In this document: in pieces, positions 1 to 50,825 of the stretch
Position numbering within the stretch: position 1 is the stretch's first letter
Layout: each line of letters opens with the position of its first letter
Origin: a phage
Sequence record: PZ452600.1
DNA: 50,825 bases
Reading direction: 5' to 3' (one strand)
Notes under the pieces: generated by a model
What the model was told of the DNA's origin: nothing
The model's database searches: none
What the model saw: the letters and a program-made list of their open reading frames with translations, nothing else
Translations under genes and position numbers: made by a program

Positions 1-1569
1 ATGATCATATGGGAAGATTTGACGGCGGCGCAAAAGCGAGCCATTAAAGAAATCAGTGAGCATTCATTCGAAAAGATGATCAGAATCTGGTTTCAGTTAT
101 TGCAGGGGCAAAAATTCCAGAGCAACTGGCATTTTAGCTTATTGTGCAGTGAGGTAGAGAAGATCATCAATGGAGAGTCGCAGAATGTGATTTTCAACAT
201 TACGCCAGGTAGCGGTAAGACTGAGATTTTCTCGATCCACATGTCACCCTACGCGTCATTGAAAAGTCGTAAGGTGAGAAACCTTAACCTTTCGTTTAGT
301 GATGGACTTGTCCAGCAAAACAGCAACAGGATAAAGGAGATTATCGGTTCTCCTGAGTGGCAAGAGCTATGGCCAGGAAAACTGGCAAAGGCGAGCGCAA
401 AAGATCTCATAGTTACGGATGGCGGCAAGGTTAAATTGCAAGTTAACTCACGTTCTATTGGCGGACAGGTAACAGGTTTGCGTGGCGGCTATATGGATGA
501 TGGTTTTACTGGTATGCTGGTTCTGGACGATCCAGACAAGCCTGATGATATGCTTTCTAAGGTCAAGCGTGAGGCGATCCACATGAGGTTAAAAAACACA
601 GTGCGTTCTCGTCGAATGAAAGACACCACGCCAATTGTTATGGTGCAACAGCGACTACACGTTAATGATTCCACCTGGTTCATGCTTAATGGCGGGATGG
701 GCGGTATTGAGTTTAAAGTTGTGAGCATTCCTGCGCTGGTTACGAAAGAATACCGCGAAACGCTTCCTGATTGGTTGAAGCCTGAATTTGATCGTGATGT
801 GTTGTCAAGTAAGCCAGTGATGATAGATGGAGTTGCTCATTATTCATTTTGGCCTGCAAAGGAAAGCGCGGAGGAATTGCTTGCATTGCGCAATGCAGAT
901 CCTTACACGTTCGCCAGCCAATACCAACAACAACCCATCGCGCTTGGCGGCAACGTGTTTAAAACAGAGTGGTTCCAGTATTACGGCAGCGGCGAAAAAT
1001 GCGCACTTCCTAAACCGGATCGCTTTGAATACACATTTATTACTGGAGATACAGCACAGAAGGCCGGAGAGCTTAACGACTATTCAGTTTTTTGTTATTG
1101 GGGGATGTATAAAAATCGCGTTTACTTCATTGATGGCATTCGCGGCAAGTGGGAAGCGCCAGATCTTGAATTAAATTTTATTGCCTTCGTTAATCAGTGC
1201 TGGAAGCGCAATAAGGAGTGTGGCAGCTTGCGACGTATTCACATTGAGGATAAGGCCAGCGGCACGGGTTTGATTCAGGGGGCCAAAAAGAAGATCCCGA
1301 TTGATATAAATCCCGTTCAGCGAAGCAATGACAAGGTAACGCGAGCAATGGACGCCGCGCCAGTAATGAGGGCAGGACGTGTGGCACTGCCAGAAAGTCA
1401 TCCCATGTTACCTGAGATACTGGCAGAGGTTGCAGCGTTCACTTTTGACGATTCTCATCCCCATGATGATATTGTCGATAATATAGTTGATGCTGTTAAC
1501 GTCGAAATGAACTTGGCAGATGATCCGGTAGCAAGGATGAAAAAGCTGGCTGGTCTACGCAATAAATAG
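1..1569 (+). CDS. terL: terminase large subunit
   Basis: 522-aa ORF starting at window position 1; Walker A-like NITPGSGKTE near N-terminus; followed by portal gene; small terminase ORF abuts it across the window ends. Confidence 0.85.
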   Translation: MIIWEDLTAAQKRAIKEISEHSFEKMIRIWFQLLQGQKFQSNWHFSLLCSEVEKIINGESQNVIFNITPGSGKTEIFSIHMSPYASLKSRKVRNLNLSFSDGLVQQNSNRIKEIIGSPEWQELWPGKLAKASAKDLIVTDGGKVKLQVNSRSIGGQVTGLRGGYMDDGFTGMLVLDDPDKPDDMLSKVKREAIHMRLKNTVRSRRMKDTTPIVMVQQRLHVNDSTWFMLNGGMGGIEFKVVSIPALVTKEYRETLPDWLKPEFDRDVLSSKPVMIDGVAHYSFWPAKESAEELLALRNADPYTFASQYQQQPIALGGNVFKTEWFQYYGSGEKCALPKPDRFEYTFITGDTAQKAGELNDYSVFCYWGMYKNRVYFIDGIRGKWEAPDLELNFIAFVNQCWKRNKECGSLRRIHIEDKASGTGLIQGAKKKIPIDINPVQRSNDKVTRAMDAAPVMRAGRVALPESHPMLPEILAEVAAFTFDDSHPHDDIVDNIVDAVNVEMNLADDPVARMKKLAGLRNK

Positions 1570-1597
1570 CACTAATTGCTAAAAAGTTATATAATCA

Positions 1598-1625
1598 AGG
1601 CTGGATTTTTCCAGCCTTTTTTATT
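1598..1625 (+). terminator. intrinsic terminator between terL and portal gene
   Basis: AAGGCTGG-loop-CCAGCCTT followed by TTTTTTAT. Confidence 0.6.
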
Positions 1626-1639
1626 ATGGAGATTTGACG

Positions 1640-2935
1640 ATGAGCGAAAAAACAAGGCTAGTTAAGGCCGATGGATACAACGAGATTTTCAAGGGCAGCA
1701 AGGGTAATGGGCGTGTAGAGTTGCCTTTCTTTATGCAAGGTTTCGAATACACCACGCACGCTGATTTTTACATTCGCGATGGACTAGCAAAACGAATTAT
1801 CGACGTTGTTCCAGAAGAAATGGTGACGCCTGGATTTAATATTGATGGCGTGGAAGATGAGGAAAGTTTTAGATCTTTGTGGGATGAGAAGAGACTAAAC
1901 GATAAAATCATTGATGCGCTTTGCTGGTCGCGTCTTTTTGGTGGCGCTGCAATCGTAGCAATCGTTCAGGATGGCAGGGCTTTAAAGTCACCTGTAGCGC
2001 CTGGTGCAATCCTTGAAGATGTTCGCGTTTACGATCGCTTTCAGGTTCGCGTAGAAAAGCGAGAAACTAATCCGCGCAAGGTGCGATATGGTGAGCCACT
2101 AATTTACACCATTGCACCTGGTGCCGACTTGCCAGAATACCAGGTTCACTATTCGCGAATCTGTATTATCGACGGTGAGCGGCTACCAAATCAGCGGCGT
2201 CAATCAAATGATGGTTGGGGTGAGTCAATCCTGAATAAGCGATTGGTTGAGGCTATTTGTGATTACAACTACTGCGAAAACTTAGCAACTCAATTGTTGC
2301 GACGTAAGCAACAGGCAGTATGGAAAGCTAAAGGACTTGCCGATCTTTGTGATGATGATGGTGATGGTGTTAACGCCGCACGTTTGCGCCTTGCTCAAGT
2401 TGATGATGAGGGTGGCGTAGGCCGCGCGATCGGCATTGATGCGGAAGATGAGGAATATGATGTTTTAAATTCTGATATTTCCGGCGTCGATTCATTCCTG
2501 GAAAAGAAGATGGATCGCATTGTATCTCTTTCCGGCATCCATGAAATCATCCTCAAAAACAAGAACGTTGGCGGTGTTAGCGCGAGCCAAAACACGGCGC
2601 TAGAAACCTTCTACAAGCTGATCGATCGAAAGCGAAAGGAAGAGTACAAACCAATACTTGAATTTCTGATCCCGTTCCTGATTCAAGAAGAAGAATGGAG
2701 CATTCAGTTTGCGCCGTTAAGCGTTCCAAGCGAAAAGGACCAGGCCGAGATCTTGAACAAGAATATTGATTCTTTGAGCAAGGCCATTGAAGGTCAATTC
2801 ATGGATACAGATGAGGCGCGCGACACATTGCGAGCCATTGCGCCTAACGTTAAACTAAAAGACGGCAATTACATTAAATTACCTGAGCAAGACGTAGAGC
2901 CGGAGCCAGGAACAACAGAGGGTAGCAATCAATGA
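1640..2935 (+). CDS. portal protein
   Basis: 432-aa ORF directly after TerL; GGAG 8 nt before ATG 1640 (track ORF starts at upstream TTG 1634); position and size typical of portal. Confidence 0.75.
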   Translation: MSEKTRLVKADGYNEIFKGSKGNGRVELPFFMQGFEYTTHADFYIRDGLAKRIIDVVPEEMVTPGFNIDGVEDEESFRSLWDEKRLNDKIIDALCWSRLFGGAAIVAIVQDGRALKSPVAPGAILEDVRVYDRFQVRVEKRETNPRKVRYGEPLIYTIAPGADLPEYQVHYSRICIIDGERLPNQRRQSNDGWGESILNKRLVEAICDYNYCENLATQLLRRKQQAVWKAKGLADLCDDDGDGVNAARLRLAQVDDEGGVGRAIGIDAEDEEYDVLNSDISGVDSFLEKKMDRIVSLSGIHEIILKNKNVGGVSASQNTALETFYKLIDRKRKEEYKPILEFLIPFLIQEEEWSIQFAPLSVPSEKDQAEILNKNIDSLSKAIEGQFMDTDEARDTLRAIAPNVKLKDGNYIKLPEQDVEPEPGTTEGSNQ

Positions 2936-3687
2936 TAGTGAAAGGCGTCGTTAAACAATGGCGCTTTCCTGAAGCAAGCGAGCGGCAATTGCGCCGCTCA
3001 ATTCAGGAGGCGATAAGGGATCTTGTTGTGCTGATGCGCAGCAAAACAAAGGAAATGAAATTTGACGCGGACACCGAAGAAATCAACGCCGCAGAGGATG
3101 AGATTAGTAGCTTCGCGTTAAAGCTAATAGCTGGCATCGCCGCATCGCTTCCGGCTATCGGTCTTGCTGTTTATAAATTCAACGCGAAGCAATTTATTAA
3201 CGTAGCCAAATCAACGGGAGGTAAGTCAAATTCCGCCGTTATCATCCTTATGGCTATTGGGGCCAATGCGAATGAGAGTTGGTATAGGACGCTATACGGT
3301 CAATGGCATGACATGACGATCGCATCTCTTCAAAAACTATTTGGAAACATCGTGTCTGACTGGTCAACCAATATTAGATTGGCAAACTTTCGCGGAATGA
3401 GAGATAGTCAGGTCAATGAATTGGCTGGTAAGAGATTTGCAGTGTATAGCTCTTGGGGTAAGACCAGGGCGGAAAACATCATAGGCGCTTGGAATAGTAG
3501 ACTCATGCGCCAGCGTCTGTATGATGCAAAAGTAACTCATTATTTTTGGCATGGTATGCTTGATGACAGAGAGCGATTGCAGCATGTACAATGGGAAGGT
3601 AAGCGCATTGCGCTAGATTCTGAACATGATTTTCCTGGTGAGCCTTTCGGTTGTCGTTGTTGGGCCATACCAGATTGGAACAATTAA
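2932..3687 (+). CDS. head morphogenesis protein (Mu gpF / SPP1 gp7-like)
   Basis: ATGA overlap with portal stop; C-terminal PGEPFGCRCWA resembles the conserved C-terminal Cys motif of Mu-F-type minor head proteins. Confidence 0.7.
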   Translation: MIVKGVVKQWRFPEASERQLRRSIQEAIRDLVVLMRSKTKEMKFDADTEEINAAEDEISSFALKLIAGIAASLPAIGLAVYKFNAKQFINVAKSTGGKSNSAVIILMAIGANANESWYRTLYGQWHDMTIASLQKLFGNIVSDWSTNIRLANFRGMRDSQVNELAGKRFAVYSSWGKTRAENIIGAWNSRLMRQRLYDAKVTHYFWHGMLDDRERLQHVQWEGKRIALDSEHDFPGEPFGCRCWAIPDWNN

Positions 3688-3697
3688 GAGGTGTTAA

Positions 3698-4813
3698 ATG
3701 AAAGCAAATCAAAGATTTGATAGCGCCAAAGTAAAGGCGCACTTTGATGATAACGGGTTTTTAGTTGATCGCCCTATCGTGGCGCGAATTGGTTTACAAG
3801 TCTATCAGACTCCTTTCGGTGAGCGCCGAGAATTTCGCCCTGCGTCCGAAGTATTCAAGGCCGACTCACTCGCCACCTTCGCAGGGAAGCCGGTCACGGT
3901 TGGTCACGTCACGGTAACGCCAGAAAACGCCGAAAAGGTTGTAGTTGGTTCTTGTGCTGGCGCTGGTGTGCCGAACGGGATCGGCGTAGAGGTTCCGTTA
4001 AGCATTTACTCAAAACGAGCAATCGAAAGCGCAAAGAAGCGAGACACGGCGGAAATTTCAGTTGGTTATACATCGGTTGATATTGATAAACCAGGCTGGG
4101 GCAATAATAAAACTGGTGAGTACGTTTTCGATGAGGACGTTAGCGAAGACTGGAAACCTGATTCTCCTGATTGGGTTAAGTTTGATGCAATCCAGACTGA
4201 AATCAAGGTAAACCACATCGCGTTAGTTTTCCGAGGTCGAGCTGGCATTGCAAAATTAAACCTTGATAGCCAGCAAGATTTTCCGTATAGTGACGACGTT
4301 ATTAACAACAAAGAGGATCAAATCATGACTGTAAAAATTAAACTGGATGGCGCTGTAGAGTTTGACGTGCCGAAAGCGGTTGCGGATCACATTGAATCAC
4401 TGAAAGCTGATACCAAAGCGCAGAAAGAAAAGGCGGACGGCCTGGAAGCTGAGCGAGACGCACTGCAAACCAAAGTAGATGGCATTCAGGATCAGATTGA
4501 TGCCGCAGTCAAGAAGGCCAAAGAAGATGCCGAGCAATATGCTCAATTAGTGGCAGACGCTAAAGAGTTAGGCATCAAGTGCGACGGCCTGGATGCGAAA
4601 GCAATCAAGGTTGCATACATCAAGGAAGTTATGGGCAATGACGTTTCTGATAAAACTGATGCCTATATCGAAACAGCTTTCGACATCGCCAAAAACTCTG
4701 ATAAAATGGCGGCGCAGCGTAAGAGCATTAAAGGTGACTCTTTCGCGAATGAAAAGCAGGATGATGCAGGTTCTAAGCTGAATCCTAACGCTCGTTTTGA
4801 GAAACTGAAATAA
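3698..4813 (+). CDS. putative capsid scaffolding / prohead core protein
   Basis: 371 aa; highly charged coiled-coil-like C-terminal half (KAVADHIESLKADTKAQKEKADGLEAERDALQTKVDG...); sits between Mu-F-like and capsid genes. Confidence 0.55.
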   Translation: MKANQRFDSAKVKAHFDDNGFLVDRPIVARIGLQVYQTPFGERREFRPASEVFKADSLATFAGKPVTVGHVTVTPENAEKVVVGSCAGAGVPNGIGVEVPLSIYSKRAIESAKKRDTAEISVGYTSVDIDKPGWGNNKTGEYVFDEDVSEDWKPDSPDWVKFDAIQTEIKVNHIALVFRGRAGIAKLNLDSQQDFPYSDDVINNKEDQIMTVKIKLDGAVEFDVPKAVADHIESLKADTKAQKEKADGLEAERDALQTKVDGIQDQIDAAVKKAKEDAEQYAQLVADAKELGIKCDGLDAKAIKVAYIKEVMGNDVSDKTDAYIETAFDIAKNSDKMAAQRKSIKGDSFANEKQDDAGSKLNPNARFEKLK

Positions 4814-4825
4814 GGAGTAATTAAA

Positions 4826-5335
4826 ATGGCTAAAATTGGAGCAAGTTATTTTGACACTATGGCGCGTGCGCTTCCTGGTCAGGTATCCGACACGTCAGCA
4901 TATAACATCGACGGCGCTTGCGTTCTTGACAAGGAAGACGGCATCCCAATCCTGGTTGGTGTGGCTGTTAAGCTAAAAGGCGTTGACTCAATGGGTAACA
5001 AGCTGATCGACTCCATTTCCGCTGGCGGTGATGTTCCTTATGGCGTTGGCATCCGTTCTCACTTTCAAACAACGGCTGATAATGGTCGAATGGTTTATGA
5101 GGTTGGCGGCGGAATCAACGTTATGACAGAGGGCCGCGTTTGGATGATTGGCGATGATTCAGATAAGGCCAAAAAGCCATCGTATCGTGAGCCTGTAAAA
5201 ATTGATGAAAACACTGGCAAGGTAAAAAGTGGTGGCGCTATCAATACCAACTGGATTTACACGGGAGATAAAACCACATTTGGAACTGGCGAAGATGTGT
5301 TGACTTTGTTTGAAGTTCAGGTCTTCCCAAGCTAA
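4826..5335 (+). CDS. capsid-associated protein (decoration-like), paralog 1
   Basis: GGAG RBS; starts MAK; paralogous to the next ORF (YNIDGACV / GVGIRSHFQTTADNG...GINVMTEGRVWM). Confidence 0.4.
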   Translation: MAKIGASYFDTMARALPGQVSDTSAYNIDGACVLDKEDGIPILVGVAVKLKGVDSMGNKLIDSISAGGDVPYGVGIRSHFQTTADNGRMVYEVGGGINVMTEGRVWMIGDDSDKAKKPSYREPVKIDENTGKVKSGGAINTNWIYTGDKTTFGTGEDVLTLFEVQVFPS

Positions 5336-5340
5336 AATTA

Positions 5341-5367
5341 AGGCGCTCGCTTGAGCGCCTTTTTTAT
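5341..5367 (+). terminator. intrinsic terminator
   Basis: AGGCGCTCGCTTGAGCGCCT + T6. Confidence 0.65.
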
Positions 5368-5385
5368 TATGTAAGGAGAAATGAA

Positions 5386-6168
5386 ATGGCTAAAGATTAT
5401 TCATCTGTTATGGGTCTTTCTTGCCCTGGTTGTTTGGTTGATTCTACTCGCTACAATATTGATGGAACTGGCGTTTGCGGATCTGAGTCGATCATTGCTG
5501 GCAAAGTTGTTTTCTTCAAAGAGAGAGTGGAAGGTTATAACATATTTGTTGATCATAAAGAGTATGATGCTGTGGTTGCTGGTGTTGCTATAAGGAGCAA
5601 TATCACGACAACGGTTAACGAGGAAGACGGATACTCTGACTATAAGGAAGGAGATTCTATCAACATTTTAACAAGAGGGGTTGTATGGTGCTTAACTCAA
5701 ACGATTGAGTCTGCGCCTGAACATGGCGATCTTGTTTATGTTAACAATGATGGTTTTGTAGCAAAAAGTGATGGCGATGAAATCGTCGATGGCTGGATTT
5801 TTACTGGTGACTTCTACAAGTTTGATGAAACAATAAACATAGTAGGAGTAAGGATAACGCCGCTTCATCATAGAAAATACCTTCTTACTGGTGCGATAAT
5901 TGAGGCTGAAAATGGCTACATAGAGGGAACAGAGACGATTAATAACGTTCAATTAAAGGTAACGGTTGTTCCTACTTGGGCTGATGACAAAACGGGTCAG
6001 TGGACAATTACAAACGAGCAAGATCCAAAGGTTGCCAGCGTTAGCCGTACAGGTCTTGTTGTTCCTACTGGTGTAGGAGGCAGAGTTAACGTCAACTGGA
6101 CTGCTAATGATGGTTCTGGAGTTGCTGACCAGTTTGATATTGTATTTAAGAAAACCGCTGGCGCATAA
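5386..6168 (+). CDS. capsid-associated protein, paralog 2 with C-terminal extension
   Basis: AAGGAG RBS 9 nt before ATG 5386; N-terminal 150 aa paralogous to 4826-5335; extra beta-rich C-terminal domain. Confidence 0.4.
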   Translation: MAKDYSSVMGLSCPGCLVDSTRYNIDGTGVCGSESIIAGKVVFFKERVEGYNIFVDHKEYDAVVAGVAIRSNITTTVNEEDGYSDYKEGDSINILTRGVVWCLTQTIESAPEHGDLVYVNNDGFVAKSDGDEIVDGWIFTGDFYKFDETINIVGVRITPLHHRKYLLTGAIIEAENGYIEGTETINNVQLKVTVVPTWADDKTGQWTITNEQDPKVASVSRTGLVVPTGVGGRVNVNWTANDGSGVADQFDIVFKKTAGA

Positions 6169-6194
6169 CTGATAGCATAAAAAAACATTGCACG

Positions 6195-6212
6195 TTTAAC
6201 AAAAAGTGCTAT
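6195..6212 (+). promoter_or_regulatory. inverted box upstream of major capsid gene
   Basis: TTTAACAAAAAGTGCTAT; contains extended -10-like TGcTATCAT; followed by hairpin 6219-6238. Confidence 0.4.
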
Positions 6213-6218
6213 CATCTA

Positions 6219-6245
6219 GGCCGTTACATTTAACGGCCTTTTTTA
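6219..6245 (+). terminator. hairpin + T-run directly upstream of capsid RBS (terminator or 5' stabilising stem-loop)
   Basis: GGCCGTTA-CATT-TAACGGCC + T6. Confidence 0.55.
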
Positions 6246-6258
6246 TGGAGGAAGCAAA

Positions 6259-7230
6259 ATGGCTAAAAAATACGATGAATTAGATGCTACCATTGTAGCA
6301 AATCATTTACAGGTTCAGGGCGTTAAGGGTGATGCTTCTGATATGGGTATTTGGACCGCTCAAGAGCTACACAAGATCCGTTCAACGGCATACGAGAAAG
6401 AGTATCCGGCAGGTTCCGCACTTCGCGTATTCCCTGTAACAAACGAGCTTTCTGATACTGATAAGACTTTTGAGTATCAGACTTTTGATAAGGTTGGCTA
6501 CGCGAAAATTATCGCCGACTACACCGACGATCTGCCGACTGTGGACGCGCTGATGACTTCTGAGTTTGGCAAAGTGTTCCGCCTGGGTAACGCTTATCTG
6601 ATCTCCATTGATGAGATTAAAGCAGGTCAGCGAACTGGCAAGAGCCTGTCAACTCGCAAGGCTAACGCCGCGCAAAATGCACATGATCAGCTGATTAACT
6701 TCCTGGTGTTCAAAGGTTCCAAGCCTCATAAGATCGTTTCCGTTTTCGATCACCCTAACCTTACGAAAATTGTTTCTAAAGGATGGATGAGCCAGGATGG
6801 AAACACCAAGTTCCCTGATGTGGCAAGCGATGAACTGGAGGCTGCAATCGAGACTATCGAGGAAGTAACCAAAGGTCAGCACCGCGCGACTAACATCCTG
6901 ATCCCGCCGTCCATGCGTAAAGTCTTGACGGTTCGAATGGAAAATACCACTGAAAGTTATCTTGAATACTTCCAGAAGCAAAACGGCGGCATCACTATCG
7001 ACTCTATCGCAGAGCTTGAGGATATTGACGGCAAAGGTACGAAAGGTTGCTTGGTTTACGAAAAAGATCCAATGAACATGAGCATTGAGATTCCAGAAGC
7101 GTTTAATATGCTTCCGGCGCAGCCAAAAGACCTTCACTTCAAGGTTCCTTGCACTTCCAAGTGTACTGGCCTTACAATTTATCGTCCGTTTACGATGGTG
7201 CTTATTACTGGCTTGAAAAAGTCAGATTAA
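6259..7230 (+). CDS. major capsid protein
   Basis: 323-aa ORF with strong GGAGGA RBS, flanked by intrinsic terminators on both sides; position after scaffold/decoration genes. Confidence 0.65.
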   Translation: MAKKYDELDATIVANHLQVQGVKGDASDMGIWTAQELHKIRSTAYEKEYPAGSALRVFPVTNELSDTDKTFEYQTFDKVGYAKIIADYTDDLPTVDALMTSEFGKVFRLGNAYLISIDEIKAGQRTGKSLSTRKANAAQNAHDQLINFLVFKGSKPHKIVSVFDHPNLTKIVSKGWMSQDGNTKFPDVASDELEAAIETIEEVTKGQHRATNILIPPSMRKVLTVRMENTTESYLEYFQKQNGGITIDSIAELEDIDGKGTKGCLVYEKDPMNMSIEIPEAFNMLPAQPKDLHFKVPCTSKCTGLTIYRPFTMVLITGLKKSD

Positions 7231-7241
7231 TTAGATAACAT

Positions 7242-7270
7242 GGGGAGCCTTAAGGGTTCCCCTTTTTTTA
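7242..7270 (+). terminator. intrinsic terminator after major capsid gene
   Basis: GGGGAGCC-TTAAG-GGTTCCCC + T7. Confidence 0.7.
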
Positions 7271-7287
7271 TTTATGGAGCACGCAAA

Positions 7288-7554
7288 ATGAGCAAAAACT
7301 TAAAACTTAAAGTAACTGGCGTTTGCATGATCATTATGAACGGTAAGCGTTATCATCCTGGTGATGAAATTGAAATTGAATCCGATCGCATTAATGATTC
7401 CGCAATTGAATACCTGATCGCTCGCGGCGATGTGGAAGTTAAAGACAATTCCGAAATTAACGAGCAAATCAAGGAGAAAGCGGAGAAGAAGCGCAAAAAA
7501 GATCCTACCGAGGGCAAGAGCCGCAAAGAGCTAGAGGATGGCGGCGAATATTAA
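7288..7554 (+). CDS. hypothetical head-region protein
   Basis: ATG 7288 with GGAG 8 nt upstream; the track ORF start at 7240 lies inside the capsid-gene terminator hairpin. Confidence 0.45.
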
Positions 7555-7600
7555 TAATTGGGGCGCTTATGCGCCCCTTGTCATATCTGGAGAAAACAAA

Positions 7601-8020
7601 ATGGTAGATGAATTTTACACAGACGCTGAAATCGTTCAGCAAATCGTAAAGTTGGCCCCACCAATGCAGCAGGTTGATCCCGATTTAATTGTGGCATGGA
7701 TTGAGCTTGCTAAAGAATTTGTTTGCAAAAAACGGTTTAAAAACTCATACCCTAAAGCGGTTGCGCTTTACACTCTTCACCTTATGACCTTAGACGGGGC
7801 AATGAAACAGGAAGGTGAAAGCGTAGAAAGCTACTCCCGACGCGTTGCCTCGTTCACTCTGACTGGTGAATTTAGTCAGACGTTTGATCGAATTTCTTCC
7901 GATACAAGCGGAAAGCAGATCCGACAAACGCCGTGGGGCAAAATGTACGAAGTGTTAAACCGTAAGCACGGTGGCGGCTTTGGCCTTGTGACTGGATTGC
8001 GCCGGAGATGCTGCCGATGA
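7601..8020 (+). CDS. putative head-tail connector/adaptor protein
   Basis: ATG 7601 with GGAG RBS; first of four small ORFs between capsid and major tail genes (position-based call). Confidence 0.45.
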
Positions 8021-8391
8021 ACTACAATGAGATTGCAAGAATGGCTACGGCTGGGATTAACTTTTTCAGCGATGCTAACGGTATGTTTAAGTGCATCACG
8101 CAGCAGGGAGGGGTTGAGATTATCGGCGGAGAGGAAGTTACCAAGCCGGAGATTTCAGTGATGATAAAGGGGCTTGTTAGATCTCCGAGGACTAGAGAGG
8201 TTGACGGTGAAGCAATCCGAGTAACCGACAAGTTGGGGATATTCACCAATGAAACTGAGATCAAAAATGGTTATCAGATTGAAATTGATGGCGATCGTTA
8301 TGTTGTCGTTGAAGCAAGACCAGTCAGACAGACTAACATCACGGCAGCTTATCGTCCGATATTAAGGAGGATTGCTGTGCATGGCGGATAA
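8017..8391 (+). CDS. putative head-tail joining protein
   Basis: ATGA overlap with upstream stop; GGAG 9 nt before ATG 8017; position-based. Confidence 0.45.
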
Positions 8392-8824
8392 TTATAAGAT
8401 CAGGGAATTTCACGGTGATATAAGCAGATGGATTGATTCAGTAAGCAGCGGCCTTGTTGATTGCGTTGAAATGTTCGCGACAAACGTCCACGAGGATCTT
8501 GTAAAGCGTTCGCCAGTTGATACGGGCCGATATAAAGCTAACTGGCAGGTAACAGCAAACAAGCCGCCGCTATATGCGCTCAATCAATACGATCGCGATG
8601 GTAGTAAAACCATTGCAGAAGGCAAGCGAGCAATATATGCAATCATGCGGGGCGGTGGCGCGGTGCGGTCAATCTATTTTTCAAACATGCTTATTTACGC
8701 CAATGCGCTTGAATACGGGCATTCAAAACAAGCGCCGTCCGGCGTGCTGGGAATCGTGGCGGTAAAGCTGCGATCCTATATGACTAAGGCAATAAATGAT
8801 TCGAGGGCAAAAAATGCACTATGA
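8381..8824 (+). CDS. putative tail completion / head-tail joining protein
   Basis: AGGAGG RBS before ATG 8381 (track start 8372 is TTG); position-based. Confidence 0.45.
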   Translation: MADNYKIREFHGDISRWIDSVSSGLVDCVEMFATNVHEDLVKRSPVDTGRYKANWQVTANKPPLYALNQYDRDGSKTIAEGKRAIYAIMRGGGAVRSIYFSNMLIYANALEYGHSKQAPSGVLGIVAVKLRSYMTKAINDSRAKNAL

Positions 8825-9215
8825 TTTAATGTTAGCGGCAAGAAAGGCGCTGGCGGCGGAATATGAATCACGATTCAAGATCGCCTATGAAAACGTTGAT
8901 TTTGTTCCGCCTGGTGATGGTTCGATGTGGTTAAAATTTGACTACATGGAAGCCGACACAGATCGCATATCTCTTGATAGAAAATGCGTTTCTTATATCG
9001 GATTGGTTCAGGTTGGAATTGTTATGCCTCCTGGCGGCGGCACTGATAAAGCGCGTTTGCTGGCTAAAGAGATTGCGAGATTTTTCTATGATGGTAGAAT
9101 GTTTGAAACTGGCTATATTAGCGAGGGGGCAAACGTCCACGCATTACTAAAAAGTGAAACAGGTTGGTTCTTACCGATCCGCTTCAGTGTTAGGCTTGAC
9201 ACAAAGGAGGAATAA
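8814..9215 (+). CDS. putative tail terminator protein
   Basis: GAGGG RBS before ATG 8814; immediately upstream of major tail gene; position-based. Confidence 0.45.
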   Translation: MHYDLMLAARKALAAEYESRFKIAYENVDFVPPGDGSMWLKFDYMEADTDRISLDRKCVSYIGLVQVGIVMPPGGGTDKARLLAKEIARFFYDGRMFETGYISEGANVHALLKSETGWFLPIRFSVRLDTKEE

Positions 9216-9217
9216 TC

Positions 9218-9880
9218 ATGCACTTGCCTAATGGTTCTCAAATTTTCATCGGCGTTAATATGGGTGAGCCAATTAGCGCGACTCAAATCAGCAATGCTGA
9301 TAATCCTGTTTTTACAACCGAAAACACTCAAAGCATCAAAAAAGGCGCTTATGTTCTTATTGAAACATCTTCTTGGGGCAAACTTGTTAGTCGAGTGCTT
9401 CGAGTTAAGGAAGTATCAGATAATGTAAGTGTTACTCTTGAGGGTGTTAGCACTAAAGATACAAACGTATTTCCAGAAGGACAGAACACAGCAACTTTCC
9501 GAGAAGTGAAATCATGGGTAGAGATTCCTTGCGTGCAGGATCTTGCGCAGGACGGCGGCGAGCAACAGTATTACACTTATCAGTGTTTGGCTGACGACCA
9601 GGAGCAGCAGTTACCGACCTATAAGAGCGCCGTTTCTCTTGCCTACACTTTCGCGCATGAATATGATAACCCGATTTATCCGATCTTGCGCGAGGCTGAG
9701 GAATCCGGCGACGTAACAGCTTTGCGTATGTACGTTCCTAAAGCTAAAGAGATGCGTTGCTGGGCTGGCGTATTGTCCTTTAATGACATTCCGCAAACAA
9801 CTATGAACGAAATTGAAACTGTTTCCCTTTCCGTATCTCTGAAAGGTCGATTCACGTTCTTACCTTCTGACGTTAAGTAA
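9218..9880 (+). CDS. major tail protein
   Basis: AAGGAGG RBS; 220-aa ORF followed by terminator and the G/G-T chaperone pair; position-based. Confidence 0.55.
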   Translation: MHLPNGSQIFIGVNMGEPISATQISNADNPVFTTENTQSIKKGAYVLIETSSWGKLVSRVLRVKEVSDNVSVTLEGVSTKDTNVFPEGQNTATFREVKSWVEIPCVQDLAQDGGEQQYYTYQCLADDQEQQLPTYKSAVSLAYTFAHEYDNPIYPILREAEESGDVTALRMYVPKAKEMRCWAGVLSFNDIPQTTMNEIETVSLSVSLKGRFTFLPSDVK

Positions 9881-9885
9881 AACAA

Positions 9886-9907
9886 GGGGCGTTGCGCCCC
9901 TTTTTTC
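9886..9907 (+). terminator. intrinsic terminator after major tail gene
   Basis: GGGGCG-TTG-CGCCCC + T6. Confidence 0.7.
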
Positions 9908-9946
9908 ATTCCTGTAAAATCAATCTATCAAATAAATCAATTTCAC

Positions 9947-9965
9947 TTTTAACAAAAAGTGCTAC
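9947..9965 (+). promoter_or_regulatory. inverted box abutting RBS of tail chaperone gene
   Basis: TTTTAACAAAAAGTGCTAC immediately 5' of AAGGAG and ATG 9980. Confidence 0.4.
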
Positions 9966-9979
9966 AAGGAGATCTTGAG

Positions 9980-10297
9980 ATGGCAAAGATGAAACTAACG
10001 TTAGGCCCACTGCCTGATTTTAAGCTGCCTGTTTCTTTCGTGCTTCCAAATGGTGATGAGCAAGTTATTGTTTTTACCGTGCGCCACAAGAAGGCAAGCG
10101 AAATTCACGAACGATACACGGCAGAAAAGCCGATGAGCGACGTAGAAATGATCACCTTCCTTGCTTCCGGTTGGGATTTGGAAGATGAATTTAACGAGGA
10201 AAACGTTGCTAAATTGCTGGATTATTACCCGTCTGCGTCATTATCGCTGACTGGTCATTATATGAAAGCACTTGCGGGGCAGCGGGTAAAAAACTAA
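9980..10297 (+). CDS. tail assembly chaperone (lambda gpG analog)
   Basis: AAGGAG RBS; ORF ends just after slippery heptamer A_AAA_AAC (10288-10294); directly upstream of tape measure. Confidence 0.75.
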   Translation: MAKMKLTLGPLPDFKLPVSFVLPNGDEQVIVFTVRHKKASEIHERYTAEKPMSDVEMITFLASGWDLEDEFNEENVAKLLDYYPSASLSLTGHYMKALAGQRVKN

Positions 10298-10614
10298 AGC
10301 GGGCGGTTTACCTGTTTTACCTCAAGCCGCCAACTGACGCACAATTAGAGGCCGTCGGCCTATCCCGTTCAGACTACGAAGGGGAGGATCCGCCGGAGGT
10401 AATTTTTGATGAATCAATGTTTCAATCTTGGGATCTGTTTTGCGCTATGCAGACGCAATGGAGATCGACTAGCGGCAGTGTGTATGGGTTCGACTATAAC
10501 GTTTTGCCTATGCTTTTTGACATTTACAAGATTGAGGATCGGGAGATGGCGCTAAATGATTTGCGCATCATGGAACAAAAGGCGCTAGAAATGATTCATT
10601 CAAACAAAACATAA
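9980..10614 (+). CDS. tail assembly chaperone G-T fusion (programmed -1 frameshift product)
   Basis: -1 frame is open from the slippery site into ORF 10417-10614 with no stop; the downstream ORF has no RBS of its own. Confidence 0.7.
10288..10294 (+). promoter_or_regulatory. -1 programmed ribosomal frameshift slippery heptamer (A_AAA_AAC)
   Basis: Zero-frame codons gtA AAA AAC followed by TAA; -1 frame open to 10614. Confidence 0.7.
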
Positions 10615-10634
10615 GCGCCGCGAGGCGCTTTTTT
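10615..10634 (+). terminator. intrinsic terminator after G-T
   Basis: GCGCC-GCGA-GGCGC + T6. Confidence 0.6.
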
Positions 10635-10653
10635 AATATCTGGAGGTTTTAAA

Positions 10654-13335
10654 ATGGCTGAAAAATACGCTGGCCTAACGCTAGGCGTTGACGTGTCGCA
10701 GGTCAACAATGCTGTTAAATCATTGCAGCAATTCAAGAAGGCAAACGACGACGCAAAAAAAAGCGTTAATGAATTTGTTGATTCTGAGGTTGTGGCGCGA
10801 CAGCAAGCAAAACAGTTTGCCGAAGAACTGGCGCGCCAGAAAGCAGAATTTAAGAAAATCCAGGAGTCAATTGATCCCACCGCGTCAAAGATGGATAAGC
10901 TGCGAAAGGCAGCGACACAGCTTGATGCGCTATGGAAAAAGGGCATTGTTCCTGATGAGACTTTTTTTGAGCTTGGGGCAATTCTTGAGACACAGCAAAA
11001 CAAGCTGATCGCAACCAAAAAAGCGATGACAGAGGAAGGACGCGCGGCACTTGAGGAATCAAAGAACAAAGCGCGTGCAGCGGAAGAGGCTAAAAAATTC
11101 GTCCAGGCTTTGCGTGAGCAGGAAGAAGCAGCCGGAAAAAGCAAGTCTGAATTGCTGGAAATGAAAGCGGCACAGCTTGGTGTTAGCCAGGAGGCAGCGC
11201 CTTACATCGCAAGGCTGAAAGAGCAGGAAAAGCAGATCCAAAAACTTGGAATTTCTACGGGTCAATACAAACAAGCAATGGCGCAATTGCCAATGCAGAT
11301 CACAGACGTGGTGACTTCACTTGCTTCTGGAATGCCTGTTTGGTTGGTCGCAATCCAGCAGGGCGGACAGATTAAGGATTCTTTTGGTGGCGCATCCAAT
11401 GCTTTAAAAGCGTTGCTATCTTTCCTGAATCCGGCAAACGTGGCGTTTGGCTTACTTTCAGGCACGCTGGCAATTGCTGCATATAATGCCTACAAAACAC
11501 AGACAGAGTTTGAGGCAATTAAAAAAACCGTTCAGGAAACAACTGGCTTGACTGGTGATTTTGCCGAAAAGATTGCTACCGGAATACAGGAGCTTTCCGA
11601 CAAGACAGGCGAAAGCGCCGAAGATCTTGCAAAGGCTTACATCACCACGAAAGACGGCGCGAGCGAGGCGATTAAAAAACTGGTTGACGTTGGCATGACT
11701 TATGATGACGCAAAAAAGAAAGTCAACGAGTACAAGGGCGCGTCTAGCTTTGTCAGCTTGAATAACGAAATTGCAAACCACAAAAACAAAGTCCTTGAGT
11801 TGGGCGATTCGTGGTATGAGGTTTTGAAAGCGAAGCGTGATTACGCTTCCCCGTCCGGCGGCCTGTTAGGTAAGGAGCTTGGCTATGTTAACCCTATGCT
11901 TAAGTTTGCACTTAACACTTATGAAGACATTGGAAAGGTCGTAAAAGATGCGAATAAGGACATGGCGGAACGAGCGGAAAGGATCGACAAAGAAAACTTG
12001 GCCTTAAACAGAGTGCGCGCAGCACAGGAGGCTTTAAACAAAGCCATTGAGGATCAGAAAAATGTGGCGCGTTCGGCTGATGAAGAACTGAAAAAGCGCG
12101 CGGCTGAAAACGTGGAGTTTAGGCGCAAAGAGCTTGAGGAAATCAAGAAGCAGGAGCAGAAAAAGAAAGAGGCTAAAGGTGGAATAGTTCGCGGCCCGAC
12201 TGAGCAGCTTGATAAAGAGTTGTACGTTTTAAAAGCGCAACTGGAGATGCTTAAAGAGCATCGCACTGTTAACGATGTTATTTCTCGCCAGCGTAAATCA
12301 TTATGGAGTATCGAAAAGCAGATCGAGATCCTGGAGGAAGCGCAGAGCAAGCGTAAATTGACCGGAGCGGAACAGGCGCTACTAAACGAGCAAAAAGCCG
12401 TTCTTGAAATGGCAAGGCAAAAAGCGGAGCTAGGGGATCAGATTGTTTTACAGGAGCGCAAAAACAAGCTGGAGCAAGATAGCATTAAGTTTATCCGTGA
12501 AACTCAGGCGGCTATTGATGTGCTTGGCCTTAAGCAACTTGGCTACACTGAAAAGCAGATCGAGCGTGAGCTAGAGTTACGCAAGCTGCGCACCGACTAC
12601 GAGGCGCAAGGCGGAAGCGTTAGCGATGAAGTTTTTCAGCAAATGGAGGCGAAACTTAAGCAGTATTATCAGACACAGGATGAGGTTCAAGGCAACTGGT
12701 TGGCAGGAGCAAAAAACGCATGGGAGATGTTCGCGGAAGATGCAAACAATGCCTATGGCAATGTTCAGCAGATCGCAAGCGAGGCGTTAAACGGCCTTAC
12801 AAACCAATTAGCGAATTTTATCGCTACTGGCAAGGCAAACTTTAAAGACTTCTCGACGGCTATCATCAAAATGATTATTCAGATGATCACGAAAATGGTC
12901 GTCTTTAATGCGTTATCTGGCCTGATGGGTGGTCAAACCTGGACGATGGGGAGCTTGCTTAAGAATATTGGCGGATTTGCTGGCGGTGGATACACTGGAG
13001 ACGGCGGGAAGTATGAGCCAGCCGGAATTGTCCATAAAGGTGAATTTGTCATGACGAAGGAGGCGACGCAGCGTATCGGGGTAGGAAACTTGTACCGCAT
13101 GATGCGAGGCTATGCTAACGGCGGCGTTGTTGGTAGTTCCGGCTATACTGGCGGTGGCGCTGTAACTGGTGGAGCACCTCAATTTAACATCGGCGGGATT
13201 GATGTTAGCATCACTAACGGAAACGATCCGAAGGGCATCGAAACTGGTGTTAAGATGATCTTTACTGATATGATTAAACGTTCCTGTATGCAGGGCGGCG
13301 AGGTTTACGAATTTGTTATGAGCAAGCGAGGTTGA
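10654..13335 (+). CDS. tail tape measure protein
   Basis: 893 aa; long coiled-coil-rich centre, Gly-rich C-terminus; follows G/G-T. Confidence 0.9.
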   Translation: MAEKYAGLTLGVDVSQVNNAVKSLQQFKKANDDAKKSVNEFVDSEVVARQQAKQFAEELARQKAEFKKIQESIDPTASKMDKLRKAATQLDALWKKGIVPDETFFELGAILETQQNKLIATKKAMTEEGRAALEESKNKARAAEEAKKFVQALREQEEAAGKSKSELLEMKAAQLGVSQEAAPYIARLKEQEKQIQKLGISTGQYKQAMAQLPMQITDVVTSLASGMPVWLVAIQQGGQIKDSFGGASNALKALLSFLNPANVAFGLLSGTLAIAAYNAYKTQTEFEAIKKTVQETTGLTGDFAEKIATGIQELSDKTGESAEDLAKAYITTKDGASEAIKKLVDVGMTYDDAKKKVNEYKGASSFVSLNNEIANHKNKVLELGDSWYEVLKAKRDYASPSGGLLGKELGYVNPMLKFALNTYEDIGKVVKDANKDMAERAERIDKENLALNRVRAAQEALNKAIEDQKNVARSADEELKKRAAENVEFRRKELEEIKKQEQKKKEAKGGIVRGPTEQLDKELYVLKAQLEMLKEHRTVNDVISRQRKSLWSIEKQIEILEEAQSKRKLTGAEQALLNEQKAVLEMARQKAELGDQIVLQERKNKLEQDSIKFIRETQAAIDVLGLKQLGYTEKQIERELELRKLRTDYEAQGGSVSDEVFQQMEAKLKQYYQTQDEVQGNWLAGAKNAWEMFAEDANNAYGNVQQIASEALNGLTNQLANFIATGKANFKDFSTAIIKMIIQMITKMVVFNALSGLMGGQTWTMGSLLKNIGGFAGGGYTGDGGKYEPAGIVHKGEFVMTKEATQRIGVGNLYRMMRGYANGGVVGSSGYTGGGAVTGGAPQFNIGGIDVSITNGNDPKGIETGVKMIFTDMIKRSCMQGGEVYEFVMSKRG

Positions 13336-13337
13336 TA

Positions 13338-13688
13338 ATGAAGCTGGATCAGTTTAAGTGGTGTACGCAGGTTCAGAATGGTGGCGGGGCCATGACGTCA
13401 TCGAATAACGATCGAGAGATTGCATTCGGTAACGGATACACACAGGTAGCATCTGGAGGTTTTAACACAATCCGGCGAGAGTTCAGCATTGTTTACGCTG
13501 GGCTTGATTACAGAGATGTTGTCAAGTTCCTGAATGAGCACAGGCTAAAACCTTTCTTGTGGATCATGCCAGATGGAAGCCCTGGATTGTTTAGGGTGAA
13601 AAGCGGTAGCGTCGGCCTTACTCCATTGTCGCCAACCGTTCAGGAAGTAAAAGCCACTTTTACGGAACAATTTACATCAATGCAGTAA
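13338..13688 (+). CDS. minor tail protein (lambda gpM-like)
   Basis: ATG 13338 just after the tape-measure stop (track start 13332 is TTG); first of M-L-K-I-J-like series. Confidence 0.6.
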   Translation: MKLDQFKWCTQVQNGGGAMTSSNNDREIAFGNGYTQVASGGFNTIRREFSIVYAGLDYRDVVKFLNEHRLKPFLWIMPDGSPGLFRVKSGSVGLTPLSPTVQEVKATFTEQFTSMQ

Positions 13689-13693
13689 TTTAA

Positions 13694-13717
13694 AGCCGCC
13701 TTTGTGCGGCTTTTTTC
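13694..13717 (+). terminator. intrinsic terminator after M-like gene
   Basis: GCCGC-CTTTGT-GCGGC + T6. Confidence 0.6.
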
Positions 13718-13750
13718 TTGATGTTACAATGAGCAAAAAGGAGGTAGAAA

Positions 13751-14512
13751 ATGGCTAATAAAGAATCAGGTAGAGTTGAATTTGAGAACTGCCTACAAAG
13801 TTTGTACCCAGGCGAAATTATAACGCTTGTGGAGATTGACGGGACGAAGTTCGGGGCAAATATTTACCGATTTCACAATGAGAACATCTCTTATACTGCC
13901 GAGGAATTAATGCAAGCGCAGCAAACCGGAATCTTGCCGCCGAAAGATATTATTTTTCAGGGTGATGTTTACGGAGCGCGGCCTTTCGGTGTGAGCGGGA
14001 TTAACTTCACAAGTAACGGCAGGGCAGATAAGCCTCAGCTTATAGTGTCAAACCTTGATAGCAGGGTGAGCGCCATGATCAGAAATTACAATGGCATGAT
14101 GCAAGCAAAGGTGACTTTCTGGATAACGGCAAAGGAATTTATCGGAGAAGGCGGAGCAATCAAAGATGGCGCTTACAGAAAATTGGTTTATTACATTGAG
14201 CGCCCAAGCCAGTACAATAGAGAGATAGCGAAATTTGATCTAACATCGCCTTACGATATGGATGGATTAATGATCCCGCCGCGCATCACTCAAAGCGTCT
14301 GCTATTGGGCGCAAAGGGGGTGGTACAGGAGCGGAAAGGGTTGCTCTTATAACGGATCGGCAATGTTCGATAAAGACAATAATCCAGTAACAGATCCATC
14401 ACAAGACTATTGCGCCGGGACTGTAACGGCTTGCAAATTGAGATTCGGTCAGCAAAACGAGTTGGATTTCGGCGGTTGCGCGGTGGCGTCACTGCTACGG
14501 AGGAATCAATAA
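13751..14512 (+). CDS. minor tail protein (lambda gpL-like)
   Basis: AAGGAGG RBS; C-terminal Cys cluster (CYWAQ...CSYNG...CAGTVTAC...GGC) as in gpL-type proteins. Confidence 0.7.
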   Translation: MANKESGRVEFENCLQSLYPGEIITLVEIDGTKFGANIYRFHNENISYTAEELMQAQQTGILPPKDIIFQGDVYGARPFGVSGINFTSNGRADKPQLIVSNLDSRVSAMIRNYNGMMQAKVTFWITAKEFIGEGGAIKDGAYRKLVYYIERPSQYNREIAKFDLTSPYDMDGLMIPPRITQSVCYWAQRGWYRSGKGCSYNGSAMFDKDNNPVTDPSQDYCAGTVTACKLRFGQQNELDFGGCAVASLLRRNQ

Positions 14513-15243
14513 TGATTAGTGCAAAAATTAAACTTGAAATAATGCAGCACGTTAAAGAGGAATACCCTAAAGAGGCTTGCGGCGTCATAACTCAAAAGTC
14601 ACGGGTACAGAAATATCACCGCATAACCAACGTGCATGACGATCCAGAAAATCACTTTGAAATGGACGCCGTAGAATACGCTGAATCGCTCGACAAAGGC
14701 GAATTAATCGCGGTGGTGCATTCCCATTGCGGGGATGGTGCTAGCACGATACCGAGCGCGCACGACTCATGTATGTGCGATGAAATGGGTGTGTCGTGGA
14801 TTATAGTATCATGGCCCGAAGGTGATATGAGAATTGTCGAGCCGCAGGAGAGGCCGCTTATCGGTCGCCCGTGGTCGCTGGGGTCGTTCGATTGCTGGGG
14901 TCTTATCATGGCATGGCATAAACAGCACGGAGTAGTATTGAATGACTTCCGAAAGCCTTACGAGTGGTGGAAGTCAGAATATGGTGAAAATCTTTACCAG
15001 GATAATTATTTGAAAGAGGGATTTGTTGAAACTAACGAGCCTCCAAAACCTGGTGATATGGTGATTATGCAACTATCATCACCAGTCTGGAATCATGCGG
15101 GAATTTATTTGGGTAACAACCAGCTATTACATCATGCGTTTGGAAAGCTATCTCGCATCGACTTGTATTCTGGATGGTATCAGGAGCACACTGTAAAAAT
15201 TTGCCGACATAAGGATCTGAAATATGACATTGAAAGTAATTAA
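14512..15243 (+). CDS. tail tip assembly protein (lambda gpK-like, MPN/JAMM + NlpC/P60)
   Basis: TAATG overlap with L-like stop; JAMM-like HSHCGDGASTIPSAHD then Cys/His peptidase signature FDCWG...NHAGIYLG. Confidence 0.8.
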   Translation: MISAKIKLEIMQHVKEEYPKEACGVITQKSRVQKYHRITNVHDDPENHFEMDAVEYAESLDKGELIAVVHSHCGDGASTIPSAHDSCMCDEMGVSWIIVSWPEGDMRIVEPQERPLIGRPWSLGSFDCWGLIMAWHKQHGVVLNDFRKPYEWWKSEYGENLYQDNYLKEGFVETNEPPKPGDMVIMQLSSPVWNHAGIYLGNNQLLHHAFGKLSRIDLYSGWYQEHTVKICRHKDLKYDIESN

Positions 15244-15820
15244 GCTATCTGGTTCTCTGGGGCGTAGATTTGGCGTCTTTCACAAAATGGCGGTTGACTC
15301 ATACCCCGAAGCAATACGTGCGTTATCTTCCCAGGTTGAAGGGTTCAAAGACTACATGCAAAGCGAAGTAGGATCGCGCATGAAGTACGCTGTATTCGTT
15401 GACGGTAAAAACGTTGGTCAGCATGATGAAAAATCATGGAAGTGCGCGCGAGAGGTTCGAATAGTTCCCGTTCCAACTGGTTCTAAGTCCGGCGGCCTGT
15501 TTAATGTTGTTCTTGGCGCTGCAATTATGGCTACTGCGTTCTTTACTGGTGGTGCAAGTCTTGCTGCTATGGGTGCTTTTGCATCTTCCGCATTTATGAT
15601 GGGTGGTGCTATCGCGCTTGGCGGTGTCATGCAAATGATCTCGCCGCAGCAGGGAGGAATGAAACTGCAAAGCCAATCAGCAGAAAACAAGCCTTCTTAC
15701 GCTTTCGGCGGTGCTGTAAATACCACGGCGGCAGGTTATCCGGTTCCTTTGCCATATGGATATAGGACAGTAGGCGGCGCAATCTGGTCGGCTGGCAGCT
15801 ACGCAGAAGATAAAGCATAA
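15224..15820 (+). CDS. tail assembly protein (lambda gpI-like)
   Basis: 198 aa; hydrophobic Gly/Ala-rich C-terminal segment; between K-like and J-like genes. Confidence 0.65.
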   Translation: MTLKVIKLSGSLGRRFGVFHKMAVDSYPEAIRALSSQVEGFKDYMQSEVGSRMKYAVFVDGKNVGQHDEKSWKCAREVRIVPVPTGSKSGGLFNVVLGAAIMATAFFTGGASLAAMGAFASSAFMMGGAIALGGVMQMISPQQGGMKLQSQSAENKPSYAFGGAVNTTAAGYPVPLPYGYRTVGGAIWSAGSYAEDKA

Positions 15821-15826
15821 AAAAAT

Positions 15827-15850
15827 ACCCGCCTTGCGCGGGTTTTTTTG
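15827..15850 (+). terminator. intrinsic terminator before J-like gene
   Basis: CCCGC-CTTGC-GCGGG + T7. Confidence 0.65.
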
Positions 15851-15898
15851 TGCATTTATAATGTGCAAACCAAGAAACAGCACAAAAGGTTAAAAGTC

Positions 15899-18800
15899 AT
15901 GGCTAAATATATGATAAGCGGCAGTAAGGGCGGAAGCAAAAAGCCATACGTGCCAAAAGAGATGGAAGATAACCTGATCTCGATAAACAAGATTAAAGTT
16001 TTGCTGGCTGTATCTGATGGAGAGTGCGATCCAGATTTCACGTTGCGTGATCTTTATCTTGATGATGTTCCGGTTATTGCCAGCGATGGCACTGTTAACT
16101 ATGAGGGGGTAACGGCTGAATATAGACCAGGCACACAGACGCAAGATTACATCCAGGGGTTTACTGACACATCAAGCGAGGTGACAGTTTCGCGAGACAT
16201 TACAACAGACAATCCCTATATTATCTCTGTGACAAACAAAAATCTTTCTGCAATAAGAATCAAGATTCTGATGCCAGTTGGCATAAAACAGGAGGATAAC
16301 GGCGATCTTGTTGGCGTAAGGGTTGAGTATGCCGTAGATATGGCTATTGATGGCGGTTCTTATAGCGAGGTTATGAGAGATGTAATTGACGGCAAGACAA
16401 GATCAGGATACGACCGCAGCAGAAGGATTGATCTTCCTAAGTTTGATGAGCGCGTTTTAATCCGAGTAAAGCGACTGACTCCAGACAGCACATCTTCAAA
16501 GGTGACTGATAAAATCAAGCTGCAAAGTTACGCTGAGGTTGTTGATGCAAAATTCCGTTATCCTCTGACTGGCCTTGTATTCGTAGAATTTGACAGCGAA
16601 TTGTTTCCTACGCAAATCCCTAACATTTCTATAAAAAAGAAATGGAAGATTATTAATGTGCCAAGCAACTATGATCCAATATCAAGAGAATATCACGGGT
16701 CATGGGATGGGACTTTTAAAAAAGCGTGGTCAAATAATCCCGCTTGGGTTCTTTATGATCTGGTGACAAATCAGCGTTATGGACTTGATCAGCGAGAGTT
16801 AGGAATACAGATCGACAAGTGGAGCTTATACGAGGCGGGCGTTTACTGTGATCAGAAAGTTCCAGACGGTAAGGGAGGTACAGAGCCTCGCTACCTATGC
16901 GATGTGGTGATTCAGAATCAAGTTGAGGCTTATCAGCTAATCCGTGACATTTGCTCAATCTTTCGCGGAATGAGTTTTTGGAATGGTGAGAGCTTATCAA
17001 TCGTGATTGATAAGCCACGCGATCCATCATACGTGTTTACTAATGAAAACGTCATCAACGGTGATTTTCAGTACACAACCGCAAGCGAAAAAAGCATGTA
17101 CACGCAGTGTAACGTGACGTTTGACGACGAACAAAACATGTATCAGCAGGACGTAGAGGGGGTTTTTGATACTGAGGCGGCATTACGATTTGGATACAAT
17201 CCAACAAGCATTACAGCGATCGGGTGCACACGCAGGAGCGAAGCGAATCGTCGCGGTCGGTGGGTTTTGAAAACAAACCTTAGAAGCACTACTGTAAACT
17301 TTGCTACCGGACTAGAGGGGATGATTCCATCAATAGGTGATGTTATTGCTATCGCTGATAATTTTCAGAGTAGCAACCTAACGTTAAACCTATCGGGCCG
17401 AGTAATGGAAGTTTCAGGATTGCAGGTTTTCGTTCCGTTTAAGGTTGATGCTCGCCCTGGTGATTTTATTATCATCAACAAGCCGGACGGCAAGCCAGTT
17501 AAGCGCACGATCTCAAAGGTTAGCGCAGACGGAAAAACCATTGAGTTAAATATTGGATTTGGTTTTGATGTTAAGCCTGATACTGTTTTTGCGATTGACC
17601 GTGCTGACCTTGCGTTGCAGCAATACGTTGTGACAACTATCAGCAAGGGTGATGACGAAAACGAGTTTACCTATTCAATCACGGCTGTGGAGTACGATCC
17701 GAACAAATACGACGAGATTGATTATGGCGTAAACATTGATGACAGGCCGACGTCAATTGTTCAGCCTGACGTGATGGCAGCGCCTGAGAACGTTAAGATC
17801 TCATCTTATTCTCGCGTCGTGCAGGGTGTTAGCGTTGAGACTATGGTTGTTTCATGGGATAAGGTTCCTTACGCATCGCTTTATGAAATGCAGTGGCGAA
17901 AAGGTGATGGTAACTGGCTGAATACGCCGCAGACCGCTAACAAAGAGATAGAGGTAGAAGGGATTTATTCAGGCAACTACCAAGTAAGGGTGAGATCCGT
18001 TTCTGCAAGCGGTAACACTTCCCCGTGGTCAAAGATTGCAACCGCAACCCTGACAGGTAAAGTTGGCGAGCCAGGAGCGCCGATTAATCTTACAGCTTCT
18101 GATAATGAAGTTTTTGGCATTCGTGTCAAATGGGGTATGCCGGAAGGATCAGGCGATACGGCTTACATTGAGCTTCACCAATCGCCAGACGGAACGGTTG
18201 AAAACTCAAGTCTGCTTACGCTGATTCCATATCCTCAATATGAGTATTGGCATAGCACGTTACCAGCGGGGCAAGTTGTATGGTATAGAATCCGCAGCGT
18301 TGACAGAATAGGCAACGTTTCCAGCTGGACTGACTTTGTTCGCGGTATGGCGTCAGATGATGTTGAATCTGTTTTGGGCGACATTCTGGACAAGATTTTT
18401 GATACAGAAGCTGGTCAAGAAATCAAAGAGAACGCCATAGACAGCGCCAATAAAATCAAAGACCAGGCACAATCAATCATACAGAACGCGTTGGCAAATG
18501 ATGCAGATGTGAAGTGGACGCGAGTGCAAAACGGAAAGCGTAAGGCTGAATATGGTTATGCTCTTGAGCTTATCGCCAATGAAACAGAAGCGCGCGTAAC
18601 TCAAATCGAAGAGTTAAGGGCATCAATTGATGGCGAGATAACATCAAGCATCAAGACAGTGCAGGAGGCAATTGCCACTGAATCAGAGACGCGAGCGACT
18701 CAAATTCAGCAGCTTGATTCTAAATTCACAAAAGAAATCGACGGCGTGCGCAAGGATACTTCTGCAAGCATTAGCGATGTAAGGCAGACAATCACTAACG

Positions 18801-19477
18801 AGTCAGAAGCGCGCGCTCAGGCCGTTCAGCAGCTTGACGCTAAGTTCACGAAAGAGATAAACGACCTTGACGGAGTTATCAAAACAGAAGTCGAGGCTAA
18901 CATCTCAGAAGTGAAACAGGCGATCGCCAATGAGACAGAGGCAAGGGTTCAGGCTGACCAGGCATTAACAGCACGATTTGGCGACGTTGAATCTGCATTG
19001 GTTGAAAAGTTGGATTCTTGGGCGAGCGTTGATTCAGTTGGCGCTAAATACGCTATGAAACTTGGCCTTACTTACAAAGGCCAGCAGTACAGCGCCGGAA
19101 TGGTTATGCAGTTAACGCAATCACCGCAAGGATTAATATCACAGATTCTGTTTGACGCTAACAGATTCGCGATCATGACAAGTTCTAGCGGCGGGGTATA
19201 TACGCTTCCTTTCGTGGTTGAGAATAACCAGGTTTTCATCAATAGCTTACTTGTGAAAGATGGTTCAATAACTAATGCTATGATTGGAAACTTTATTCAG
19301 TCAAACAATTTTGTTCAAAATCAGCAAGGTTGGAGGCTTGATAAAAACGGAATATTTGAAAACTACGGATCAACTCCAGGAGAGGGAGCTACTAAATTCA
19401 CCAACGAAGGATTGAAGGTAAAAGATGCAAACGGAGTATTGAGGGTTGAAGTCGGAAGGATTACCGGAAGCTGGTAA
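15899..19477 (+). CDS. central tail fibre / host specificity protein (lambda gpJ-like)
   Basis: 1192 aa from ATG 15899, downstream of terminator 15827-15850; the track ORF start at 15848 lies in the terminator. Confidence 0.85.
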   Translation: MAKYMISGSKGGSKKPYVPKEMEDNLISINKIKVLLAVSDGECDPDFTLRDLYLDDVPVIASDGTVNYEGVTAEYRPGTQTQDYIQGFTDTSSEVTVSRDITTDNPYIISVTNKNLSAIRIKILMPVGIKQEDNGDLVGVRVEYAVDMAIDGGSYSEVMRDVIDGKTRSGYDRSRRIDLPKFDERVLIRVKRLTPDSTSSKVTDKIKLQSYAEVVDAKFRYPLTGLVFVEFDSELFPTQIPNISIKKKWKIINVPSNYDPISREYHGSWDGTFKKAWSNNPAWVLYDLVTNQRYGLDQRELGIQIDKWSLYEAGVYCDQKVPDGKGGTEPRYLCDVVIQNQVEAYQLIRDICSIFRGMSFWNGESLSIVIDKPRDPSYVFTNENVINGDFQYTTASEKSMYTQCNVTFDDEQNMYQQDVEGVFDTEAALRFGYNPTSITAIGCTRRSEANRRGRWVLKTNLRSTTVNFATGLEGMIPSIGDVIAIADNFQSSNLTLNLSGRVMEVSGLQVFVPFKVDARPGDFIIINKPDGKPVKRTISKVSADGKTIELNIGFGFDVKPDTVFAIDRADLALQQYVVTTISKGDDENEFTYSITAVEYDPNKYDEIDYGVNIDDRPTSIVQPDVMAAPENVKISSYSRVVQGVSVETMVVSWDKVPYASLYEMQWRKGDGNWLNTPQTANKEIEVEGIYSGNYQVRVRSVSASGNTSPWSKIATATLTGKVGEPGAPINLTASDNEVFGIRVKWGMPEGSGDTAYIELHQSPDGTVENSSLLTLIPYPQYEYWHSTLPAGQVVWYRIRSVDRIGNVSSWTDFVRGMASDDVESVLGDILDKIFDTEAGQEIKENAIDSANKIKDQAQSIIQNALANDADVKWTRVQNGKRKAEYGYALELIANETEARVTQIEELRASIDGEITSSIKTVQEAIATESETRATQIQQLDSKFTKEIDGVRKDTSASISDVRQTITNESEARAQAVQQLDAKFTKEINDLDGVIKTEVEANISEVKQAIANETEARVQADQALTARFGDVESALVEKLDSWASVDSVGAKYAMKLGLTYKGQQYSAGMVMQLTQSPQGLISQILFDANRFAIMTSSSGGVYTLPFVVENNQVFINSLLVKDGSITNAMIGNFIQSNNFVQNQQGWRLDKNGIFENYGSTPGEGATKFTNEGLKVKDANGVLRVEVGRITGSW

Positions 19478-19506
19478 AAAAAGGGGGCATAGCCCCCTTT
19501 AATTTT
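19476..19506. terminator. bidirectional terminator between convergent J-like and receptor-binding genes
   Basis: A-run, GGGGGC-ATA-GCCCCC, T-run. Confidence 0.7.
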
Positions 19507-20119
19507 AATCATAGTGTGATGCATTTATAACCAAAACAGATGAGGCGGTGTAAATACCAACAGGTCCAGGGGTTTGTGCAACCTGCCTGGAAAAAGAGTA
19601 GATCCCGTTACCATACGCGGCAGCTTGAGACTCAAAAATCATAAATCCACCTAAAGCCGGATTAGGTACAGAGTTTAACGCTGTTAGTGATGGCATTATT
19701 GCGCAAGGGTAGCCCAGGTTAACATCAAACGCGATCCCGCTCACACCAACTTGCTTTGCATCAAGCGGCCTCATTTTTCCATGATAAACCATTTCACCAT
19801 GAGCGTTATAAAACGCTATGCCGTGACTACCTGGAGGAGTCACCATGTTACTAAAAGCATAAACAATAACCTCCCCTTGATTATCAGATCTATCAATTCT
19901 TATTGCGTGCCTTCCACCATTGTTAAATTGCGTAAATGATATGTATGATTTAGCAGTCAATCTAACAAAGAAAAAACATACCCTATCAACAGGAATTGAC
20001 GAAGTAAAAACGGTTCCGGTATTAGCAGATATTACGGCCCGATCAATTAGATTAACTGGAGTGAAATCTGGACTTAACCATAACGATCCGTCTGATTTTT
20101 TTATACTCATCCCGTACAT
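19505..20119 (-). CDS. putative receptor-binding protein
   Basis: 204 aa from ATG 20119; last gene of leftward operon that begins with the Cor/Llp-like lipoprotein; convergent with the J-like gene. Confidence 0.5.
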   Translation of the reverse strand: MYGMSIKKSDGSLWLSPDFTPVNLIDRAVISANTGTVFTSSIPVDRVCFFFVRLTAKSYISFTQFNNGGRHAIRIDRSDNQGEVIVYAFSNMVTPPGSHGIAFYNAHGEMVYHGKMRPLDAKQVGVSGIAFDVNLGYPCAIMPSLTALNSVPNPALGGFMIFESQAAAYGNGIYSFSRQVAQTPGPVGIYTASSVLVINASHYD

Positions 20120-20121
20120 TA

Positions 20122-20400
20122 TCACCCCCAAAAAGTATATATATATCTTGAATCAGATCCAGAAAGCCCACTCCATGTAACGGTGTCGCCACTTACCCCC
20201 AAGTTTGGTGCTCCAGGGTCGCCACCACGCCAGGAATTCATGCCAACATATATTGCTTTCAATGATTTACCTGGTGGCCTGTTTTGGTAAGTCTTGCTAC
20301 CTGATGGCTGAGTGAATTTATCAAGGAAGAAAACAGGCGTTAAAAGTCCTGTAACTTCCCTTCCTCGATCGTCATATATTGCATAACCATATTGCGCCAT
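20122..20400 (-). CDS. hypothetical protein in receptor-binding module
   Basis: TAATG overlap with lipoprotein stop; 92 aa. Confidence 0.45.
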   Translation of the reverse strand: MAQYGYAIYDDRGREVTGLLTPVFFLDKFTQPSGSKTYQNRPPGKSLKAIYVGMNSWRGGDPGAPNLGVSGDTVTWSGLSGSDSRYIYTFWG

Positions 20401-20675
20401 TAATTACACCTCAAATCAATAAATTTACTTTCATTTTGCCAACGGTTGATAAATTTAACTTCTTTATTGTCAACGCTCAACCTGTATTGCTTTTGGCTGA
20501 ATCTGTTTTCGCGTACTGCATTAATTTTAACTTCATGGAATCCGTTAACAGGGAATGTTTTAACGTTAAATTTTGCCGTGCAGTCGATCTCATTGAAGTT
20601 GCCAGTAGGAGACGCTGCGCACCCGGTCAGAGCGACTACGGTGGCGATAACTGCGATTAATTTTTTCATCTTCAA
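20400..20675 (-). CDS. lipoprotein, candidate superinfection-exclusion factor (Cor/Llp-like)
   Basis: Signal peptide with lipobox LTGC (MKMKKLIAVIATVVALTGCAAS); AAGGAG RBS; first gene after a box cassette; adjacent to receptor-binding candidates. Confidence 0.7.
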   Translation of the reverse strand: MKMKKLIAVIATVVALTGCAASPTGNFNEIDCTAKFNVKTFPVNGFHEVKINAVRENRFSQKQYRLSVDNKEVKFINRWQNESKFIDLRCN

Positions 20676-20700
20676 TACTCCTTAGTTGTCGTTGCCTGTA

Positions 20701-20743
20701 ACTATACACGATCCGACAAGCGGCGTTTAGCAAAAAGTGCTAC
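20701..20743 (-). promoter_or_regulatory. box cassette upstream of Cor/Llp-like lipoprotein gene
   Basis: minus-strand GTAGCACTTTTTGCTAAAC (20743-20725), N18, TATAGT (20706-20701); RBS and ATG 20675 follow. Confidence 0.5.
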
Positions 20744-21112
20744 TTGTTATTTTTTGTTTTTCGGTGTTATCGAATTTAAGACGGCGTAAATTTAGCGCAA
20801 ATTTTAGCCAACATAAGTGCAATAAACAATCAATAAAATATATATATACATATAAAATCAATAGTTTATTTATTTATGTATGTATATTTGTTTTTTCTTG
20901 TTATCTGTGTTTCTTGTGGTTTTGGTTGTTTGTGGTGATTTTTCTTTCTGAGTATCTGTATGTGCCATCATTCATGTGTATGTATATAATCCGGCGTATC
21001 TGAGAGAACAAGGGAACAAGAAAAATAACACATATTAATCATTGACTTACGTTTCAAATTTGTTTTATTGCAATCTAAGAACGTTTAGAAAACAGAAAAA
21101 ACAAAACAACTA

Positions 21113-21140
21113 TTGACTAAATAAACCAAATGGCTACAAT
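21113..21140 (+). promoter_or_regulatory. sigma70-like promoter for recombination operon
   Basis: TTGACT-N16-TACAAT, about 30 nt upstream of ATG 21171. Confidence 0.6.
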
Positions 21141-21170
21141 GCACACACAAAGCAACAAGGAGCATCAAAG

Positions 21171-22226
21171 ATGAGTGATTTTAACGCCTACACTAGCGAA
21201 GAAATGAGCAATGAGCTTTATCATGATCCTAACGCGTGGACGGCTGAATACGTCAGCGGTTCCAGCTTGGCGGAGATTTACAGCACTTGCCCGGCGTACT
21301 GGAAGTACAAGCCTCGCCAGGAAACTAAGGCACTTGTTTTCGGTACGCAGTCGCATACCAATTTTGAAAGCAAGGAGTTATTCGAAAAAACATATCGCCG
21401 CGCACCGTCGCAGGATGACTTTAAAGATCTGATCACAAGCCAAACGGCGTTAGCTGCAAAGCTGAAATCTTTTGGCCTGAAAGGTACGACGGGTAAGCAA
21501 TACCCTGAATTGCTGGAAATGCTGTACAAGTGCGGTGAGGATCTCAATGTATGGTGGCTTATCGAAATGATGGCAGAATGCCAGGCCGCAGCGGACGGAG
21601 TGCAGTTAATCGACGCGAAAGATTATGATGCCTGTGTAGCGATGCGGCGCGTACTTGAGGCAATACCTGAGCATAATGCTTGCATGAATAGCCCAACCGC
21701 GCAGCGTGAAATGTCAATATTCGGGATCATCAATGGCGTAAAAGTTAAGGTGCGTCTTGATCACGTTGACGTAAACAAGGATGTAAAGGCAACAATCATT
21801 AACGGTTACGACGAAAAAGGCCGACCGATTTATGAAGAAGTCATCTATCCAGAAGCTGTGATTATCACTGACTATAAAACAACGGTTAGCGCAAATCCGG
21901 TTGACTTCCAGCGCCTTGCTTACAATCACGGCTATTATCTCAAAATGGCTTTGCAGCATGATTTATTTAAAAAGGCGTATCCAGACGAGGAAAGACCAGT
22001 AATTGTGAGATTACTTGCTCAAGAGAAGAAAGAGCCTTACTTGCCGCTCGCATTCCGCATGAACATTGAGCAATTGAAGATTGGGCGCATCCAGTACATG
22101 AGCGTGATCAACAAGTTCAACGTTTGCCAACAGTTAGATGAATGGCCTTCGTATGCAAACGGGCAACCAGAAATTGATCTTGATACTCCTGATTGGGTCC
22201 GCGCTCAATTCAGGCAGTATCTATGA
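21171..22226 (+). CDS. putative recombination exonuclease (PD-(D/E)XK-like)
   Basis: 351 aa, first gene after promoter 21113-21140; motifs RLDHVD and ITDYKT fit a D...(D/E)xK nuclease core; followed by ERF and SSB. Confidence 0.55.
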   Translation: MSDFNAYTSEEMSNELYHDPNAWTAEYVSGSSLAEIYSTCPAYWKYKPRQETKALVFGTQSHTNFESKELFEKTYRRAPSQDDFKDLITSQTALAAKLKSFGLKGTTGKQYPELLEMLYKCGEDLNVWWLIEMMAECQAAADGVQLIDAKDYDACVAMRRVLEAIPEHNACMNSPTAQREMSIFGIINGVKVKVRLDHVDVNKDVKATIINGYDEKGRPIYEEVIYPEAVIITDYKTTVSANPVDFQRLAYNHGYYLKMALQHDLFKKAYPDEERPVIVRLLAQEKKEPYLPLAFRMNIEQLKIGRIQYMSVINKFNVCQQLDEWPSYANGQPEIDLDTPDWVRAQFRQYL

Positions 22227-22298
22227 CAAACCAAACAAATAGCTAAACTTTTATAATGGTTGGTGATATAATTCGCCAACCAGATGGCGGGAGAGTGA

Positions 22299-22955
<657 letters not shown>

Positions 22956-22960
22956 TAAAC

Positions 22961-22982
22961 GGGGCGCTTGCGCCCCTTTTGT
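22961..22982 (+). terminator. intrinsic terminator between erf-like and ssb genes
   Basis: GGGGCGC-TTG-CGCCCC + T4. Confidence 0.6.
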
Positions 22983-22998
22983 CATAGGAGAAAACAAA

Positions 22999-23451
22999 AT
23001 GCACGTTATTACAGGTGAGATTCGAAAAGAGCCAAAAGTAAAGCAAATGCCTAACGGCAGCACGCTATATGTTATTGAGCTTTCCGAGCGATACAAAGAC
23101 CGAGAAGGAAATTGGCAGTATACAAACTATGTGTTTTTCTTTAACGCGAAAACAGACGGCCTGAATGGTTGGTATGCCGAGGCGTTCCAGGTAGGCAAGG
23201 TTGTTTCTGTTTCCTGCGATACCTTGCGAGTTGAAACGCGAGAATACAACGGAAAGATTTACAGCACCGTGCAGCCTGGCGGATTTGCAAACTTGCTATT
23301 TAGCCAGAGAGGTGAAAGCCAGCAACAATATCAGCAGCGAACGCAAGGAGGCTGGGGGCAACCACAACAGCAACAGCAACAAAATACTCAACAGCAGCCG
23401 CAGCAAAGCAATCAGCCTCCGATTGACTTTGACGACGATATACCATTCTGA
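22999..23451 (+). CDS. ssb: single-stranded DNA-binding protein
   Basis: ATG 22999 after terminator 22961-22982; OB-fold-like N-terminus, Gln-rich linker, acidic C-terminal tail DFDDDIPF. Confidence 0.85.
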   Translation: MHVITGEIRKEPKVKQMPNGSTLYVIELSERYKDREGNWQYTNYVFFFNAKTDGLNGWYAEAFQVGKVVSVSCDTLRVETREYNGKIYSTVQPGGFANLLFSQRGESQQQYQQRTQGGWGQPQQQQQQNTQQQPQQSNQPPIDFDDDIPF

Positions 23452-23455
23452 TAAC

Positions 23456-23486
23456 AAAAAGCCCCGCATATGCGGGGCTTTTTTTA
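23456..23486. terminator. bidirectional terminator (ssb / fibre chaperone gene)
   Basis: A5, GCCCCGCATATGCGGGGC, T7. Confidence 0.7.
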
Positions 23487-24178
23487 GTCTAACGTGGTTG
23501 GTTTGTTTACCAGTGCCGCTACAACCGCTTTTAGCTCGTCAATTTCTTTTCTCATCTCATCGTTTTCCGCTTTCAGTTTCTTAACGTGGTGAATCAGTGG
23601 AACAGTGAGGCGGTCATACATAACGCCTTCCGCCACCATGCCATTACTTGAAGCAATGGCAGGATCTTCTCCTTCTTGCAGCGGTCGCCAGTGAACGTAC
23701 TCCGGCGCAATTTCTCCAACCTCTTCCGCGATTAGCCCGTACCATCCCCAATCTTTACGGTCGCTTTCACAGGTTGACCGATACCACACAGGACGCATTT
23801 CAAGCATCAGATCCGCATATTCATCAATAACCGATTCTACGCTGCGCTTATAACGAGAAGAGGAAGTGGAGCGTAAAACTTGCGACACTCCAGCATTTGG
23901 ATCAAGCCATAAGTTTGCTGATTGAGCGGTTGTGTTTAGTCTAAACAAATAAAATGCCTCGTTACCAGTCAGGGGGTAAAAATTGCCACCATACCTTCCG
24001 CTATCCAACTCGGACGATAGATCATTTTGTTTTAGATACAACTTCAACTTATTGTCAACATCAGTAGTTGATGCTTTTCCTGCAACATCCTGTTTTAGTG
24101 TCGAAACATCCTGATTTATCGTAGAAACATCATTTTCAGCTTCGTTATATCACTAGGTATAACAGTTACTGTAGCCAT
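23484..24178 (-). CDS. tail-fibre-associated protein with C-terminal intramolecular-chaperone-like domain (frame-interrupted)
   Basis: AAGGAG + ATG 24178 opens a 20-codon ORF; the adjacent frame runs from 24149 to 23484 with no ATG; heptad-like repeat continues across the A4 run at 24133-24136; C-terminus has GLIAEEV-type motif. Confidence 0.5.
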
Positions 24179-24190
24179 TTTCCTAACTCC

Positions 24191-24471
24191 TTAAGCCCAT
24201 TCTCTAATCGGCTGATCTAACTCAACCACGTAGCCGTTAAAAATTACGGCATCAAACTTATCATCAATGATTCGCACATTGACGAAATAGCCGTCGTTCT
24301 TTCGCGCAATCTCATCGCCATCGTCAGATCGTGCAATTACTGTGTAAGTATTGCCGATTACATCGAGCAGGATTGCATCCTGAATGGATTCGTTTTCGTT
24401 CCATTCGATTATTTCCAGAAAGGCGGAAAACTCCGCCTTGTCTACAAATTTCAGTGTTAAATCACGCATTA
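24191..24471 (-). CDS. hypothetical protein (tail-fibre operon)
   Basis: TAATG overlap with lateral-fibre stop; 93 aa starting MRDLTLK. Confidence 0.45.
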
Positions 24472-26442
24472 TACAATTTCCCCCAATTGATGATCTGTTA
24501 GTGCCTTGTGCCATATACGGAAGTTTCTAACGTGCCCAAAAAGATGTCGCGCTCCTGTATTTGTTTGACCTCCAATCCTTATAGTAGCCGTTGATACTAT
24601 GTATCTCCATTCCGTTTTTGTTTCGCTTGATATTATGGCATTGCTTACACAACAAGTATTGTAATCACTCTTTACTCTCATTCCTATGATCATCTTTTTT
24701 AGCTTCGCATTCTCGTTAACCCTTCTGTTTGATTTACCTATATCGCAATAAGGGAATCCATCAGCATCGCCTTCGGCAGACCCGAAAGCAAGAATAATTG
24801 CCGCGCCAGATTGATGACCTCCAGTATCGAAAACACGAGGCGCAGCATTTGGCGTTCTACTCCAGTTTTTATGAGCCTCCACAAGAACTGTAAACGGCAA
24901 ATTGTAAAGGTTGTTTTTTATTGGCACTGTAACCATATCGCTTGCCCTTGTAGTTGCATTCACTCCAGAAATAATAAATGAAGAAACACAAGACCCATCC
25001 TCTACCTGTGGAGTTGCAAGATATATGTGATCACCAGATACAGTTGCACCACCTTCCTGTGGTGCATATTGTATTTGAGATCCTATTTTTATCTCACCAT
25101 CAACAGCCTGTATTGTAGCTTCCGCAAAAACCCAGCCAGTAACATCATCTCTTTTAGCTCTTGCGGTAATCCTTGATGCAGCACCGCCTGTCATATTAAT
25201 TTCAAGCGTTTGTGTATCAATATACGCATCACCAAGAAAAGTTGTTGCGCTACCGTCATATTTATCAAACCGGATACGCAACCTTACCTGTAGTTCTGTT
25301 TTAAAACGACATGAGGTTGTCACGTATTTATTATCGCCTGAGACATAAACTGACTTGGTTGCTGCAATTGATGCCATATTAATGGCTGACGTTTGTCCGA
25401 TTAGAGAATCGTTACAGACGAACTTTCCATAGGTAAAACCAAAACTATCCGTCCCTGTTTCGGGAACATCCATATTTGACGATCTCCCCCAACTGGCAGG
25501 GTTTTCCGAATTGAGCATGTAGTTTGTTCTTTGCCCCTCAATAAGCAGGCCATCACGTTCAAAACGTGGTTCATCAATTGCTGCAACAGTGAAAACGCCT
25601 GATTTATTAATGTATGTAGCAGTTGATGCACGTTTAAACTTAACTATCTTGTCACCTGGCATCGTGATCTCATCGTCACCTATAACAATCTTTTTGTATG
25701 ACGGCGAGAATCCGGTAATCATATCCAGGGAGTCATTAAATGGTATCCACACGTCCGGCAACGGTTGCAATAAGTCCTTGTAAGGTTCTGCAGCCTGCTT
25801 TGCGTATTCCTCCGCTTGATCTCGCGCACTTTCAGCTCCTGCCTTTGCAGTGTTCGCAGCGTCACGCGCGGATTCAGCGCCAGACTTTGCTGCTTCAGCG
25901 CCAGTCTTTGCAGTGTTTGCAGCGTCGCGCGCGGATTCAGCGGCAGCCTTTGCAGTGTCAGCACCTTTCTTGCTATTCTCTGCATTTGTTGCGCTTGTCT
26001 TTGCGTTATTCTCGCTAGTTTTAGCTGCCTTCTGGCTTGCTGCGGCTGCGTCAGCATTTGTCTTTACGTCTTCCTGGATCTTCTGTAGCTTATCCCAATC
26101 AAAATCCTTGATGATCTCAATAAATCCAGCAAGCTCCGACTCCTTTCCCTGGTAATAACGCAACGTTTCCGCTACGTCTTGCGCAAGACCGTCAACCGTT
26201 AACGAGTCATGAAGCAAGATCAGGTAATTTGTCTTCTGTACTACCGCGCCGCCAGTAGTAATTGCGCGAATGCTTGTATCGCTAATCACTTCTGTAATCA
26301 CAGCAGCTTGCAAAGGTTGAGCAAGAAAGAAAATAGTTGCGCCTGGGCGAATCAAGGTTAATTGCTCACGCCATTTTGTACCGTAACCAGTTACATAACC
26401 TTGCGCGTCCATAGACGCTTGGCCTTGTCTGTAAATCGCCAT
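24469..26442 (-). CDS. lateral tail fibre protein
   Basis: 657 aa from ATG 26442 (AGGAGG 9 nt upstream); Ala-rich tandem repeats (AKTGAEAAKSGAESARDAANTAKAGAESARD) and Gly/Thr-rich distal domain. Confidence 0.75.
   Translation of the reverse strand: MAIYRQGQASMDAQGYVTGYGTKWREQLTLIRPGATIFFLAQPLQAAVITEVISDTSIRAITTGGAVVQKTNYLILLHDSLTVDGLAQDVAETLRYYQGKESELAGFIEIIKDFDWDKLQKIQEDVKTNADAAAASQKAAKTSENNAKTSATNAENSKKGADTAKAAAESARDAANTAKTGAEAAKSGAESARDAANTAKAGAESARDQAEEYAKQAAEPYKDLLQPLPDVWIPFNDSLDMITGFSPSYKKIVIGDDEITMPGDKIVKFKRASTATYINKSGVFTVAAIDEPRFERDGLLIEGQRTNYMLNSENPASWGRSSNMDVPETGTDSFGFTYGKFVCNDSLIGQTSAINMASIAATKSVYVSGDNKYVTTSCRFKTELQVRLRIRFDKYDGSATTFLGDAYIDTQTLEINMTGGAASRITARAKRDDVTGWVFAEATIQAVDGEIKIGSQIQYAPQEGGATVSGDHIYLATPQVEDGSCVSSFIISGVNATTRASDMVTVPIKNNLYNLPFTVLVEAHKNWSRTPNAAPRVFDTGGHQSGAAIILAFGSAEGDADGFPYCDIGKSNRRVNENAKLKKMIIGMRVKSDYNTCCVSNAIISSETKTEWRYIVSTATIRIGGQTNTGARHLFGHVRNFRIWHKALTDHQLGEIV
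25820..25975 (-). repeat. tandem ~63-bp repeats inside lateral tail fibre gene
   Basis: CTTTGCAGTGTTYGCAGCGTCRCGCGCGGATTCAGCGSCAG... repeated about 2.5 times; encodes Ala-rich peptide repeat. Confidence 0.6.
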
Positions 26443-26457
26443 TTGTAAAATCCTCCT

Positions 26458-26476
26458 AAATAGCACTTTTTGCTAA
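26458..26476 (-). promoter_or_regulatory. inverted box abutting RBS of lateral tail fibre gene
   Basis: minus-strand TTAGCAAAAAGTGCTATTT immediately 5' of AGGAGG and ATG 26442. Confidence 0.4.
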
Positions 26477-26507
26477 TGACAATGCAGATAATAGCATTTT
26501 CAAGTGC

Positions 26508-26532
26508 AAAAAAAAACCCCGCATAAGCGGGG
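26508..26532 (-). terminator. intrinsic terminator after primase gene (minus strand)
   Basis: minus strand: CCCCGCTTATGCGGGG followed by U9. Confidence 0.65.
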
Positions 26533-26548
26533 CAATACTAGCTGAGTT

Positions 26549-27478
26549 TTATAGCAGTGATTCGGGCTTGTAGAGTTTTCTTTCTACTCCCTGTTTAAAA
26601 TTATCGTTAACAGGCATCATTATGTCAAGCCCTCTTTCCTCTGCCGCGATTATCACATCACGATCATCTTTCCGGCAGACTACGCGCATTCTTCTTTCTC
26701 CTTTATATCTATGCGCAACCATTTCAAGATTTGAAGGAGTAAAACAGGCCCACACCTCTTGACCAGTTGATAAATGAACATGCTGAGAATCAACCCAATC
26801 AAGGCACAAATAGATCGTCTTATCTGTGCTACCTGTTTTAACAACAGATCCGCGCGTGTAGTCGCGAGCTAAAAACCAATCCTTTCCATCCTCATCAATG
26901 AAAAGCACGTTACACATTTCATCATCCAGCCCGTCATCATGCACCAGGTGACAAGGTAGCGCGTGAATGTATCGACCATCCTTGACGCCGCAATCATAAT
27001 GACAATCTTCCGGCGGATATATCCCCTCATAAACGCTTAAAGGTGTGCGATCGAATTTTAATGTTTTTGCCATCACTTTTTCGCAACATTCATGACTTGC
27101 CTGTTTCCCGAACGAGTAACCAGAAGAACGCGAAGCGCGTTTGTTTGCTCTGATCCTGTAATCTTGTGGCACTTTTCCGAGGAAGCGGCCCAAAATGTTG
27201 ATGGCCTCGCTGTAAGGTTCGCCAGTTAATTTCATTAACCAACCGATCCCCGTGTCGTTGCCGCATACGTTGCAGATCGCGCCGCCGTCGCCCTCTTCAT
27301 TTAGCTTATCAGTCCATCTAAAACGATCCTTACCGCCGCAGTGTGGGCAAGGTTGATGCTTTTTGTTGAAAACATCGCTATGCAGTCCGCAAATGCTTTG
27401 TAGTGCTTCACGCCATAACCCCTTCATATATGGCAAAACATCTTCTTTCTGATAGGTCATAAAGTTTTCAGTATTCAT
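26549..27478 (-). CDS. DNA primase-like protein (zinc-ribbon)
   Basis: CPHCGG...CNVCG zinc-binding motif near N-terminus; ATG 27478 with GAGG RBS (track start 27556 overlaps the upstream gene). Confidence 0.6.
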   Translation of the reverse strand: MNTENFMTYQKEDVLPYMKGLWREALQSICGLHSDVFNKKHQPCPHCGGKDRFRWTDKLNEEGDGGAICNVCGNDTGIGWLMKLTGEPYSEAINILGRFLGKVPQDYRIRANKRASRSSGYSFGKQASHECCEKVMAKTLKFDRTPLSVYEGIYPPEDCHYDCGVKDGRYIHALPCHLVHDDGLDDEMCNVLFIDEDGKDWFLARDYTRGSVVKTGSTDKTIYLCLDWVDSQHVHLSTGQEVWACFTPSNLEMVAHRYKGERRMRVVCRKDDRDVIIAAEERGLDIMMPVNDNFKQGVERKLYKPESLL

Positions 27479-27533
27479 GGCAAACCTCAATAAAAAAGCC
27501 CAGCAAATATTATCATTTCGCTGAGCCTTATCA

Positions 27534-28010
27534 TTAGCTATTTGTGCTGTTATCACCTTTGTAGAATCGTCCGCCTGGTTCGTAGTCTGAATTTTTGACT
27601 ACGCGCAACATCTCGTATTTGTCGCAACGGGTAGTAAGAGGCTTACCGTTAGAATCAAACCGCAGATCTGGACGACAAAATGATGCGCGGTATCCTTTGC
27701 ATCCATTATATTTGTAGTCGTTATGCACCTTTTGTGCTCCAGCGGCTGAAATCATACCACGCTTTCGCCATTGGTTAACGACTTGCTGAGATACGCGTAG
27801 ACGTCGAGCCATAGCAGGAACACCGCCATAATACTCGATCAGAATATCCAAGCGAGATTTCAGGCTTGCTTTTACCTCATCTCGCAGGATAAGAAATCCG
27901 GTTCGGTGTTTTCGTGGCTTTTTGTCTTTACCTCGTCGCGTTCCGTTGTTACCGTTAATAGTGCGCTTGTCGATCTCACCCGTAGACACCGCAATTCGTG
28001 CATCTTTCAT
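27534..28010 (-). CDS. helix-turn-helix DNA-binding protein
   Basis: HTH-like segment VPAMARRLRVSQQVVNQWRKRGMIS; GAGGTGA RBS; divergent from helicase. Confidence 0.55.
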   Translation of the reverse strand: MKDARIAVSTGEIDKRTINGNNGTRRGKDKKPRKHRTGFLILRDEVKASLKSRLDILIEYYGGVPAMARRLRVSQQVVNQWRKRGMISAAGAQKVHNDYKYNGCKGYRASFCRPDLRFDSNGKPLTTRCDKYEMLRVVKNSDYEPGGRFYKGDNSTNS

Positions 28011-28021
28011 CTAGTCACCTC

Positions 28022-28065
28022 ATAGCATTTTTTGTTAAAACAGTTTATTGTAATGAGTCTATTAT
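28022..28065 (+). promoter_or_regulatory. box cassette (putative phage promoter) upstream of helicase
   Basis: ATAGCATTTTTTGTTAAAAC 28022-28041, N18, TATTAT 28060-28065; in divergent intergenic region. Confidence 0.5.
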
Positions 28066-28097
28066 ATACTCCAAATGGCATTTTTTAAAGGTTTAAG

Positions 28098-30095
28098 ATG
28101 ATTCCAAATATCGAAAAACAAATATCAGCGTTAGGCGAGGCAGTAATAAAAAGCATCCAAGAGCGATTCACGGTTGGCAATATAGTGCCTTATCCTTATC
28201 AGTGCGTTGCGTATGCCGAGATCGCAAAGCGCATGAAAAACTATGAGCATCCTTTCTTTGTTAAGGCTTCTGTGTCGGCTGGCAAAACATTGATGTTTGC
28301 GATGGTTGCGGCGCAATGCCGAAAAATGGGATTGAAAATGATGGTCCTTGCTCGCCAGGCTGAAATTGTTGATCAGGATTCGGAAGAGATCAGCAATCTT
28401 GGAGTGCCAAACTCAATCTATTGCGCCGGACTGAAAACAAAAAGCGCATACTTTCCGATCGTGGTCGGTTCTGAGGGCACTGTAGTAAACGGATTGTTTA
28501 AGTCGTTAGGTGATTATGTTCCGCACGTTATCGGTATTGATGAATGTCACCAGGTGGATTGGGAGGATCTCGCGGACGCGATAGAAAATAATGAATCTTA
28601 CCAGCAGATGACCACTAAGAAGGATTTGCCAGTACTGATTGGAGAAGAACAGCAATTTGATTCCAATGGCGATCCAATGTTCGGAACAGGACGCACACAG
28701 TACACCGTAATAATCATGGAAATGATGCGCAGGTGTCGCGAGGCATACGGGCACGAATTGCGAATATTCGGTATGACTGGATCTGAATTTCGCGGCGTGG
28801 TTCCAATACTGGTTGAAGATAAGAACAAAAAGGGATTCTGGCGTGAGCAGGTGACTAACATAGACACAAACTACTTAATCAAATTCGGTTCGGTAGTGCC
28901 AACAAACTTCGGCGACGTAGGCGACCTGGGTTATGACCTTTCAGAGTTCGAAGCCAGTAGCGAGGATGGCGTTTCAGACTTTGACGCTAAAACATTGCGC
29001 AAGATGGAAGAAAAGATCCATCAAGACGCAACAATGACACAGAAAATCATGGCTAAAGTCCATGAGATATGCAAAGACAGGAACGGAGTTTTAGTTACAT
29101 GCGCAGGGGAAAGGCACTGCAAGGAGGCCGCCGCCGCACTGCCGCCAGGCGTTGAATACAGGATCATAACTGGCAAGACTGGAGATAATCAGCGTAAAGA
29201 GTGGCTGAGGGAGGCATACGAGGGAAAAGTAAAATACATCTTCCAGGTACAGGCGCTTACCACTGGCGTTAACGTTCCGTTTTGGGATACTTCGGTAATA
29301 CTGAGAAAGATAGGATCTCTAACATTGCTTATCCAGCTTTTGGGGCGCGGCATGCGACTGCTTAAGCAATGGCACATTGAGCAGGGATTCAAGAAAAAAG
29401 ATCATCTTGTATTGGATTTTGCAGGTACTATGGATGAGTTAGGTGATTTGTATTTCGATCCAATCCTTGAGCAAGCGCAATTCCAAAAGAGATTTACAAA
29501 CGGGAAAGAGCCTAAGACTTGTCCGATATGTGGAACGCTAAACAGCTTTTACGCTCGCCGATGTATGCACGTAGACGATAACGGGAAGCGATGTGAGCAT
29601 TTTTGGACTTACAGAATTTGCGAGGACCAGGTAGATCCGAGAACGAAAAAGATAATCAAGCGCGGTTGCGGAACAAAAAACGACGTAGTGGCGAGAGTAT
29701 GCCGTTGTTGCGATATTTCTCTTGTCGATCCTAACGAGAAGTTAAGCGGTAAGCACTACACCAAAAACGATTGGTGCAACGTTAAATCTTTCCGCGTTGA
29801 TATGACGAAAAACCAGAAAGGAATTATTTTTTGCTATGAGCTTGAGGCCAACGGCGACACGTTCAAGGCATACGAAAGATTTTTCCCTGAGTCAGAAAGC
29901 AACATTTGCCGGACGATATGGAGAAAAATAGCATTGCAGCACATACCGGATCGCAAGATTGCTGGTATGGTGGCGAGCTATAGAAATGCTCGTAAAATAA
30001 TGTCATACGCTCATCACATCATGCCGCCTGTACGCGTAACGCATCGCAAAAACGGCAAAGGTGAGGATAACATTGCAAAACGGGAGTTTGTTTAA
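28098..30095 (+). CDS. ATP-dependent helicase (SF2, DExH-like) with C-terminal zinc fingers
   Basis: Walker A SVSAGKTLM, Walker B/DExH IGIDECHQV, C-terminal CxxC clusters. Confidence 0.8.
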   Translation: MIPNIEKQISALGEAVIKSIQERFTVGNIVPYPYQCVAYAEIAKRMKNYEHPFFVKASVSAGKTLMFAMVAAQCRKMGLKMMVLARQAEIVDQDSEEISNLGVPNSIYCAGLKTKSAYFPIVVGSEGTVVNGLFKSLGDYVPHVIGIDECHQVDWEDLADAIENNESYQQMTTKKDLPVLIGEEQQFDSNGDPMFGTGRTQYTVIIMEMMRRCREAYGHELRIFGMTGSEFRGVVPILVEDKNKKGFWREQVTNIDTNYLIKFGSVVPTNFGDVGDLGYDLSEFEASSEDGVSDFDAKTLRKMEEKIHQDATMTQKIMAKVHEICKDRNGVLVTCAGERHCKEAAAALPPGVEYRIITGKTGDNQRKEWLREAYEGKVKYIFQVQALTTGVNVPFWDTSVILRKIGSLTLLIQLLGRGMRLLKQWHIEQGFKKKDHLVLDFAGTMDELGDLYFDPILEQAQFQKRFTNGKEPKTCPICGTLNSFYARRCMHVDDNGKRCEHFWTYRICEDQVDPRTKKIIKRGCGTKNDVVARVCRCCDISLVDPNEKLSGKHYTKNDWCNVKSFRVDMTKNQKGIIFCYELEANGDTFKAYERFFPESESNICRTIWRKIALQHIPDRKIAGMVASYRNARKIMSYAHHIMPPVRVTHRKNGKGEDNIAKREFV

Positions 30096-30514
30096 TGGCT
30101 ATAACTGATAAAGGAGATTATCTTGAGTTTTACGAAAGAGATCCAACCGACACGAGAAAGGAAGTTAATCACCAGATAGATAGCTTTCAGTGGTTGACTT
30201 ATGCTCATCCTTATTTGCTAGCGTGGCATACGGTAAACGAGAATGAGAAGTCGAAAGTAACGGCGATGATTGATCAGCAGTCCGGCTTGGTTAAGGGGGT
30301 AAGCGATTTCATCATCCTGATTGGTTCAAACGGAAAATACCCCTTTGCAGCGATTGAGATCAAACGAGTTAATAAATCAGGCAAGGGGAAAGCATCACCA
30401 GTCAGCGATGAACAAAAGGCTTTTTTGCGTCGCGTTCGCAGCTTAGGAGGATTCGCTGCGGTCGCCTACGGATTTAATCAGTTTAAGTTAGCTATTGAAT
30501 ACATGCTTAAATAG
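30095..30514 (+). CDS. VRR-NUC-like nuclease
   Basis: TAATG overlap with helicase stop; 139 aa with ...FIILIGSNGKYPFAAIEIKR... suggestive of a PD-(D/E)XK/VRR-NUC core. Confidence 0.5.
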   Translation: MAITDKGDYLEFYERDPTDTRKEVNHQIDSFQWLTYAHPYLLAWHTVNENEKSKVTAMIDQQSGLVKGVSDFIILIGSNGKYPFAAIEIKRVNKSGKGKASPVSDEQKAFLRRVRSLGGFAAVAYGFNQFKLAIEYMLK

Positions 30515-30554
30515 CACTTTTTGTTAAAACTGGCGCGATGGATTGCGCCATAAT
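30511..30554 (+). promoter_or_regulatory. box cassette upstream of Dam-like gene
   Basis: box 30511-30530 overlapping upstream stop TAG; hairpin TGGCGC/GCGCCA; CATAAT 30549-30554. Confidence 0.5.
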
Positions 30555-30594
30555 TCAATAACACGAGATGGCTTTTAATAGCGGAGAAATGAAA

Positions 30595-31320
30595 ATGGCT
30601 AAAGATATTTTAGATAAAGACACATATGACGCATTCGTTAGCTTTGAGCAGTTGGAGAGAGAAACGTTTATAGGAAATGCTCTTGCAACTGGAGGCCATT
30701 ACCAGGCAGTAAAGCCAAATCAATATTATAAGGTAAGCGGCAACCGATACGCTGGAAGCACTACGCCGGACGTTGTGCGCGATATGTGGAGCACGCCTCA
30801 AGAGATCGTGGAGTGGATGGAATCAGAATTTGGTGAATACGATCTCGACGCGGCAGCAAGCCAGGAAAACGCAGTTTGCGAGAAGTTCTACAGCAAGGAA
30901 ACAAATTGCTTAAAGCGTTGGTGGGGTAGCAACAAGCACGTATGGCTTAACCCGCCGTACAGCAACCCAACTCCATTTATCAAGAAAGCAATTGAGCAAA
31001 TGGAGCACAACAACCAAATTGATGTTTTGTTGCCATCCGACAACTCTACAGCATGGTTTTATGAGGCGCAGAAAAACGCGGCTGAAATCATCTGGATCAC
31101 TGGCGAGGTTTACGAAGAGGGTGGAGTAGAATACTCCCGCACAGGAAGAATCGCCTTTGTGTCTGGATTGACTGGCGAGCCTGTACAGGGCAACAACAAG
31201 GGAAGCGTGATTTTTGTCATGCGCAAACTTAAAGAAGGCGAGGAGCAGAAAACGCGATACGTTAAGATCAGCGATATTTGCCCCTCTGTAACCGAACGCC
31301 GCGCGCGCAAACGGAGCTAA
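30595..31320 (+). CDS. DNA N6-adenine methyltransferase (Dam-like)
   Basis: Catalytic NPPY motif (WLNPPYSNP); GGAG 8 nt before ATG 30595; track ORF starts at 30568. Confidence 0.8.
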   Translation: MAKDILDKDTYDAFVSFEQLERETFIGNALATGGHYQAVKPNQYYKVSGNRYAGSTTPDVVRDMWSTPQEIVEWMESEFGEYDLDAAASQENAVCEKFYSKETNCLKRWWGSNKHVWLNPPYSNPTPFIKKAIEQMEHNNQIDVLLPSDNSTAWFYEAQKNAAEIIWITGEVYEEGGVEYSRTGRIAFVSGLTGEPVQGNNKGSVIFVMRKLKEGEEQKTRYVKISDICPSVTERRARKRS

Positions 31321-31324
31321 CACG

Positions 31325-31582
31325 ATGAAAAAAGAGAGAAGCGTTTATTTAAATGAAACTGGCGAGTGGTTGTTATTTCGCGCTATGGTGTGCGATGCAC
31401 TTGATAAAAACCCTAACGTGAAAAAGATGATTGATTGCGATCCGTGGGAATTTTCAAGCGCATTAGATATGAGCTTTGATGAGACAAGAAAACTCCCTCT
31501 TGAAAAATGGCACGAACAAATCAGAAATGATATGCAAGAGTTTGTAGATTCGTGGAATTTTCAGAACGGAATGATCCACTAA
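31325..31582 (+). CDS. hypothetical protein
   Basis: GGAG RBS; 85 aa; stop abuts a box cassette. Confidence 0.5.
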   Translation: MKKERSVYLNETGEWLLFRAMVCDALDKNPNVKKMIDCDPWEFSSALDMSFDETRKLPLEKWHEQIRNDMQEFVDSWNFQNGMIH

Positions 31583-31641
31583 TAGCACTTTTTGTTAAAA
31601 CGCCCGGCATTTTGTCGGGCATAATTATTTCATCGAAACGA
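31582..31641 (+). promoter_or_regulatory. box cassette
   Basis: box 31582-31601; hairpin GCCCGGC/GTCGGGC; CATAAT 31620-31625; second box CATCGAAACGA 31631-31641. Confidence 0.5.
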
Positions 31642-31657
31642 ACGTGAGGAAATGAAA

Positions 31658-31837
31658 ATGGTAGTATATAGCAAGAAAGCATTTGACCAGGCGCAACAAG
31701 CCGCACGCGAGGCGGTAAAAGGTGGAACGAAAAACAATATGCAGCTTGATTGGGGCGCTGCAATGATTCTACTTCGCGTTGCATATGGTCACTACCCATT
31801 AGAATTTGCGGAGGCATATTATAAGCATGAAGGTTGA
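31658..31837 (+). CDS. hypothetical protein
   Basis: GAGG 8 nt before ATG 31658; downstream of cassette 31582-31641. Confidence 0.45.
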   Translation: MVVYSKKAFDQAQQAAREAVKGGTKNNMQLDWGAAMILLRVAYGHYPLEFAEAYYKHEG

Positions 31838-32069
31838 ACAAGGTAGAGAGGCGGTATGGAATCACGCTAAAGAATGCGGAATAGCCGACGATATAAAGAA
31901 GATCGCGCAATACTTTGATATTGCAGATGTGAGCATAATTAGCGGCGATAAGATGACTTTCCTCAAGGAAAGGCCGCGAAAAATGGTAAGAGTTCCAGCA
32001 GTTCCAACAAAAATTGATTTCAAAGAGGCAATGGCTAAAATCCGAGAGCCTCGCAAATATTATAAATGA
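31827..32069 (+). CDS. hypothetical protein
   Basis: ATG 31827 overlapping upstream 3' end; 80 aa. Confidence 0.4.
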   Translation: MKVEQGREAVWNHAKECGIADDIKKIAQYFDIADVSIISGDKMTFLKERPRKMVRVPAVPTKIDFKEAMAKIREPRKYYK

Positions 32070-32074
32070 GGATA

Positions 32075-32135
32075 GTTATCATGTGGCGCTTGTTTGTTAT
32101 ACCGTTACCCGTTATCATCGCTGTTACAGTTATGT
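32075..32135. repeat. GTTAY repeat array upstream of HTH-phosphoesterase gene
   Basis: GTTATCA (32075), GTTATAC (32096), GTTACCC (32104), GTTATCA (32111), GTTACAG (32123), GTTATGT (32128) in a 94-nt intergenic region. Confidence 0.45.
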
Positions 32136-32163
32136 ACCATATAGTGATGAGATAGGTAGCAGA

Positions 32164-33279
32164 ATGAAAAATGTAAAAATTACAGATGAGCAATTCAAGA
32201 TCGAACGGGCGGCGGGTAAGACATATAAACAGATCGCTCAAGAGTACGGAATGAATGTGAGAAGCGTCGAGCGTCGCGCGGCGCGACTTGCAAAGCAAGG
32301 CCAGGTATCCACAATTGGAGCGCCTGGTTTTGGCGTTCATGGTGAGTCAGTAATGACTGACAAAGAAGGCAACATAATCCTAAAGTGGACTAAAACCAGC
32401 AAGGATAAAGAGCAATTAGAAGCATTAATGCGCGCAGCAATGGAGGCATTTAGCGAGGAAGTGCCGCGATTAGATCCGGTTCCATTACAGGAGCGCGACT
32501 ATAACGAAACGCTTTCCTTGTATCCGATCTTTGACATGCACTTAGGCGCTATGGCCCATAAGCACGAATGCGGCGAAAATTGGGATACTGCCACGGCAGA
32601 GCGCGTTATGAATAACTTTATCGACTATGCTTTAATGTGCGCACCGGATAGCGAAAAGGCTGTCATCCTGATTGGTGGCGATATGCTGCATAGCGACGGC
32701 CTGGAGGCGGTTACACCTGCAAGCGGTCACGTACTGGATCAAGATAGTCGATATGCAAAATTGGTTTACGTTGCCATCCGTGCAATGCGACGCGCAATCA
32801 ATAAAATGTTGTTAAAGCATAAACATGTTGAAGTCCAGATCGTAGAGGGCAATCATGACCAATCAGGAATGATTTGGCTGCGCGCAGCAATGGCGGCAGC
32901 ATATGAAAACGAGCCGCGCGTTTACGTTGATGTTTCACCTCGCGTTGTGCACCACACGCAATACGGAAAAACTTTCCTTGCGTACCATCACGGGCACACA
33001 GTGCGTAAACCGGAGACTTTGCTAATGATGTGCGCGTCAGATTGGCGGGAGGACTTCGGAAACTCAAAAACGATGTATGCGCACGTAGGGCACTGGCATC
33101 ACCAGACCGTGACAGAAACGTCGCTTGGCATCGTTGAGGTGCATAGCACCCTGGCGGCAAAAGACGCATACGCCGCGCGCGGTGGCTGGAGATCTCGACG
33201 CCGTGCGGCGGTTATCATTTACGACAAAGAGCATGGAGAGGTGGGGCGATTTGTTCACTATCCAGAAATGATGAATTGA
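32164..33279 (+). CDS. HTH domain fused to calcineurin-like metallophosphoesterase
   Basis: N-terminal HTH-like TYKQIAQEYGMNVRSVERRAARLAKQG; phosphoesterase motifs DMHLG, GGDMLHSDG, EGNHD, GHWHH; preceded by GTTAY repeat array. Confidence 0.65.
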   Translation: MKNVKITDEQFKIERAAGKTYKQIAQEYGMNVRSVERRAARLAKQGQVSTIGAPGFGVHGESVMTDKEGNIILKWTKTSKDKEQLEALMRAAMEAFSEEVPRLDPVPLQERDYNETLSLYPIFDMHLGAMAHKHECGENWDTATAERVMNNFIDYALMCAPDSEKAVILIGGDMLHSDGLEAVTPASGHVLDQDSRYAKLVYVAIRAMRRAINKMLLKHKHVEVQIVEGNHDQSGMIWLRAAMAAAYENEPRVYVDVSPRVVHHTQYGKTFLAYHHGHTVRKPETLLMMCASDWREDFGNSKTMYAHVGHWHHQTVTETSLGIVEVHSTLAAKDAYAARGGWRSRRRAAVIIYDKEHGEVGRFVHYPEMMN

Positions 33280-33425
33280 TGAATTTTTATTTAAATCAAT
33301 GACAAATTAAATCAAAAACTTGCAAGGGGGCGGCGTTTGTCGCCTCTTTTTTTTGTTTAATTTTTTTACCATGTACGTTTATCATGCGGTCAATATATTG
33401 ACTTTAATTAATATGGAGAATAAAA

Positions 33426-33641
33426 ATGAAAGATTTTATTAACGCAGCTACCGCCGGATCTGGCGGTTCATCTATCGCAAGCGCCGCTACAGGGCAGTTA
33501 ACCATTGCTATTGCCAGCTTTGTTTTAATGGCTGCATTCGGTGCATGGGGCGCTTACCTTCGCTGGCGTGATAGTAAAAAATTCCACGAGGCGATCGAAA
33601 AAGGTGATATTCAAAAAGCTATTGAAATCAGGGGCAAGTAA
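33426..33641 (+). CDS. holin
   Basis: 71 aa, one hydrophobic helix ([21 protein letters not shown]) and charged C-terminus; immediately upstream of endolysin. Confidence 0.65.
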
Positions 33642-34132
33642 TGAGCATAAAGAACAGGGTAGCGGCGGCGGCCTTTGGCGTTGCGGTTGCCTTGACTTCT
33701 CCACTTCTTGAAGAGATCGAAGGGGTAAGATACAAGCCATACAAAGATATTGCGGGAGTATGGACGGTTTGCGCAGGAATCACCGGACCCGATGTTATCC
33801 TGGGGAAAACGTACACTAAAAAAGAGTGTGATGCTTTGTTGGCTAAGCATATCCAGGTTGCTAAAAAGGAAGTTGACAAGCAAGTTAAGGTTGACATTCC
33901 TGATAGTATGCGTGCAGCAATGTACTCATTCACTTACAATGCAGGTGTGGGAGCTTTCAGAAATTCAACAATGCTGAAACTCATCAACCAGGGGAAATTA
34001 AACGAGGCTTGCGATCAGCTTTATCGTTGGACTTATTACCATAACCCAAAAACAGGAAAGCGCGAGAAGTCTAAAGGCTTACTTAACAGGCGCAAGGTCG
34101 AATACAAATATTGCACAATGGATCTGAAATGA
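33641..34132 (+). CDS. endolysin (lysozyme-like glycoside hydrolase)
   Basis: TAATG overlap with holin; catalytic-triad-like spacing E-x8-D-x5-T in [26 protein letters not shown]. Confidence 0.8.
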
Positions 34133-34524
34133 TGAAGAAATTTTTAATCGCACCAATCGCAATGGCGGTGATCTTGTCTGGATGTTCAAGCGTTACGCCA
34201 CTGACCGGATTAATCGGCAGTAAGCCGGAAATCACAGCACAGGCTGGCGCGGAGAACGTGAAGCAGACAGTTGGCATTACAGCAAAGCAGGACGCCAGCA
34301 CAAAACAGGAAACCACAATAAAGGAATCTGCGGTTGACAAGGTGGACACGTCCATCAAGAAGGATTTCACAACATCAACCATTCAGGCCAATACCATCAA
34401 GGCAGACAAAATTCAGGTCGTGCAGGGTAATAACGGCAGATGGTACGATCCGGTAATCATATGCGTGGTTGTGTTAATTGTGCTGATTTGTCTTTACTGG
34501 AGAGAAAAGAAAAAGGAGGCTTAA
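34129..34524 (+). CDS. unimolecular spanin (u-spanin)
   Basis: N-terminal lipoprotein signal with lipobox (AVILSGCSS) plus C-terminal transmembrane helix ([16 protein letters not shown]); overlaps endolysin stop. Confidence 0.7.
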
Positions 34525-34541
34525 TGCCTCCTTTATTTTTA
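34511..34541. terminator. bidirectional terminator after lysis cassette
   Basis: AGGAGGC-TTAAT-GCCTCCT flanked by A- and T-runs; spanin stop codon lies in the loop. Confidence 0.6.
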
Positions 34542-34763
34542 TGCGTCGGGCCACATATGAGTTTCGTTTGTTGGCTTGTTCGATTCGTCGTACTGCCTTA
34601 CTTCAATGCTGCAAGTGTCGCCATACATTTCTGCAATCTTGCGCTCATTTTCAACCGCCGATTGCTCACTCCATCCAAAACCTCTGTCATAAATTGTCGG
34701 GATTTCAGCAGAAGATCCGTTGTCATGATTATATACGCGAACTACTAAAAACTTGCTGGACAT
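34539..34763 (-). CDS. hypothetical protein
   Basis: 74 aa; preceded by box cassette 34784-34843 and AAAGG RBS. Confidence 0.5.
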   Translation of the reverse strand: MSSKFLVVRVYNHDNGSSAEIPTIYDRGFGWSEQSAVENERKIAEMYGDTCSIEVRQYDESNKPTNETHMWPDA

Positions 34764-34783
34764 AATTTTACCTTTTGGTTGTT

Positions 34784-34843
34784 TCGTTTCGATGAAACAA
34801 ATATACCCGACAATAGGTCGGGCGTTTTAACAAAAAATGCTAT
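34784..34843 (-). promoter_or_regulatory. box cassette
   Basis: minus-strand ATAGCATTTTTTGTTAAAAC, hairpin GCCCGAC/GTCGGGT, TATATT, CATCGAAACGA (34794-34784); ATG 34763. Confidence 0.5.
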
Positions 34844-35034
34844 TCCATGCGCTTTACCGTAACCAGTAATACACCATCATCATTGCATAAAACATGTTCA
34901 GTGGTGCTAAAAGCGCGCATATCTGAATAAAGTAGCGTAAGTAAAGCATGAATAAAATCCTCATGTGATATTGAATTTACGGCGCAGTGCTTCAAGATCT
35001 TGTCTATTAGCTTTTGCCTGGAACAATTCATCAT
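34840..35034 (-). CDS. hypothetical small protein (uncertain)
   Basis: Ends with TAG embedded in box 34824-34843 like other cassette-flanked genes, but overlaps 34961-35356 by 74 nt; start unclear. Confidence 0.25.
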   Translation of the reverse strand: MMNCSRQKLIDKILKHCAVNSISHEDFIHALLTLLYSDMRAFSTTEHVLCNDDGVLLVTVKRME

Positions 35035-35356
35035 CGCCCATCTCCCCTATTCTAGCCATATCCCTGATCCAGTCGTTGCGCATACCATCCAGGCTATACA
35101 ATTCGAATCCGAAAGGCCGCTTTGACGATCCTTTGGACCAGTATTTTCCGCAGACCCCATCTATATAACCAGCCGTCATCATTCTTGCGCAAAATTCCTT
35201 AGATGCAAGGCTGGCGAACATTCGCGGCGTAAGTCCGGCGGCCCGTGCGAGCCGCTCACATTCTCTATGCTGATAGATAAATTTGGCTATGTGCTGCCTG
35301 TTAAACCAGTCGTATGACTCACACCATTTATACAGATCAAGCAAAAACATAATCAT
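34961..35356 (-). CDS. hypothetical protein
   Basis: 131 aa; ATGA overlap with upstream stop. Confidence 0.5.
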   Translation of the reverse strand: MIMFLLDLYKWCESYDWFNRQHIAKFIYQHRECERLARAAGLTPRMFASLASKEFCARMMTAGYIDGVCGKYWSKGSSKRPFGFELYSLDGMRNDWIRDMARIGEMGDDELFQAKANRQDLEALRRKFNIT

Positions 35357-36933
35357 CCCAGCAGTATTGGATTGACAAAAATAACACCATTAATCACACA
35401 AACATAATTTCTTTCTTCCAGCATTGGCAGCAAGTGCCCTTCTATCCTCTTCATTACGCCAGCCTGACCAACGAAAGGTTTTACCTTTCTCGCTGATTCG
35501 TACAGGGCGCGAATATTCAGGATCCCTTTGTTAGCCTTGCCGTGCCTCGTGATCAATTCAATCAATTTACCCATTTCAGCATCATCACCAGCATAACCAG
35601 AAGCATTGGCGGCGCTAATGTATGTTTTGCTCAACTCCTGAAACATGATCAGAGCCTCTTGCATTGTATCTACGTCGATCTCTTTCGACTTCTGCGGGTA
35701 TCCAGCAGGATTAAACCAGTTGCGTATAACATGCAGGACGGAAGCAAGCCTGATCACCTGTTTATCCATTTTACCCAGCGCACCGCGTAACATTGTATGA
35801 GAATACTTTCCTCCGTCTGCAAGATGCGGTTCCATATCCTGGCGAGCAATGTTGAGCACTCGCATAGCTGAACGGCTTATTTTCAGCGATATATTTGATT
35901 CGCTCATGATGTTATGCACCAATTGATAATATTGGGCTTTCAATTCAGAATCCACCGCCTCATAGGTAGAATCACCATTTTCATCAATGAATGAGCGACG
36001 GCCTAAGAATGATTCCTCGCGGACCAACAAAAAACGCTCACTAACACCGATGCCTCGCGATCCAGCGTCCATTATTCCGCTTATCGTTTCATCCTGGGCT
36101 ATAACGCTCATACATCCAAGCGCGCGAAAACTCATATTATTGTCAGCATTAGCGCGGGCAATTGATACGTGACCATTATCCCACGCCTTAAGCACTAACT
36201 CACTGTTAGTCTTCCTTTCGCTATTTGCATAGGTCAAGCCTAACAGACTGTTAATACTTGTTGCTTCATCAGATATTACGGCAAAGTTACCTTGCTTGTT
36301 GTTGATTTTCGCCAAGCCTTCTGGAGTTGTATCTGAAACAGGAAAAGTTATATCACACATTTTTTCCAGCTTTTCCTCCAGATCCTCTTTTTCCTGGTAT
36401 AGAGATTCCATATCAGCGCCGGATCTTTCGCTTTTCATCTCCTTTGCAAGACCTGCCAGCTTTGCCTGTATTTTCTTTCTTTCCTTGCGGCGTTGCTCGT
36501 TGATCTTCTCAACTTCCGCAATCATCGGAGCAATAGCCATGCTGTTGATCGCAGATTTACCAGTTGACGGCGGCTGGCTTGTAACGACGTAAAGCGCAGT
36601 CGGCTGATCGGTTCCGTGATAGTCAACCGTAAAGCGTCCAAGCATAGCGGCAGAAATGCAGCCGATAAAGTGCATGTAAGCCGATGATTCAGGGAATTGA
36701 ACGGATCGCGCAATGCTGCGTGATAACTTGCCGACAACATCAATATCATTACCAAGAGAAATAACGGGGTAGCGATCGTGACCGCTATTCACATCCTTTA
36801 CGTCGCCCCAAAAGCTGGACGACTGGCGATAGCCGTTAGCCTGAATTGATACGCGAACTGGTGAGAGGTTCTGGCTTTCAGCCATAGCGATTATTTGCTG
36901 TGGAGTTAATTTGTTCGTTTCTAATGAAAACAT
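35353..36933 (-). CDS. P-loop-containing protein (DUF3987/primase-associated-like)
   Basis: 526 aa; AAGGAG RBS; P-loop-like PPSTGKS; central charged coiled segment. Confidence 0.5.
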   Translation of the reverse strand: MFSLETNKLTPQQIIAMAESQNLSPVRVSIQANGYRQSSSFWGDVKDVNSGHDRYPVISLGNDIDVVGKLSRSIARSVQFPESSAYMHFIGCISAAMLGRFTVDYHGTDQPTALYVVTSQPPSTGKSAINSMAIAPMIAEVEKINEQRRKERKKIQAKLAGLAKEMKSERSGADMESLYQEKEDLEEKLEKMCDITFPVSDTTPEGLAKINNKQGNFAVISDEATSINSLLGLTYANSERKTNSELVLKAWDNGHVSIARANADNNMSFRALGCMSVIAQDETISGIMDAGSRGIGVSERFLLVREESFLGRRSFIDENGDSTYEAVDSELKAQYYQLVHNIMSESNISLKISRSAMRVLNIARQDMEPHLADGGKYSHTMLRGALGKMDKQVIRLASVLHVIRNWFNPAGYPQKSKEIDVDTMQEALIMFQELSKTYISAANASGYAGDDAEMGKLIELITRHGKANKGILNIRALYESARKVKPFVGQAGVMKRIEGHLLPMLEERNYVCVINGVIFVNPILLG

Positions 36934-36961
36934 TCGTTAGCTTCTCCTTTGTGGGCCGTAA

Positions 36962-37005
36962 ATTTTAACGGCCCAATACTACCCCGTTTTGTCAAAAAGT
37001 GCTAT
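36962..37005 (-). promoter_or_regulatory. box cassette (variant box)
   Basis: minus-strand ATAGCACTTTTTGACAAAAC, N18, TAAAAT inside hairpin GGGCCGT/ACGGCCC; ATG 36933. Confidence 0.45.
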
Positions 37006-37223
37006 TTGATCCGCTCTATTGCAACCAGAAGTCGATCAGGCTGGCGGTCGCTGTAGCACTCTCCTGTAATCCCATCCTTAAACGTAAAGTAAAGCGCCTT
37101 ATGATATGAAAAACCAATCAGCCAACCTACCGCCGTTTTTTTGATGGGCCTGACTATATCGCCAGGCTTGAAAGTCTTTGTGGTAGAATGCGTTACTTTG
37201 TAACGGTTTTCACTGTTTATCAC
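37002..37223 (-). CDS. hypothetical protein
   Basis: 73 aa; overlaps upstream stop; stop codon embedded in box 36986-37005. Confidence 0.45.
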   Translation of the reverse strand: MINSENRYKVTHSTTKTFKPGDIVRPIKKTAVGWLIGFSYHKALYFTFKDGITGECYSDRQPDRLLVAIERIK

Positions 37224-37606
37224 AGATATTTACCCTCAAAAAGATAACAGCCGCCAGCAGAGAATCCGACCTCTTCACGGTACAGGTTCCAGCGGTCGCC
37301 GCACTCATCAAAAACATAACCAGCAATGCTTCCAAGCGGTCGCCCTTTCTCGATCTGGTATCTCTTTCCCTGCTTAAAGTGCTTTTTGCACGGCATGTTA
37401 TGATCTACAAAAGTGCAAAGAACGGTCTTTGTGTTAATGGCGCGGTAATCATCTCGGTTTGCTGGAAGCCAACGGCTACCCTTAACAAGCGTCTTAACCT
37501 GGAACTCTTCCAACTCGATCACATCATTACTTCCTGAAATCTTCTGATAAACCGTTTTAAATCGGCCTTTCATCAATACGTTGGTTTCATTACAGATAAC
37601 ATTCAT
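37220..37606 (-). CDS. hypothetical protein
   Basis: 128 aa; AAAGGAG RBS; downstream of cassette 37626-37679. Confidence 0.5.
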   Translation of the reverse strand: MNVICNETNVLMKGRFKTVYQKISGSNDVIELEEFQVKTLVKGSRWLPANRDDYRAINTKTVLCTFVDHNMPCKKHFKQGKRYQIEKGRPLGSIAGYVFDECGDRWNLYREEVGFSAGGCYLFEGKYL

Positions 37607-37625
37607 GATCAGATCTCCTTTGTTT

Positions 37626-37679
37626 GTTCGATGTGATTATGCCAGGTTTTTACACCTGGCTTTTAACAAAAAGTGCTAT
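37626..37679 (-). promoter_or_regulatory. box cassette
   Basis: minus-strand box (37679-37660), hairpin GCCAGGTG/CACCTGGC, CATAAT (37641-37636), CATCGAAC (37633-37626); ATG 37606. Confidence 0.5.
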
Positions 37680-38386
37680 TTTGAGTTTGACTCAAATACG
37701 GCGCGAGCAAATCCGCGCGGAGTGAGGGAGCGGATCATCTTTGTGCGCGATGACTTGCCGCCAGTTTTGGCCCAGCCTGGATTATCTTTGTCTTTCTCTT
37801 TCGGCAGGATTAAAGCGCGTGGAGGAATAACAAAGCCGTTGCCAGTCCATAGGCATGTTTTCTTAAAATAGCGATCACGCGCCGGAATAATATCAGGGAA
37901 GTCGGGATGTTTATCATCTTCCGGAAGATAGCCAGCGTAATCGCACGGATGGAACGTATAATCAGGTTTTCGCCATAACGTTGACAACTTGCCAACCGGA
38001 TTTTCGATCATGTAAGGAACACCGAAATAATCAGCTATATCAGCCGCTATCCTGCAAGTGTCGGCGGCCTCATCCTGGAAAGATGGGTTCTCAAGGCGTT
38101 TTTTGGCCCAATGGCGAGATCCGCTATTTGCAAGGTCGGTGCACGGCGGAAATGCCATAATAAAATCAGGATTGCCCCACTCATTATTGATTGCCTTAAC
38201 ATAAAAAGCATCATCAATCCAGACGTTAACGTATTCGATATTCTCATGCTGTATGCGCACTGACTGGTAATCACCGTGATCGCCACCGTCAGCATTAAAG
38301 CAAATGCACTTATAGCCATTGTCAGCCCAATCTTTAACTGCTTTACCAGATCCATCAAATAGGGAGAATATTAAACCTTTATACAT
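37676..38386 (-). CDS. DNA (cytosine-5)-methyltransferase-like protein (short)
   Basis: Motif I-like FSLFDGSG, motif IV-like FPPCTDLANSG, motif VI-like MIENPVG; ATG 38386 with GAGG RBS; only ~237 aa. Confidence 0.6.
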   Translation of the reverse strand: MYKGLIFSLFDGSGKAVKDWADNGYKCICFNADGGDHGDYQSVRIQHENIEYVNVWIDDAFYVKAINNEWGNPDFIMAFPPCTDLANSGSRHWAKKRLENPSFQDEAADTCRIAADIADYFGVPYMIENPVGKLSTLWRKPDYTFHPCDYAGYLPEDDKHPDFPDIIPARDRYFKKTCLWTGNGFVIPPRALILPKEKDKDNPGWAKTGGKSSRTKMIRSLTPRGFARAVFESNSK

Positions 38387-38396
38387 CGTAATTACC

Positions 38397-38621
38397 TCAA
38401 AACGGAAAACAGCGCGCACAACCAGGATCGAAATCGCATCCACAATCATTAACAATAATAGTGGGATCTGCAAATATTGCGCTTGATTCAAGATCCATAT
38501 CCATATCACCTAAAGCCTCATCAAGAGTCTTAATTTTATATGCCACTTCAAGCGCCGCCTCTTTATTTAGTCCGGCATCTTCTGCCATTTGAAGGCGTTC
38601 AAAAAATCCATCTTGACTCAT
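38397..38621 (-). CDS. hypothetical Cys-rich small protein
   Basis: 74 aa; C-terminal CGCDFDPGCARC. Confidence 0.45.
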   Translation of the reverse strand: MSQDGFFERLQMAEDAGLNKEAALEVAYKIKTLDEALGDMDMDLESSAIFADPTIIVNDCGCDFDPGCARCFPF

Positions 38622-38734
38622 CGCATAATCCCCTTAATAACAGCCAAGATAATAGCTAAGCCAGCAGCAGTAACCAAAAATCCAACCGCTCCAATAATAG
38701 AATAAAAAAAGAAATCAATAGCTTTATCTATCAT
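38618..38734 (-). CDS. small hydrophobic membrane protein (38 aa)
   Basis: Not in ORF track; GAGGTGG RBS + ATG 38734; MIDKAIDFFFYSIIGAVGFLVTAAGLAIILAVIKGIMR; ATGA overlap with next gene. Confidence 0.4.
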   Translation of the reverse strand: MIDKAIDFFFYSIIGAVGFLVTAAGLAIILAVIKGIMR

Positions 38735-38776
38735 TTTCCACCTCATTTAAAAGGCGGCAAAACGCCGCCATATTAA

Positions 38777-39004
38777 TTAAAGAGCACGCCAACTTTGAAT
38801 ATAGAAAGCGTTTTCTTCCAGTAATTCTTTTAACTGATCTTTATTGTATTTTCGCACCTTGCCGCCTGGATGGATACCAATAAGATAGCCGCCTTTGCCC
38901 TCGGTGATAGTGATTTGGCTAATTCCGCAAGACTTATCAAGTTTTACAGCAACGCGGTGATGAGCGTCAATAGTTGCCATAATGTTTAAAACTTTTGCTT
39001 TCAT
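38777..39004 (-). CDS. hypothetical protein
   Basis: 75 aa; GAGG RBS; followed by terminator-like hairpin GGCGGCGTTTTGCCGCC. Confidence 0.5.
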   Translation of the reverse strand: MKAKVLNIMATIDAHHRVAVKLDKSCGISQITITEGKGGYLIGIHPGGKVRKYNKDQLKELLEENAFYIQSWRAL

Positions 39005-39112
39005 TTAAATATCCTCAATTGAAATATGAATGGCGTCGTGCTCTTTTTCCGTCGCCGCCGTAATGGTCATTTGCAACAGCCACCATCCGGGCATTTTTGA
39101 AAATAAATAGCC

Positions 39113-39325
39113 TCATTTCTTATTTTTCATCTTAAATTTATGGCCTGGAACACCAGCACCAATATATCCATCGTTGTATTCCATTAAATAAAGGTGAAGG
39201 CCATTATCTGAAATTACATGAGGATCTTCTTTGAGATTTCCCATTAGCGGGTATTCTTTTCCGCGCGTAAATCTCCAAGTTGAGTTATAAGTTTCTACGC
39301 ATTTAAGTTTTAATTGCTTTGCCAT
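39113..39325 (-). CDS. hypothetical protein
   Basis: 70 aa; overlaps upstream stop. Confidence 0.45.
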   Translation of the reverse strand: MAKQLKLKCVETYNSTWRFTRGKEYPLMGNLKEDPHVISDNGLHLYLMEYNDGYIGAGVPGHKFKMKNKK

Positions 39326-39522
39326 TAGATGATCTCCATGTATGTTTCAAAGCCATTTAACTTGAACAGGCCGTTTTCACATTTGCGAACGTTCCAAGTT
39401 AGCCCTGAGTGGTACGCCTCCATATCATCAAGGTCAATGGTGATTTCAGCACCTTTCTTAAACAAACCTTTTTCGTGAGACTTGTCGCGCTTAACAACTT
39501 TAACATCAACCTGATTTTCCAT
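39325..39522 (-). CDS. hypothetical protein
   Basis: ATG 39522 (MENQVDVK) downstream of cassette 39531-39597; track start 39573 lies inside the cassette. Confidence 0.45.
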   Translation of the reverse strand: MENQVDVKVVKRDKSHEKGLFKKGAEITIDLDDMEAYHSGLTWNVRKCENGLFKLNGFETYMEII

Positions 39523-39530
39523 CTTTAAAT

Positions 39531-39597
39531 CCTCGTTTGTTGTCGATGGGTGTAATATACCATTCAGGCGCACATCGCTTTTAACAAAAAGTGCTAT
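39531..39597 (-). promoter_or_regulatory. box cassette
   Basis: minus-strand box (39597-39578), TATATT (39559-39554), CATCGACAACAAACGAGG (39548-39531); ATG 39522. Confidence 0.5.
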
Positions 39598-39883
39598 TAA
39601 ACAACTTTTCCAGTTAAAGAGATAAGTTGCCTTGTGATCTTGTGGCGGCGATACTTACGCGCAACAACAGGAAGGCTTTCACCGCTTTGATGACCAAAGC
39701 AGATCGGCAATTCACCTTCAAGGGAGCGGAAGCCACCAAATTCAAGATCCCGCACTGGCTTAGCGCGCCAGGCTTCAATAAATCCGCGCTCGTCACGAGT
39801 GATATAGCGGTATATATTCGGGAGGGGCAATTGTATCCCCTCAAAATCCACGGTATCGGTATAGCTATAAAACTTAGAACTCA
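39597..39883 (-). CDS. hypothetical protein
   Basis: ATG 39883 with GGAG 10 nt upstream; stop TAA abuts box 39578-39597. Confidence 0.45.
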
Positions 39884-39885
39884 TA

Positions 39886-40026
39886 GTCAACAACTCCAAA
39901 CTCATTGACGATTTGCGCCTTATAGAAGCCGCCATTTTTCGCCATGTTGTAACAAGCGGCTACGGTTTCAAATTCGCGCGCTTCCGGCTGGCTGTTTTCG
40001 TGTTCCCAGGTAATCAGAGTAACCAT
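39886..40026 (-). CDS. hypothetical small protein (46 aa)
   Basis: Not in ORF track; GAGG RBS + ATG 40026 directly downstream of cassette 40035-40103; MVTLITWEHENSQPEAREFETVAACYNMAKNGGFYKAQIVNEVWSC. Confidence 0.4.
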
Positions 40027-40034
40027 TTTCAAAT

Positions 40035-40103
40035 CCTCGCATTCGTTGTCGATGCGTGTAATGTACAGGAATACGAGGATTGAGTTTTAACAAAAAGTGC
40101 TAT
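40035..40103 (-). promoter_or_regulatory. box cassette
   Basis: minus-strand box (40103-40084), TACATT (40065-40060), CATCGACAACGAATGCGAGG (40054-40035); ATG 40026. Confidence 0.5.
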
Positions 40104-40367
40104 TTAGTCCAGGAATTCGATTTCACGCTCTCCAGTTAACGGATCTACAAGCCAGAATCCGAGCGGTTCGCCGTGAACACCGCCATAGAATCCAAGCGCC
40201 GTCAGATCTTCACCTTTAACAAATACCAGGTTTCCGCTACGGCTTACGTGAGACACGTTAACGATAACCGGAAATGTGCGATCCTTAAATGCGGGCCGCA
40301 GGGCGTAACATCCGTTATTGAGCAAACGTGCTTTGCGCTTAACTGGAATAGGTGCATTAATTTTCAT
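40104..40367 (-). CDS. hypothetical protein
   Basis: 87 aa; AAGGAG RBS; stop codon abuts box 40084-40103. Confidence 0.5.
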   Translation of the reverse strand: MKINAPIPVKRKARLLNNGCYALRPAFKDRTFPVIVNVSHVSRSGNLVFVKGEDLTALGFYGGVHGEPLGFWLVDPLTGEREIEFLD

Positions 40368-40379
40368 GGTTATTACTCC

Positions 40380-40592
40380 TTATCGTAAAGATTTAAAGAC
40401 GTATAGTTTATTGCGGTAACTATATATCCGCATTGTTATTTCTCGCAGCGCAATATATTCCTTCCTGTTTTCCGGCATACTGGCGAGCAATAACAGGCAG
40501 TATTTATAAGCGCGGTCAAGATTTCTTTCCGTGCCCCTGCAATATCCATTATTGCGCCTGGATCGGTACAGCCATAACAATTTCTTGAACAT
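40380..40592 (-). CDS. hypothetical basic small protein (uncertain)
   Basis: C-terminal 70 codons of track ORF 40380-40778 from ATG 40592; weak RBS; Arg-rich. Confidence 0.3.
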   Translation of the reverse strand: MFKKLLWLYRSRRNNGYCRGTERNLDRAYKYCLLLLASMPENRKEYIALREITMRIYSYRNKLYVFKSLR

Positions 40593-40593
40593 T

Positions 40594-40803
40594 TCAGATC
40601 CGCCCATACAGATCGCAAACTTCGTTGATAAAACAGCGTTGAGACTCTTTATCCTGCTTCTCAAACATCGCACGGCACTCATAGCGGTGATTATGCACGA
40701 TGACAACAACCATATTTTCAGGCGCTGACGGGTGACGCGCGGAAGCGTCGCAGATTGAAACATCCATACCCATCTCATGTGCTTTCTTGATCACATCCAA
40801 CAT
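40594..40803 (-). CDS. hypothetical protein
   Basis: ATG 40803 with AGGAG RBS (track start 40827 is TTG); 69 aa. Confidence 0.4.
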   Translation of the reverse strand: MLDVIKKAHEMGMDVSICDASARHPSAPENMVVVIVHNHRYECRAMFEKQDKESQRCFINEVCDLYGRI

Positions 40804-41057
40804 TTTTTCTTCTCCTGCAATAAGCAAACATCATTGATAAAATCAGCACGGCCCTTAATGTTGCTGATGTGGAACGTCTTTTCAGCGTACAGGCCATCAC
40901 CTTCAATCACGATCATTACGCGAGTCGGTTTATTCACGGGCGCACGAGAAAAGGGTTGGCGCACCGGAAGAAATTTAGTCATCACATCTAGGTTAGACCT
41001 GGCGGCCCTGCAAAATGCATCCGCCAGATCCAAATCATTTTCGGTAATCACCGCCAT
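40791..41057 (-). CDS. hypothetical protein
   Basis: 88 aa; overlaps upstream stop. Confidence 0.45.
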   Translation of the reverse strand: MAVITENDLDLADAFCRAARSNLDVMTKFLPVRQPFSRAPVNKPTRVMIVIEGDGLYAEKTFHISNIKGRADFINDVCLLQEKKKCWM

Positions 41058-41329
41058 TACTTCTTGATCTCCTTACTGATAAATTTCAGCACCTGGCGCA
41101 AGAAAACTTCGTTGTTGATAGTCGCTGGCAATTCTTCTTTCACTTCTTGCGGCAGATAGATATTACCGTGCCAGGTCAAGCAATCGTAGTTAATACGATA
41201 AGAGCAAAGCCACTCGCAATCGTTATCTGCTTCCCATATGCAGAGTTGCAGAACATCGCCAAAATCTTCAACAGTCAGATCCAGACCGTGACGCTTAGCG
41301 AAATTGAAAGTGGTTTTGCTGATGTTCAT
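41057..41329 (-). CDS. hypothetical protein (first gene of leftward early block)
   Basis: 90 aa; CAGGAG RBS; directly downstream of cassette 41347-41408. Confidence 0.5.
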   Translation of the reverse strand: MNISKTTFNFAKRHGLDLTVEDFGDVLQLCIWEADNDCEWLCSYRINYDCLTWHGNIYLPQEVKEELPATINNEVFLRQVLKFISKEIKK

Positions 41330-41346
41330 TTACTATCTCCTGAGCG

Positions 41347-41408
41347 GTTCGTTTCGATGTGTGTAATGTACCCGATCAGGCGGCCTGAGTTTTAACAAAA
41401 AGTGCTAT
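41347..41408 (-). promoter_or_regulatory. box cassette heading the leftward early block
   Basis: minus-strand box (41408-41389), hairpin CAGGCCGCCTGATCGGG, TACATT (41370-41365), CATCGAAACGAAC (41359-41347); ATG 41329. Confidence 0.5.
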
Positions 41409-41437
41409 TTGACGGTTAGCACCAGGATTGTGATCGA

Positions 41438-41530
41438 AATAATCAAAAGTAATCATTCGTAATCAAATCGCGTCAAAATGATGATTGCCTTTGCAAATTT
41501 GATGAGAAAAGTAATCACGTTTAATCATTG
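41438..41530. repeat. iteron-like array of five (G)TAATCA repeats
   Basis: aaTAATCAaaa, gTAATCAttc, gTAATCAaat (10-11 bp phasing), then gTAATCAcgt, tTAATCAttg 40 nt later; non-coding. Confidence 0.5.
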
Positions 41531-41963
41531 GTTGCAGGGGAGATAGTGAAACCTTCCCCTCTTGCCTCACTTTTCCTCCTGGCTGTCAGTGGTTGTTGTC
41601 TTTTGTTCACCACTGTTACCGATTTCAGGCGGCGTGTTTCCGCGCGGTTTTCCGGTGTAGCGAAAACGGAAAAAACAAAGAAAATCCTCTATAATACATT
41701 GAAAATAAAGATTATTTATTTATATATATCTATAATGTTTTCTTTTTGTTCTCACTGTTACAGTGCTTTTTGTTGGTTATGGTGTGGTTGTGTGTGGGTA
41801 TATATGGATAGTTTCGCGCGCGGCGGATTGCATATGTATATATACTTTTTCCGGCGGATTGCGTTAACAGCGTGAACAGAAAAATAACAGCCGCGAAATC
41901 AATAACTTGCGCGTGATTTTGTAGTTTTTCGATATTGGTAACGTTTTGAATACAACAAAAACA

Positions 41964-41991
41964 TTGACACGCACCAAATAGCTTTTATAAT
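41964..41991 (+). promoter_or_regulatory. near-consensus sigma70 promoter for rightward early block
   Basis: TTGACA-N16-TATAAT; GGAGG RBS and ATG 42023 follow. Confidence 0.7.
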
Positions 41992-42022
41992 GCGCCAACA
42001 GTCAACAACCGGAGGAAAGGAA

Positions 42023-42487
42023 ATGGAACAGAAAACCACTAAGGACTATTGCGATTGGCTTCGCGAGCTTGGTCGCCGCCTGGCTAGTGGAGATATTGAA
42101 GAGTATAAAATGTCACTAATTGACCTGGCCGGAATGTTAAGCGGTGACGACTGCTACAAGATCACGCGCAGTTCATCCTACAGCCGGACCATTATCAACC
42201 GCATTCCAGAAGTAAGGGCCGCAGGTCGGGTAAGCATCAAGGTAGAGGAAGCGGAAGATGATAAATTTTACGTTTTCCGCATGGTCCGCGAATCGAAAAG
42301 GAAAATCATCACACCCGAAGAATTGCCAGCCATCAAGGCAAGGGCGATCAAAAAGTTTGCCGATCGCTTGCTGGCAGCAATCCCGAATATCGTTGACCTG
42401 GAAGGGGATAAACTGGCTGGAGCTTGTGAGGGCGTAAGCCGCTACCAGGATATGATCCGCGAAATCATCAAAGAGGAAGAGCAATGA
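42023..42487 (+). CDS. hypothetical protein (first gene after near-consensus promoter)
   Basis: GGAGGAAAGG RBS before ATG 42023; the track start 41990 falls inside the -10 hexamer. Confidence 0.55.
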   Translation: MEQKTTKDYCDWLRELGRRLASGDIEEYKMSLIDLAGMLSGDDCYKITRSSSYSRTIINRIPEVRAAGRVSIKVEEAEDDKFYVFRMVRESKRKIITPEELPAIKARAIKKFADRLLAAIPNIVDLEGDKLAGACEGVSRYQDMIREIIKEEEQ

Positions 42488-42756
42488 AAAAGGCATTAAT
42501 CAGCGTTTTGGCGGCAATGGCATTCCTGACCGGATGCAAAGAAGATGGCGCGCATGTTGGCAATGTGCAGATGGCTAACCCTGGCGATGACTACAGCGTA
42601 AGGGAGCTATTCACCGCTGACGGTTGCACCGTTTACCGATTCTATGACGATCGCACTGTTTACTTCACCAACTGCAAGGGAACGACTAGCTGGGAAGTGT
42701 CGAAAAGCAACGGCAAAGGCACAACAACAGAATATATGACCGTCGAGACAAAATAG
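42484..42756 (+). CDS. early lipoprotein
   Basis: ATGA overlap; signal peptide with lipobox LTGC (MKKALISVLAAMAFLTGCKED). Confidence 0.6.
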   Translation: MKKALISVLAAMAFLTGCKEDGAHVGNVQMANPGDDYSVRELFTADGCTVYRFYDDRTVYFTNCKGTTSWEVSKSNGKGTTTEYMTVETK

Positions 42757-42812
42757 CACTTTTTGTTAAAACGCCAGGTGCAAAGCCTGGCATAATAGCC
42801 TCATCGAAACGA
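42753..42812 (+). promoter_or_regulatory. box cassette
   Basis: box 42753-42772 contains upstream stop TAG; hairpin GCCAGG/CCTGGC; CATAAT 42791-42796; CATCGAAACGA 42802-42812. Confidence 0.5.
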
Positions 42813-42828
42813 GATTGAGGAAACAAAA

Positions 42829-43014
42829 ATGGCACGTCGCATCACCAAAGACCTTAAAGTCCTGAACAAAGAAAACGTAGTTAAAATCCTGGTTATATGG
42901 GGCTACAACGAAGAAGCAGCAAAGCAGAAGGTAGAGGCAGGTTATGACCTGGCTGTAAAAGCAATGCCAAACGACGACGCCAAAGGCATTGCAAACTATG
43001 TAGCGTTCTTTTAA
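42829..43014 (+). CDS. hypothetical protein
   Basis: GAGG 8 nt before ATG; downstream of cassette 42753-42812. Confidence 0.5.
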   Translation: MARRITKDLKVLNKENVVKILVIWGYNEEAAKQKVEAGYDLAVKAMPNDDAKGIANYVAFF

Positions 43015-43029
43015 TTAGCAGGTGAATAA

Positions 43030-43215
43030 ATGAAAACGAAATTAGTCCATAAATCAGAAATCAAGATCGGCGATACTGTGATTCACAACGGCGAGCTTAG
43101 AACGGTTGGCAAAGAGTCAATAAGCCGCGATGAATTTATGGGGATCTTGTTGTTCGGTGACTCTTATCGTCTTGGTTACAAGATGGTTGAGCTTGTGGAA
43201 GAGGTCAAATTCTAA
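43030..43215 (+). CDS. hypothetical protein
   Basis: AGGTGA RBS; 61 aa. Confidence 0.5.
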   Translation: MKTKLVHKSEIKIGDTVIHNGELRTVGKESISRDEFMGILLFGDSYRLGYKMVELVEEVKF

Positions 43216-43259
43216 ATAGCACTTTTTGTTAAAACTCGAAAACGATAACCAGGCATAAT
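43216..43259 (+). promoter_or_regulatory. box cassette
   Basis: box 43216-43235; N18; CATAAT 43254-43259; stem-loop GGGCGGCACGGCGTCGCCC in leader. Confidence 0.5.
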
Positions 43260-43313
43260 AAATCACATAGGGCGGCACGGCGTCGCCCACAAAACCAATC
43301 AGGAGAAAGCACC

Positions 43314-44117
43314 ATGTTAAAACTTGCTGACATTAAATTCCCGATCACCTTCGAATCTCGCGGCATTGGTCATTACATTTTTACTGATGAAAAAACATGC
43401 CATAAAGTTGATTTGCATAGCTACAAGCGTGCGCCATCAGACATGGAGATTGAACACTTCATTGATGCACATAACAAGCACTACAACGCACTTAAAGACT
43501 ATGGCTATGCAATGCCAGGATATACCAGCTTCCACTACAAGCCATATAAAGGCCAGGTGTTGCCAGTGCGCTCGCCGGAACGCGCAGAGATTCCGATGGT
43601 CAATATGAAAACATGCGACTACAAAAAGCTGTGGTGCTTAAGTGTGGACAATATCAAGTATCCGATCACGTTCCGCACGACTGGTAAGTCAACGATTCGC
43701 TACACATCGCGCGAAAATGGCGTTTATAGCGATGGTACGAAATCAGAGTTGAAAGTTGATTTCTTTGTCAACGGTCACAACAAATTCAATCCGCACAACG
43801 AAGAGGATAAAGTGTACTACGTGGAAGACATTACAAAACACTTGTTTGGAGAAACTCCATTCGGCGGCGGTAAGACGTCAATTCAAAAAATCGTAACGCA
43901 GGGCGCGATTGAAGATATGCCAGTTGCAGCCACGCTAAAAGGAGTCCGGCTTGATGACGGCACCTGGTATGAATTAACGGCTACACCAAAGACGATCGAA
44001 ATTCATGATGATGTTGTTATCCTTCTGCTTCACTACGGCGGCTATAAAAACCGGACGATTACAGGTGAGATCAGCATCAAGCGCGGAACGATGGTTAAGT
44101 GGAAGGTCAAAGTGTAA
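43314..44117 (+). CDS. hypothetical protein with internal duplication
   Basis: 267 aa; repeated segment ADIKFPITFESRGIGHYIFTDE / DNIKYPITFRTTGKSTIRYTSRE; downstream of cassette 43216-43259. Confidence 0.55.
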   Translation: MLKLADIKFPITFESRGIGHYIFTDEKTCHKVDLHSYKRAPSDMEIEHFIDAHNKHYNALKDYGYAMPGYTSFHYKPYKGQVLPVRSPERAEIPMVNMKTCDYKKLWCLSVDNIKYPITFRTTGKSTIRYTSRENGVYSDGTKSELKVDFFVNGHNKFNPHNEEDKVYYVEDITKHLFGETPFGGGKTSIQKIVTQGAIEDMPVAATLKGVRLDDGTWYELTATPKTIEIHDDVVILLLHYGGYKNRTITGEISIKRGTMVKWKVKV

Positions 44118-44160
44118 ATAGCACGAATTGTTAAAACTCAAATGTGGGGCCAGGTATAAT
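44118..44160 (+). promoter_or_regulatory. box cassette (variant box)
   Basis: ATAGCACGAATTGTTAAAAC 44118-44137; hairpin GTGGGGCC/GGCCCCAC with TATAAT 44155-44160 in loop. Confidence 0.5.
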
Positions 44161-44190
44161 GGCCCCACTTTCAACGAAGGAGATAAAACG

Positions 44191-44412
44191 ATGTACATTA
44201 GCAAGAAGATGAAATGTGTTTCCGTTAACTATGCTTGCTCTGGCATGTTCAAGCCTGGCGAAATCTATACGGCGCAAAAACTGAAATCATCAACCGGATC
44301 TTTTTACGTGAGCAATAGTAAGGGGCATCGCATGTTCCTGAACGGCGGCGAAGGCACTAAGGTTATGGCACACGCTATGGTAATGGCTGAATTTGAGGAA
44401 GTGAAACAATGA
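44191..44412 (+). CDS. hypothetical protein, tandem paralog A
   Basis: AAGGAG RBS before ATG 44191; paralogous to the next ORF (..FLNGGEGTKVMAH..AEFEEVK). Confidence 0.5.
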   Translation: MYISKKMKCVSVNYACSGMFKPGEIYTAQKLKSSTGSFYVSNSKGHRMFLNGGEGTKVMAHAMVMAEFEEVKQ

Positions 44413-44654
44413 TCATTGAAAACAATTTTCTTTGCGTTAAGAGCAATAGACCATTCTTCACGCCTGGCAAGGTGTACCAGGGCAAGAAGGACACAATAGA
44501 TGGTAACTCTTATCATGTTTACTGCAACAACGGATACAAGTTTTACCTTAACGGCAACAATGGAACTGAGATCGTTGCGTTTGAAAACGTAGTTGCCGAG
44601 TTCGAGCAGATTACAGACGCGGAATTTGAGGAAGTGAAAGATGAAAACAAATAA
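44409..44654 (+). CDS. hypothetical protein, tandem paralog B
   Basis: ATGA overlap; ..FYLNGNNGTEIVAFENVVAEFEQ..EFEEVK matches paralog A. Confidence 0.5.
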   Translation: MIIENNFLCVKSNRPFFTPGKVYQGKKDTIDGNSYHVYCNNGYKFYLNGNNGTEIVAFENVVAEFEQITDAEFEEVKDENK

Positions 44655-44862
44655 GCGCGTCAAGCACAGGTTTACTGATAACCACGGCGACGCGATTGAT
44701 GTATACAAGTTCGGCGATCGCGTGTTTATTGATGGCACGTTTGAAGGTGGGCGTAGGCCGGATTTTAGGTCGATACTTACCGTTGACCAAGTGCGCAAGC
44801 TGGCAGATAAGTTAAATGATCTGGCAGATGAAATAGAATACAAGCAAATCCATTTTAATTGA
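44641..44862 (+). CDS. hypothetical protein
   Basis: 73 aa; overlaps upstream 3' end. Confidence 0.45.
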   Translation: MKTNKRVKHRFTDNHGDAIDVYKFGDRVFIDGTFEGGRRPDFRSILTVDQVRKLADKLNDLADEIEYKQIHFN

Positions 44863-44873
44863 TAGGTTTGATA

Positions 44874-45413
44874 ATGAAAAAATACACTTTCGAACTGTGG
44901 GGCAATAAGTACGAATTAATCACCAGCAAGCCGATTGTTATCGTTGACCTGGACGGCACGCTGTCGGACGGATCGCATCGCTTGCACTTGTTGCCAACTG
45001 AAAACTTGCACCTTACGGAATCGTGGCGCGAGTTTAACAGGGCCGCAGCAGGAGATTCACCGATTAAAAGCACGATCGCGATTGTTAACGGTTTGTGGGT
45101 GTCTGGATTTGCCATCGTCATCTTGACCGGACGCAGCGACGAGGTGCGCTATGAAACATGCAAATGGTTGAATGAGAGCGGCGTGAAGTTTGACGAAATC
45201 ATCATGCGCCGACATGAGGACAACCGAAAGGATACGGTTATTAAAGAAGAAGCCTTGCGCGCTATTGGCCTGGACAATATTGTTTGCGCCTTTGACGATT
45301 CGCCGAACGTTGTTAAGCACTTCCGCAGCCTGGGAATCACAACCTATCAGGTCACGGAATACGACAAGCCACACGCTCACCTGCAATCTCACGGCGTGGA
45401 GTGTTTAAAATGA
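44874..45413 (+). CDS. HAD-superfamily phosphatase (nucleotidase / polynucleotide 3'-phosphatase-like)
   Basis: HAD motif I IVIVDLDGTLSDG, motif II ILTGR, motif IV FDDSPNVV; ATG 44874 (track start 44859 is TTG). Confidence 0.65.
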   Translation: MKKYTFELWGNKYELITSKPIVIVDLDGTLSDGSHRLHLLPTENLHLTESWREFNRAAAGDSPIKSTIAIVNGLWVSGFAIVILTGRSDEVRYETCKWLNESGVKFDEIIMRRHEDNRKDTVIKEEALRAIGLDNIVCAFDDSPNVVKHFRSLGITTYQVTEYDKPHAHLQSHGVECLK

Positions 45414-45571
45414 CTTGGTTGCTTTTAATCTTTGTCACAAGTTACAACTCCGCAGCTATTGAGTCGCAGGAGTTCCACGGCGAATCAAGATGCCAGGAAG
45501 CGCGAAAGCAAGTTGTTCTCCACATGTCAGATAGTGGGAAGGATGTAACAGCGTTATGCGTTCGTAAATAG
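45410..45571 (+). CDS. small secreted/membrane protein (53 aa)
   Basis: Not in ORF track; ATGA overlap with HAD stop; hydrophobic N-terminus MTWLLLIFVTSYNSAAIES; stop TAG embedded in box 45568-45588. Confidence 0.4.
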   Translation: MTWLLLIFVTSYNSAAIESQEFHGESRCQEARKQVVLHMSDSGKDVTALCVRK

Positions 45572-45612
45572 CACTTTTTGCAAAAAACAGATTAACGGGC
45601 TTGCGGTATAGT
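45568..45612 (+). promoter_or_regulatory. box cassette (variant box)
   Basis: ATAGCACTTTTTGCAAAAAAC 45568-45588; hairpin GGGCTT/AAGCCC with TATAGT 45607-45612 in loop. Confidence 0.45.
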
Positions 45613-45643
45613 AAGCCCATCAACAACAAGCGAGGATTAAATC

Positions 45644-45907
45644 ATGGCTAACAAGATCGAATTTTTCAAAGCGGTAGACATTATTGATGGCGCGCCTAGC
45701 TTCTTTGCCATCCATTCTATTGACGGCAAGGATATTGGGTACAACGTTATCCGTCGAGATGGAATCTCAAAACTTAGTGACCTGGTAGGTCATGTTGTGG
45801 CGAACGGGAAATGTGCATGGCCCGATTCGCCGCGAGAGCCGCGCCGCCGCGACATGGTAGAGCCTGTTCTGCTTTACACTCTGGTAGTAGAAGGAGAAAA
45901 TAAATGA
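45644..45907 (+). CDS. hypothetical protein
   Basis: GAGG RBS; downstream of cassette 45568-45612. Confidence 0.5.
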   Translation: MANKIEFFKAVDIIDGAPSFFAIHSIDGKDIGYNVIRRDGISKLSDLVGHVVANGKCAWPDSPREPRRRDMVEPVLLYTLVVEGENK

Positions 45908-46089
45908 TTTGGTTACTTGCTTTTTTGGTTGTTTTTCTTTACATTTCAGGCTTGTTTACGTTCCGCGCGTTGGTGAAATATTCTGACGCGACAGACAAAG
46001 ACGATAAAATCGTTCTCGCTTTCTGGTTTGTTTGGGTGTGGTTAGCAATTTACGAGATCATCAGAGACAAACAGAAATTTGATTGGTGA
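45904..46089 (+). CDS. small membrane protein
   Basis: ATGA overlap; two hydrophobic helices. Confidence 0.45.
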   Translation: MIWLLAFLVVFLYISGLFTFRALVKYSDATDKDDKIVLAFWFVWVWLAIYEIIRDKQKFDW

Positions 46090-46145
46090 TTCTTGCTATG
46101 GCGCATTCATGCAGTGCGCCATGTTGAGAAAACCTAAAGGGGGAA

Positions 46146-46289
46146 ATGATGCGTAACTTTGAAAAAATCGTTACCAAAAAGAAGCGTCGCGGATACGATG
46201 AGCATGTAGAGTTTGTGAACAAGCAACGCAAGAAGCGCCATAGACGCGAAATGCTGCATAATATCAACTCACGCTATGGAGATCATTAA
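46146..46289 (+). CDS. small basic protein (47 aa)
   Basis: Not in ORF track; AGGGGGAA RBS; Lys/Arg-rich (KKKRRGY...KQRKKRHRRE). Confidence 0.35.
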   Translation: MMRNFEKIVTKKKRRGYDEHVEFVNKQRKKRHRREMLHNINSRYGDH

Positions 46290-46291
46290 TC

Positions 46292-46882
46292 ATGAAGCGA
46301 GACATTATCATCCTTAATGGGCCGCCAGGCTGCGGGAAGGACACTATTGCAGCTTACCTAACGGGCCATCGTTACCCTGCTGTCAAGGCGTCATTCAAAC
46401 AGCCGATGTTCGATATTGCTTTTTCTATGCTGGGCGTGTACCGATACGATGAATTTATGGACCTGTACAACGACCGAGAGCAAAAAGAAAAGCCTCAAGT
46501 TATCTTAGGAGGCAAGTCACCTCGACAATTCATGATCTGGATTAGTGAGGATGTAATGAAGCCAGTTTTTGGGGGTCACTATTTCGGGCGTCGCATGGTT
46601 GAAGAGATTCACGAGATGTACCGAGATTTAGCGGTTGTGATCAGCGATGGTGGATTCCCCGAAGAAATCAAGCCGCTTGTTAAGGCAGGGCATGAAGTGC
46701 ATATTTGCCGATTGCATCGCGACGGCTTCACGTTTGCTGGCGATTCGAGAGACTACATTGACCTGAGCGGTTATCACTATCGAATCCATCACTATGATTT
46801 CCACTTGCAGGAAGGTAAGCCGGAACTGGCTGTAAGCGAGATCGTCAATGCAGTCAAATGGAAGCACACACAGATTAAATAG
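46292..46882 (+). CDS. P-loop nucleotide/nucleoside kinase
   Basis: Walker A IIILNGPPGCGKDT at N-terminus; 196 aa. Confidence 0.65.
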   Translation: MKRDIIILNGPPGCGKDTIAAYLTGHRYPAVKASFKQPMFDIAFSMLGVYRYDEFMDLYNDREQKEKPQVILGGKSPRQFMIWISEDVMKPVFGGHYFGRRMVEEIHEMYRDLAVVISDGGFPEEIKPLVKAGHEVHICRLHRDGFTFAGDSRDYIDLSGYHYRIHHYDFHLQEGKPELAVSEIVNAVKWKHTQIK

Positions 46883-46922
46883 CACGAATTGCTAAACGCG
46901 GGGTTATCGGCCCCGCTATAAT
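46879..46922 (+). promoter_or_regulatory. box cassette (variant box)
   Basis: ATAGCACGAATTGCTAAAC 46879-46897; hairpin GCGGGG/CCCCGC; TATAAT 46917-46922. Confidence 0.5.
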
Positions 46923-46952
46923 GCTCACATCAACAAGTAAGAGGAAATCACA

Positions 46953-47333
46953 ATGGTTAACATCCGAAAAATCCGCGTCGGCACTAAATTCTTAGTTACT
47001 TACGCAATTCCAGATAGCGGAATGAAGAAGGGCCAGATTGTTAAGGTTGATAGCAAAAGATTCGGAATCCCTGGTATCAATGGCTATCTAATCAATAAAG
47101 ATCTTGGATTCGGCGGCTTCGCTATCCGTTCGCTTGAGGGTATTGTTGTTACCCTCAAGCAAATCACTAACCATCGCGGCTGCCCAATCAAGACGATTAA
47201 AGCGCCAACCAATTACGGCAAACTGGATAATCGTCGAATCCGACGCCTGGCGCGTAACGCGTTAAAATTCCGTGGCGTAGGCGATGATTTCTACTATGGA
47301 TACAAGAGGATTGCGCGCAATGCTGGGAAATAA
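46953..47333 (+). CDS. hypothetical protein
   Basis: AGAGGAAA RBS; downstream of cassette 46879-46922. Confidence 0.5.
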   Translation: MVNIRKIRVGTKFLVTYAIPDSGMKKGQIVKVDSKRFGIPGINGYLINKDLGFGGFAIRSLEGIVVTLKQITNHRGCPIKTIKAPTNYGKLDNRRIRRLARNALKFRGVGDDFYYGYKRIARNAGK

Positions 47334-47432
47334 CAATAACGCAACGAATCCTAAGCCACCTTTTGATTTTCATTCCGCAATGATTGCGGTATTATCAATG
47401 CTACTTTTTCTTTATAGCATGAGGGCGCTACT

Positions 47433-47681
47433 ATGGTTTTTAACGCATTGAAACGACTGTTTAAGCCGGAATACCGGATCGTATTTTGCCGAGACTGTTC
47501 TACTTATCATGTGCAGCGACGCAGCTTAGGCGGCAATTGGCACTATGTTACAGACGACTTTTTCGGCATCATTGCCACTGAATTTAAGTATTACAGCGAT
47601 GCTTATATGTACGTCAAGAAGCGCCACCGCTTACGCAAGTGTCGTTTTTCCGTGCTGATTCACGTTAATGATTGTTACTGA
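47433..47681 (+). CDS. hypothetical protein
   Basis: GAGGG RBS; 82 aa. Confidence 0.45.
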   Translation: MVFNALKRLFKPEYRIVFCRDCSTYHVQRRSLGGNWHYVTDDFFGIIATEFKYYSDAYMYVKKRHRLRKCRFSVLIHVNDCY

Positions 47682-47688
47682 GGTGAAA

Positions 47689-47871
47689 ATGAAAACTGGT
47701 ATTATTATTCTTTTCCTGATCCTTTTCGGCAGCCATTTAACCATTAACTATGAGGGCATTATGGCCTTTTGGGGCAACTTGATGATGTTTGCAGCTGGTT
47801 CGATTGCTGGCTACTCTGACGGGAAAAAGGATGGCGTTCGCAAGATGCTGATGGGACTTAAACAAAAATAA
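47689..47871 (+). CDS. small membrane protein
   Basis: GAGGTGAAA RBS before ATG 47689; hydrophobic helices. Confidence 0.4.
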   Translation: MKTGIIILFLILFGSHLTINYEGIMAFWGNLMMFAAGSIAGYSDGKKDGVRKMLMGLKQK

Positions 47872-47882
47872 GGGGATCTGAA

Positions 47883-48173
47883 ATGGCAAACAAAACTTAC
47901 CGCAAACTACTGGTTAACGCTTTTGAAAACATCGCGCAGTGTAACAAGTGGAACGACTCTAAACACTCGCCAATCACAATGAAGCGCGCCGGATTCAAAA
48001 ATGCTCGTTCATGGGCGCGAGCTTTCGCAGCTTGCTATATGCCGGATGGCGGACTAGGGGTGATGAACGATTTTTTGATCAACATGATAGAGGAAGCGGC
48101 GCGAGAGGATCGACCGCTGACACAGCGAGATTTTGACGACTTCGCGCGCGATGAGCTTTACTATCTGAGCTAA
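47883..48173 (+). CDS. hypothetical protein
   Basis: AAGGGG RBS; 96 aa; stop abuts box 48173-48192. Confidence 0.5.
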   Translation: MANKTYRKLLVNAFENIAQCNKWNDSKHSPITMKRAGFKNARSWARAFAACYMPDGGLGVMNDFLINMIEEAAREDRPLTQRDFDDFARDELYYLS

Positions 48174-48216
48174 TAGCACTTTTTGTTAAAACTTCCGCAA
48201 GGGCATTTGGTAAAGT
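48173..48216 (+). promoter_or_regulatory. box cassette
   Basis: box 48173-48192; hairpin AAGGGCA/TGCCCTT; TAAAGT 48211-48216; GCGAAAC box in leader. Confidence 0.45.
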
Positions 48217-48248
48217 GCCCTTATTGAAGCGAAACAGAGGAAAGCGCA

Positions 48249-48461
48249 ATGAAAATCAAAATCACCAAAATCGACACTATCAACGGCGACGGATCAATCA
48301 CTCTTGAGCAATGTGGCTTGGTTGTTGGTGATGTGCTGGAAGTTGACGGACATTTCAGCGACGGATCTTATTGTGTTATTGCGCCGCGCAACAGCGAGTT
48401 TATCAAGGCTGGCGACAATATTAGTGTTAACCATGACGAATGCGAGGTAGTAGAAGAATGA
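48249..48461 (+). CDS. hypothetical protein
   Basis: downstream of cassette 48173-48216; 70 aa. Confidence 0.45.
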   Translation: MKIKITKIDTINGDGSITLEQCGLVVGDVLEVDGHFSDGSYCVIAPRNSEFIKAGDNISVNHDECEVVEE

Positions 48462-48721
48462 TCACGATTAACCTGTCAGAGCAGCAAGCGCGCATTATAT
48501 TAGCGGCCTTTGGCTGGCGAGATGATGACGGCATCCAGGCAACGGTTAAAATTCCTGAGCCAGTGGCGCGTGAAGTTTTCAGCCAGCTAGAACACGCATT
48601 TGATCCTGCTGGGACTGAGCAAGCGGAAACTGCCGCATGGTTCGGAGAGAACGGATACAGAGATCAGCAAGTCGAAAACTGGAAGCGCATAAACGAGACT
48701 ATGGAGGAATCAGGTTTATGA
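48458..48721 (+). CDS. hypothetical acidic protein
   Basis: ATGA overlap; 87 aa with clear excess of Asp/Glu. Confidence 0.45.
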   Translation: MITINLSEQQARIILAAFGWRDDDGIQATVKIPEPVAREVFSQLEHAFDPAGTEQAETAAWFGENGYRDQQVENWKRINETMEESGL

Positions 48722-49032
48722 TTTATATTCACTACTACCAAATCGGAACTAACGAGAACAAGAAAGAGCATCGTTTCATCCATGATGATTTGGACAAGGC
48801 AAAGGCACAGCAACAGGTTTTAGGCGGTGTCATTCAGGCTTTTGAGCCTGTAGAAGATATTGAGTACCGCGAGCATTTAAAAGATGTTGTTATTGATGAG
48901 ATCTCTTGCTTGATTGATGATATGACAAATCACGGCCCTGGTTCCCCGTGGGAAGATGCAGGATCTGTAACGTGGGATAAGGCCAAAGTTAAGACGCTAA
49001 ACAACTTTCGAGAGATTCTCGACGGTTTTTAA
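48719..49032 (+). CDS. hypothetical protein
   Basis: ATGA overlap; 104 aa. Confidence 0.45.
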
Positions 49033-49102
49033 TTAAAAACGCATAGCCGTTAGAGCGCCTCAATCGCATTCTAACGAGCTATTTTTCTGGTAAGGTGATT
49101 TA

Positions 49103-49231
49103 ATGGATGAGTACAAACAACCCTCGCAATGGTGCAAAGAGAAGCAGGAGGAAGCACTTGAGCGCGGAGATGTAGAAGAAGCTATGAACTATTTCAAACT
49201 TGCGGAAGAATGGAAGGGGAGAGGATACTGA
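49103..49231 (+). CDS. hypothetical small protein (42 aa, uncertain)
   Basis: Not in ORF track; AAGGTGA RBS + ATG 49103; stop overlaps next ATG. Confidence 0.3.
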   Translation: MDEYKQPSQWCKEKQEEALERGDVEEAMNYFKLAEEWKGRGY

Positions 49232-49461
49232 TGTTCGGCATGAACGAGGCGCAATTCAACGCAGCTAAACGCCAGGCTAAAAAGTGCGGCGAGGCAATGA
49301 AAGCGGATGTGGAAAAGCGCGGGAAGTATGTTGATGAAGTAATGAAGGGCATCATTGCAGAACACTACCAGACAATCGCGCCAATGTTGACGATCACTCA
49401 ATTCATTTGGCTATGTGGTTACTTGCGAGGACGTTGGGGGAACGCTTTCGACAGGGAATGA
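49231..49461 (+). CDS. hypothetical protein
   Basis: ATG 49231 overlapping upstream stop (track ORF starts 49210). Confidence 0.45.
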   Translation: MFGMNEAQFNAAKRQAKKCGEAMKADVEKRGKYVDEVMKGIIAEHYQTIAPMLTITQFIWLCGYLRGRWGNAFDRE

Positions 49462-49623
49462 TTGACAACTCTTTCCTGATTGGTTAGCATGGCGTCGTTT
49501 ACATAAGAGCGGCTTTGTCCGAACGCGTGACGCGATAGTCACACAACAACGGCGATATGCAGGAGGTTTTTGCAATGCAAAATAATCCGTAAGACGTATC
49601 GCCTTTTTTAATGGAGATCCAAA

Positions 49624-49857
49624 ATGATTAAATACAAATTAACCGTTTCTTTCCGTGATACCGTTATTCATCCTTTCTACAATAGCTTTGTTAACAGCTT
49701 TACAGTAGAAGCGACAAAGGATCAGCTTGACGGTGACGAAACTTGCATTTCTATCGGCAATGTTGCTTATCCGATTCACAACATTACCAGCATTAAGCGT
49801 GAGGTTGTCGCTGATGAATTACAAAGTGAAGATGACGATCCGGCGAATGGGGCGTAA
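49624..49857 (+). CDS. hypothetical protein
   Basis: GGAG RBS; follows a 160-nt leader containing promoter-like and terminator-like elements. Confidence 0.45.
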   Translation: MIKYKLTVSFRDTVIHPFYNSFVNSFTVEATKDQLDGDETCISIGNVAYPIHNITSIKREVVADELQSEDDDPANGA

Positions 49858-49999
49858 CTGCCAATCATGCAAACAGGAATATGAATGCGTAGTTGATGCT
49901 CTTGATGAACTGGAAGCAGTAGCAAAAGCAAAAGAGCAATCGGGCGCTAATCCTGAAACACATCAATTTTCAATTAATCTTGTGAGGGCTTTACAATGA
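49814..49999 (+). CDS. hypothetical protein (start uncertain)
   Basis: GAGG 9 nt before ATG 49814; overlaps upstream ORF by 44 nt; alternative starts at 49832 or 49847. Confidence 0.35.
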   Translation: MNYKVKMTIRRMGRNCQSCKQEYECVVDALDELEAVAKAKEQSGANPETHQFSINLVRALQ

Positions 50000-50220
50000 T
50001 CGCATTATCTTTCTGCATTGGTTTTATCATGGCTATCATTATCTTTTCCGTTGTCATGCGCTTTGCTTATAAGTTCGTGATTAATAAAGGTTGGTACGCT
50101 TCTGCAATCTGGAGCGAAAAACAAAAGAAATGGCTTGTCCGTGGTCAATACCTGATGATCGGCAGCAAGATCCTAAATTCCATTCGAGCCAAAGATGGAA
50201 AAGTAAAATATACAGCTTAA
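49996..50220 (+). CDS. small membrane protein
   Basis: ATGA overlap; N-terminal hydrophobic helix; followed by terminator 50226-50249. Confidence 0.45.
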   Translation: MIALSFCIGFIMAIIIFSVVMRFAYKFVINKGWYASAIWSEKQKKWLVRGQYLMIGSKILNSIRAKDGKVKYTA

Positions 50221-50225
50221 AAATT

Positions 50226-50249
50226 ACCCGCCGCACGGCGGGTTTTTTA
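50226..50249 (+). terminator. intrinsic terminator upstream of terS
   Basis: CCCGCCG-CA-CGGCGGG + T6. Confidence 0.65.
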
Positions 50250-50298
50250 TTGCCCGTTGTCTGGTATAATCAGGCATCTAACCAAAGGAGGATTAATA

Positions 50299-50825
50299 AT
50301 GGCTAAAAATGTTGAGCCTGCTGTAAAGGCATTAAATTTCAAAGAGTTATACAATAAAACTTATGGCGATATTGTCACGCTAAACAACCGCCACAAGTAC
50401 ACGCCGGAACAGGTTTTTGATATGGCGATCCGCTATTTCACTTGGGCCGAAGAGAATCACATCCAGGCGGCTGAAACTGCTTCCTTTCAGGGTGACGTGT
50501 ACGAGAGCAGAGTTTACAAGCCTCGCGTTTTCACGGTTAACGGATTCAGCTTGTATCTCGGCGTGACTGAGGCTGCCGTAAGCAAATGGCGTAAAGAGCC
50601 TGGATTCTGCGATGTGATGGAGTTTGTTGATAAAGTAATTTACGAGCAAAAATTCCAGCTTGCGGCAAATAACATGATTAACGCTGGATTTATCGGTAAA
50701 GAGATCGGAGTAGAGAAGCCAGCAACAGTGAGCGTTGAAGCGAGCGCGGCAGCTAATGCAAGCATTGACGCAGTAACTGCCGATGAGGTGAAAGAGGCTG
50801 TGATTGATATTCTGGAGCAACTTTA
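50299..50825 (+). CDS. terS: terminase small subunit (runs off window end; completed by position 1 if circular)
   Basis: AAGGAGG RBS; 175 codons plus TA at window end; motif FTVNGFSLYLGVTEAAVSKW typical of small terminase DNA-binding region; joins TerL at position 1 through a TAATG overlap. Confidence 0.75.
   Translation, partial: MAKNVEPAVKALNFKELYNKTYGDIVTLNNRHKYTPEQVFDMAIRYFTWAEENHIQAAETASFQGDVYESRVYKPRVFTVNGFSLYLGVTEAAVSKWRKEPGFCDVMEFVDKVIYEQKFQLAANNMINAGFIGKEIGVEKPATVSVEASAAANASIDAVTADEVKEAVIDILEQL

What the first reader, a model, noticed from the sequence alone, without database searches (positions are those of the whole stretch)
41700..41880. Paralogous GT-rich non-coding element upstream of both rightward promoters
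About 150 nt at 41710-41870 share order and motifs with 20860-21000 (TTATTTATTTAT, TGTTTTcTTttTGTT, TGTGGTT..TTGTgTGTGG, GTATGTATATA, CCGGCG). Each lies some 100-170 nt upstream of a strong sigma70-like promoter (41964-41991 and 21113-21140) in an ORF-free region of 450-650 nt. Possibilities are duplicated regulatory regions, tandem early promoters, origins, or a small RNA. Track ORFs 20737-21003 and 41528-41875 inside them look spurious.
Basis: seen in the sequence. Interest (0 to 1): 0.55.

Follow-up and report, generated by a model that had tools for sequence, protein, structure and literature searches.

The report
Twin iteron-flanked AT-rich origin-like modules
This T1-like phage has two copies of a ~370-nt non-coding module, the easiest-melting DNA in the genome flanked by oppositely oriented short repeats and ending in a strong early promoter; they are the best candidates so far for the unmapped replication origins of T1-like phages.

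Summary
The similarity covers about 370 nt (41593-41963 vs 20744-21103; 64% identity, E 2e-22, 36-40 sd above shuffles) and ends at each sigma70 promoter. The window is a T1-like phage (Drexlerviridae). Every relative tested has the same two elements: A between the divergent early operons, beside the mapped pac end, and B upstream of recE.

GT-richness is lineage-specific. Family-wide features are:
- an AT-rich core with a TATAAT box, the two least stable duplex segments in all six whole genomes tested;
- short repeats on both sides of the core in opposite orientation (TGTT/AACA here, 10-nt phased);
- GC islands.

Distant relatives have unmistakable lineage-specific iterons. In two lineages A and B share the same iteron, so one phage protein probably binds both.

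The phage's DUF3987 helicase models as an MCM-like AAA+ helicase with a C-terminal winged helix. That is the class of the self-loading SaPI/SCCmec initiator helicases, whose origins have this anatomy.

Best reading (about 0.5): twin replication origins coupled to the early promoters. Main rival (about 0.3): purely transcriptional operator arrays. A small RNA and the two track ORFs are not supported. No function was tested.

The parts
41593..41963 (+). Element A: the full paralogous module, ending at the -35 hexamer of the early promoter
   Evidence: blastn/SW against 20744-21103. Aligns end to end with the 360-column nhmmer profile built from A and B copies of Tempevirinae.
20744..21103 (+). 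Element B: the paralogous module upstream of the recE-erf-ssb operon
   Evidence: The homologous position is occupied in T1, TLS, Rtp, PaulSarasin, CF1, Ec_L1 and IMG/VR contigs.
41594..41619 (+). A, outer left repeat array: TGTT x3 at exact 10-nt spacing (TGTTGTCTTTTGTTCACCACTGTTAC)
   Evidence: TGTT-N6-TGTT-N6-KGTT occurs only here and at 20745 in the window, against 0.04 expected. Direct repeat of 41736-41761.
41669..41684 (+). A, AACA-type repeats pointing left, directly left of the AT core
   Evidence: Inverted repeat with 41738-41753, 81% complementary, 53 nt between the arms. Orientation map.
41687..41699 (+). A, conserved CTCTATAATACAT box (TATAAT at 41690-41695)
   Evidence: One of the most conserved blocks of the profile (1.25 bits per column). 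CTATATAAT or TATAAT is also present in T1, TLS, Rtp and CF1. No -35 partner was found by reading the sequence.
41670..41749 (.). A, AT-rich core, proposed DNA unwinding element
   Evidence: Second least stable 80-bp duplex of the window (z 4.6). The 40-mer 41689-41728 is 90% A+T.
41736..41761 (+). A, TGTT repeats pointing right, directly right of the AT core
   Evidence: Direct repeat of 41594-41619 (77%). Inverted repeat with 41865-41889 (80%). Map.
41762..41800 (+). A, GT-rich stretch: composition is conserved, sequence is not
   Evidence: Profile columns 173-229 carry only 0.84 bits per column. GT-richness ranks top two in the window but not in T1 or Rtp.
41821..41862 (+). A, two exact CGGCGGATTGC copies around ATATGTATATATAC (the GC island)
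   Evidence: repeat D7. CGGCG-type islands lie 210 nt apart in both A and B. Related CCGGCG, CCGCGG or TTCCGCG islands are seen in the relatives read.
41861..41889 (+). A, three tandem 9-11-nt repeats: GCGTTAACA, GCGTGAACA, GAAAAATAACA
   Evidence: T1 has CGATTAACA x3 at the matching place.
41897..41909 (+). A, match to the IHF consensus (AATCAATAACTTG) in the conserved block ATCAAtnACTTAc
   Evidence: 7 matches in the window against 4.2 expected, so weak on its own. The block is conserved at 1.30 bits per column.
41940..41963 (+). A, A-rich block next to the promoter, resembling an UP element
   Evidence: Conserved profile columns 337-360, 1.33 bits per column. The UP-element reading is an inference.
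41964..41991 (+). Early sigma70 promoter of the rightward early operon
   Evidence: TTGACA-16-TATAAT, 12 of 12.
41996..42010 (+). AACA-type repeats in the first transcribed bases, an operator-like position
   Evidence: 87% complementary to 41591-41605. In T1 and in locus L083 iterons overlap the promoter or the transcription start.
20745..20771 (+). B, outer left TGTT x3 array at 10-nt spacing
20823..20902 (.). B, AT-rich core, proposed DNA unwinding element
   Evidence: Least stable 80-bp duplex of the window (z 5.1, 88% A+T). Flanked by 33-nt inverted arms 20825-20857 / 20870-20902.
20887..20908 (+). B, TGTT repeats pointing right, directly right of the core
   Evidence: Direct repeat of 20753-20771 (84%). 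Inverted repeat with 21015-21034. Map.
20977..20998 (+). B, TGTATGTATATAATCCGGCGTA (TA-rich block plus GC island)
   Evidence: repeat D4 lies 210 nt from 20774-20788, repeat D6 100 nt from 20877.
21002..21034 (+). B, three AACA-type repeats: GAGAGAACAAG, GGGAACAAG, AAAAATAACAC
21113..21140 (+). Sigma70 promoter of recE-erf-ssb
   Evidence: TTGACT-16-TACAAT, 10 of 12. The TLS paper lists a P51 promoter for the exonuclease gene (PMC11447400).
41411..41592 (+). Spacer found only in A, with phased GTAATCA repeats (41449, 41459, 41511); probably the pac region. Not part of the paralogy.
   Evidence: The T1 and TLS records start in the homologous spacer. TLS base 1 is the authors' pac assignment, and T1 annotates a 1-2800 terminal repeat.
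41386..41410 (-). DR-type promoter module heading the leftward operon, which encodes the MCM-like helicase
   Evidence: The DR consensus is published for TLS.
20725..20746 (-). DR-type promoter module heading the leftward lipoprotein (cor-like) gene; abuts element B
35353..36933 (-). DUF3987 helicase: MCM-like AAA+ fold with a C-terminal winged helix; candidate self-loading initiator helicase
42023..42487 (+). DUF7174 gene, first gene after the A promoter; a speculative alternative reader of the repeats
   Evidence: Pfam hit. Same position in TLS gp01, Rtp1, PaulSarasin, L082 and L083; second gene (gp47) in CF1. It diverges fast.

Best explanation
Elements A and B are most likely twin replication origins of this T1-like phage, or one origin plus an auxiliary cis site.

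Each element has an AT-rich unwinding core. Short repeats (iterons) flank the core on both sides and point in opposite directions. Further repeat arrays and GC islands lie outside them, and each element ends in a strong host-type early promoter.

Proposed mechanism; every step is inferred:
1. A phage protein binds the repeats on both sides of the core. Candidates are the MCM-like DUF3987 helicase through its C-terminal winged helix, or a dedicated reader such as the adjacent DUF7174 protein.
2. Negative supercoiling builds up behind the divergently transcribing polymerases: the sigma70 promoter fires rightward and the DR-type promoter leftward. This helps melt the TA-rich core.
3. Two helicase rings load on the melted core, and the zinc-ribbon primase and host Pol III follow.
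4. Repeats that extend into the promoter region let the same protein modulate early transcription.

Shown here: the paralogy, its family-wide conservation, the extreme duplex instability, the repeat anatomy, the sharing of lineage-specific iterons between A and B, and the helicase fold.

Not shown: any binding, melting or replication initiation.
For: 1. Real and ancient paralogy. Window. T1, TLS and Rtp: SW 35, 38 and 83 against about 13 +- 1.5. All 13 IMG/VR contigs that had both loci. A 360-column profile aligns end to end with most A and B copies. Conservation is block-wise, and distal blocks are as conserved as promoter-proximal ones.

2. Duplex instability. The AT cores of A and B are the two least stable 40-, 80- and 150-bp duplex segments of the window (z 3.7-5.1). 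They are also the two least stable 80-mers in T1, TLS, Rtp, PaulSarasin and CF1 (z 5.0-6.3, third site <= 3.6).

3. Repeat anatomy.
- TGTT/AACA occurs 16-17 times per element, against 4.9 expected, in the same ordered orientation pattern in A and B.
- The 10-11-nt periodicity is the highest (A, z 9.0) and second highest (B, z 7.0) in the genome.
- The phased TGTT triple is unique to the two elements.
- Inverted arms bracket the core.

4. Lineage-specific iterons around the same core in distant relatives: TTGTCCCA, TTGCGGTAGAT, TAATCTTACC, TTACGGAGGAT. Within the loci examined they are almost confined to the elements. A and B of one genome share the same iteron in Enterobacter phage Ec_L1 and in IMG/VR contig 3300048919_000084. 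In that contig two copies point left, the core follows, and two copies point right.

5. Helicase. The DUF3987 helicase models as an MCM-like AAA+ helicase with a C-terminal winged helix. Pfam and PHROGs scans of the six replication-module proteins named no initiator or helicase loader.

6. Matching known systems. SaPI Rep helicases are self-loading initiators. Their winged helix reads 5-6-nt iterons, and at least two iterons lie on each side of an AT-rich centre pointing in opposite directions (PMC9371898). SaPIbov1-type Rep2 and SCCmec Cch are MCM-like. SPP1 has two similarly built origins about 13 kb apart (PMC6316719).

7. The origin of T1-like phages is reported as not found (PMC11447400 and PMC7718038).
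Against: - No experimental datum places initiation here.
- In the window's own lineage the repeats are short and degenerate (a TGTT core), so specific recognition is less obvious than in the distant lineages.
- The helicase C-terminal domain is nearly the same in L082 and L083, although their iterons are unrelated.
- Repeats overlap or follow the promoters in T1, L083 and the window. That equally fits plain operators of an early-gene regulator.
- The element is upstream of both flanking promoters, not downstream as in the R-loop-primed origins of T4 and T7.
- There are no DnaA boxes and no GATC cluster.
- The IHF match is weak statistically.
- In some A alleles (CF1 type) the profile matches only the left half, columns 1-182.
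Confidence: 0.5

Rival explanations
1. The elements are purely transcriptional control regions of the two immediate-early promoters. The repeats are operators of a phage regulator, for example the Cro/YdaS-like HTH protein at 27534-28010 or the DUF7174 protein. The A-rich block acts as an UP element and the ATCAA..TT block as an IHF site. The TA-rich core is a flexible hinge that allows a repression or activation loop between the flanking operator sets. There is no role in replication.
For: - Both elements end in consensus sigma70 promoters. The TLS authors found only three intergenic sigma70-like promoters in TLS.
- Repeats lie in the promoter spacer, at the -10 hexamer or just after it in L083, T1 and the window.
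- The conserved A-rich block and the IHF-like block sit at plausible positions.
- In T1 the three CGATTAACA repeats lie directly upstream of the -35 hexamer.
- A phage HTH regulator exists.
Against: - A hinge does not need to be the least stable duplex of the genome in all six genomes tested.
- Conservation does not decay with distance from the promoter.
- In Ec_L1 and the L083 lineage, the promoter next to B (and in Ec_L1 also next to A) is a DR-type module rather than a sigma70 consensus, yet the iteron-core module is kept. The module is therefore not tied to one promoter type.
- The pattern of two repeats on each side, in opposite orientation, around an AT centre is the documented anatomy of a self-loading-helicase origin.
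Confidence: 0.3
2. The elements are packaging or recombination sites. In this reading the repeats bind the small terminase (pac), or the GT-rich/TA-rich DNA is a recombination hot spot serving the adjacent RecE/Erf system.
For: - The pac end of T1, TLS and SU57 maps to intergenic region A.
- B sits directly upstream of recE-erf-ssb.
- Rtp shows recent homogenisation of A and B.
- A alleles are exchanged between otherwise near-identical phages.
Against: - Record starts and pac assignments fall in the A-specific spacer to the left of the paralogous part. That spacer has its own repeats (GTAATCA) and B lacks it.
- The TLS paper reports one submolar pac fragment and mentions no second pac site.
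- No Chi-like sequence is present.
- GT-richness is absent in T1 and Rtp.
Confidence: 0.07
3. The elements encode a small RNA or a small hydrophobic protein (the track ORFs 41528-41875 and 20737-21003).
For: - A conserved TATAAT box could start a GU-rich transcript.
- Long stop-free frames exist in the window.
Against: - No Rfam match at gathering thresholds, or at E <= 1 apart from chance snoRNA hits.
- Fold z-scores are only -1.3 and -1.6.
- The only terminator-like hairpin (41753-41765) is not conserved in B.
- The stop-free stretch of B (85 codons) is broken to 53 in relatives that are 96-97% identical.
- Frames and positions differ between relatives.
- GT-rich DNA lacks stop codons by composition.
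Confidence: 0.04

Closest known systems
Replication origins of staphylococcal pathogenicity islands (SaPI ori) with Rep self-loading initiator helicases, and the related SCCmec Cch
   Same: - An AT-rich centre with at least two short iterons on each side pointing in opposite directions, 6-12 iterons in all (PMC9371898). Compare.
- The element's own helicase is AAA+ with a C-terminal winged helix. SaPIbov1-type Rep2 and Cch are MCM-like, as is the window helicase.
- A separate primase gene is present.
- No initiator or loader was named among the six replication-module proteins scanned.
   Different: - SaPI ori lies just downstream of rep. Here there are two copies, 4.4 kb and 15-25 kb from the helicase gene, and each is fused to an early promoter.
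- Each element is internally duplicated and about 370 nt long.
- Whether the winged helix reads the repeats is doubtful.
Bacillus phage SPP1 oriL and oriR
   Same: - A pac-type, headful-packaging siphophage with two origins of similar build (direct repeats plus an AT-rich unwinding element), about 13 kb apart.
- The A+T islands are the strongest compositional bias in that genome.
- One origin lies in a long intergenic region.
- A RecE-like exonuclease, an annealing protein and an SSB drive the later recombination-dependent stage (PMC6316719).
   Different: - SPP1 uses a dedicated origin-binding protein (gp38), a loader (gp39) and a DnaB-type helicase (gp40). The T1-like phages have an MCM-like helicase, and no gp38 homologue was seen.
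- oriL lies inside gene 38.
- The SPP1 origins are experimentally proven. These are not.
Satellite phage P4 ori and crr (from my own knowledge; not checked in a paper here)
   Same: Two separated cis elements, both carrying the same octamer iteron (TGTTCACC) in both orientations, bound by the primase-helicase alpha through a C-terminal DNA-binding domain. crr is itself an internal duplication.
   Different: - The exact P4 octamer occurs only once in the window, at 41604, which proves nothing.
- P4 alpha is a fused SF3-type primase-helicase.
- The PDB sequence searches with the helicase and its C-terminal domain returned no significant match, so none to a P4 origin-binding domain if one is deposited.
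Transcription-activated phage origins: T7 primary origin, T4 oriF/oriG, lambda ori (from my own knowledge)
   Same: A strong promoter lies next to an AT-rich unwinding region, and transcription helps opening.
   Different: In T7 and T4 the unwinding element lies downstream of the promoter and the transcript primes synthesis. Here the core lies upstream of both divergent promoters, so any help would come through supercoiling, as with gidA at oriC.
21-nt direct repeat (DR) of TLS and T1-like phages (PMC11447400)
   Same: A DR copy bounds each intergenic region on the left (41386-41410 and 20725-20746).
   Different: The DR is a separate, dispersed element with 22 copies. It is not part of the A/B paralogy, and the published description does not mention the A/B module.

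Membership tests
Iteron-type origin for a self-loading initiator helicase (SaPI Rep / SCCmec Cch type) | AT-rich centre that is easy to melt | tested here: met
   The two least stable duplex segments in the window and in five other whole genomes.
Iteron-type origin for a self-loading initiator helicase (SaPI Rep / SCCmec Cch type) | At least two short iterons on each side of the AT centre, pointing in opposite directions | tested here: met
   Window map and inverted arms. Unambiguous in L083/L151. In Ec_L1 the iterons lie on both sides of the core, but only one copy was seen directly right of it.
Iteron-type origin for a self-loading initiator helicase (SaPI Rep / SCCmec Cch type) | The element encodes an AAA+ (SF3 or MCM-like) helicase with a C-terminal winged helix | tested here: met
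   [not shown]
Iteron-type origin for a self-loading initiator helicase (SaPI Rep / SCCmec Cch type) | The helicase winged helix binds the iterons specifically | tested here: inconclusive
   Only co-variation could be examined. The C-terminal domains of L082 and L083 are very similar although their iterons differ completely, which argues against. Binding itself cannot be tested with these tools.
Iteron-type origin for a self-loading initiator helicase (SaPI Rep / SCCmec Cch type) | Supports initiation of replication | not testable with these tools
   Needs marker-frequency data, 2D gels or plasmid amplification assays.
Twin phage origins (SPP1 oriL/oriR type) | Two separated elements of the same build, bound by the same protein | tested here: met
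   The same build is shown. The same lineage-specific iteron occurs in A and B of one genome in two lineages. Binding itself is inferred.
DnaA-dependent, oriC-like origin | Cluster of DnaA boxes and GATC sites | tested here: not met
   One one-mismatch DnaA box in each intergenic region (2.2 expected for the two together), and no GATC inside either paralogous element.
Sigma70 promoter with UP element and IHF site | Consensus -35 and -10 hexamers with 16-18-nt spacing | tested here: met
Sigma70 promoter with UP element and IHF site | IHF consensus WATCAANNNNTTR at a conserved position | tested here: inconclusive
   Exact match in A at 41897. B has one mismatch at the aligned position and an exact match elsewhere (20856). 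The window has 7 matches against 4.2 expected. The block is conserved.
Structured non-coding RNA | Match to a known family, or a fold better than shuffled sequence | tested here: not met
Protein-coding gene | Reading frame conserved in relatives | tested here: not met
pac site (small-terminase recognition) | Coincides with the mapped packaging start, which is unique in the genome | tested here: not met
   Record starts and pac assignments lie in the A-specific spacer, not in the shared part, and B has no such spacer.

The most novel reading that the evidence does not exclude
One lineage-specific phage protein reads the repeats at both elements and thereby couples three events:
- it fires bidirectional replication by loading the MCM-like helicase at the melted cores;
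- it shuts off or retunes the two immediate-early promoters through the repeats that reach into them;
- when bound at the second element, next to recE-erf-ssb, it stalls forks, which switches the phage from theta to recombination-dependent concatemer synthesis, as proposed for SPP1 oriR.

This would be the first described origin system for an MCM-like helicase in a virulent coliphage.
Probability: 0.15. Interest if true: 0.75.

Novelty: new member of a known kind. Interest (0 to 1): 0.6.

Why it matters
T1 is one of the classic T phages, and T1-like phages are notorious laboratory and fermentation contaminants. Their replication origin has nevertheless never been located. Two genome papers say explicitly that none was found (PMC11447400, PMC7718038).

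This analysis names two precise candidate sites, each with a defined core and repeats, and identifies a helicase of the MCM-like self-loading class. The question becomes directly testable by marker-frequency sequencing, plasmid amplification or footprinting.

If confirmed, it would extend the SaPI/SCCmec type of origin-helicase system to a large family of virulent enterobacterial phages. It would also give a handle for engineering these phages or blocking their replication.

Tried and rejected
- **Concerted evolution of A and B.** First suggested by within-genome SW scores. Column-wise identities in the profile show that own A-B identity (0.52-0.66) is no higher than A against another genome's B. 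Only Rtp shows recent homogenisation. The claim is dropped.
- **P4-type iteron TGTTCACC.** It occurs once in the window, which is too little to use.
- **DnaA boxes, Chi, PhoB boxes, ArcA-like boxes.** No meaningful enrichment.
- **AA/TT helical periodicity (plain A-tract curvature).** A ranks fifth and B is unremarkable. The periodicity is specific to TGTT/AACA.
- **Rfam, at gathering thresholds and by E-value.** Nothing.
- **Single-strand folding.** z only -1.3 and -1.6. A longer ViennaRNA script timed out.
- **Homologues in E. coli genomes and plasmids.** None.
- **Single-sequence AF2 of the helicase C-terminus.** pLDDT 47, unusable.
- **PDB sequence searches with the helicase and its C-terminal profile.** Nothing meaningful.
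- **Literature.** The Rtp genome paper could not be opened; the T1 genome paper was not held and was not tried. Searches for T1 transcription-start or origin data returned nothing relevant.
- **A -35 hexamer for the TATAAT box.** None found on either strand by reading the aligned sequences.
- **Cumulative GC skew.** It follows gene orientation and does not discriminate between the hypotheses.
Full report
**What the window is.** The two intergenic regions are 95-99% (A) and 90-99% (B) identical to those of many Escherichia phages of the T1 group, including JLBYU16, SECphi27, tunus, swan01 and tiwna. The gene order is that of T1, TLS and Rtp: terminase and structural genes, recE-erf-ssb, primase, helicases, lysis genes and small early genes. 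The window appears to be a near-complete genome of a Drexlerviridae (Tempevirinae) phage.

**Checking the observation.**
- Local alignment of the whole intergenic regions scores 81, against 13.0 +- 1.7 for dinucleotide shuffles.
- blastn aligns 41593-41963 with 20744-21103 at 64% over 379 columns (E 2.5e-22). It finds no third copy.
- The similarity is therefore real, covers about 370 nt rather than 150, and runs to the -35 hexamers of the two promoters: 41964-41991 (12/12) and 21113-21140 (10/12).
- Both regions lie between divergently transcribed genes.
- The two most G+T-rich 100-nt windows of the genome are inside the elements.

**The track ORFs and a small RNA.**
- The 85-codon stop-free stretch of B is cut to 53 codons in relatives that are 96-97% identical. 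Neither frame nor position is conserved among relatives. G+T-rich DNA lacks stop codons by composition.
- Rfam gives nothing.
- Folding is barely better than shuffles, with z of -1.3 and -1.6.
- Both readings are set aside.

**Family-wide conservation.**
- T1, TLS and Rtp each have the same pair of regions. A is the long gap between the divergent early operons, and B is the gap upstream of recE.
- A and B are significantly similar within each genome: SW 35, 38 and 83 against about 13 +- 1.5.
- In all 13 IMG/VR contigs for which I had both loci, B finds a significant paralogue in A.
- A 360-column nhmmer profile aligns end to end with most A and B copies of the subfamily.
- Conservation is block-wise. 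The far-upstream blocks (1.25-1.26 bits per column) are about as conserved as the promoter-proximal block (1.33 bits per column).
- Distant blastn hits are confined to Drexlerviridae-type phages of enterobacteria. There is no match in E. coli genomes or in plasmids.
- My first impression of concerted evolution did not survive a column-wise test. A and B are old paralogues. A alleles are exchanged between phages whose B element and helicase are nearly identical. Only Rtp shows recent homogenisation of A and B.

**Anatomy of each element, left to right.**
1. Three TGTT units at exact 10-nt spacing. This pattern occurs only at 20745 and 41594 in the window.
2. A CGGCG island.
3. AACA units, the same motif in the opposite orientation.
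4. A conserved C-TATAAT-A box.
5. A TA-rich core.
6. TGTT units again.
7. A G+T-rich stretch whose composition, but not sequence, is conserved.
8. A TATATA block and a second CGGCG island, 210 nt from the first in both copies.
9. Three tandem 9-11-nt AACA units.
10. A conserved ATCAAtnACTTAc block, which matches the IHF consensus in A.
11. An A-rich block.
12. The promoter, followed by more AACA units in the first transcribed bases.

The orientation map is the same in A and B, with 16-17 motif copies against 4.9 expected. The 10-11-nt periodicity of TGTT/AACA is the highest and second highest in the genome, z 9.0 and 7.0. Each element also contains an internal duplication: 41594-41619 matches 41736-41761, and 20753-20771 matches 20887-20905.

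**What is universal.** The AT cores are the two least stable duplex segments of the window at 40, 80 and 150 bp (z 3.7-5.1). They are also the two least stable 80-mers in T1, TLS, Rtp, PaulSarasin and CF1 (z 5.0-6.3, with the third site never above 3.6). G+T-richness is not universal.

**Lineage-specific iterons.** In more distant relatives the same core is flanked by obvious repeats specific to each lineage: TTGTCCCA, TTGCGGTAGAT, TAATCTTACC and TTACGGAGGAT. Within the loci examined these are almost confined to the elements. I then tested a prediction: if one protein reads these repeats, B of the same genome should carry the same iteron as A.
- This holds in Enterobacter phage Ec_L1. All 6 copies in the 17.6-kb A locus lie in A. 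Of the 9 copies in the 8.4-kb B locus, 8 lie in B, including tandem copies at 9-11-nt spacing.
- It holds in IMG/VR contig 3300048919_000084, with 10 copies in A and 9 in B. In both elements two copies point left, the core follows, and two copies point right.
- In T1 the flavours differ. GATTAAC occurs 6 times in A (0.24 expected) and TGTAAC 7 times in B (0.26 expected), with a shared TAACA core.

**Replication proteins.**
- Pfam finds a zinc-ribbon primase, an SF2 helicase with a VRR-NUC partner, a Cro/YdaS-like HTH protein and a DUF3987 protein annotated as a helicase. Neither Pfam nor PHROGs names an initiator or loader among the six replication-module proteins scanned.
- With an alignment of 46 homologues, the DUF3987 protein gives a confident model: pLDDT 88.9, pTM 0.86.
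- Foldseek's top 50 PDB hits are all MCM2-7 subunits, E down to 6e-6.
- The protein is thus an MCM-like AAA+ helicase with a C-terminal winged helix.
- The literature describes such staphylococcal Rep and Cch proteins as self-loading initiator helicases. Their winged helix reads 5-6-nt iterons, and their origins have an AT-rich centre with at least two iterons on each side pointing in opposite directions (PMC9371898).
- SPP1, another pac-type siphophage, has two similarly built origins (PMC6316719).
- Two genome papers state that no origin has been found in T1-like phages.

**Interpretation.** The best-supported reading is that A and B are twin origins, or an origin plus an auxiliary site, coupled to the early promoters. 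I put this at about 0.5. Nothing functional has been tested, and several points weigh against it:
- The window's own repeats are short and degenerate.
- The fast-evolving DUF7174 protein is an alternative reader. It is encoded right after the A promoter in the window, TLS, Rtp, PaulSarasin, L082 and L083, and as the second gene in CF1.
- Repeats reaching into the promoters fit ordinary operators just as well.

The main rival is a purely transcriptional control region, which I put at about 0.3. It explains the promoter-proximal third well. It does not explain why the core is the least stable duplex in every genome tested. It also does not explain why the module persists where the adjacent promoter is of the DR type rather than a sigma70 consensus.

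A packaging role is unlikely for the shared part. The mapped or assigned pac ends of T1 and TLS fall in the A-specific spacer, which has its own GTAATCA repeats and which B lacks.

**Novelty.** As a kind of element (iterons, an unwinding core, a self-loading AAA+ helicase) this is known. In the papers I could search, it has not been described for Drexlerviridae, where the origin is an acknowledged gap. I therefore file it as a new member of a known kind, with moderate-to-good interest because it makes that gap directly testable.

Noticed in passing
window, 22 sites: 1566, 5684, 6212, 9965, 15877, 20743, 26460, 28022, 30511, 31582, 34843, 37005, 37679, 39597, 40103, 41408, 42753, 43216, 44118, 45568, 46879, 48173: The published 21-nt direct repeat of T1-like phages (aaATAGCACnnnTTGnTAAAA, function unknown per PMC11447400) is followed by a -10-like hexamer. 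The hexamer lies exactly 22 nt after TTGnTA in 14 of 22 copies, and at 21-23 nt in 17 of 22. The fixed but non-canonical spacing suggests an activator-dependent promoter class. The repeat would be the activator site, not a stoperator or an UP element.
   Followed up: partly
window 41411-41592: The spacer found only in region A carries phased GTAATCA repeats at 41449, 41459 and 41511; the window has 14 copies against 6 expected. T1 has GATTAC repeats at the matching place. The T1 and TLS records start inside this spacer; TLS base 1 is the authors' pac assignment and T1 annotates a 1-2800 terminal repeat. It is probably the pac / small-terminase recognition region.
   Followed up: partly
[not shown]
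   Followed up: yes
window 42023-42487; L002 589-1038; L003 546-1064; L004 43094-43552; L005 32465-32908: A DUF7174 protein is the first gene after the A promoter in the window, TLS, Rtp, PaulSarasin, L082 and L083, and the second gene in CF1. It diverges much faster than the helicase: 59%, 42%, 35% and 27% identity to the window protein, against 84-71% for the helicase. Its function is unknown. It is a possible reader of the repeats.
   Followed up: partly
L087 / L006 (IMG/VR 3300045988_025133) compared with the window: This contig has a helicase 99% identical and an element B 97% identical to the window. Its element A and its first early gene are a different allele (about 60% identity; repeats of the GATAACA flavour). 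Region A therefore behaves as an exchangeable cassette.
   Followed up: partly
window 28010-28098: A third divergent control region. A sigma70-like promoter reads leftward (TTTAAA-17-TATAAT, 28089-28061) toward the Cro/YdaS-like HTH gene and the primase. A DR module reads rightward toward the SF2 helicase. It has no iteron-core module, although it is among the less stable sites.
   Followed up: partly
L095 6749-7322 (Ec_L1) and L151 560-1200: In these two distant lineages recE is preceded by a DR-type module instead of a sigma70 consensus promoter. In Ec_L1 region B lies between the primase gene and recE on the same strand. The iteron-core module is kept in both.
   Followed up: no
L003 131-292 and 28004-28165 (Rtp): In Rtp the A and B cores are about 90% identical over the last 100 nt (SW 83), far closer than in other genera. 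This suggests a recent gene conversion between the two copies. Rtp also has TTTCCGCGGA(AA) palindromes, 4 hits of the 10-mer in the genome, all in A (3) or B (1).
   Followed up: partly
window 41629-41656, 41816-41862, 20781-20788, 20990-20996: GC islands (CCGGCG, TTCCGCG, CCGCGG) sit on both sides of the AT core, 210 nt apart in both A and B. They recur in the relatives read, whatever the lineage-specific iteron. What binds them is unknown.
   Followed up: no
one search hit list (MG065640, MG065657, MG065673, MG065681, MG065687): Eleven records named 'Campylobacter phage', with C. jejuni given as host, carry this T1-like element and have T1-like genome sizes (47-50 kb). They look like T1-like coliphages deposited under a Campylobacter label.
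   Followed up: no

What the first reader, a model, noticed from the sequence alone, without database searches (positions are those of the whole stretch)
42023..50220. Rightward early block of small unassigned genes, including an acidic protein and membrane peptides
About 26 genes follow the promoter at 41964. Only the HAD phosphatase (44874-45413) and P-loop kinase (46292-46882) have recognisable motifs. Others include an acidic 87-aa protein (48458-48721), a basic 47-aa protein (46146-46289), small membrane proteins (45410, 45904, 47689, 49996) and a 267-aa protein with an internal duplication. These are candidate host-takeover or anti-defence factors.
Basis: inference. Interest (0 to 1): 0.45.

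Follow-up and report, generated by a model that had tools for sequence, protein, structure and literature searches.

The report
Early small-gene block of T1-like phage
This is the ordinary early-gene region of a T1-like coliphage: 27 mostly tiny genes of unknown function that hundreds of sequenced relatives share, with no evidence here that any of them is a DNA mimic or anti-defence protein.

Summary
42023-50220 carries 27 tightly packed + strand genes between a perfect sigma-70 promoter (41964-41991) and a terminator (50226-50243), just upstream of terS/terL.

The window is a Warwickvirus (Drexlerviridae, T1-like), about 96% identical to vB_EcoS-95, tonnikala, SECphi27 and FritzSarasin. The block is the counterpart of T1 ST77-ST55 and TLS gp01-gp28, annotated 'hypothetical' everywhere.

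Assignable parts:
- a phosphatase-only homologue of the T4 Pnkp HAD domain (g9);
- a P-loop kinase of the phage dNMP-kinase PHROG (g14);
- a lipoprotein (g2);
- a T7 gp1.1-family basic peptide (g13);
- four small membrane proteins.

The acidic 87-aa protein (DUF7180) is only moderately acidic and is conserved across subfamilies. Its model was unusable (pLDDT 58), so the DNA-mimic idea is unsupported but not excluded.

The block is not one operon. Six copies of the published family-wide 21-nt repeat sit on stop codons, each 20 nt upstream of an extended -10-like element. The first gene (DUF7174) models confidently but gives only weak winged-helix similarity.

Verdict: real, already known in kind, functions still open, low to moderate interest.

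The parts
41964..41991 (+). Consensus sigma-70 promoter (TTGACA-16-TATAAT) driving g1-g2 and read-through
   Evidence: 12 of 12 matches. TTGACA-type promoters with at least 10 of 12 matches lie upstream of g1 homologues in 16 of 31 distinct related loci.
42023..42487 (+). g1, 154 aa, DUF7174; first gene of the block in all subfamilies
42484..42756 (+). g2, 90 aa, predicted lipoprotein (lipobox LTGC, Lys at +2), DUF4884
   Evidence: Sequence; Pfam 31.8 bits against gathering score 30. Variable among close relatives: 46% identity in Bas04, 97% in XY3.
42752..42796 (+). Repeat-type promoter cassette 1 (19-mer, hairpin spacer, CATAAT)
42829..43014 (+). g3, 61 aa, DUF7421
   Evidence: Pfam 3e-42. 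Found only in close relatives.
43030..43215 (+). g4, 61 aa, phrog_3623, unknown
43215..43259 (+). Repeat-type promoter cassette 2
43314..44117 (+). g5, 267 aa, phrog_7116. N-terminal module duplicated. 30-aa in-frame deletion relative to the 296-297-aa form seen in all but two of 120 listed homologues
   Evidence: Homologues are T1 ST70 and TLS gp06.
44117..44160 (+). Repeat-type promoter cassette 3 (TATAAT inside a 9-bp hairpin)
44191..44412 (+). g6, 73 aa, phrog_9122, paralogue of g7
44409..44654 (+). g7, 81 aa, phrog_9122. Extra paralogue flanked by a 21-nt direct repeat (44386 and 44619); absent from several of the closest relatives
44641..44862 (+). g8, 73 aa, phrog_14011, unknown
44874..45413 (+). 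g9, 179 aa, HAD 3'-phosphatase homologous to the phosphatase domain of T4 Pnkp. No kinase domain
   Evidence: Present in 80 of 80 related loci, which were selected by g9 similarity.
45410..45571 (+). g10, 53 aa. Short hydrophobic N-terminus; replaced by other genes in relatives
45567..45612 (+). Repeat-type promoter cassette 4
45644..45907 (+). g11, 87 aa, unknown
45904..46089 (+). g12, 61 aa, two predicted TM segments
46146..46289 (+). g13, 47 aa, basic (pI 10.7), T7 gp1.1 family
   Evidence: Pfam PF08200, 22.8 bits against gathering score 21.
46292..46882 (+). g14, 196 aa, P-loop kinase of the phage dNMP-kinase PHROG
   Evidence: phrog_139 2.2e-50. Present in 80 of 80 loci. PDB profile search gave only generic P-loop hits.
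46878..46922 (+). Repeat-type promoter cassette 5 (TATAAT)
46953..47333 (+). g15, 126 aa, very basic (pI 10.8). No PHROG or Pfam hit
47320..47451 (+). g16, 43 aa, one TM segment
47433..47681 (+). g17, 82 aa, basic, four Cys. No family hit
47689..47871 (+). g18, 60 aa, membrane peptide
47883..48173 (+). g19, 96 aa, phrog_8758
48172..48216 (+). Repeat-type promoter cassette 6
48249..48461 (+). g20, 70 aa, acidic (pI 4.3). The 'methyltransferase type 11' label in XY3 is unsupported
48458..48721 (+). g21, 87 aa, acidic, DUF7180. Conserved in T1 (ST60) and TLS (gp21)
   Evidence: AF2 pLDDT 58, four helices.
48718..49032 (+). g22, 104 aa, phrog_11192
49008..49022 (+). Weak terminator-like hairpin plus T run inside the end of g22
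49103..49231 (+). g23, 42 aa, phrog_1312
49231..49461 (+). g24, 76 aa, phrog_303. Homologues in 835 phage records; all 40 listed rows are 'hypothetical', 'unknown function' or unannotated
49462..49490 (+). Second sigma-70-like promoter (TTGACA-17-TAGCAT)
49624..49857 (+). g25, 77 aa, acidic, no family
49814..49999 (+). g26, at most 61 aa (start uncertain; T1 and TLS homologues are 47-49 aa), phrog_2919
49996..50220 (+). g27, 74 aa, N-terminal TM anchor, DUF7299
50226..50243 (+). Bidirectional intrinsic terminator closing the block

Best explanation
This is the T1-type early region of a Warwickvirus, the counterpart of T1 ST77-ST55 and TLS gp01-gp28. It lies between the long non-coding region that holds the genome end in the T1, TLS and Rtp records and the terminase genes.

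Proposed mechanism (steps marked as shown or inferred):
1. Host sigma-70 RNA polymerase starts at the consensus promoter at 41964 and first makes g1 and g2. The motif is shown; the timing is inferred.
2. Transcription is re-initiated at six copies of the family-wide 21-nt repeat. Each overlaps or abuts the stop codon of the upstream gene and lies 20 nt upstream of an extended -10-like element, usually across a GC-rich hairpin. The anatomy is shown; promoter activity is inferred.
3. A further sigma-70-like promoter lies at 49462. Everything stops at the terminator at 50226.
4. Two universally conserved enzymes, a Pnkp-type 3'-phosphatase (g9) and a P-loop (d)NMP-type kinase (g14), most likely process breakdown products of host DNA for re-use. 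T1-like phages are known to do this (inferred from PMC11447400).
5. The first gene, g1, is probably a nucleic-acid-binding protein. This rests on a weak structural inference.
6. g2 and the membrane peptides g12, g16, g18 and g27 act at the envelope, for example in superinfection exclusion (inferred).
7. The remaining small soluble proteins probably bind and redirect host proteins (inferred; no target known).

About ten genes are shared across subfamilies. About a dozen are confined to close relatives and turn over by indels, roughly half of which abut a repeat copy.
For: Identity and synteny with named relatives.

Promoter and terminator.

The repeat:
- 20 copies in the window against 0.2 expected, oriented with transcription, six of them inside the block.
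- The -10-like hexamer sits at a fixed 20-nt offset in 15 of 20 copies here. It does so in 475 of 582 unique copies across 85 related loci, with a conserved G two bases upstream.
- Stop codons of upstream genes lie in or abut the repeat.
- It is already published for TLS, T1 and Rtp, function unknown (PMC11447400).

Enzymes. g14 is present in 80 of 80 loci that were selected by g9 similarity.

g1.

Membrane and lipoprotein features.

Core against accessory split and indel junctions.
Against: - No expression data were available, so 'early' rests on position, promoters and the literature's own presumption.
- The repeat has no canonical -35 element. Its promoter activity is untested; it could be a repressor or enhancer site, as the TLS authors suggest.
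- g14 shows no detectable sequence similarity to solved dNMP kinases.
- No function was obtained for 20 of the 27 proteins.
Confidence: 0.75

Rival explanations
1. The block is chiefly an anti-defence arsenal. The acidic 87-aa protein g21 (or its acidic neighbours g20 and g22) is a DNA mimic that blocks restriction or other DNA-binding defence proteins. The lineage-restricted small genes each neutralise one host system.
For: - Early, promoter-proximal position.
- Many tiny proteins without families.
- About a dozen genes are confined to close relatives and are replaced by indels, as expected for arms-race genes.
- TLS and Rtp carry a clear homologue of the T4 Stp peptide in the same block.
Against: - Pfam scans at E <= 0.1 named no anti-defence family, and PHROGs and PDB sequence searches added none.
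- No Stp homologue is present here.
- g21 has 18% D+E and a net charge of about -9. From memory, Ocr has nearly 30% D+E.
- g21 is conserved from T1 to TLS.
- Its model has pLDDT 58, so no fold comparison was possible.
- No paper found reports such an activity.
Confidence: 0.15
2. g9 and g14 form a split end-healing system, like the phosphatase and kinase halves of T4 Pnkp. It would repair tRNA or DNA ends cut by host anticodon nucleases or other defence nucleases, rather than salvage nucleotides.
For: - The only solved relatives of g9 are RNA-repair enzymes: T4 Pnkp phosphatase domain and Pnkp1.
- g14 accompanies g9 in all 80 loci selected by g9 similarity.
- Stp, the T4 peptide linked to the PrrC/Pnkp conflict, occurs in the same block in TLS and Rtp.
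Against: - No RNA ligase was noticed in the block or in the parts of relatives' annotation that were read.
- Rtp has g9 but no detectable g14.
- g14 matches the dNMP-kinase PHROG at 2e-50, not a polynucleotide-kinase family.
- T1-like phages are known to re-use host nucleotides (PMC11447400).
Confidence: 0.2
3. Most lineage-restricted small ORFs are dispensable cargo shuffled in and out at the repeat cassettes, as at the promoter/stem-loop (PeSL) junctions of T4-like phages. They would have no role in infection of laboratory hosts.
For: - Alignment breaks against relatives fall within 7 nt of five of the six repeat copies.
- Extra repeat-bounded cassettes are present in relatives.
- The repeat carries stop codons in at least two frames in 20 of 20 copies and in all three frames in 7, so any upstream ORF is terminated.
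- g7 is a recent paralogue insertion.
Against: - About half of the indel junctions do not touch a repeat.
- Alignments would begin at a conserved motif in any case.
- All ORFs keep intact reading frames and ribosome-binding sites at about 96% nucleotide identity among isolates.
Confidence: 0.3

Closest known systems
Early (left-arm) region of phage T1 (ST77-ST55), TLS (gp01-gp28) and Rtp (rtp1-rtp18); the same region in Warwickvirus isolates such as FritzSarasin/Bas04 genes 0063-0091
   Same: - Same position: after the long non-coding region at the genome end and before terS/terL.
- Same orientation.
- Same conserved members: DUF7174 first gene, g5 family, Pnkp-type phosphatase, P-loop kinase, DUF7180, and the g24 and g26 families.
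- Same 21-nt repeat between gene groups.
- About 96% nucleotide identity to other Warwickviruses.
   Different: This isolate has a 30-aa in-frame deletion in g5 and an extra g6 paralogue (g7). It has a short g10 where relatives carry one or two other cassettes. It lacks the extra gene after g5 and the Stp homologue seen in TLS and Rtp.
T4 polynucleotide kinase/phosphatase (Pnkp)
   Same: g9 aligns with the C-terminal HAD phosphatase domain and keeps the DxDGT nucleophile motif.
   Different: g9 has no N-terminal P-loop 5'-kinase domain. 'Polynucleotide kinase' in the database records is therefore an over-annotation.
PeSL promoter/stem-loop cassettes of T4-like phages (PMC4122927)
   Same: A short conserved promoter-like motif plus stem-loop recurs between small early genes and coincides with several indel junctions.
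   Different: - The motif sequence is different.
- There is no canonical -35 element.
- The hairpin lies between the motif and the -10 and lacks a U tract.
- The repeat also occurs in front of replication and structural genes.
- A role in recombination is only suggested here.
T7 gene 1.1 protein (Pfam PF08200)
   Same: g13 is a similarly small, very basic protein that shares the N-terminal MRNFEK motif and scores above the family's gathering threshold (the T7 sequence is recalled from memory).
   Different: Only the N-terminal 33 residues align. The function of T7 gp1.1 is itself unknown.
DNA-mimic anti-restriction proteins (T7 Ocr, ArdA)
   Same: g21 is small, acidic and early.
   Different: g21 has much lower charge density and no sequence match. 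The predicted four-helix model is of low confidence, and the protein is conserved as a core gene of the family.

Membership tests
T1-like (Drexlerviridae) early region | Synteny: long non-coding region, then small + strand genes including the Pnkp-type phosphatase, then a terminator, then terS/terL | tested here: met
T1-like (Drexlerviridae) early region | Sequence homology of the conserved members to T1, TLS or Rtp proteins | tested here: met
   g1, g5, g9, g14, g21, g22, g24 and g26 have tblastn hits in at least one of T1, TLS or Rtp. T1 ST60 is DUF7180 and T1 ST77 is sub-threshold DUF7174.
T1-like (Drexlerviridae) early region | Expression early in infection | not testable with these tools
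   No transcriptome of a T1-like phage was found. The literature calls these genes 'presumptive early'.
T4 Pnkp (bifunctional polynucleotide kinase/phosphatase) | HAD phosphatase domain with DxDxT nucleophile motif | tested here: met
   IVIVDLDGTLS; Pfam HAD_PNKP 3.6e-21; PDB 1ltq residues 202-298.
T4 Pnkp (bifunctional polynucleotide kinase/phosphatase) | N-terminal P-loop 5'-kinase domain | tested here: not met
   g9 is 179 aa, has no GxxxxGK[ST] motif, and aligns only to the phosphatase half.
Phage dNMP kinase (PHROG_139; T4 gp1 / T5 Dnk type) | Walker A P-loop and a match to the family profile | tested here: met
   GPPGCGKD; phrog_139 E = 2.2e-50 over residues 1-189.
Phage dNMP kinase (PHROG_139; T4 gp1 / T5 Dnk type) | Detectable similarity to a solved dNMP kinase; substrate specificity | tested here: inconclusive
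   Single-sequence and profile searches of PDB gave only generic P-loop, adenylate-kinase or guanylate-kinase N-terminal hits with E > 0.01. Activity is not testable here.
T7 gp1.1 family (PF08200) | Score above Pfam gathering threshold | tested here: met
   22.8 bits against 21; E = 1.3e-4.
DNA-mimic anti-restriction proteins (Ocr / ArdA type) | Sequence membership in a known family | tested here: not met
   The only Pfam hit for g21 at E <= 0.1 is DUF7180. Single-sequence and profile searches of PDB found nothing.
DNA-mimic anti-restriction proteins (Ocr / ArdA type) | Very high surface density of acidic residues arranged like a DNA backbone | tested here: inconclusive
   18% D+E and net charge about -9, which is modest. 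The model at pLDDT 58 is unusable for surface analysis.
Bacterial-type lipoprotein (g2) | Signal peptide with lipobox [LVI][ASTVI][GAS]C | tested here: met
   MKKALISVLAAMAFLTGC.
Cor / Llp superinfection-exclusion lipoproteins | Sequence similarity to Cor or Llp; blocking of the phage receptor | tested here: not met
   The only Pfam or PHROG hits are DUF4884 and unnamed PHROGs. In T1, Cor is encoded elsewhere, next to the tail genes. Function is not testable here.
Winged-helix DNA-binding proteins (g1) | Helix-turn-helix plus beta-hairpin wing, recognisable by fold comparison | tested here: inconclusive
PeSL-like shuffling cassettes | Conserved promoter-like motif with stem-loop between small early genes | tested here: met
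PeSL-like shuffling cassettes | Motif marks the junctions of gene gain and loss between close relatives | tested here: inconclusive
   Five of six copies coincide with alignment breaks, but only about half of the indel classes abut a copy.

The most novel reading that the evidence does not exclude
The 21-nt repeat cassettes could be a phage-specific transcription and shuffling system. Each unit would terminate translation of whatever lies upstream, because it carries stops in two or three frames. It would also restart transcription from an extended -10 promoter that has no -35 element. The universally conserved first gene g1 (DUF7174, winged-helix-like, expressed from the only consensus sigma-70 promoter) would be the factor that recognises the repeat. 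[quoted passage not shown] It would also extend PeSL-type modular shuffling from T4-like myoviruses to a siphovirus family.
Probability: 0.15. Interest if true: 0.6.

Novelty: already known. Interest (0 to 1): 0.28.

Why it matters
T1-like phages are among the commonest coliphages, are notorious laboratory contaminants and are used in phage-therapy collections. How they shut off the host, degrade its DNA and regulate their own transcription remains unknown; PMC11447400 lists these as open questions.

This block is where the answers should lie. The finding as stated, however, adds no specific handle: the same genes are already present, as 'hypothetical proteins', in hundreds of public genomes.

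What this analysis adds:
- a cleaned gene list;
- a split into roughly ten family-wide genes and about a dozen lineage-restricted ones;
- correction of over-annotations ('polynucleotide kinase', 'methyltransferase type 11');
- a more concrete, testable reading of the repeat as an extended -10 promoter cassette.

Tried and rejected
- **Arr-type ADP-ribosyltransferase for g5.** phmmer against PDB gave E = 0.016 to rifampin ADP-ribosyltransferase. The alignment runs across the junction of a 30-aa deletion unique to this isolate. The NAD-binding His position is D here and is not conserved in the family. Rejected as chance.
- **Stp peptide.** TLS gp05 and Rtp6 are clear T4 Stp homologues. No counterpart was found anywhere in the window.
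- **PDB sequence searches.** A concatenate of the 25 unassigned proteins found nothing. Profiles of the g1, g21 and g14 families found nothing significant.
- **NCBIfam** on ten proteins found nothing beyond weak HAD hits.
- **Structure of g21.** pLDDT 58, so it was not taken to fold search.
- **Fold searches for g1.** No confident match in PDB. In BFVD only uncharacterised Drexlerviridae proteins matched. The afdb50 library was unavailable.
- **Exhaustive profile search for g1.** It found 65 clusters. All but one are proteins of under 200 aa (mostly about 140-190 aa); the exception is a 1,662-aa protein with seven short matched stretches. Ten distant members scanned on Pfam carry DUF7174 only.
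- **Sigma-54 reading of the repeat (TAGCAC...TTGC).** Rejected by inspection. The spacing is 2 nt shorter than the sigma-54 -24/-12 consensus as I recall it, and a -10-like hexamer is conserved 20 nt downstream.
- **Rfam.** No credible RNA family in 41000-50825.
- **Labels in vB_EcoS_XY3.** 'ipe, inducer of pleiotropic effects' (g24) and 'methyltransferase type 11' (g20) have no support in Pfam or PHROGs, and the first phrase occurs in no searchable paper.
- **Literature.** Searches for functional work on these genes found none.

Full report
**What the window is**

Megablast of 42023-50220 against phage records gives 272 hits. The best (vB_EcoS-95, tonnikala, tinuso, SECphi27, FritzSarasin/Bas04, vB_EcoS_XY3) are about 96% identical over 90-95% of the query. 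These phages are classified as Drexlerviridae, Tempevirinae, Warwickvirus, that is T1-like siphoviruses.

The window starts at the terL ATG. terS starts at 50300 and runs off the end. The block therefore lies directly upstream of the packaging genes, exactly as T1 ST77-ST55, TLS gp01-gp28 and Rtp rtp1-rtp18 do. In those three linear records, coordinate 1 lies about 540-590 bp upstream of the first gene of the block. The roughly 550-bp non-coding stretch at 41410-41963 thus corresponds to the region that holds the genome end in the relatives' records.

**Checking the observation**

I count 27 + strand ORFs, called g1-g27 here. All start with ATG and nearly all have a GGAG/GAGG-type ribosome-binding site. 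They are packed with overlaps of 1-44 nt or gaps of 2-162 nt. They match the annotated genes of Bas04 and XY3.

- The promoter at 41964 is a perfect TTGACA-16-TATAAT. An intrinsic terminator sits at 50226-50243.
- The phosphatase, the kinase, the acidic and basic proteins and the internal duplication in the 267-aa protein are all as described.
- Of the four 'membrane peptides', 45904, 47689 and 49996 are clear. 45410 has only 12 hydrophobic residues.
- A further membrane peptide (g16, 47320-47451) and a lipoprotein (g2, lipobox LTGC) were missed.

**What can be assigned**

*g9* is homologous only to the HAD phosphatase half of T4 Pnkp. It hits Pfam HAD_PNKP and the PDB entries 1ltq, 5uj0 and 4xrp, and keeps an invariant DxDGT motif. 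It has no kinase domain, so the 'polynucleotide kinase' label in the databases overstates it.

*g14* has a GPPGCGKD P-loop and matches the dNMP-kinase PHROG at 2e-50. Neither it nor a family profile finds a solved dNMP kinase.

*g13* reaches the gathering score of the T7 gp1.1 family.

*Families of unknown function:* g1, g2, g3, g21 and g27 fall in Pfam DUFs.

*No hit at all:* PHROGs has no family for g15, g16, g17, g18 and g25.

NCBIfam and PDB sequence searches added nothing. The XY3 labels 'methyltransferase type 11' (g20) and 'ipe' (g24) have no support.

**Core and accessory genes**

I fetched 80 related loci from IMG/VR using an alignment of g9 homologues, with g9 identity ranging from 96% down to 58%. 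I then searched them with every gene. Counts are lower bounds because some loci are truncated.

| Gene | Loci with a hit (of 80) |
|---|---|
| g9, g14 | 80 (loci were selected by g9) |
| g24 | 50 |
| g26 | 49 |
| g21 | 48 |
| g22 | 35 |
| g23 | 34 |
| g19 | 33 |
| g1 | 29 |
| g5 | 27 |

g2, g3, g4, g6, g10, g13, g15, g17, g18 and g25 occur only in close relatives.

g24 has homologues in 835 phage records; every listed row is 'hypothetical', 'unknown function' or unannotated.

Against its closest relatives this isolate differs by discrete indels:
- a 30-aa in-frame deletion in g5;
- an extra paralogue (g7) bounded by a 21-nt direct repeat;
- replacement of g10 and g13;
- absence of a small gene that several close relatives carry after g5.

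**The block is not a single operon**

A 19-nt core, AATAGCACTTTTTGTTAAA, occurs 20 times in the window with at most two mismatches, against 0.2 expected. It is almost always oriented with local transcription. Six copies lie inside the block, at 42752, 43215, 44117, 45567, 46878 and 48172.

This is the 21-nt repeat aaATAGCACnnnTTGnTAAAA already reported for TLS, T1, Rtp and Rogue1. Its function is listed there as an open question (PMC11447400).

Points from this analysis that I did not see in the passages of that paper that I read:
- In 15 of 20 copies a -10-like hexamer (CATAAT, TATAAT, TATATT or TACATT) starts exactly 20 nt after the core.
- Across 85 Drexlerviridae loci, 475 of 582 unique copies show the same offset. 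The consensus there is GnTATAnT, an extended -10-like signature.
- No -35-like hexamer is present at the proper distance.
- The spacer is a GC-rich hairpin of variable sequence in about 12 of 20 copies, by z-score against shuffles.
- The repeat carries stop codons in at least two frames in all 20 copies and in three frames in seven.
- In most copies, including all six in the block, the upstream gene's stop codon lies in or abuts the repeat.
- In the third frame the repeat encodes the NSTNC or NSTFC tails seen on some TLS-group proteins.

I read these units as promoter cassettes that also close the upstream reading frame. Promoter activity is an inference.

Alignment breaks against relatives fall within 7 nt of five of the six in-block copies, and relatives carry extra repeat-bounded cassettes. 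Only about half of the indel classes touch a copy, however, and a conserved motif would anchor alignments in any case. The resemblance to the PeSL cassettes of T4-like phages (PMC4122927) is therefore suggestive, not shown.

**The first gene**

g1 (DUF7174) is the first gene of the block in TLS and Rtp. T1 ST77 is a sub-threshold, full-length match at 21.3 bits.

TTGACA-type sigma-70 promoters with at least 10 of 12 matches lie upstream of its homologues in 16 of 31 distinct loci.

The AlphaFold model is confident (pLDDT 83). It shows helices and a beta hairpin, followed by two long C-terminal helices.
- Foldseek finds nothing in PDB at E <= 0.001.
- BFVD returns only uncharacterised Drexlerviridae proteins.
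- An exhaustive profile search of 1.84 billion representatives finds 65 clusters. All but one are proteins of under 200 aa (mostly about 140-190 aa), and none of ten distant members scanned on Pfam carries another domain.

A nucleic-acid-binding role is plausible but unproven. A link to the repeat is speculation.

**The acidic protein and the anti-defence reading**

g21 (DUF7180) has 16 acidic against 7 basic residues. g20, with a net charge of -9 in 70 aa, is more acidic per residue.

g21 is conserved in T1 (ST60) and TLS (gp21). That looks more like a core function than a strain-specific weapon.

Its model, built on 19 mostly close homologues, reached only pLDDT 58 with four helices.

Pfam scans at E <= 0.1 named no anti-defence family for any of the 27 proteins, PHROGs gave no functional name beyond the two enzymes, and PDB sequence searches added nothing. 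The Stp homologue present in TLS and Rtp is missing here.

A weak hit of g5 to rifampin ADP-ribosyltransferase (E = 0.016) was rejected. The alignment spans the isolate-specific deletion junction and the key His is not conserved.

**Verdict**

The feature is real and correctly delimited, but it is the well-known, functionally unexplored early region of T1-like phages, present in hundreds of public genomes.

The host-takeover reading is reasonable from position, promoters and family knowledge. The anti-defence and DNA-mimic readings have no specific support here and are not excluded.

The most useful outcomes are:
- the gene-by-gene clean-up;
- the split into core and accessory genes;
- a sharper description of the repeat cassettes;
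- the identification of DUF7174 as the conserved, sigma-70-driven first gene.

Noticed in passing
window, 20 sites: 1565, 6195, 9948, 20726, 26459, 28021, 30510, 31581, 34826, 36988, 37662, 39580, 40086, 41391, 42752, 43215, 44117, 45567, 46878, 48172: The genome-wide repeat AATAGCACnnnTTGnTAAA occurs 20 times against 0.2 expected, oriented with transcription. A -10-like hexamer lies exactly 20 nt downstream in 15 of 20 copies, and a variable GC-rich hairpin fills the spacer in about 12. It carries stop codons in two or three frames. It is published for TLS, T1 and Rtp with unknown function. Across 85 loci the consensus is AATAGCACnnnTTGCTAAAAC-N16-GnTATAnT.
   Followed up: yes
window 41410-41963: A non-coding, AT-rich stretch of about 550 bp lies between the divergent leftward and rightward gene blocks. 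It carries five (A/T)AATCA repeats at 41437-41535, an 11-nt repeat CGGCGGATTGC (two copies) and a degenerate copy of the 21-nt repeat at about 41755. It corresponds to the region that holds the genome end in the T1, TLS and Rtp records, so it is a candidate pac or origin region.
   Followed up: partly
window 50264-50272: A perfect extended -10 element (TGGTATAAT) without a -35 lies between the block's terminator and terS (start 50300). This fits the extended -10 signature downstream of the repeats.
   Followed up: no
window 43880-43895 (g5): g5 has a 30-aa in-frame deletion (IIGEEIHK...AFANQE) relative to the 296-297-aa form, which all but two of the 120 listed homologues share. The junction lies between two Q-[KE]-I codon triplets, which suggests a slippage deletion.
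   Followed up: partly
window 44386-44406 and 44619-44639: A 21-nt direct repeat encoding AEFEEVK flanks g7. g7 is a paralogue of g6 and is absent from Bas04 and several other close relatives, so it looks like a recent duplication or insertion by recombination between the shared C-terminal coding repeats.
   Followed up: partly
L004:1865-1945 (TLS gp05) and L005:2432-2524 (Rtp6): TLS and Rtp encode clear homologues of T4 Stp, the peptide that inhibits EcoprrI and activates the PrrC anticodon nuclease. They sit in the same early block as the Pnkp-type phosphatase. This window has none.
   Followed up: yes
L004 (TLS gp05, gp06) and several IMG/VR loci (L036, L042, L046, L047, L070): Several early proteins of TLS-group phages end in ...NSTNC, which is the translation of the 21-nt repeat in its third frame. 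The repeat can therefore supply the C-terminus and stop of upstream genes.
   Followed up: partly
phage records MG065671.1 and MG065641.1: Records named 'Campylobacter phage A120' and 'A14a' (about 47 kb) encode a g24 homologue 96-97% identical to this coliphage's. About 20 'Campylobacter' records match the block. The host labels look doubtful (contaminating T1-like coliphage?).
   Followed up: no
window 44304-44843 (- strand): A 179-aa antisense ORF with a TTG start overlaps g6-g8. No relative whose annotation was read (Bas04, XY3) annotates a - strand gene there, so it is most likely spurious.
   Followed up: no
window 27534-28010 (- strand): This ORF sits between a primase-like and a helicase-like gene, in the position of T1 gp23 / Rtp52 'transcriptional regulator' (predicted HTH). 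It is an alternative candidate for a protein that recognises the 21-nt repeat.
   Followed up: no

What the first reader, a model, noticed from the sequence alone, without database searches (positions are those of the whole stretch)
49462..49610. Promoter-like and terminator-like elements in a 160-nt leader: candidate small RNA or attenuator
The intergenic region 49462-49623 has TTGACA-N17-TAGCAT at 49462-49490 and, about 100 nt downstream, a stem GGCGATA/TATCGCC with a long loop followed by TTTTTT (49551-49610). A 5-codon ORF (ATG 49575, MQNNP) with its own GGAGG lies inside the loop. The layout resembles a leader-peptide attenuator or a roughly 110-nt small RNA ahead of gene 49624-49857.
Basis: partly seen in the sequence, partly recalled or inferred. 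Interest (0 to 1): 0.45.

Follow-up and report, generated by a model that had tools for sequence, protein, structure and literature searches.

The report
Conserved small RNA of T1-like phages
The flagged spacer encodes a roughly 113-base structured non-coding RNA with its own promoter and terminator; it belongs to an undescribed RNA family found at the same spot in hundreds of T1-like phage genomes, and it is not a leader-peptide attenuator.

Summary
TTGACA-N17-TAGCAT lies at 49462-49490. A hairpin at 49551-49603 is followed by T6, and a 5-codon ORF sits inside it.

The window is a complete Warwickvirus (T1-like, Drexlerviridae) genome. Comparison with relatives shows a real, conserved RNA element:
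- The promoter hexamers are conserved. The next 6-7 nt are variable, and conservation resumes at the predicted start, G49497.
- The transcript has a conserved 13-nt 5' tail and two small hairpins, HP0 and HP1. HP1 carries the loop GCGAUA.
- A long third hairpin, HP2, is followed by a U-tract.
- All three helices show compensatory changes: 98% of cells are paired against 20-56% in slid controls.

The mini-ORF lies in a lineage-specific apical insertion, and no reading frame is conserved, so a leader-peptide attenuator is rejected.

The core occurs about 0.6-1.2 kb upstream of terS across Drexlerviridae (131 + 74 + 349 phage records). It is never annotated and matches no Rfam family.

Its 3' end differs by clade:
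- a terminator here and in Klebsiella weberviruses;
- a tRNA gene 9-11 nt downstream in Rtp, LF82-11 and others;
- direct run-on into an mRNA in T1 and TLS.

Best reading: a discrete terminated small RNA that also throttles transcription into genes 49624-50220. Its molecular function is unknown.

The parts
49462..49467 (+). -35 hexamer TTGACA. It directly follows the TGA stop (49459-61) of the upstream gene.
   Evidence: TTGAC is kept in every clade, even where the upstream gene is not homologous.
49476..49483 (+). Conserved spacer motif CTGATTGG (CTGAnnGG in other clades). Role unknown.
   Evidence: Invariant columns in A1/A2. T1 has CTGAGCGG, Rtp CTGAGTGG and Webervirus CTGACCGG. Its distance to the hexamers differs by 2-3 nt between clades.
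49485..49490 (+). -10 hexamer TAGCAT (family pattern TAnnnT).
   Evidence: Variants are TAACAT, TAACCT, TAGTAT, TAACGT and TAGATT at the same distance from the predicted start.
49497..49509 (+). Predicted transcription start (G49497) and the conserved single-stranded 5' tail GUUUACAUAAGAG (family pattern GUnnACAnAnGAG).
   Evidence: The 6-7 nt after the -10 are variable and conservation resumes here. G1, U2, A5, C6 and A12 are invariant in 23 diverse sequences. The tail is unpaired in all folds.
49510..49521 (+). Hairpin HP0 (CGG(C)/(U)CCG, variable loop).
   Evidence: RNAalifold. Covariation across clades: CGGC/GCCG, GCGC/GCGC, GCUC/GAGC, GCCC/GGGU and GCGG/CCGC. Three of its 4 pairs show double changes.
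49522..49526 (+). Conserved single-stranded linker AACGC (family pattern AACG).
   Evidence: A26, A27 and G29 are invariant in A6.
49527..49542 (+). Hairpin HP1: 5-bp stem GUGAC/GUCAC with the conserved hexaloop GCGAUA.
   Evidence: 100% of cells are paired and 4 of 5 pairs show compensatory changes (stem variants GUGGC, GUAGC, GUGAG, GCAGC, GCGGC, GCCAG, GCAUC). It is the only such intergenic hairpin in the genome.
49543..49550 (+). Single-stranded CA-rich linker ACAACAAC (AAC repeats).
   Evidence: Conserved in the window-type clade and unpaired in all folds.
49551..49603 (+). Hairpin HP2, the terminator stem. It has a 9-10 bp basal stem, an internal loop holding the conserved GUAAGA (49589-94), an inner GGA/UCC stem and an apical UUUUGC-AAU-GCAAAA stem.
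   Evidence: Fold at -21.1 kcal/mol, z = -4.2. Six of the 10 basal pairs show compensatory changes. The apical part is a lineage-specific 17-nt insertion whose stem covaries in morffagbaw, L040 and Pocis76.
49575..49592 (+). Five-codon ORF MQNNP. Judged non-functional.
   Evidence: Absent in most relatives. No frame is conserved.
49604..49609 (+). U6 tract directly after HP2. This is the predicted 3' end of the ~113-nt RNA.
   Evidence: By the automated count, 18 of 23 distinct window-type homologues have at least 4 T in the next 8 nt. Four more have the T-run partly absorbed into the predicted stem, and only Pocis76 lacks it.
49613..50220 (+). Downstream cassette, reachable only by read-through of HP2. 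It comprises RBS GGAG 49613-16, a 77-aa ORF 49624-49857, a phrog_2919 CxxC protein (true start probably ATG 49814, ending 49999) and a DUF7299 membrane protein 49996-50220.
   Evidence: There is no room for another promoter between 49609 and 49624.
50226..50249 (+). Canonical intrinsic terminator that closes this small transcription unit. An extended -10 promoter for terS (TGGTATAAT) follows it.
   Evidence: The same terminator-then-promoter layout occurs in T1, TLS and Pocis76.

Best explanation
The stretch 49462-49609 is a self-contained small-RNA gene that also serves as a leader.

Proposed mechanism:
1. Host sigma-70 RNA polymerase starts at about G49497 from the promoter at 49462-49490.
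2. The transcript carries a conserved 13-nt single-stranded 5' tail, two small hairpins (HP0, and HP1 with the loop GCGAUA), a CA-rich linker and a long hairpin HP2.
3. HP2 plus the U6 tract acts as an intrinsic terminator. Most transcripts, including those reading in from the genes upstream, should end near 49609. Those that start at G49497 give a non-coding RNA of about 113 nt.
4. The minority that read through are the only mRNA source for the three small genes at 49624-50220. The unit therefore also sets their expression low.

The element is the local member of a previously undescribed RNA family. The family lies at the same position, upstream of terS, in nearly all T1-like phages (Drexlerviridae). 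The mini-ORF is an accident of a lineage-specific apical insertion.

Shown: conservation of the promoter pattern, the helices (by covariation) and the U-tract within this clade.
Inferred: the start site, termination in vivo, and that the discrete RNA is the main product.
Speculative: the RNA acts through its conserved unpaired parts (5' tail, AACG linker, HP1 loop, GUAAGA) by binding a protein or another RNA.
For: Promoter:
- The hexamers and their spacing are kept in all clades.
- The next 6-7 nt vary, and conservation restarts at the predicted +1.

Structure, window-type alignment A3:
- 98.1% of 323 cells are paired, against 20-56% with partners slid by 1-3 columns.
- 8 of 19 pairs show double changes; 0 of 500 shuffles reach the covariation score.

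Structure, family-wide core A6:
- 97.1% of cells are paired.
- 58 double-change cells against 18.7 in shuffles.

Strand: 22 G.U cells against 1 C.A cell favour the + strand RNA.

Selection: the element is 62-80% identical between phages whose adjacent gene is only 37-64% identical at third codon positions.

Terminator: a GC-rich stem base directly followed by U6. A U-run is present in 22 of 23 distinct window-type sequences by my reading.

Discrete product: in other clades the same leader ends at a terminator formed by its second hairpin (Webervirus). In Rtp, LF82-11, KLB19 and L079 it ends 9-11 nt before a tRNA gene, where RNase P would cut.

Single copy in this genome: R1 gives 109.6 bits and no other hit.

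Not a known family: no Rfam match for any variant.
Against: - There are no expression data of any kind. The start site, termination efficiency and RNA stability are all inferred.
- The -10 hexamer is weak (4 of 6), and the hexamer match alone is not above chance.
- In T1, TLS, L065-L069 and Pocis76 the homologous last hairpin has no U-tract and runs straight into an RBS. The conserved core therefore cannot depend on termination and could act in cis on the downstream message.
- No complementary target above chance was found in the phage genome.
- HP2 is long and interrupted compared with the textbook terminators elsewhere in this genome.
Confidence: 0.55

Rival explanations
1. A cis-acting leader that modifies transcription elongation, like HK022 put or lambda nut. 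In this reading the 5' tail, HP0 and HP1 bind RNA polymerase or an antitermination factor co-transcriptionally. Polymerases from this promoter then pass HP2, the 50226 terminator and possibly the many terminators of the structural operon. The short RNA would be a by-product.
For: - Two promoter-proximal hairpins with conserved unpaired bases are the deepest conserved part of the element. They persist where no terminator or tRNA follows.
- The downstream genes vary between clades, which suggests a function not tied to one gene.
- The structural operon carries about 10 co-oriented intrinsic terminators (TLS table).
- Untranslated leader-plus-tRNA transcripts would benefit from protection against termination.
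Against: - terS has its own conserved extended -10 promoter just after the 50226 terminator in the window, T1, TLS and Pocis76. This promoter need not feed the late operon.
- Neither model R1 nor R2 matches anything in HK022.
- I saw no boxA-like motif on the + strand when reading the sequence.
- No Q- or N-like protein was identified among the neighbouring genes.
Confidence: 0.15
2. A factor- or ligand-responsive attenuator for genes 49624-50220. The terminator would be switched by a protein, small molecule or RNA that binds the conserved core.
For: - The layout is promoter, structured leader, terminator, then an RBS 4 nt after the U-tract.
- In window-type sequences the 3' arm of HP0 (GCCG) can alternatively pair with the start of HP2 (CGGC), enclosing HP1.
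Against: - That alternative helix cannot form in L071, L075 and L078, whose HP0 is CUC/GAG but which keep the terminator. It shows no covariation.
- The full-length minimum-energy fold is the terminator form.
- Several clades have no terminator at all.
- No Rfam riboswitch matches.
Confidence: 0.12
3. Only the terminator of the upstream early operon, with a restart promoter beside it. In this reading there is no functional RNA.
For: - No terminator separates the upstream genes (fed by the repeat-type promoter at 48173) from HP2, so HP2 must also end those transcripts.
Against: - HP0, HP1, the 5' tail and the loop sequences are conserved with covariation although they are not needed for termination.
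- The core persists in clades where no terminator exists.
- A promoter placed upstream of a same-sense terminator cannot restart transcription past it.
Confidence: 0.06
4. A DNA-level element, such as a replication origin, pac site or operator, rather than an RNA.
For: - The promoter spacer CTGAnnGG and the first transcribed bases are conserved at the DNA level.
- The element lies near terS.
Against: - The helices hold G.U pairs that would be A.C mismatches on the other strand: 22 against 1.
- The T1 terminal repeat, where packaging starts, is annotated at 1-2800, about 4.8 kb from the T1 copy at 7589-7754.
- No symmetry typical of an operator is visible.
Confidence: 0.05
5. A leader-peptide, ribosome-mediated attenuator that uses the MQNNP ORF.
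For: - An ATG with a GGAGG 9 nt upstream lies inside the terminator hairpin.
Against: - The ORF lies in an insertion that most relatives lack.
- Indels of 1-2 nt shift frames between close relatives.
- Stop codons interrupt every frame in several homologues.
- The changes seen preserve the stem, not the peptide.
- No conserved antiterminator helix exists.
Confidence: 0.02

Closest known systems
Lambdoid PR'-tR' leader transcripts: lambda 6S RNA and StxS of Shiga-toxin phages (PMC7547250, abstract seen)
   Same: A constitutive host-type promoter is followed after 100-200 nt by an intrinsic terminator ahead of phage genes. The prematurely terminated transcript is itself a small RNA, and for StxS it is a regulatory one.
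   Different: - Those systems are defined by a Q antiterminator and its DNA site. No Q was found here.
- The terS operon here has its own promoter.
- This RNA has a covarying structure conserved across a whole virulent-phage family, and in some clades it has no terminator.
HK022 put RNAs and lambda nut sites (cis-acting antitermination RNAs; from my own knowledge)
   Same: Promoter-proximal RNA made of small hairpins plus conserved unpaired bases, lying upstream of terminators.
   Different: - No sequence or structure match: R1 and R2 find nothing in HK022.
- I saw no boxA on the + strand.
- Activity was not tested.
Small stable RNAs co-transcribed with phage tRNAs: T4 species 1 and 2 (rnaC, rnaD; from my own knowledge)
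   Same: In Rtp, LF82-11, KLB19, L079 and related loci the same leader directly precedes 1-2 tRNA genes on the same strand. It would be released by tRNA processing. Function is unknown in both cases.
   Different: - This phage has no tRNA and uses a terminator instead.
- Homology to the T4 RNAs was not tested.
Independently transcribed, Hfq-type bacterial small RNAs, including those that share an mRNA's terminator (type I 3'UTR-derived, such as MicL and DapZ; from my own knowledge)
   Same: Own promoter at the end of the upstream gene, a terminator shared with that operon, a terminator hairpin with U6, AAC repeats, and a conserved single-stranded 5' end that could serve as a seed.
   Different: No target was found. 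Hfq binding is unknown. Clades without a terminator do not fit this class.

Membership tests
Sigma-70 promoter | -35 and -10 hexamers with a 16-18 nt spacer | tested here: met
   TTGACA-17-TAGCAT, 10 of 12 matches.
Sigma-70 promoter | The pattern expected of a real promoter in relatives: conserved hexamers, a variable discriminator, and conservation resuming at +1 | tested here: met
Sigma-70 promoter | Initiation by RNA polymerase | not testable with these tools
   Needs 5'-end mapping or in vitro transcription.
Intrinsic (Rho-independent) terminator | A stable hairpin with a GC-rich base directly followed by a U-tract | tested here: met
   GGCG/CGCC base followed by U6; -21.1 kcal/mol, z = -4.2. 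The simple scanner missed it because its loop limit is 8 nt.
Intrinsic (Rho-independent) terminator | Hairpin and U-tract kept in relatives | tested here: met
   Kept within the window-type clade: 22 of 23 distinct sequences by my reading, with covariation in the stem. Not kept in T1, TLS or Pocis76.
Leader-peptide transcription attenuator | A conserved short ORF with a start signal in the leader | tested here: not met
   The ORF lies in a lineage-specific insertion and no frame is conserved.
Leader-peptide transcription attenuator | Conserved, mutually exclusive antiterminator and terminator helices | tested here: not met
   The only candidate (HP0 3' arm with the start of HP2) cannot form in L071, L075 and L078 and shows no covariation.
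Trans-acting Hfq-type small RNA | Own promoter and terminator, a 3' U-run, and a conserved unpaired seed | tested here: met
   This holds for this clade only.
Trans-acting Hfq-type small RNA | Complementary target sites | tested here: inconclusive
   In the phage genome, matches to the complements of the 5' tail and of the segment 49538-49550 (the CA-rich linker ACAACAAC plus the 3' arm of HP1) are at chance level: 17 against 14.3, and 12 against 11.8. Host targets could not be searched.
Trans-acting Hfq-type small RNA | Binding to Hfq or ProQ, and a regulatory effect | not testable with these tools
   Needs RIP-seq or RIL-seq in infected cells.
HK022 put / lambda nut antitermination RNA | Sequence and structure similarity to put or nut | tested here: not met
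   R1 and R2 give no hit in the HK022 genome. I saw no + strand boxA on reading.
HK022 put / lambda nut antitermination RNA | Makes RNA polymerase resistant to terminators | not testable with these tools
   Needs a reporter read-through assay.
Lambdoid PR'-qut-tR' late control | The promoter-leader-terminator unit is the sole entry to the late operon | tested here: not met
   terS has its own conserved extended -10 promoter after a second terminator.
Lambdoid PR'-qut-tR' late control | A Q-family antiterminator is encoded | not tested
   Only the seven neighbouring proteins were scanned, and none has a known function.
Any Rfam family | A covariance-model match | tested here: not met
   Nothing falls on the element at E up to 10 in the window or E up to 1 in the Rtp, LF82-11 and Webervirus versions. 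The only hit at gathering score is to the neighbouring tRNA genes; a few sub-threshold hits (Plastid-ycf2, Y RNA-like YrlA, Plastid-psbl-rps4) overlap those tRNA genes and not the leader core.
tRNA or tRNA-like gene | A cloverleaf detected by ARAGORN | tested here: not met
   No tRNA anywhere in the window.

The most novel reading that the evidence does not exclude
The conserved core (5' tail, HP0, AACG, HP1 with the GCGAUA loop) would be a new class of phage RNA that acts directly on a host machine. It might bind RNA polymerase or an elongation factor in cis, giving factor-independent antitermination as put does. Alternatively it might sequester a host RNA-binding protein or nuclease. This would explain why T1-like phages keep the core whether it is followed by a terminator, by tRNA genes or by an mRNA.
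Probability: 0.2. Interest if true: 0.8.

Novelty: new member of a known kind. Interest (0 to 1): 0.6.

Why it matters
T1-like phages are classical and abundant, and they are increasingly used against E. coli, Shigella and Klebsiella. Their gene regulation is still largely unmapped. A 2024 re-annotation of TLS listed only three sigma-70 promoters and did not list this one.

A single-copy structured RNA kept under selection at one position in more than 550 sequenced genomes is a clear handle on that regulation. It is unannotated in those records and has no match in Rfam.

It is also an unusual case of one RNA core combined with three different ways of making its 3' end: a terminator, a tRNA processing site, or fusion to an mRNA.

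In practice, the family can now be annotated with a covariance model, and genome annotators should stop calling small ORFs across it.

Tried and rejected
- Leader peptide: no conserved ORF in any frame.
- The minus-strand 54-aa ORF at 49411-49575 is broken by the same indels seen in the alignments.
- Antiterminator helix between the HP0 3' arm and the start of HP2: present in some sequences, impossible in L071, L075 and L078, and without covariation.
- Pseudoknot between 5' UUUAC and GUAAG, and pairing of the HP1 loop GCGAUA with the terminator 3' arm: variants do not covary (read from the alignments).
- The reverse complement of UAAGAGCG equals lambda boxA (CGCUCUUA). This is on the wrong strand and is not kept in T1 or Rtp, so I treat it as coincidence.
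- pac site: the T1 terminal repeat lies about 4.8 kb from the T1 copy.
- Host mimicry: no similarity in 5,426 E. coli genomes.
- Second copies in the phage: none.
- Targets in the phage genome: at chance level.
Only one had a 5-bp HP1 and it had no other feature, so this scan is uninformative.
- Neighbouring proteins: all of unknown function (phrog_303, phrog_2919, DUF7299). The upstream gene is not the same family in T1, so no fixed protein partner can be inferred from synteny.
- The BLAST overlap with an annotated 'tRNA-Ser' was not a tRNA remnant in T1. A real tRNA begins just after the leader in LF82-11.
- My first terminator-calling script used fixed hairpin lengths and missed obvious cases. 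One search replaced it.
- Literature searches found no description of this RNA and no transcriptome of a T1-like phage.

Full report
**What the window is.** The 50,825-base window is a complete, circularly permuted genome of a T1-like phage. It is 99.5% identical over the query to Escherichia phage swan01 (Drexlerviridae, Tempevirinae, Warwickvirus). It starts at terL and ends at the end of terS. The finding lies in the only sizeable non-coding gap of the last small-gene block before terS. On one side is a 76-aa phrog_303 gene (49231-49461). On the other is a cassette of three small genes: a 77-aa ORF, a phrog_2919 CxxC protein and a DUF7299 membrane protein.

**Checking the observation.** The 'long loop' is in fact structured. 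It has a 9-bp basal stem, an inner GGA/UCC stem and an apical UUUUGC-AAU-GCAAAA stem. The whole hairpin folds at -21.1 kcal/mol (z = -4.2, 0 of 200 shuffles as good). The hexamer match (10 of 12) is not significant on its own, because promoter-like sites in this stretch are no more frequent than in shuffles.

**Comparison within the clade.** BLAST finds the 171-nt region in 131 phage records, down to about 70% identity. I combined GenBank relatives with IMG/VR contigs into an alignment of 17 distinct sequences, A3.
- The -35 and -10 hexamers are conserved. The 6-7 nt after the -10 are not. Conservation restarts sharply at G49497 (GUUUACAUAAGAG).
- RNAalifold predicts three helices.
- On A3, 98.1% of 323 cells are standard pairs, against 20-56% when partners are slid by 1-3 columns.
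- Eight of 19 pairs show double changes, and no shuffle out of 500 reaches the covariation score.
- There are 22 G.U cells against one C.A cell, which points to the + strand RNA.
- The element is 62-80% identical between phages whose adjacent gene is only 37-64% identical at third codon positions.

**The mini-ORF.** MQNNP lies in a 17-nt apical insertion that most genera lack. Where an insertion exists, the apical stem is kept by compensatory or wholly different sequence: UUAUUGC/GCAAUA in morffagbaw, UCCGC/GCGGA in L040 and UUCAG/CUGAA in Pocis76. The peptide changes or disappears. Translating all three frames in 19 homologues shows stops and frame shifts everywhere. A leader-peptide attenuator is therefore rejected. 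In window-type sequences the 3' arm of HP0 can pair with the start of HP2. That helix cannot form in L071, L075 and L078, which keep the terminator. So there is no comparative support for a switching attenuator.

**The wider family.** Model R1, built from A3, finds one copy in the window at 109.6 bits. It also finds weaker matches at the syntenic spot in T1 (between ST58 and ST57) and in TLS. Rtp has a copy by eye, and model R2 confirms it. Of 80 IMG/VR loci fetched through terS, a regular expression finds the element in 58 and the core model R2 in seven more. Every copy is on the terS strand, about 0.6-1.2 kb upstream. At least seven of the remaining loci have no upstream sequence to search.

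A 23-sequence alignment of the core across clades (A6) gives 97.1% of cells paired. Seven of its 9 pairs show double changes, with 58 double-change cells against 18.7 in shuffles.

The universal core is:
- the promoter;
- the 5' tail GUnnACAnAnGAG;
- HP0, with any sequence in its stem;
- the linker AACG;
- HP1, with any 5-bp stem and a loop that is usually GCGAUA.

BLAST with the T1-type and Webervirus-type versions finds 74 and 349 more phage records. No record examined annotates the element. No Rfam family matches any version. The TLS re-annotation paper does not list this promoter (PMC11447400). The 2014 paper on four T1-like phages does not mention the element either (PMC4070988).

**The 3' end differs by clade.**
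- Window type: a long HP2 plus a U-run. By the automated count, 18 of 23 distinct sequences have at least 4 T in the next 8 nt. Four others have the run partly absorbed into the predicted stem, and only Pocis76 lacks it.
- Klebsiella weberviruses: the RNA is only about 57 nt. The second hairpin (GCCCC-GCUU-GGGGC) is followed by UUUUAUU in some sequences and AUUUAC in others.
- T1, TLS and L065-L069: extra hairpins, then a last hairpin with ..CCGUAA.. in its loop. There is no U-run, and the RNA runs into the next RBS.
- Rtp, LF82-11, KLB19, L079 and related loci: the same last hairpin is followed after 9-11 nt by genuine tRNA genes (Arg-UCU, Ser-GCU, Trp plus Arg-CCU). L094, in which neither search found the leader, has six tRNA genes in the corresponding stretch upstream of terS.

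So a 3' boundary right after the last hairpin is made in two independent ways: by termination or by a tRNA 5' processing site. This is why I favour a discrete RNA product. The T1/TLS type shows that the core can also be just a 5'UTR.

**Transcriptional context.** The genome carries 22 copies of the repeat ATAGCACnnnTTGnTAAAA, against 2.6 expected. This repeat was described for TLS. The last copy before the element is at 48173, so early transcripts read into HP2. After the cassette comes a canonical terminator (50226-50243) and then an extended -10 promoter for terS (TGGTATAAT). T1, TLS and Pocis76 have the same arrangement. The element therefore heads a small unit of its own. It need not be the entry to the structural operon, although that operon does contain about ten co-oriented terminators. 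This weakens a lambda PR'-tR' or put-like reading but does not exclude it. R1 and R2 find nothing in HK022.

**What it is not.**
- Not a pac site: the T1 terminal repeat is about 4.8 kb from the T1 copy.
- Not host-derived: no similarity in E. coli genomes.
- Not a tRNA.
- Not repeated in the phage.
- Not complementary to phage messages above chance.

**Verdict.** The 'leader-peptide attenuator' half is wrong.

My best explanation (confidence about 0.55) is a sigma-70-driven, intrinsically terminated RNA of about 113 nt that also limits transcription into 49624-50220. It is one member of a new RNA family found across Drexlerviridae.

Its molecular function is unknown. I consider binding of a protein or RNA through the conserved unpaired parts most likely. 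The main rivals are a cis-acting antitermination role (0.15) and a factor-dependent attenuator (0.12).

Noticed in passing
window, 22 sites, e.g. 42753-42771, 43216-43234, 44118-44136, 48173-48191 (+); 37661-37679, 39579-39597 (-): The 19-nt repeat ATAGCACnnnTTGnTAAAA occurs 22 times against 2.6 expected, mostly in the direction of the local genes. It is the repeat described for TLS as of unknown role. At 44118 its TTAAAA is followed 18 nt later by TATAAT, so the repeats may be the -35/UP part of the early promoters.
   Followed up: partly
window 49814-49999: The phrog_2919 CxxC gene probably starts at ATG 49814 (MNYKVKMTIRRMGRNC...), with GAGG 8 nt upstream, and not at 49847 as in some records. 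Homologues in other clades begin MxWKVxLTIRKMG, and the PHROG profile match starts at profile position 12. The gene then overlaps the end of the 77-aa ORF by 44 nt.
   Followed up: partly
window 50226-50272; L055 8322-8365; L056 8723-8770; L014 1795-1845: A strong terminator directly followed by an extended -10 promoter (TGnTATAAT or TGGTAAAAT) precedes terS in the window, T1, TLS and Pocis76. The layout is a conserved terminator-promoter junction at the start of the packaging genes.
   Followed up: partly
window 1597-19500, + strand: About ten canonical intrinsic terminators (1597, 5340, 6218, 7242, 9884, 10613, 13692, 15827, 19480) are co-oriented with the structural genes, with no promoter excess between them. 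How late transcription crosses them is unexplained.
   Followed up: no
L057 4893-4969; L258 501-588; L259 495-582; L079 2018-2172; L094 1350-1997: In several Drexlerviridae clades, 1-6 tRNA genes (Arg-UCU, Arg-CCU, Ser-GCU, Ser-UGA, Trp, Asn, Met, Val) sit in the same stretch upstream of terS. In Rtp, LF82-11, KLB19 and L079 they lie directly downstream of the leader RNA; in L094, the locus with six tRNA genes, neither the regular expression nor model R2 found the leader. The window phage has none.
   Followed up: partly
L259 536-784 (Klebsiella phage KLB19, CDS MVRG_087): An annotated CDS starts inside the tRNA-Ser gene (495-582) on the same strand. This looks like an annotation error in the public record.
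   Followed up: no
window 49033-49102: The other short gap in this block holds an inverted repeat, GTTAGA...TCTAAC, followed by a T-rich stretch, just before the 42-aa gene at 49103. A weak terminator-like hairpin lies at 49008-49022.
   Followed up: no
window 49459-49467; L055 7583-7593: AATGATTGAC is shared by the window and T1, although the upstream genes are unrelated and end in different frames (TGA before TTGACA here; TGA inside TTGACC in T1). The promoter module seems to move independently of the flanking genes.
   Followed up: partly
NC_049830.1 (PGN590) record start; L012: The PGN590 record begins in the middle of the phrog_303 gene, at about window 49352. I cannot tell whether this is a real packaging end or an arbitrary assembly break.
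   Followed up: no
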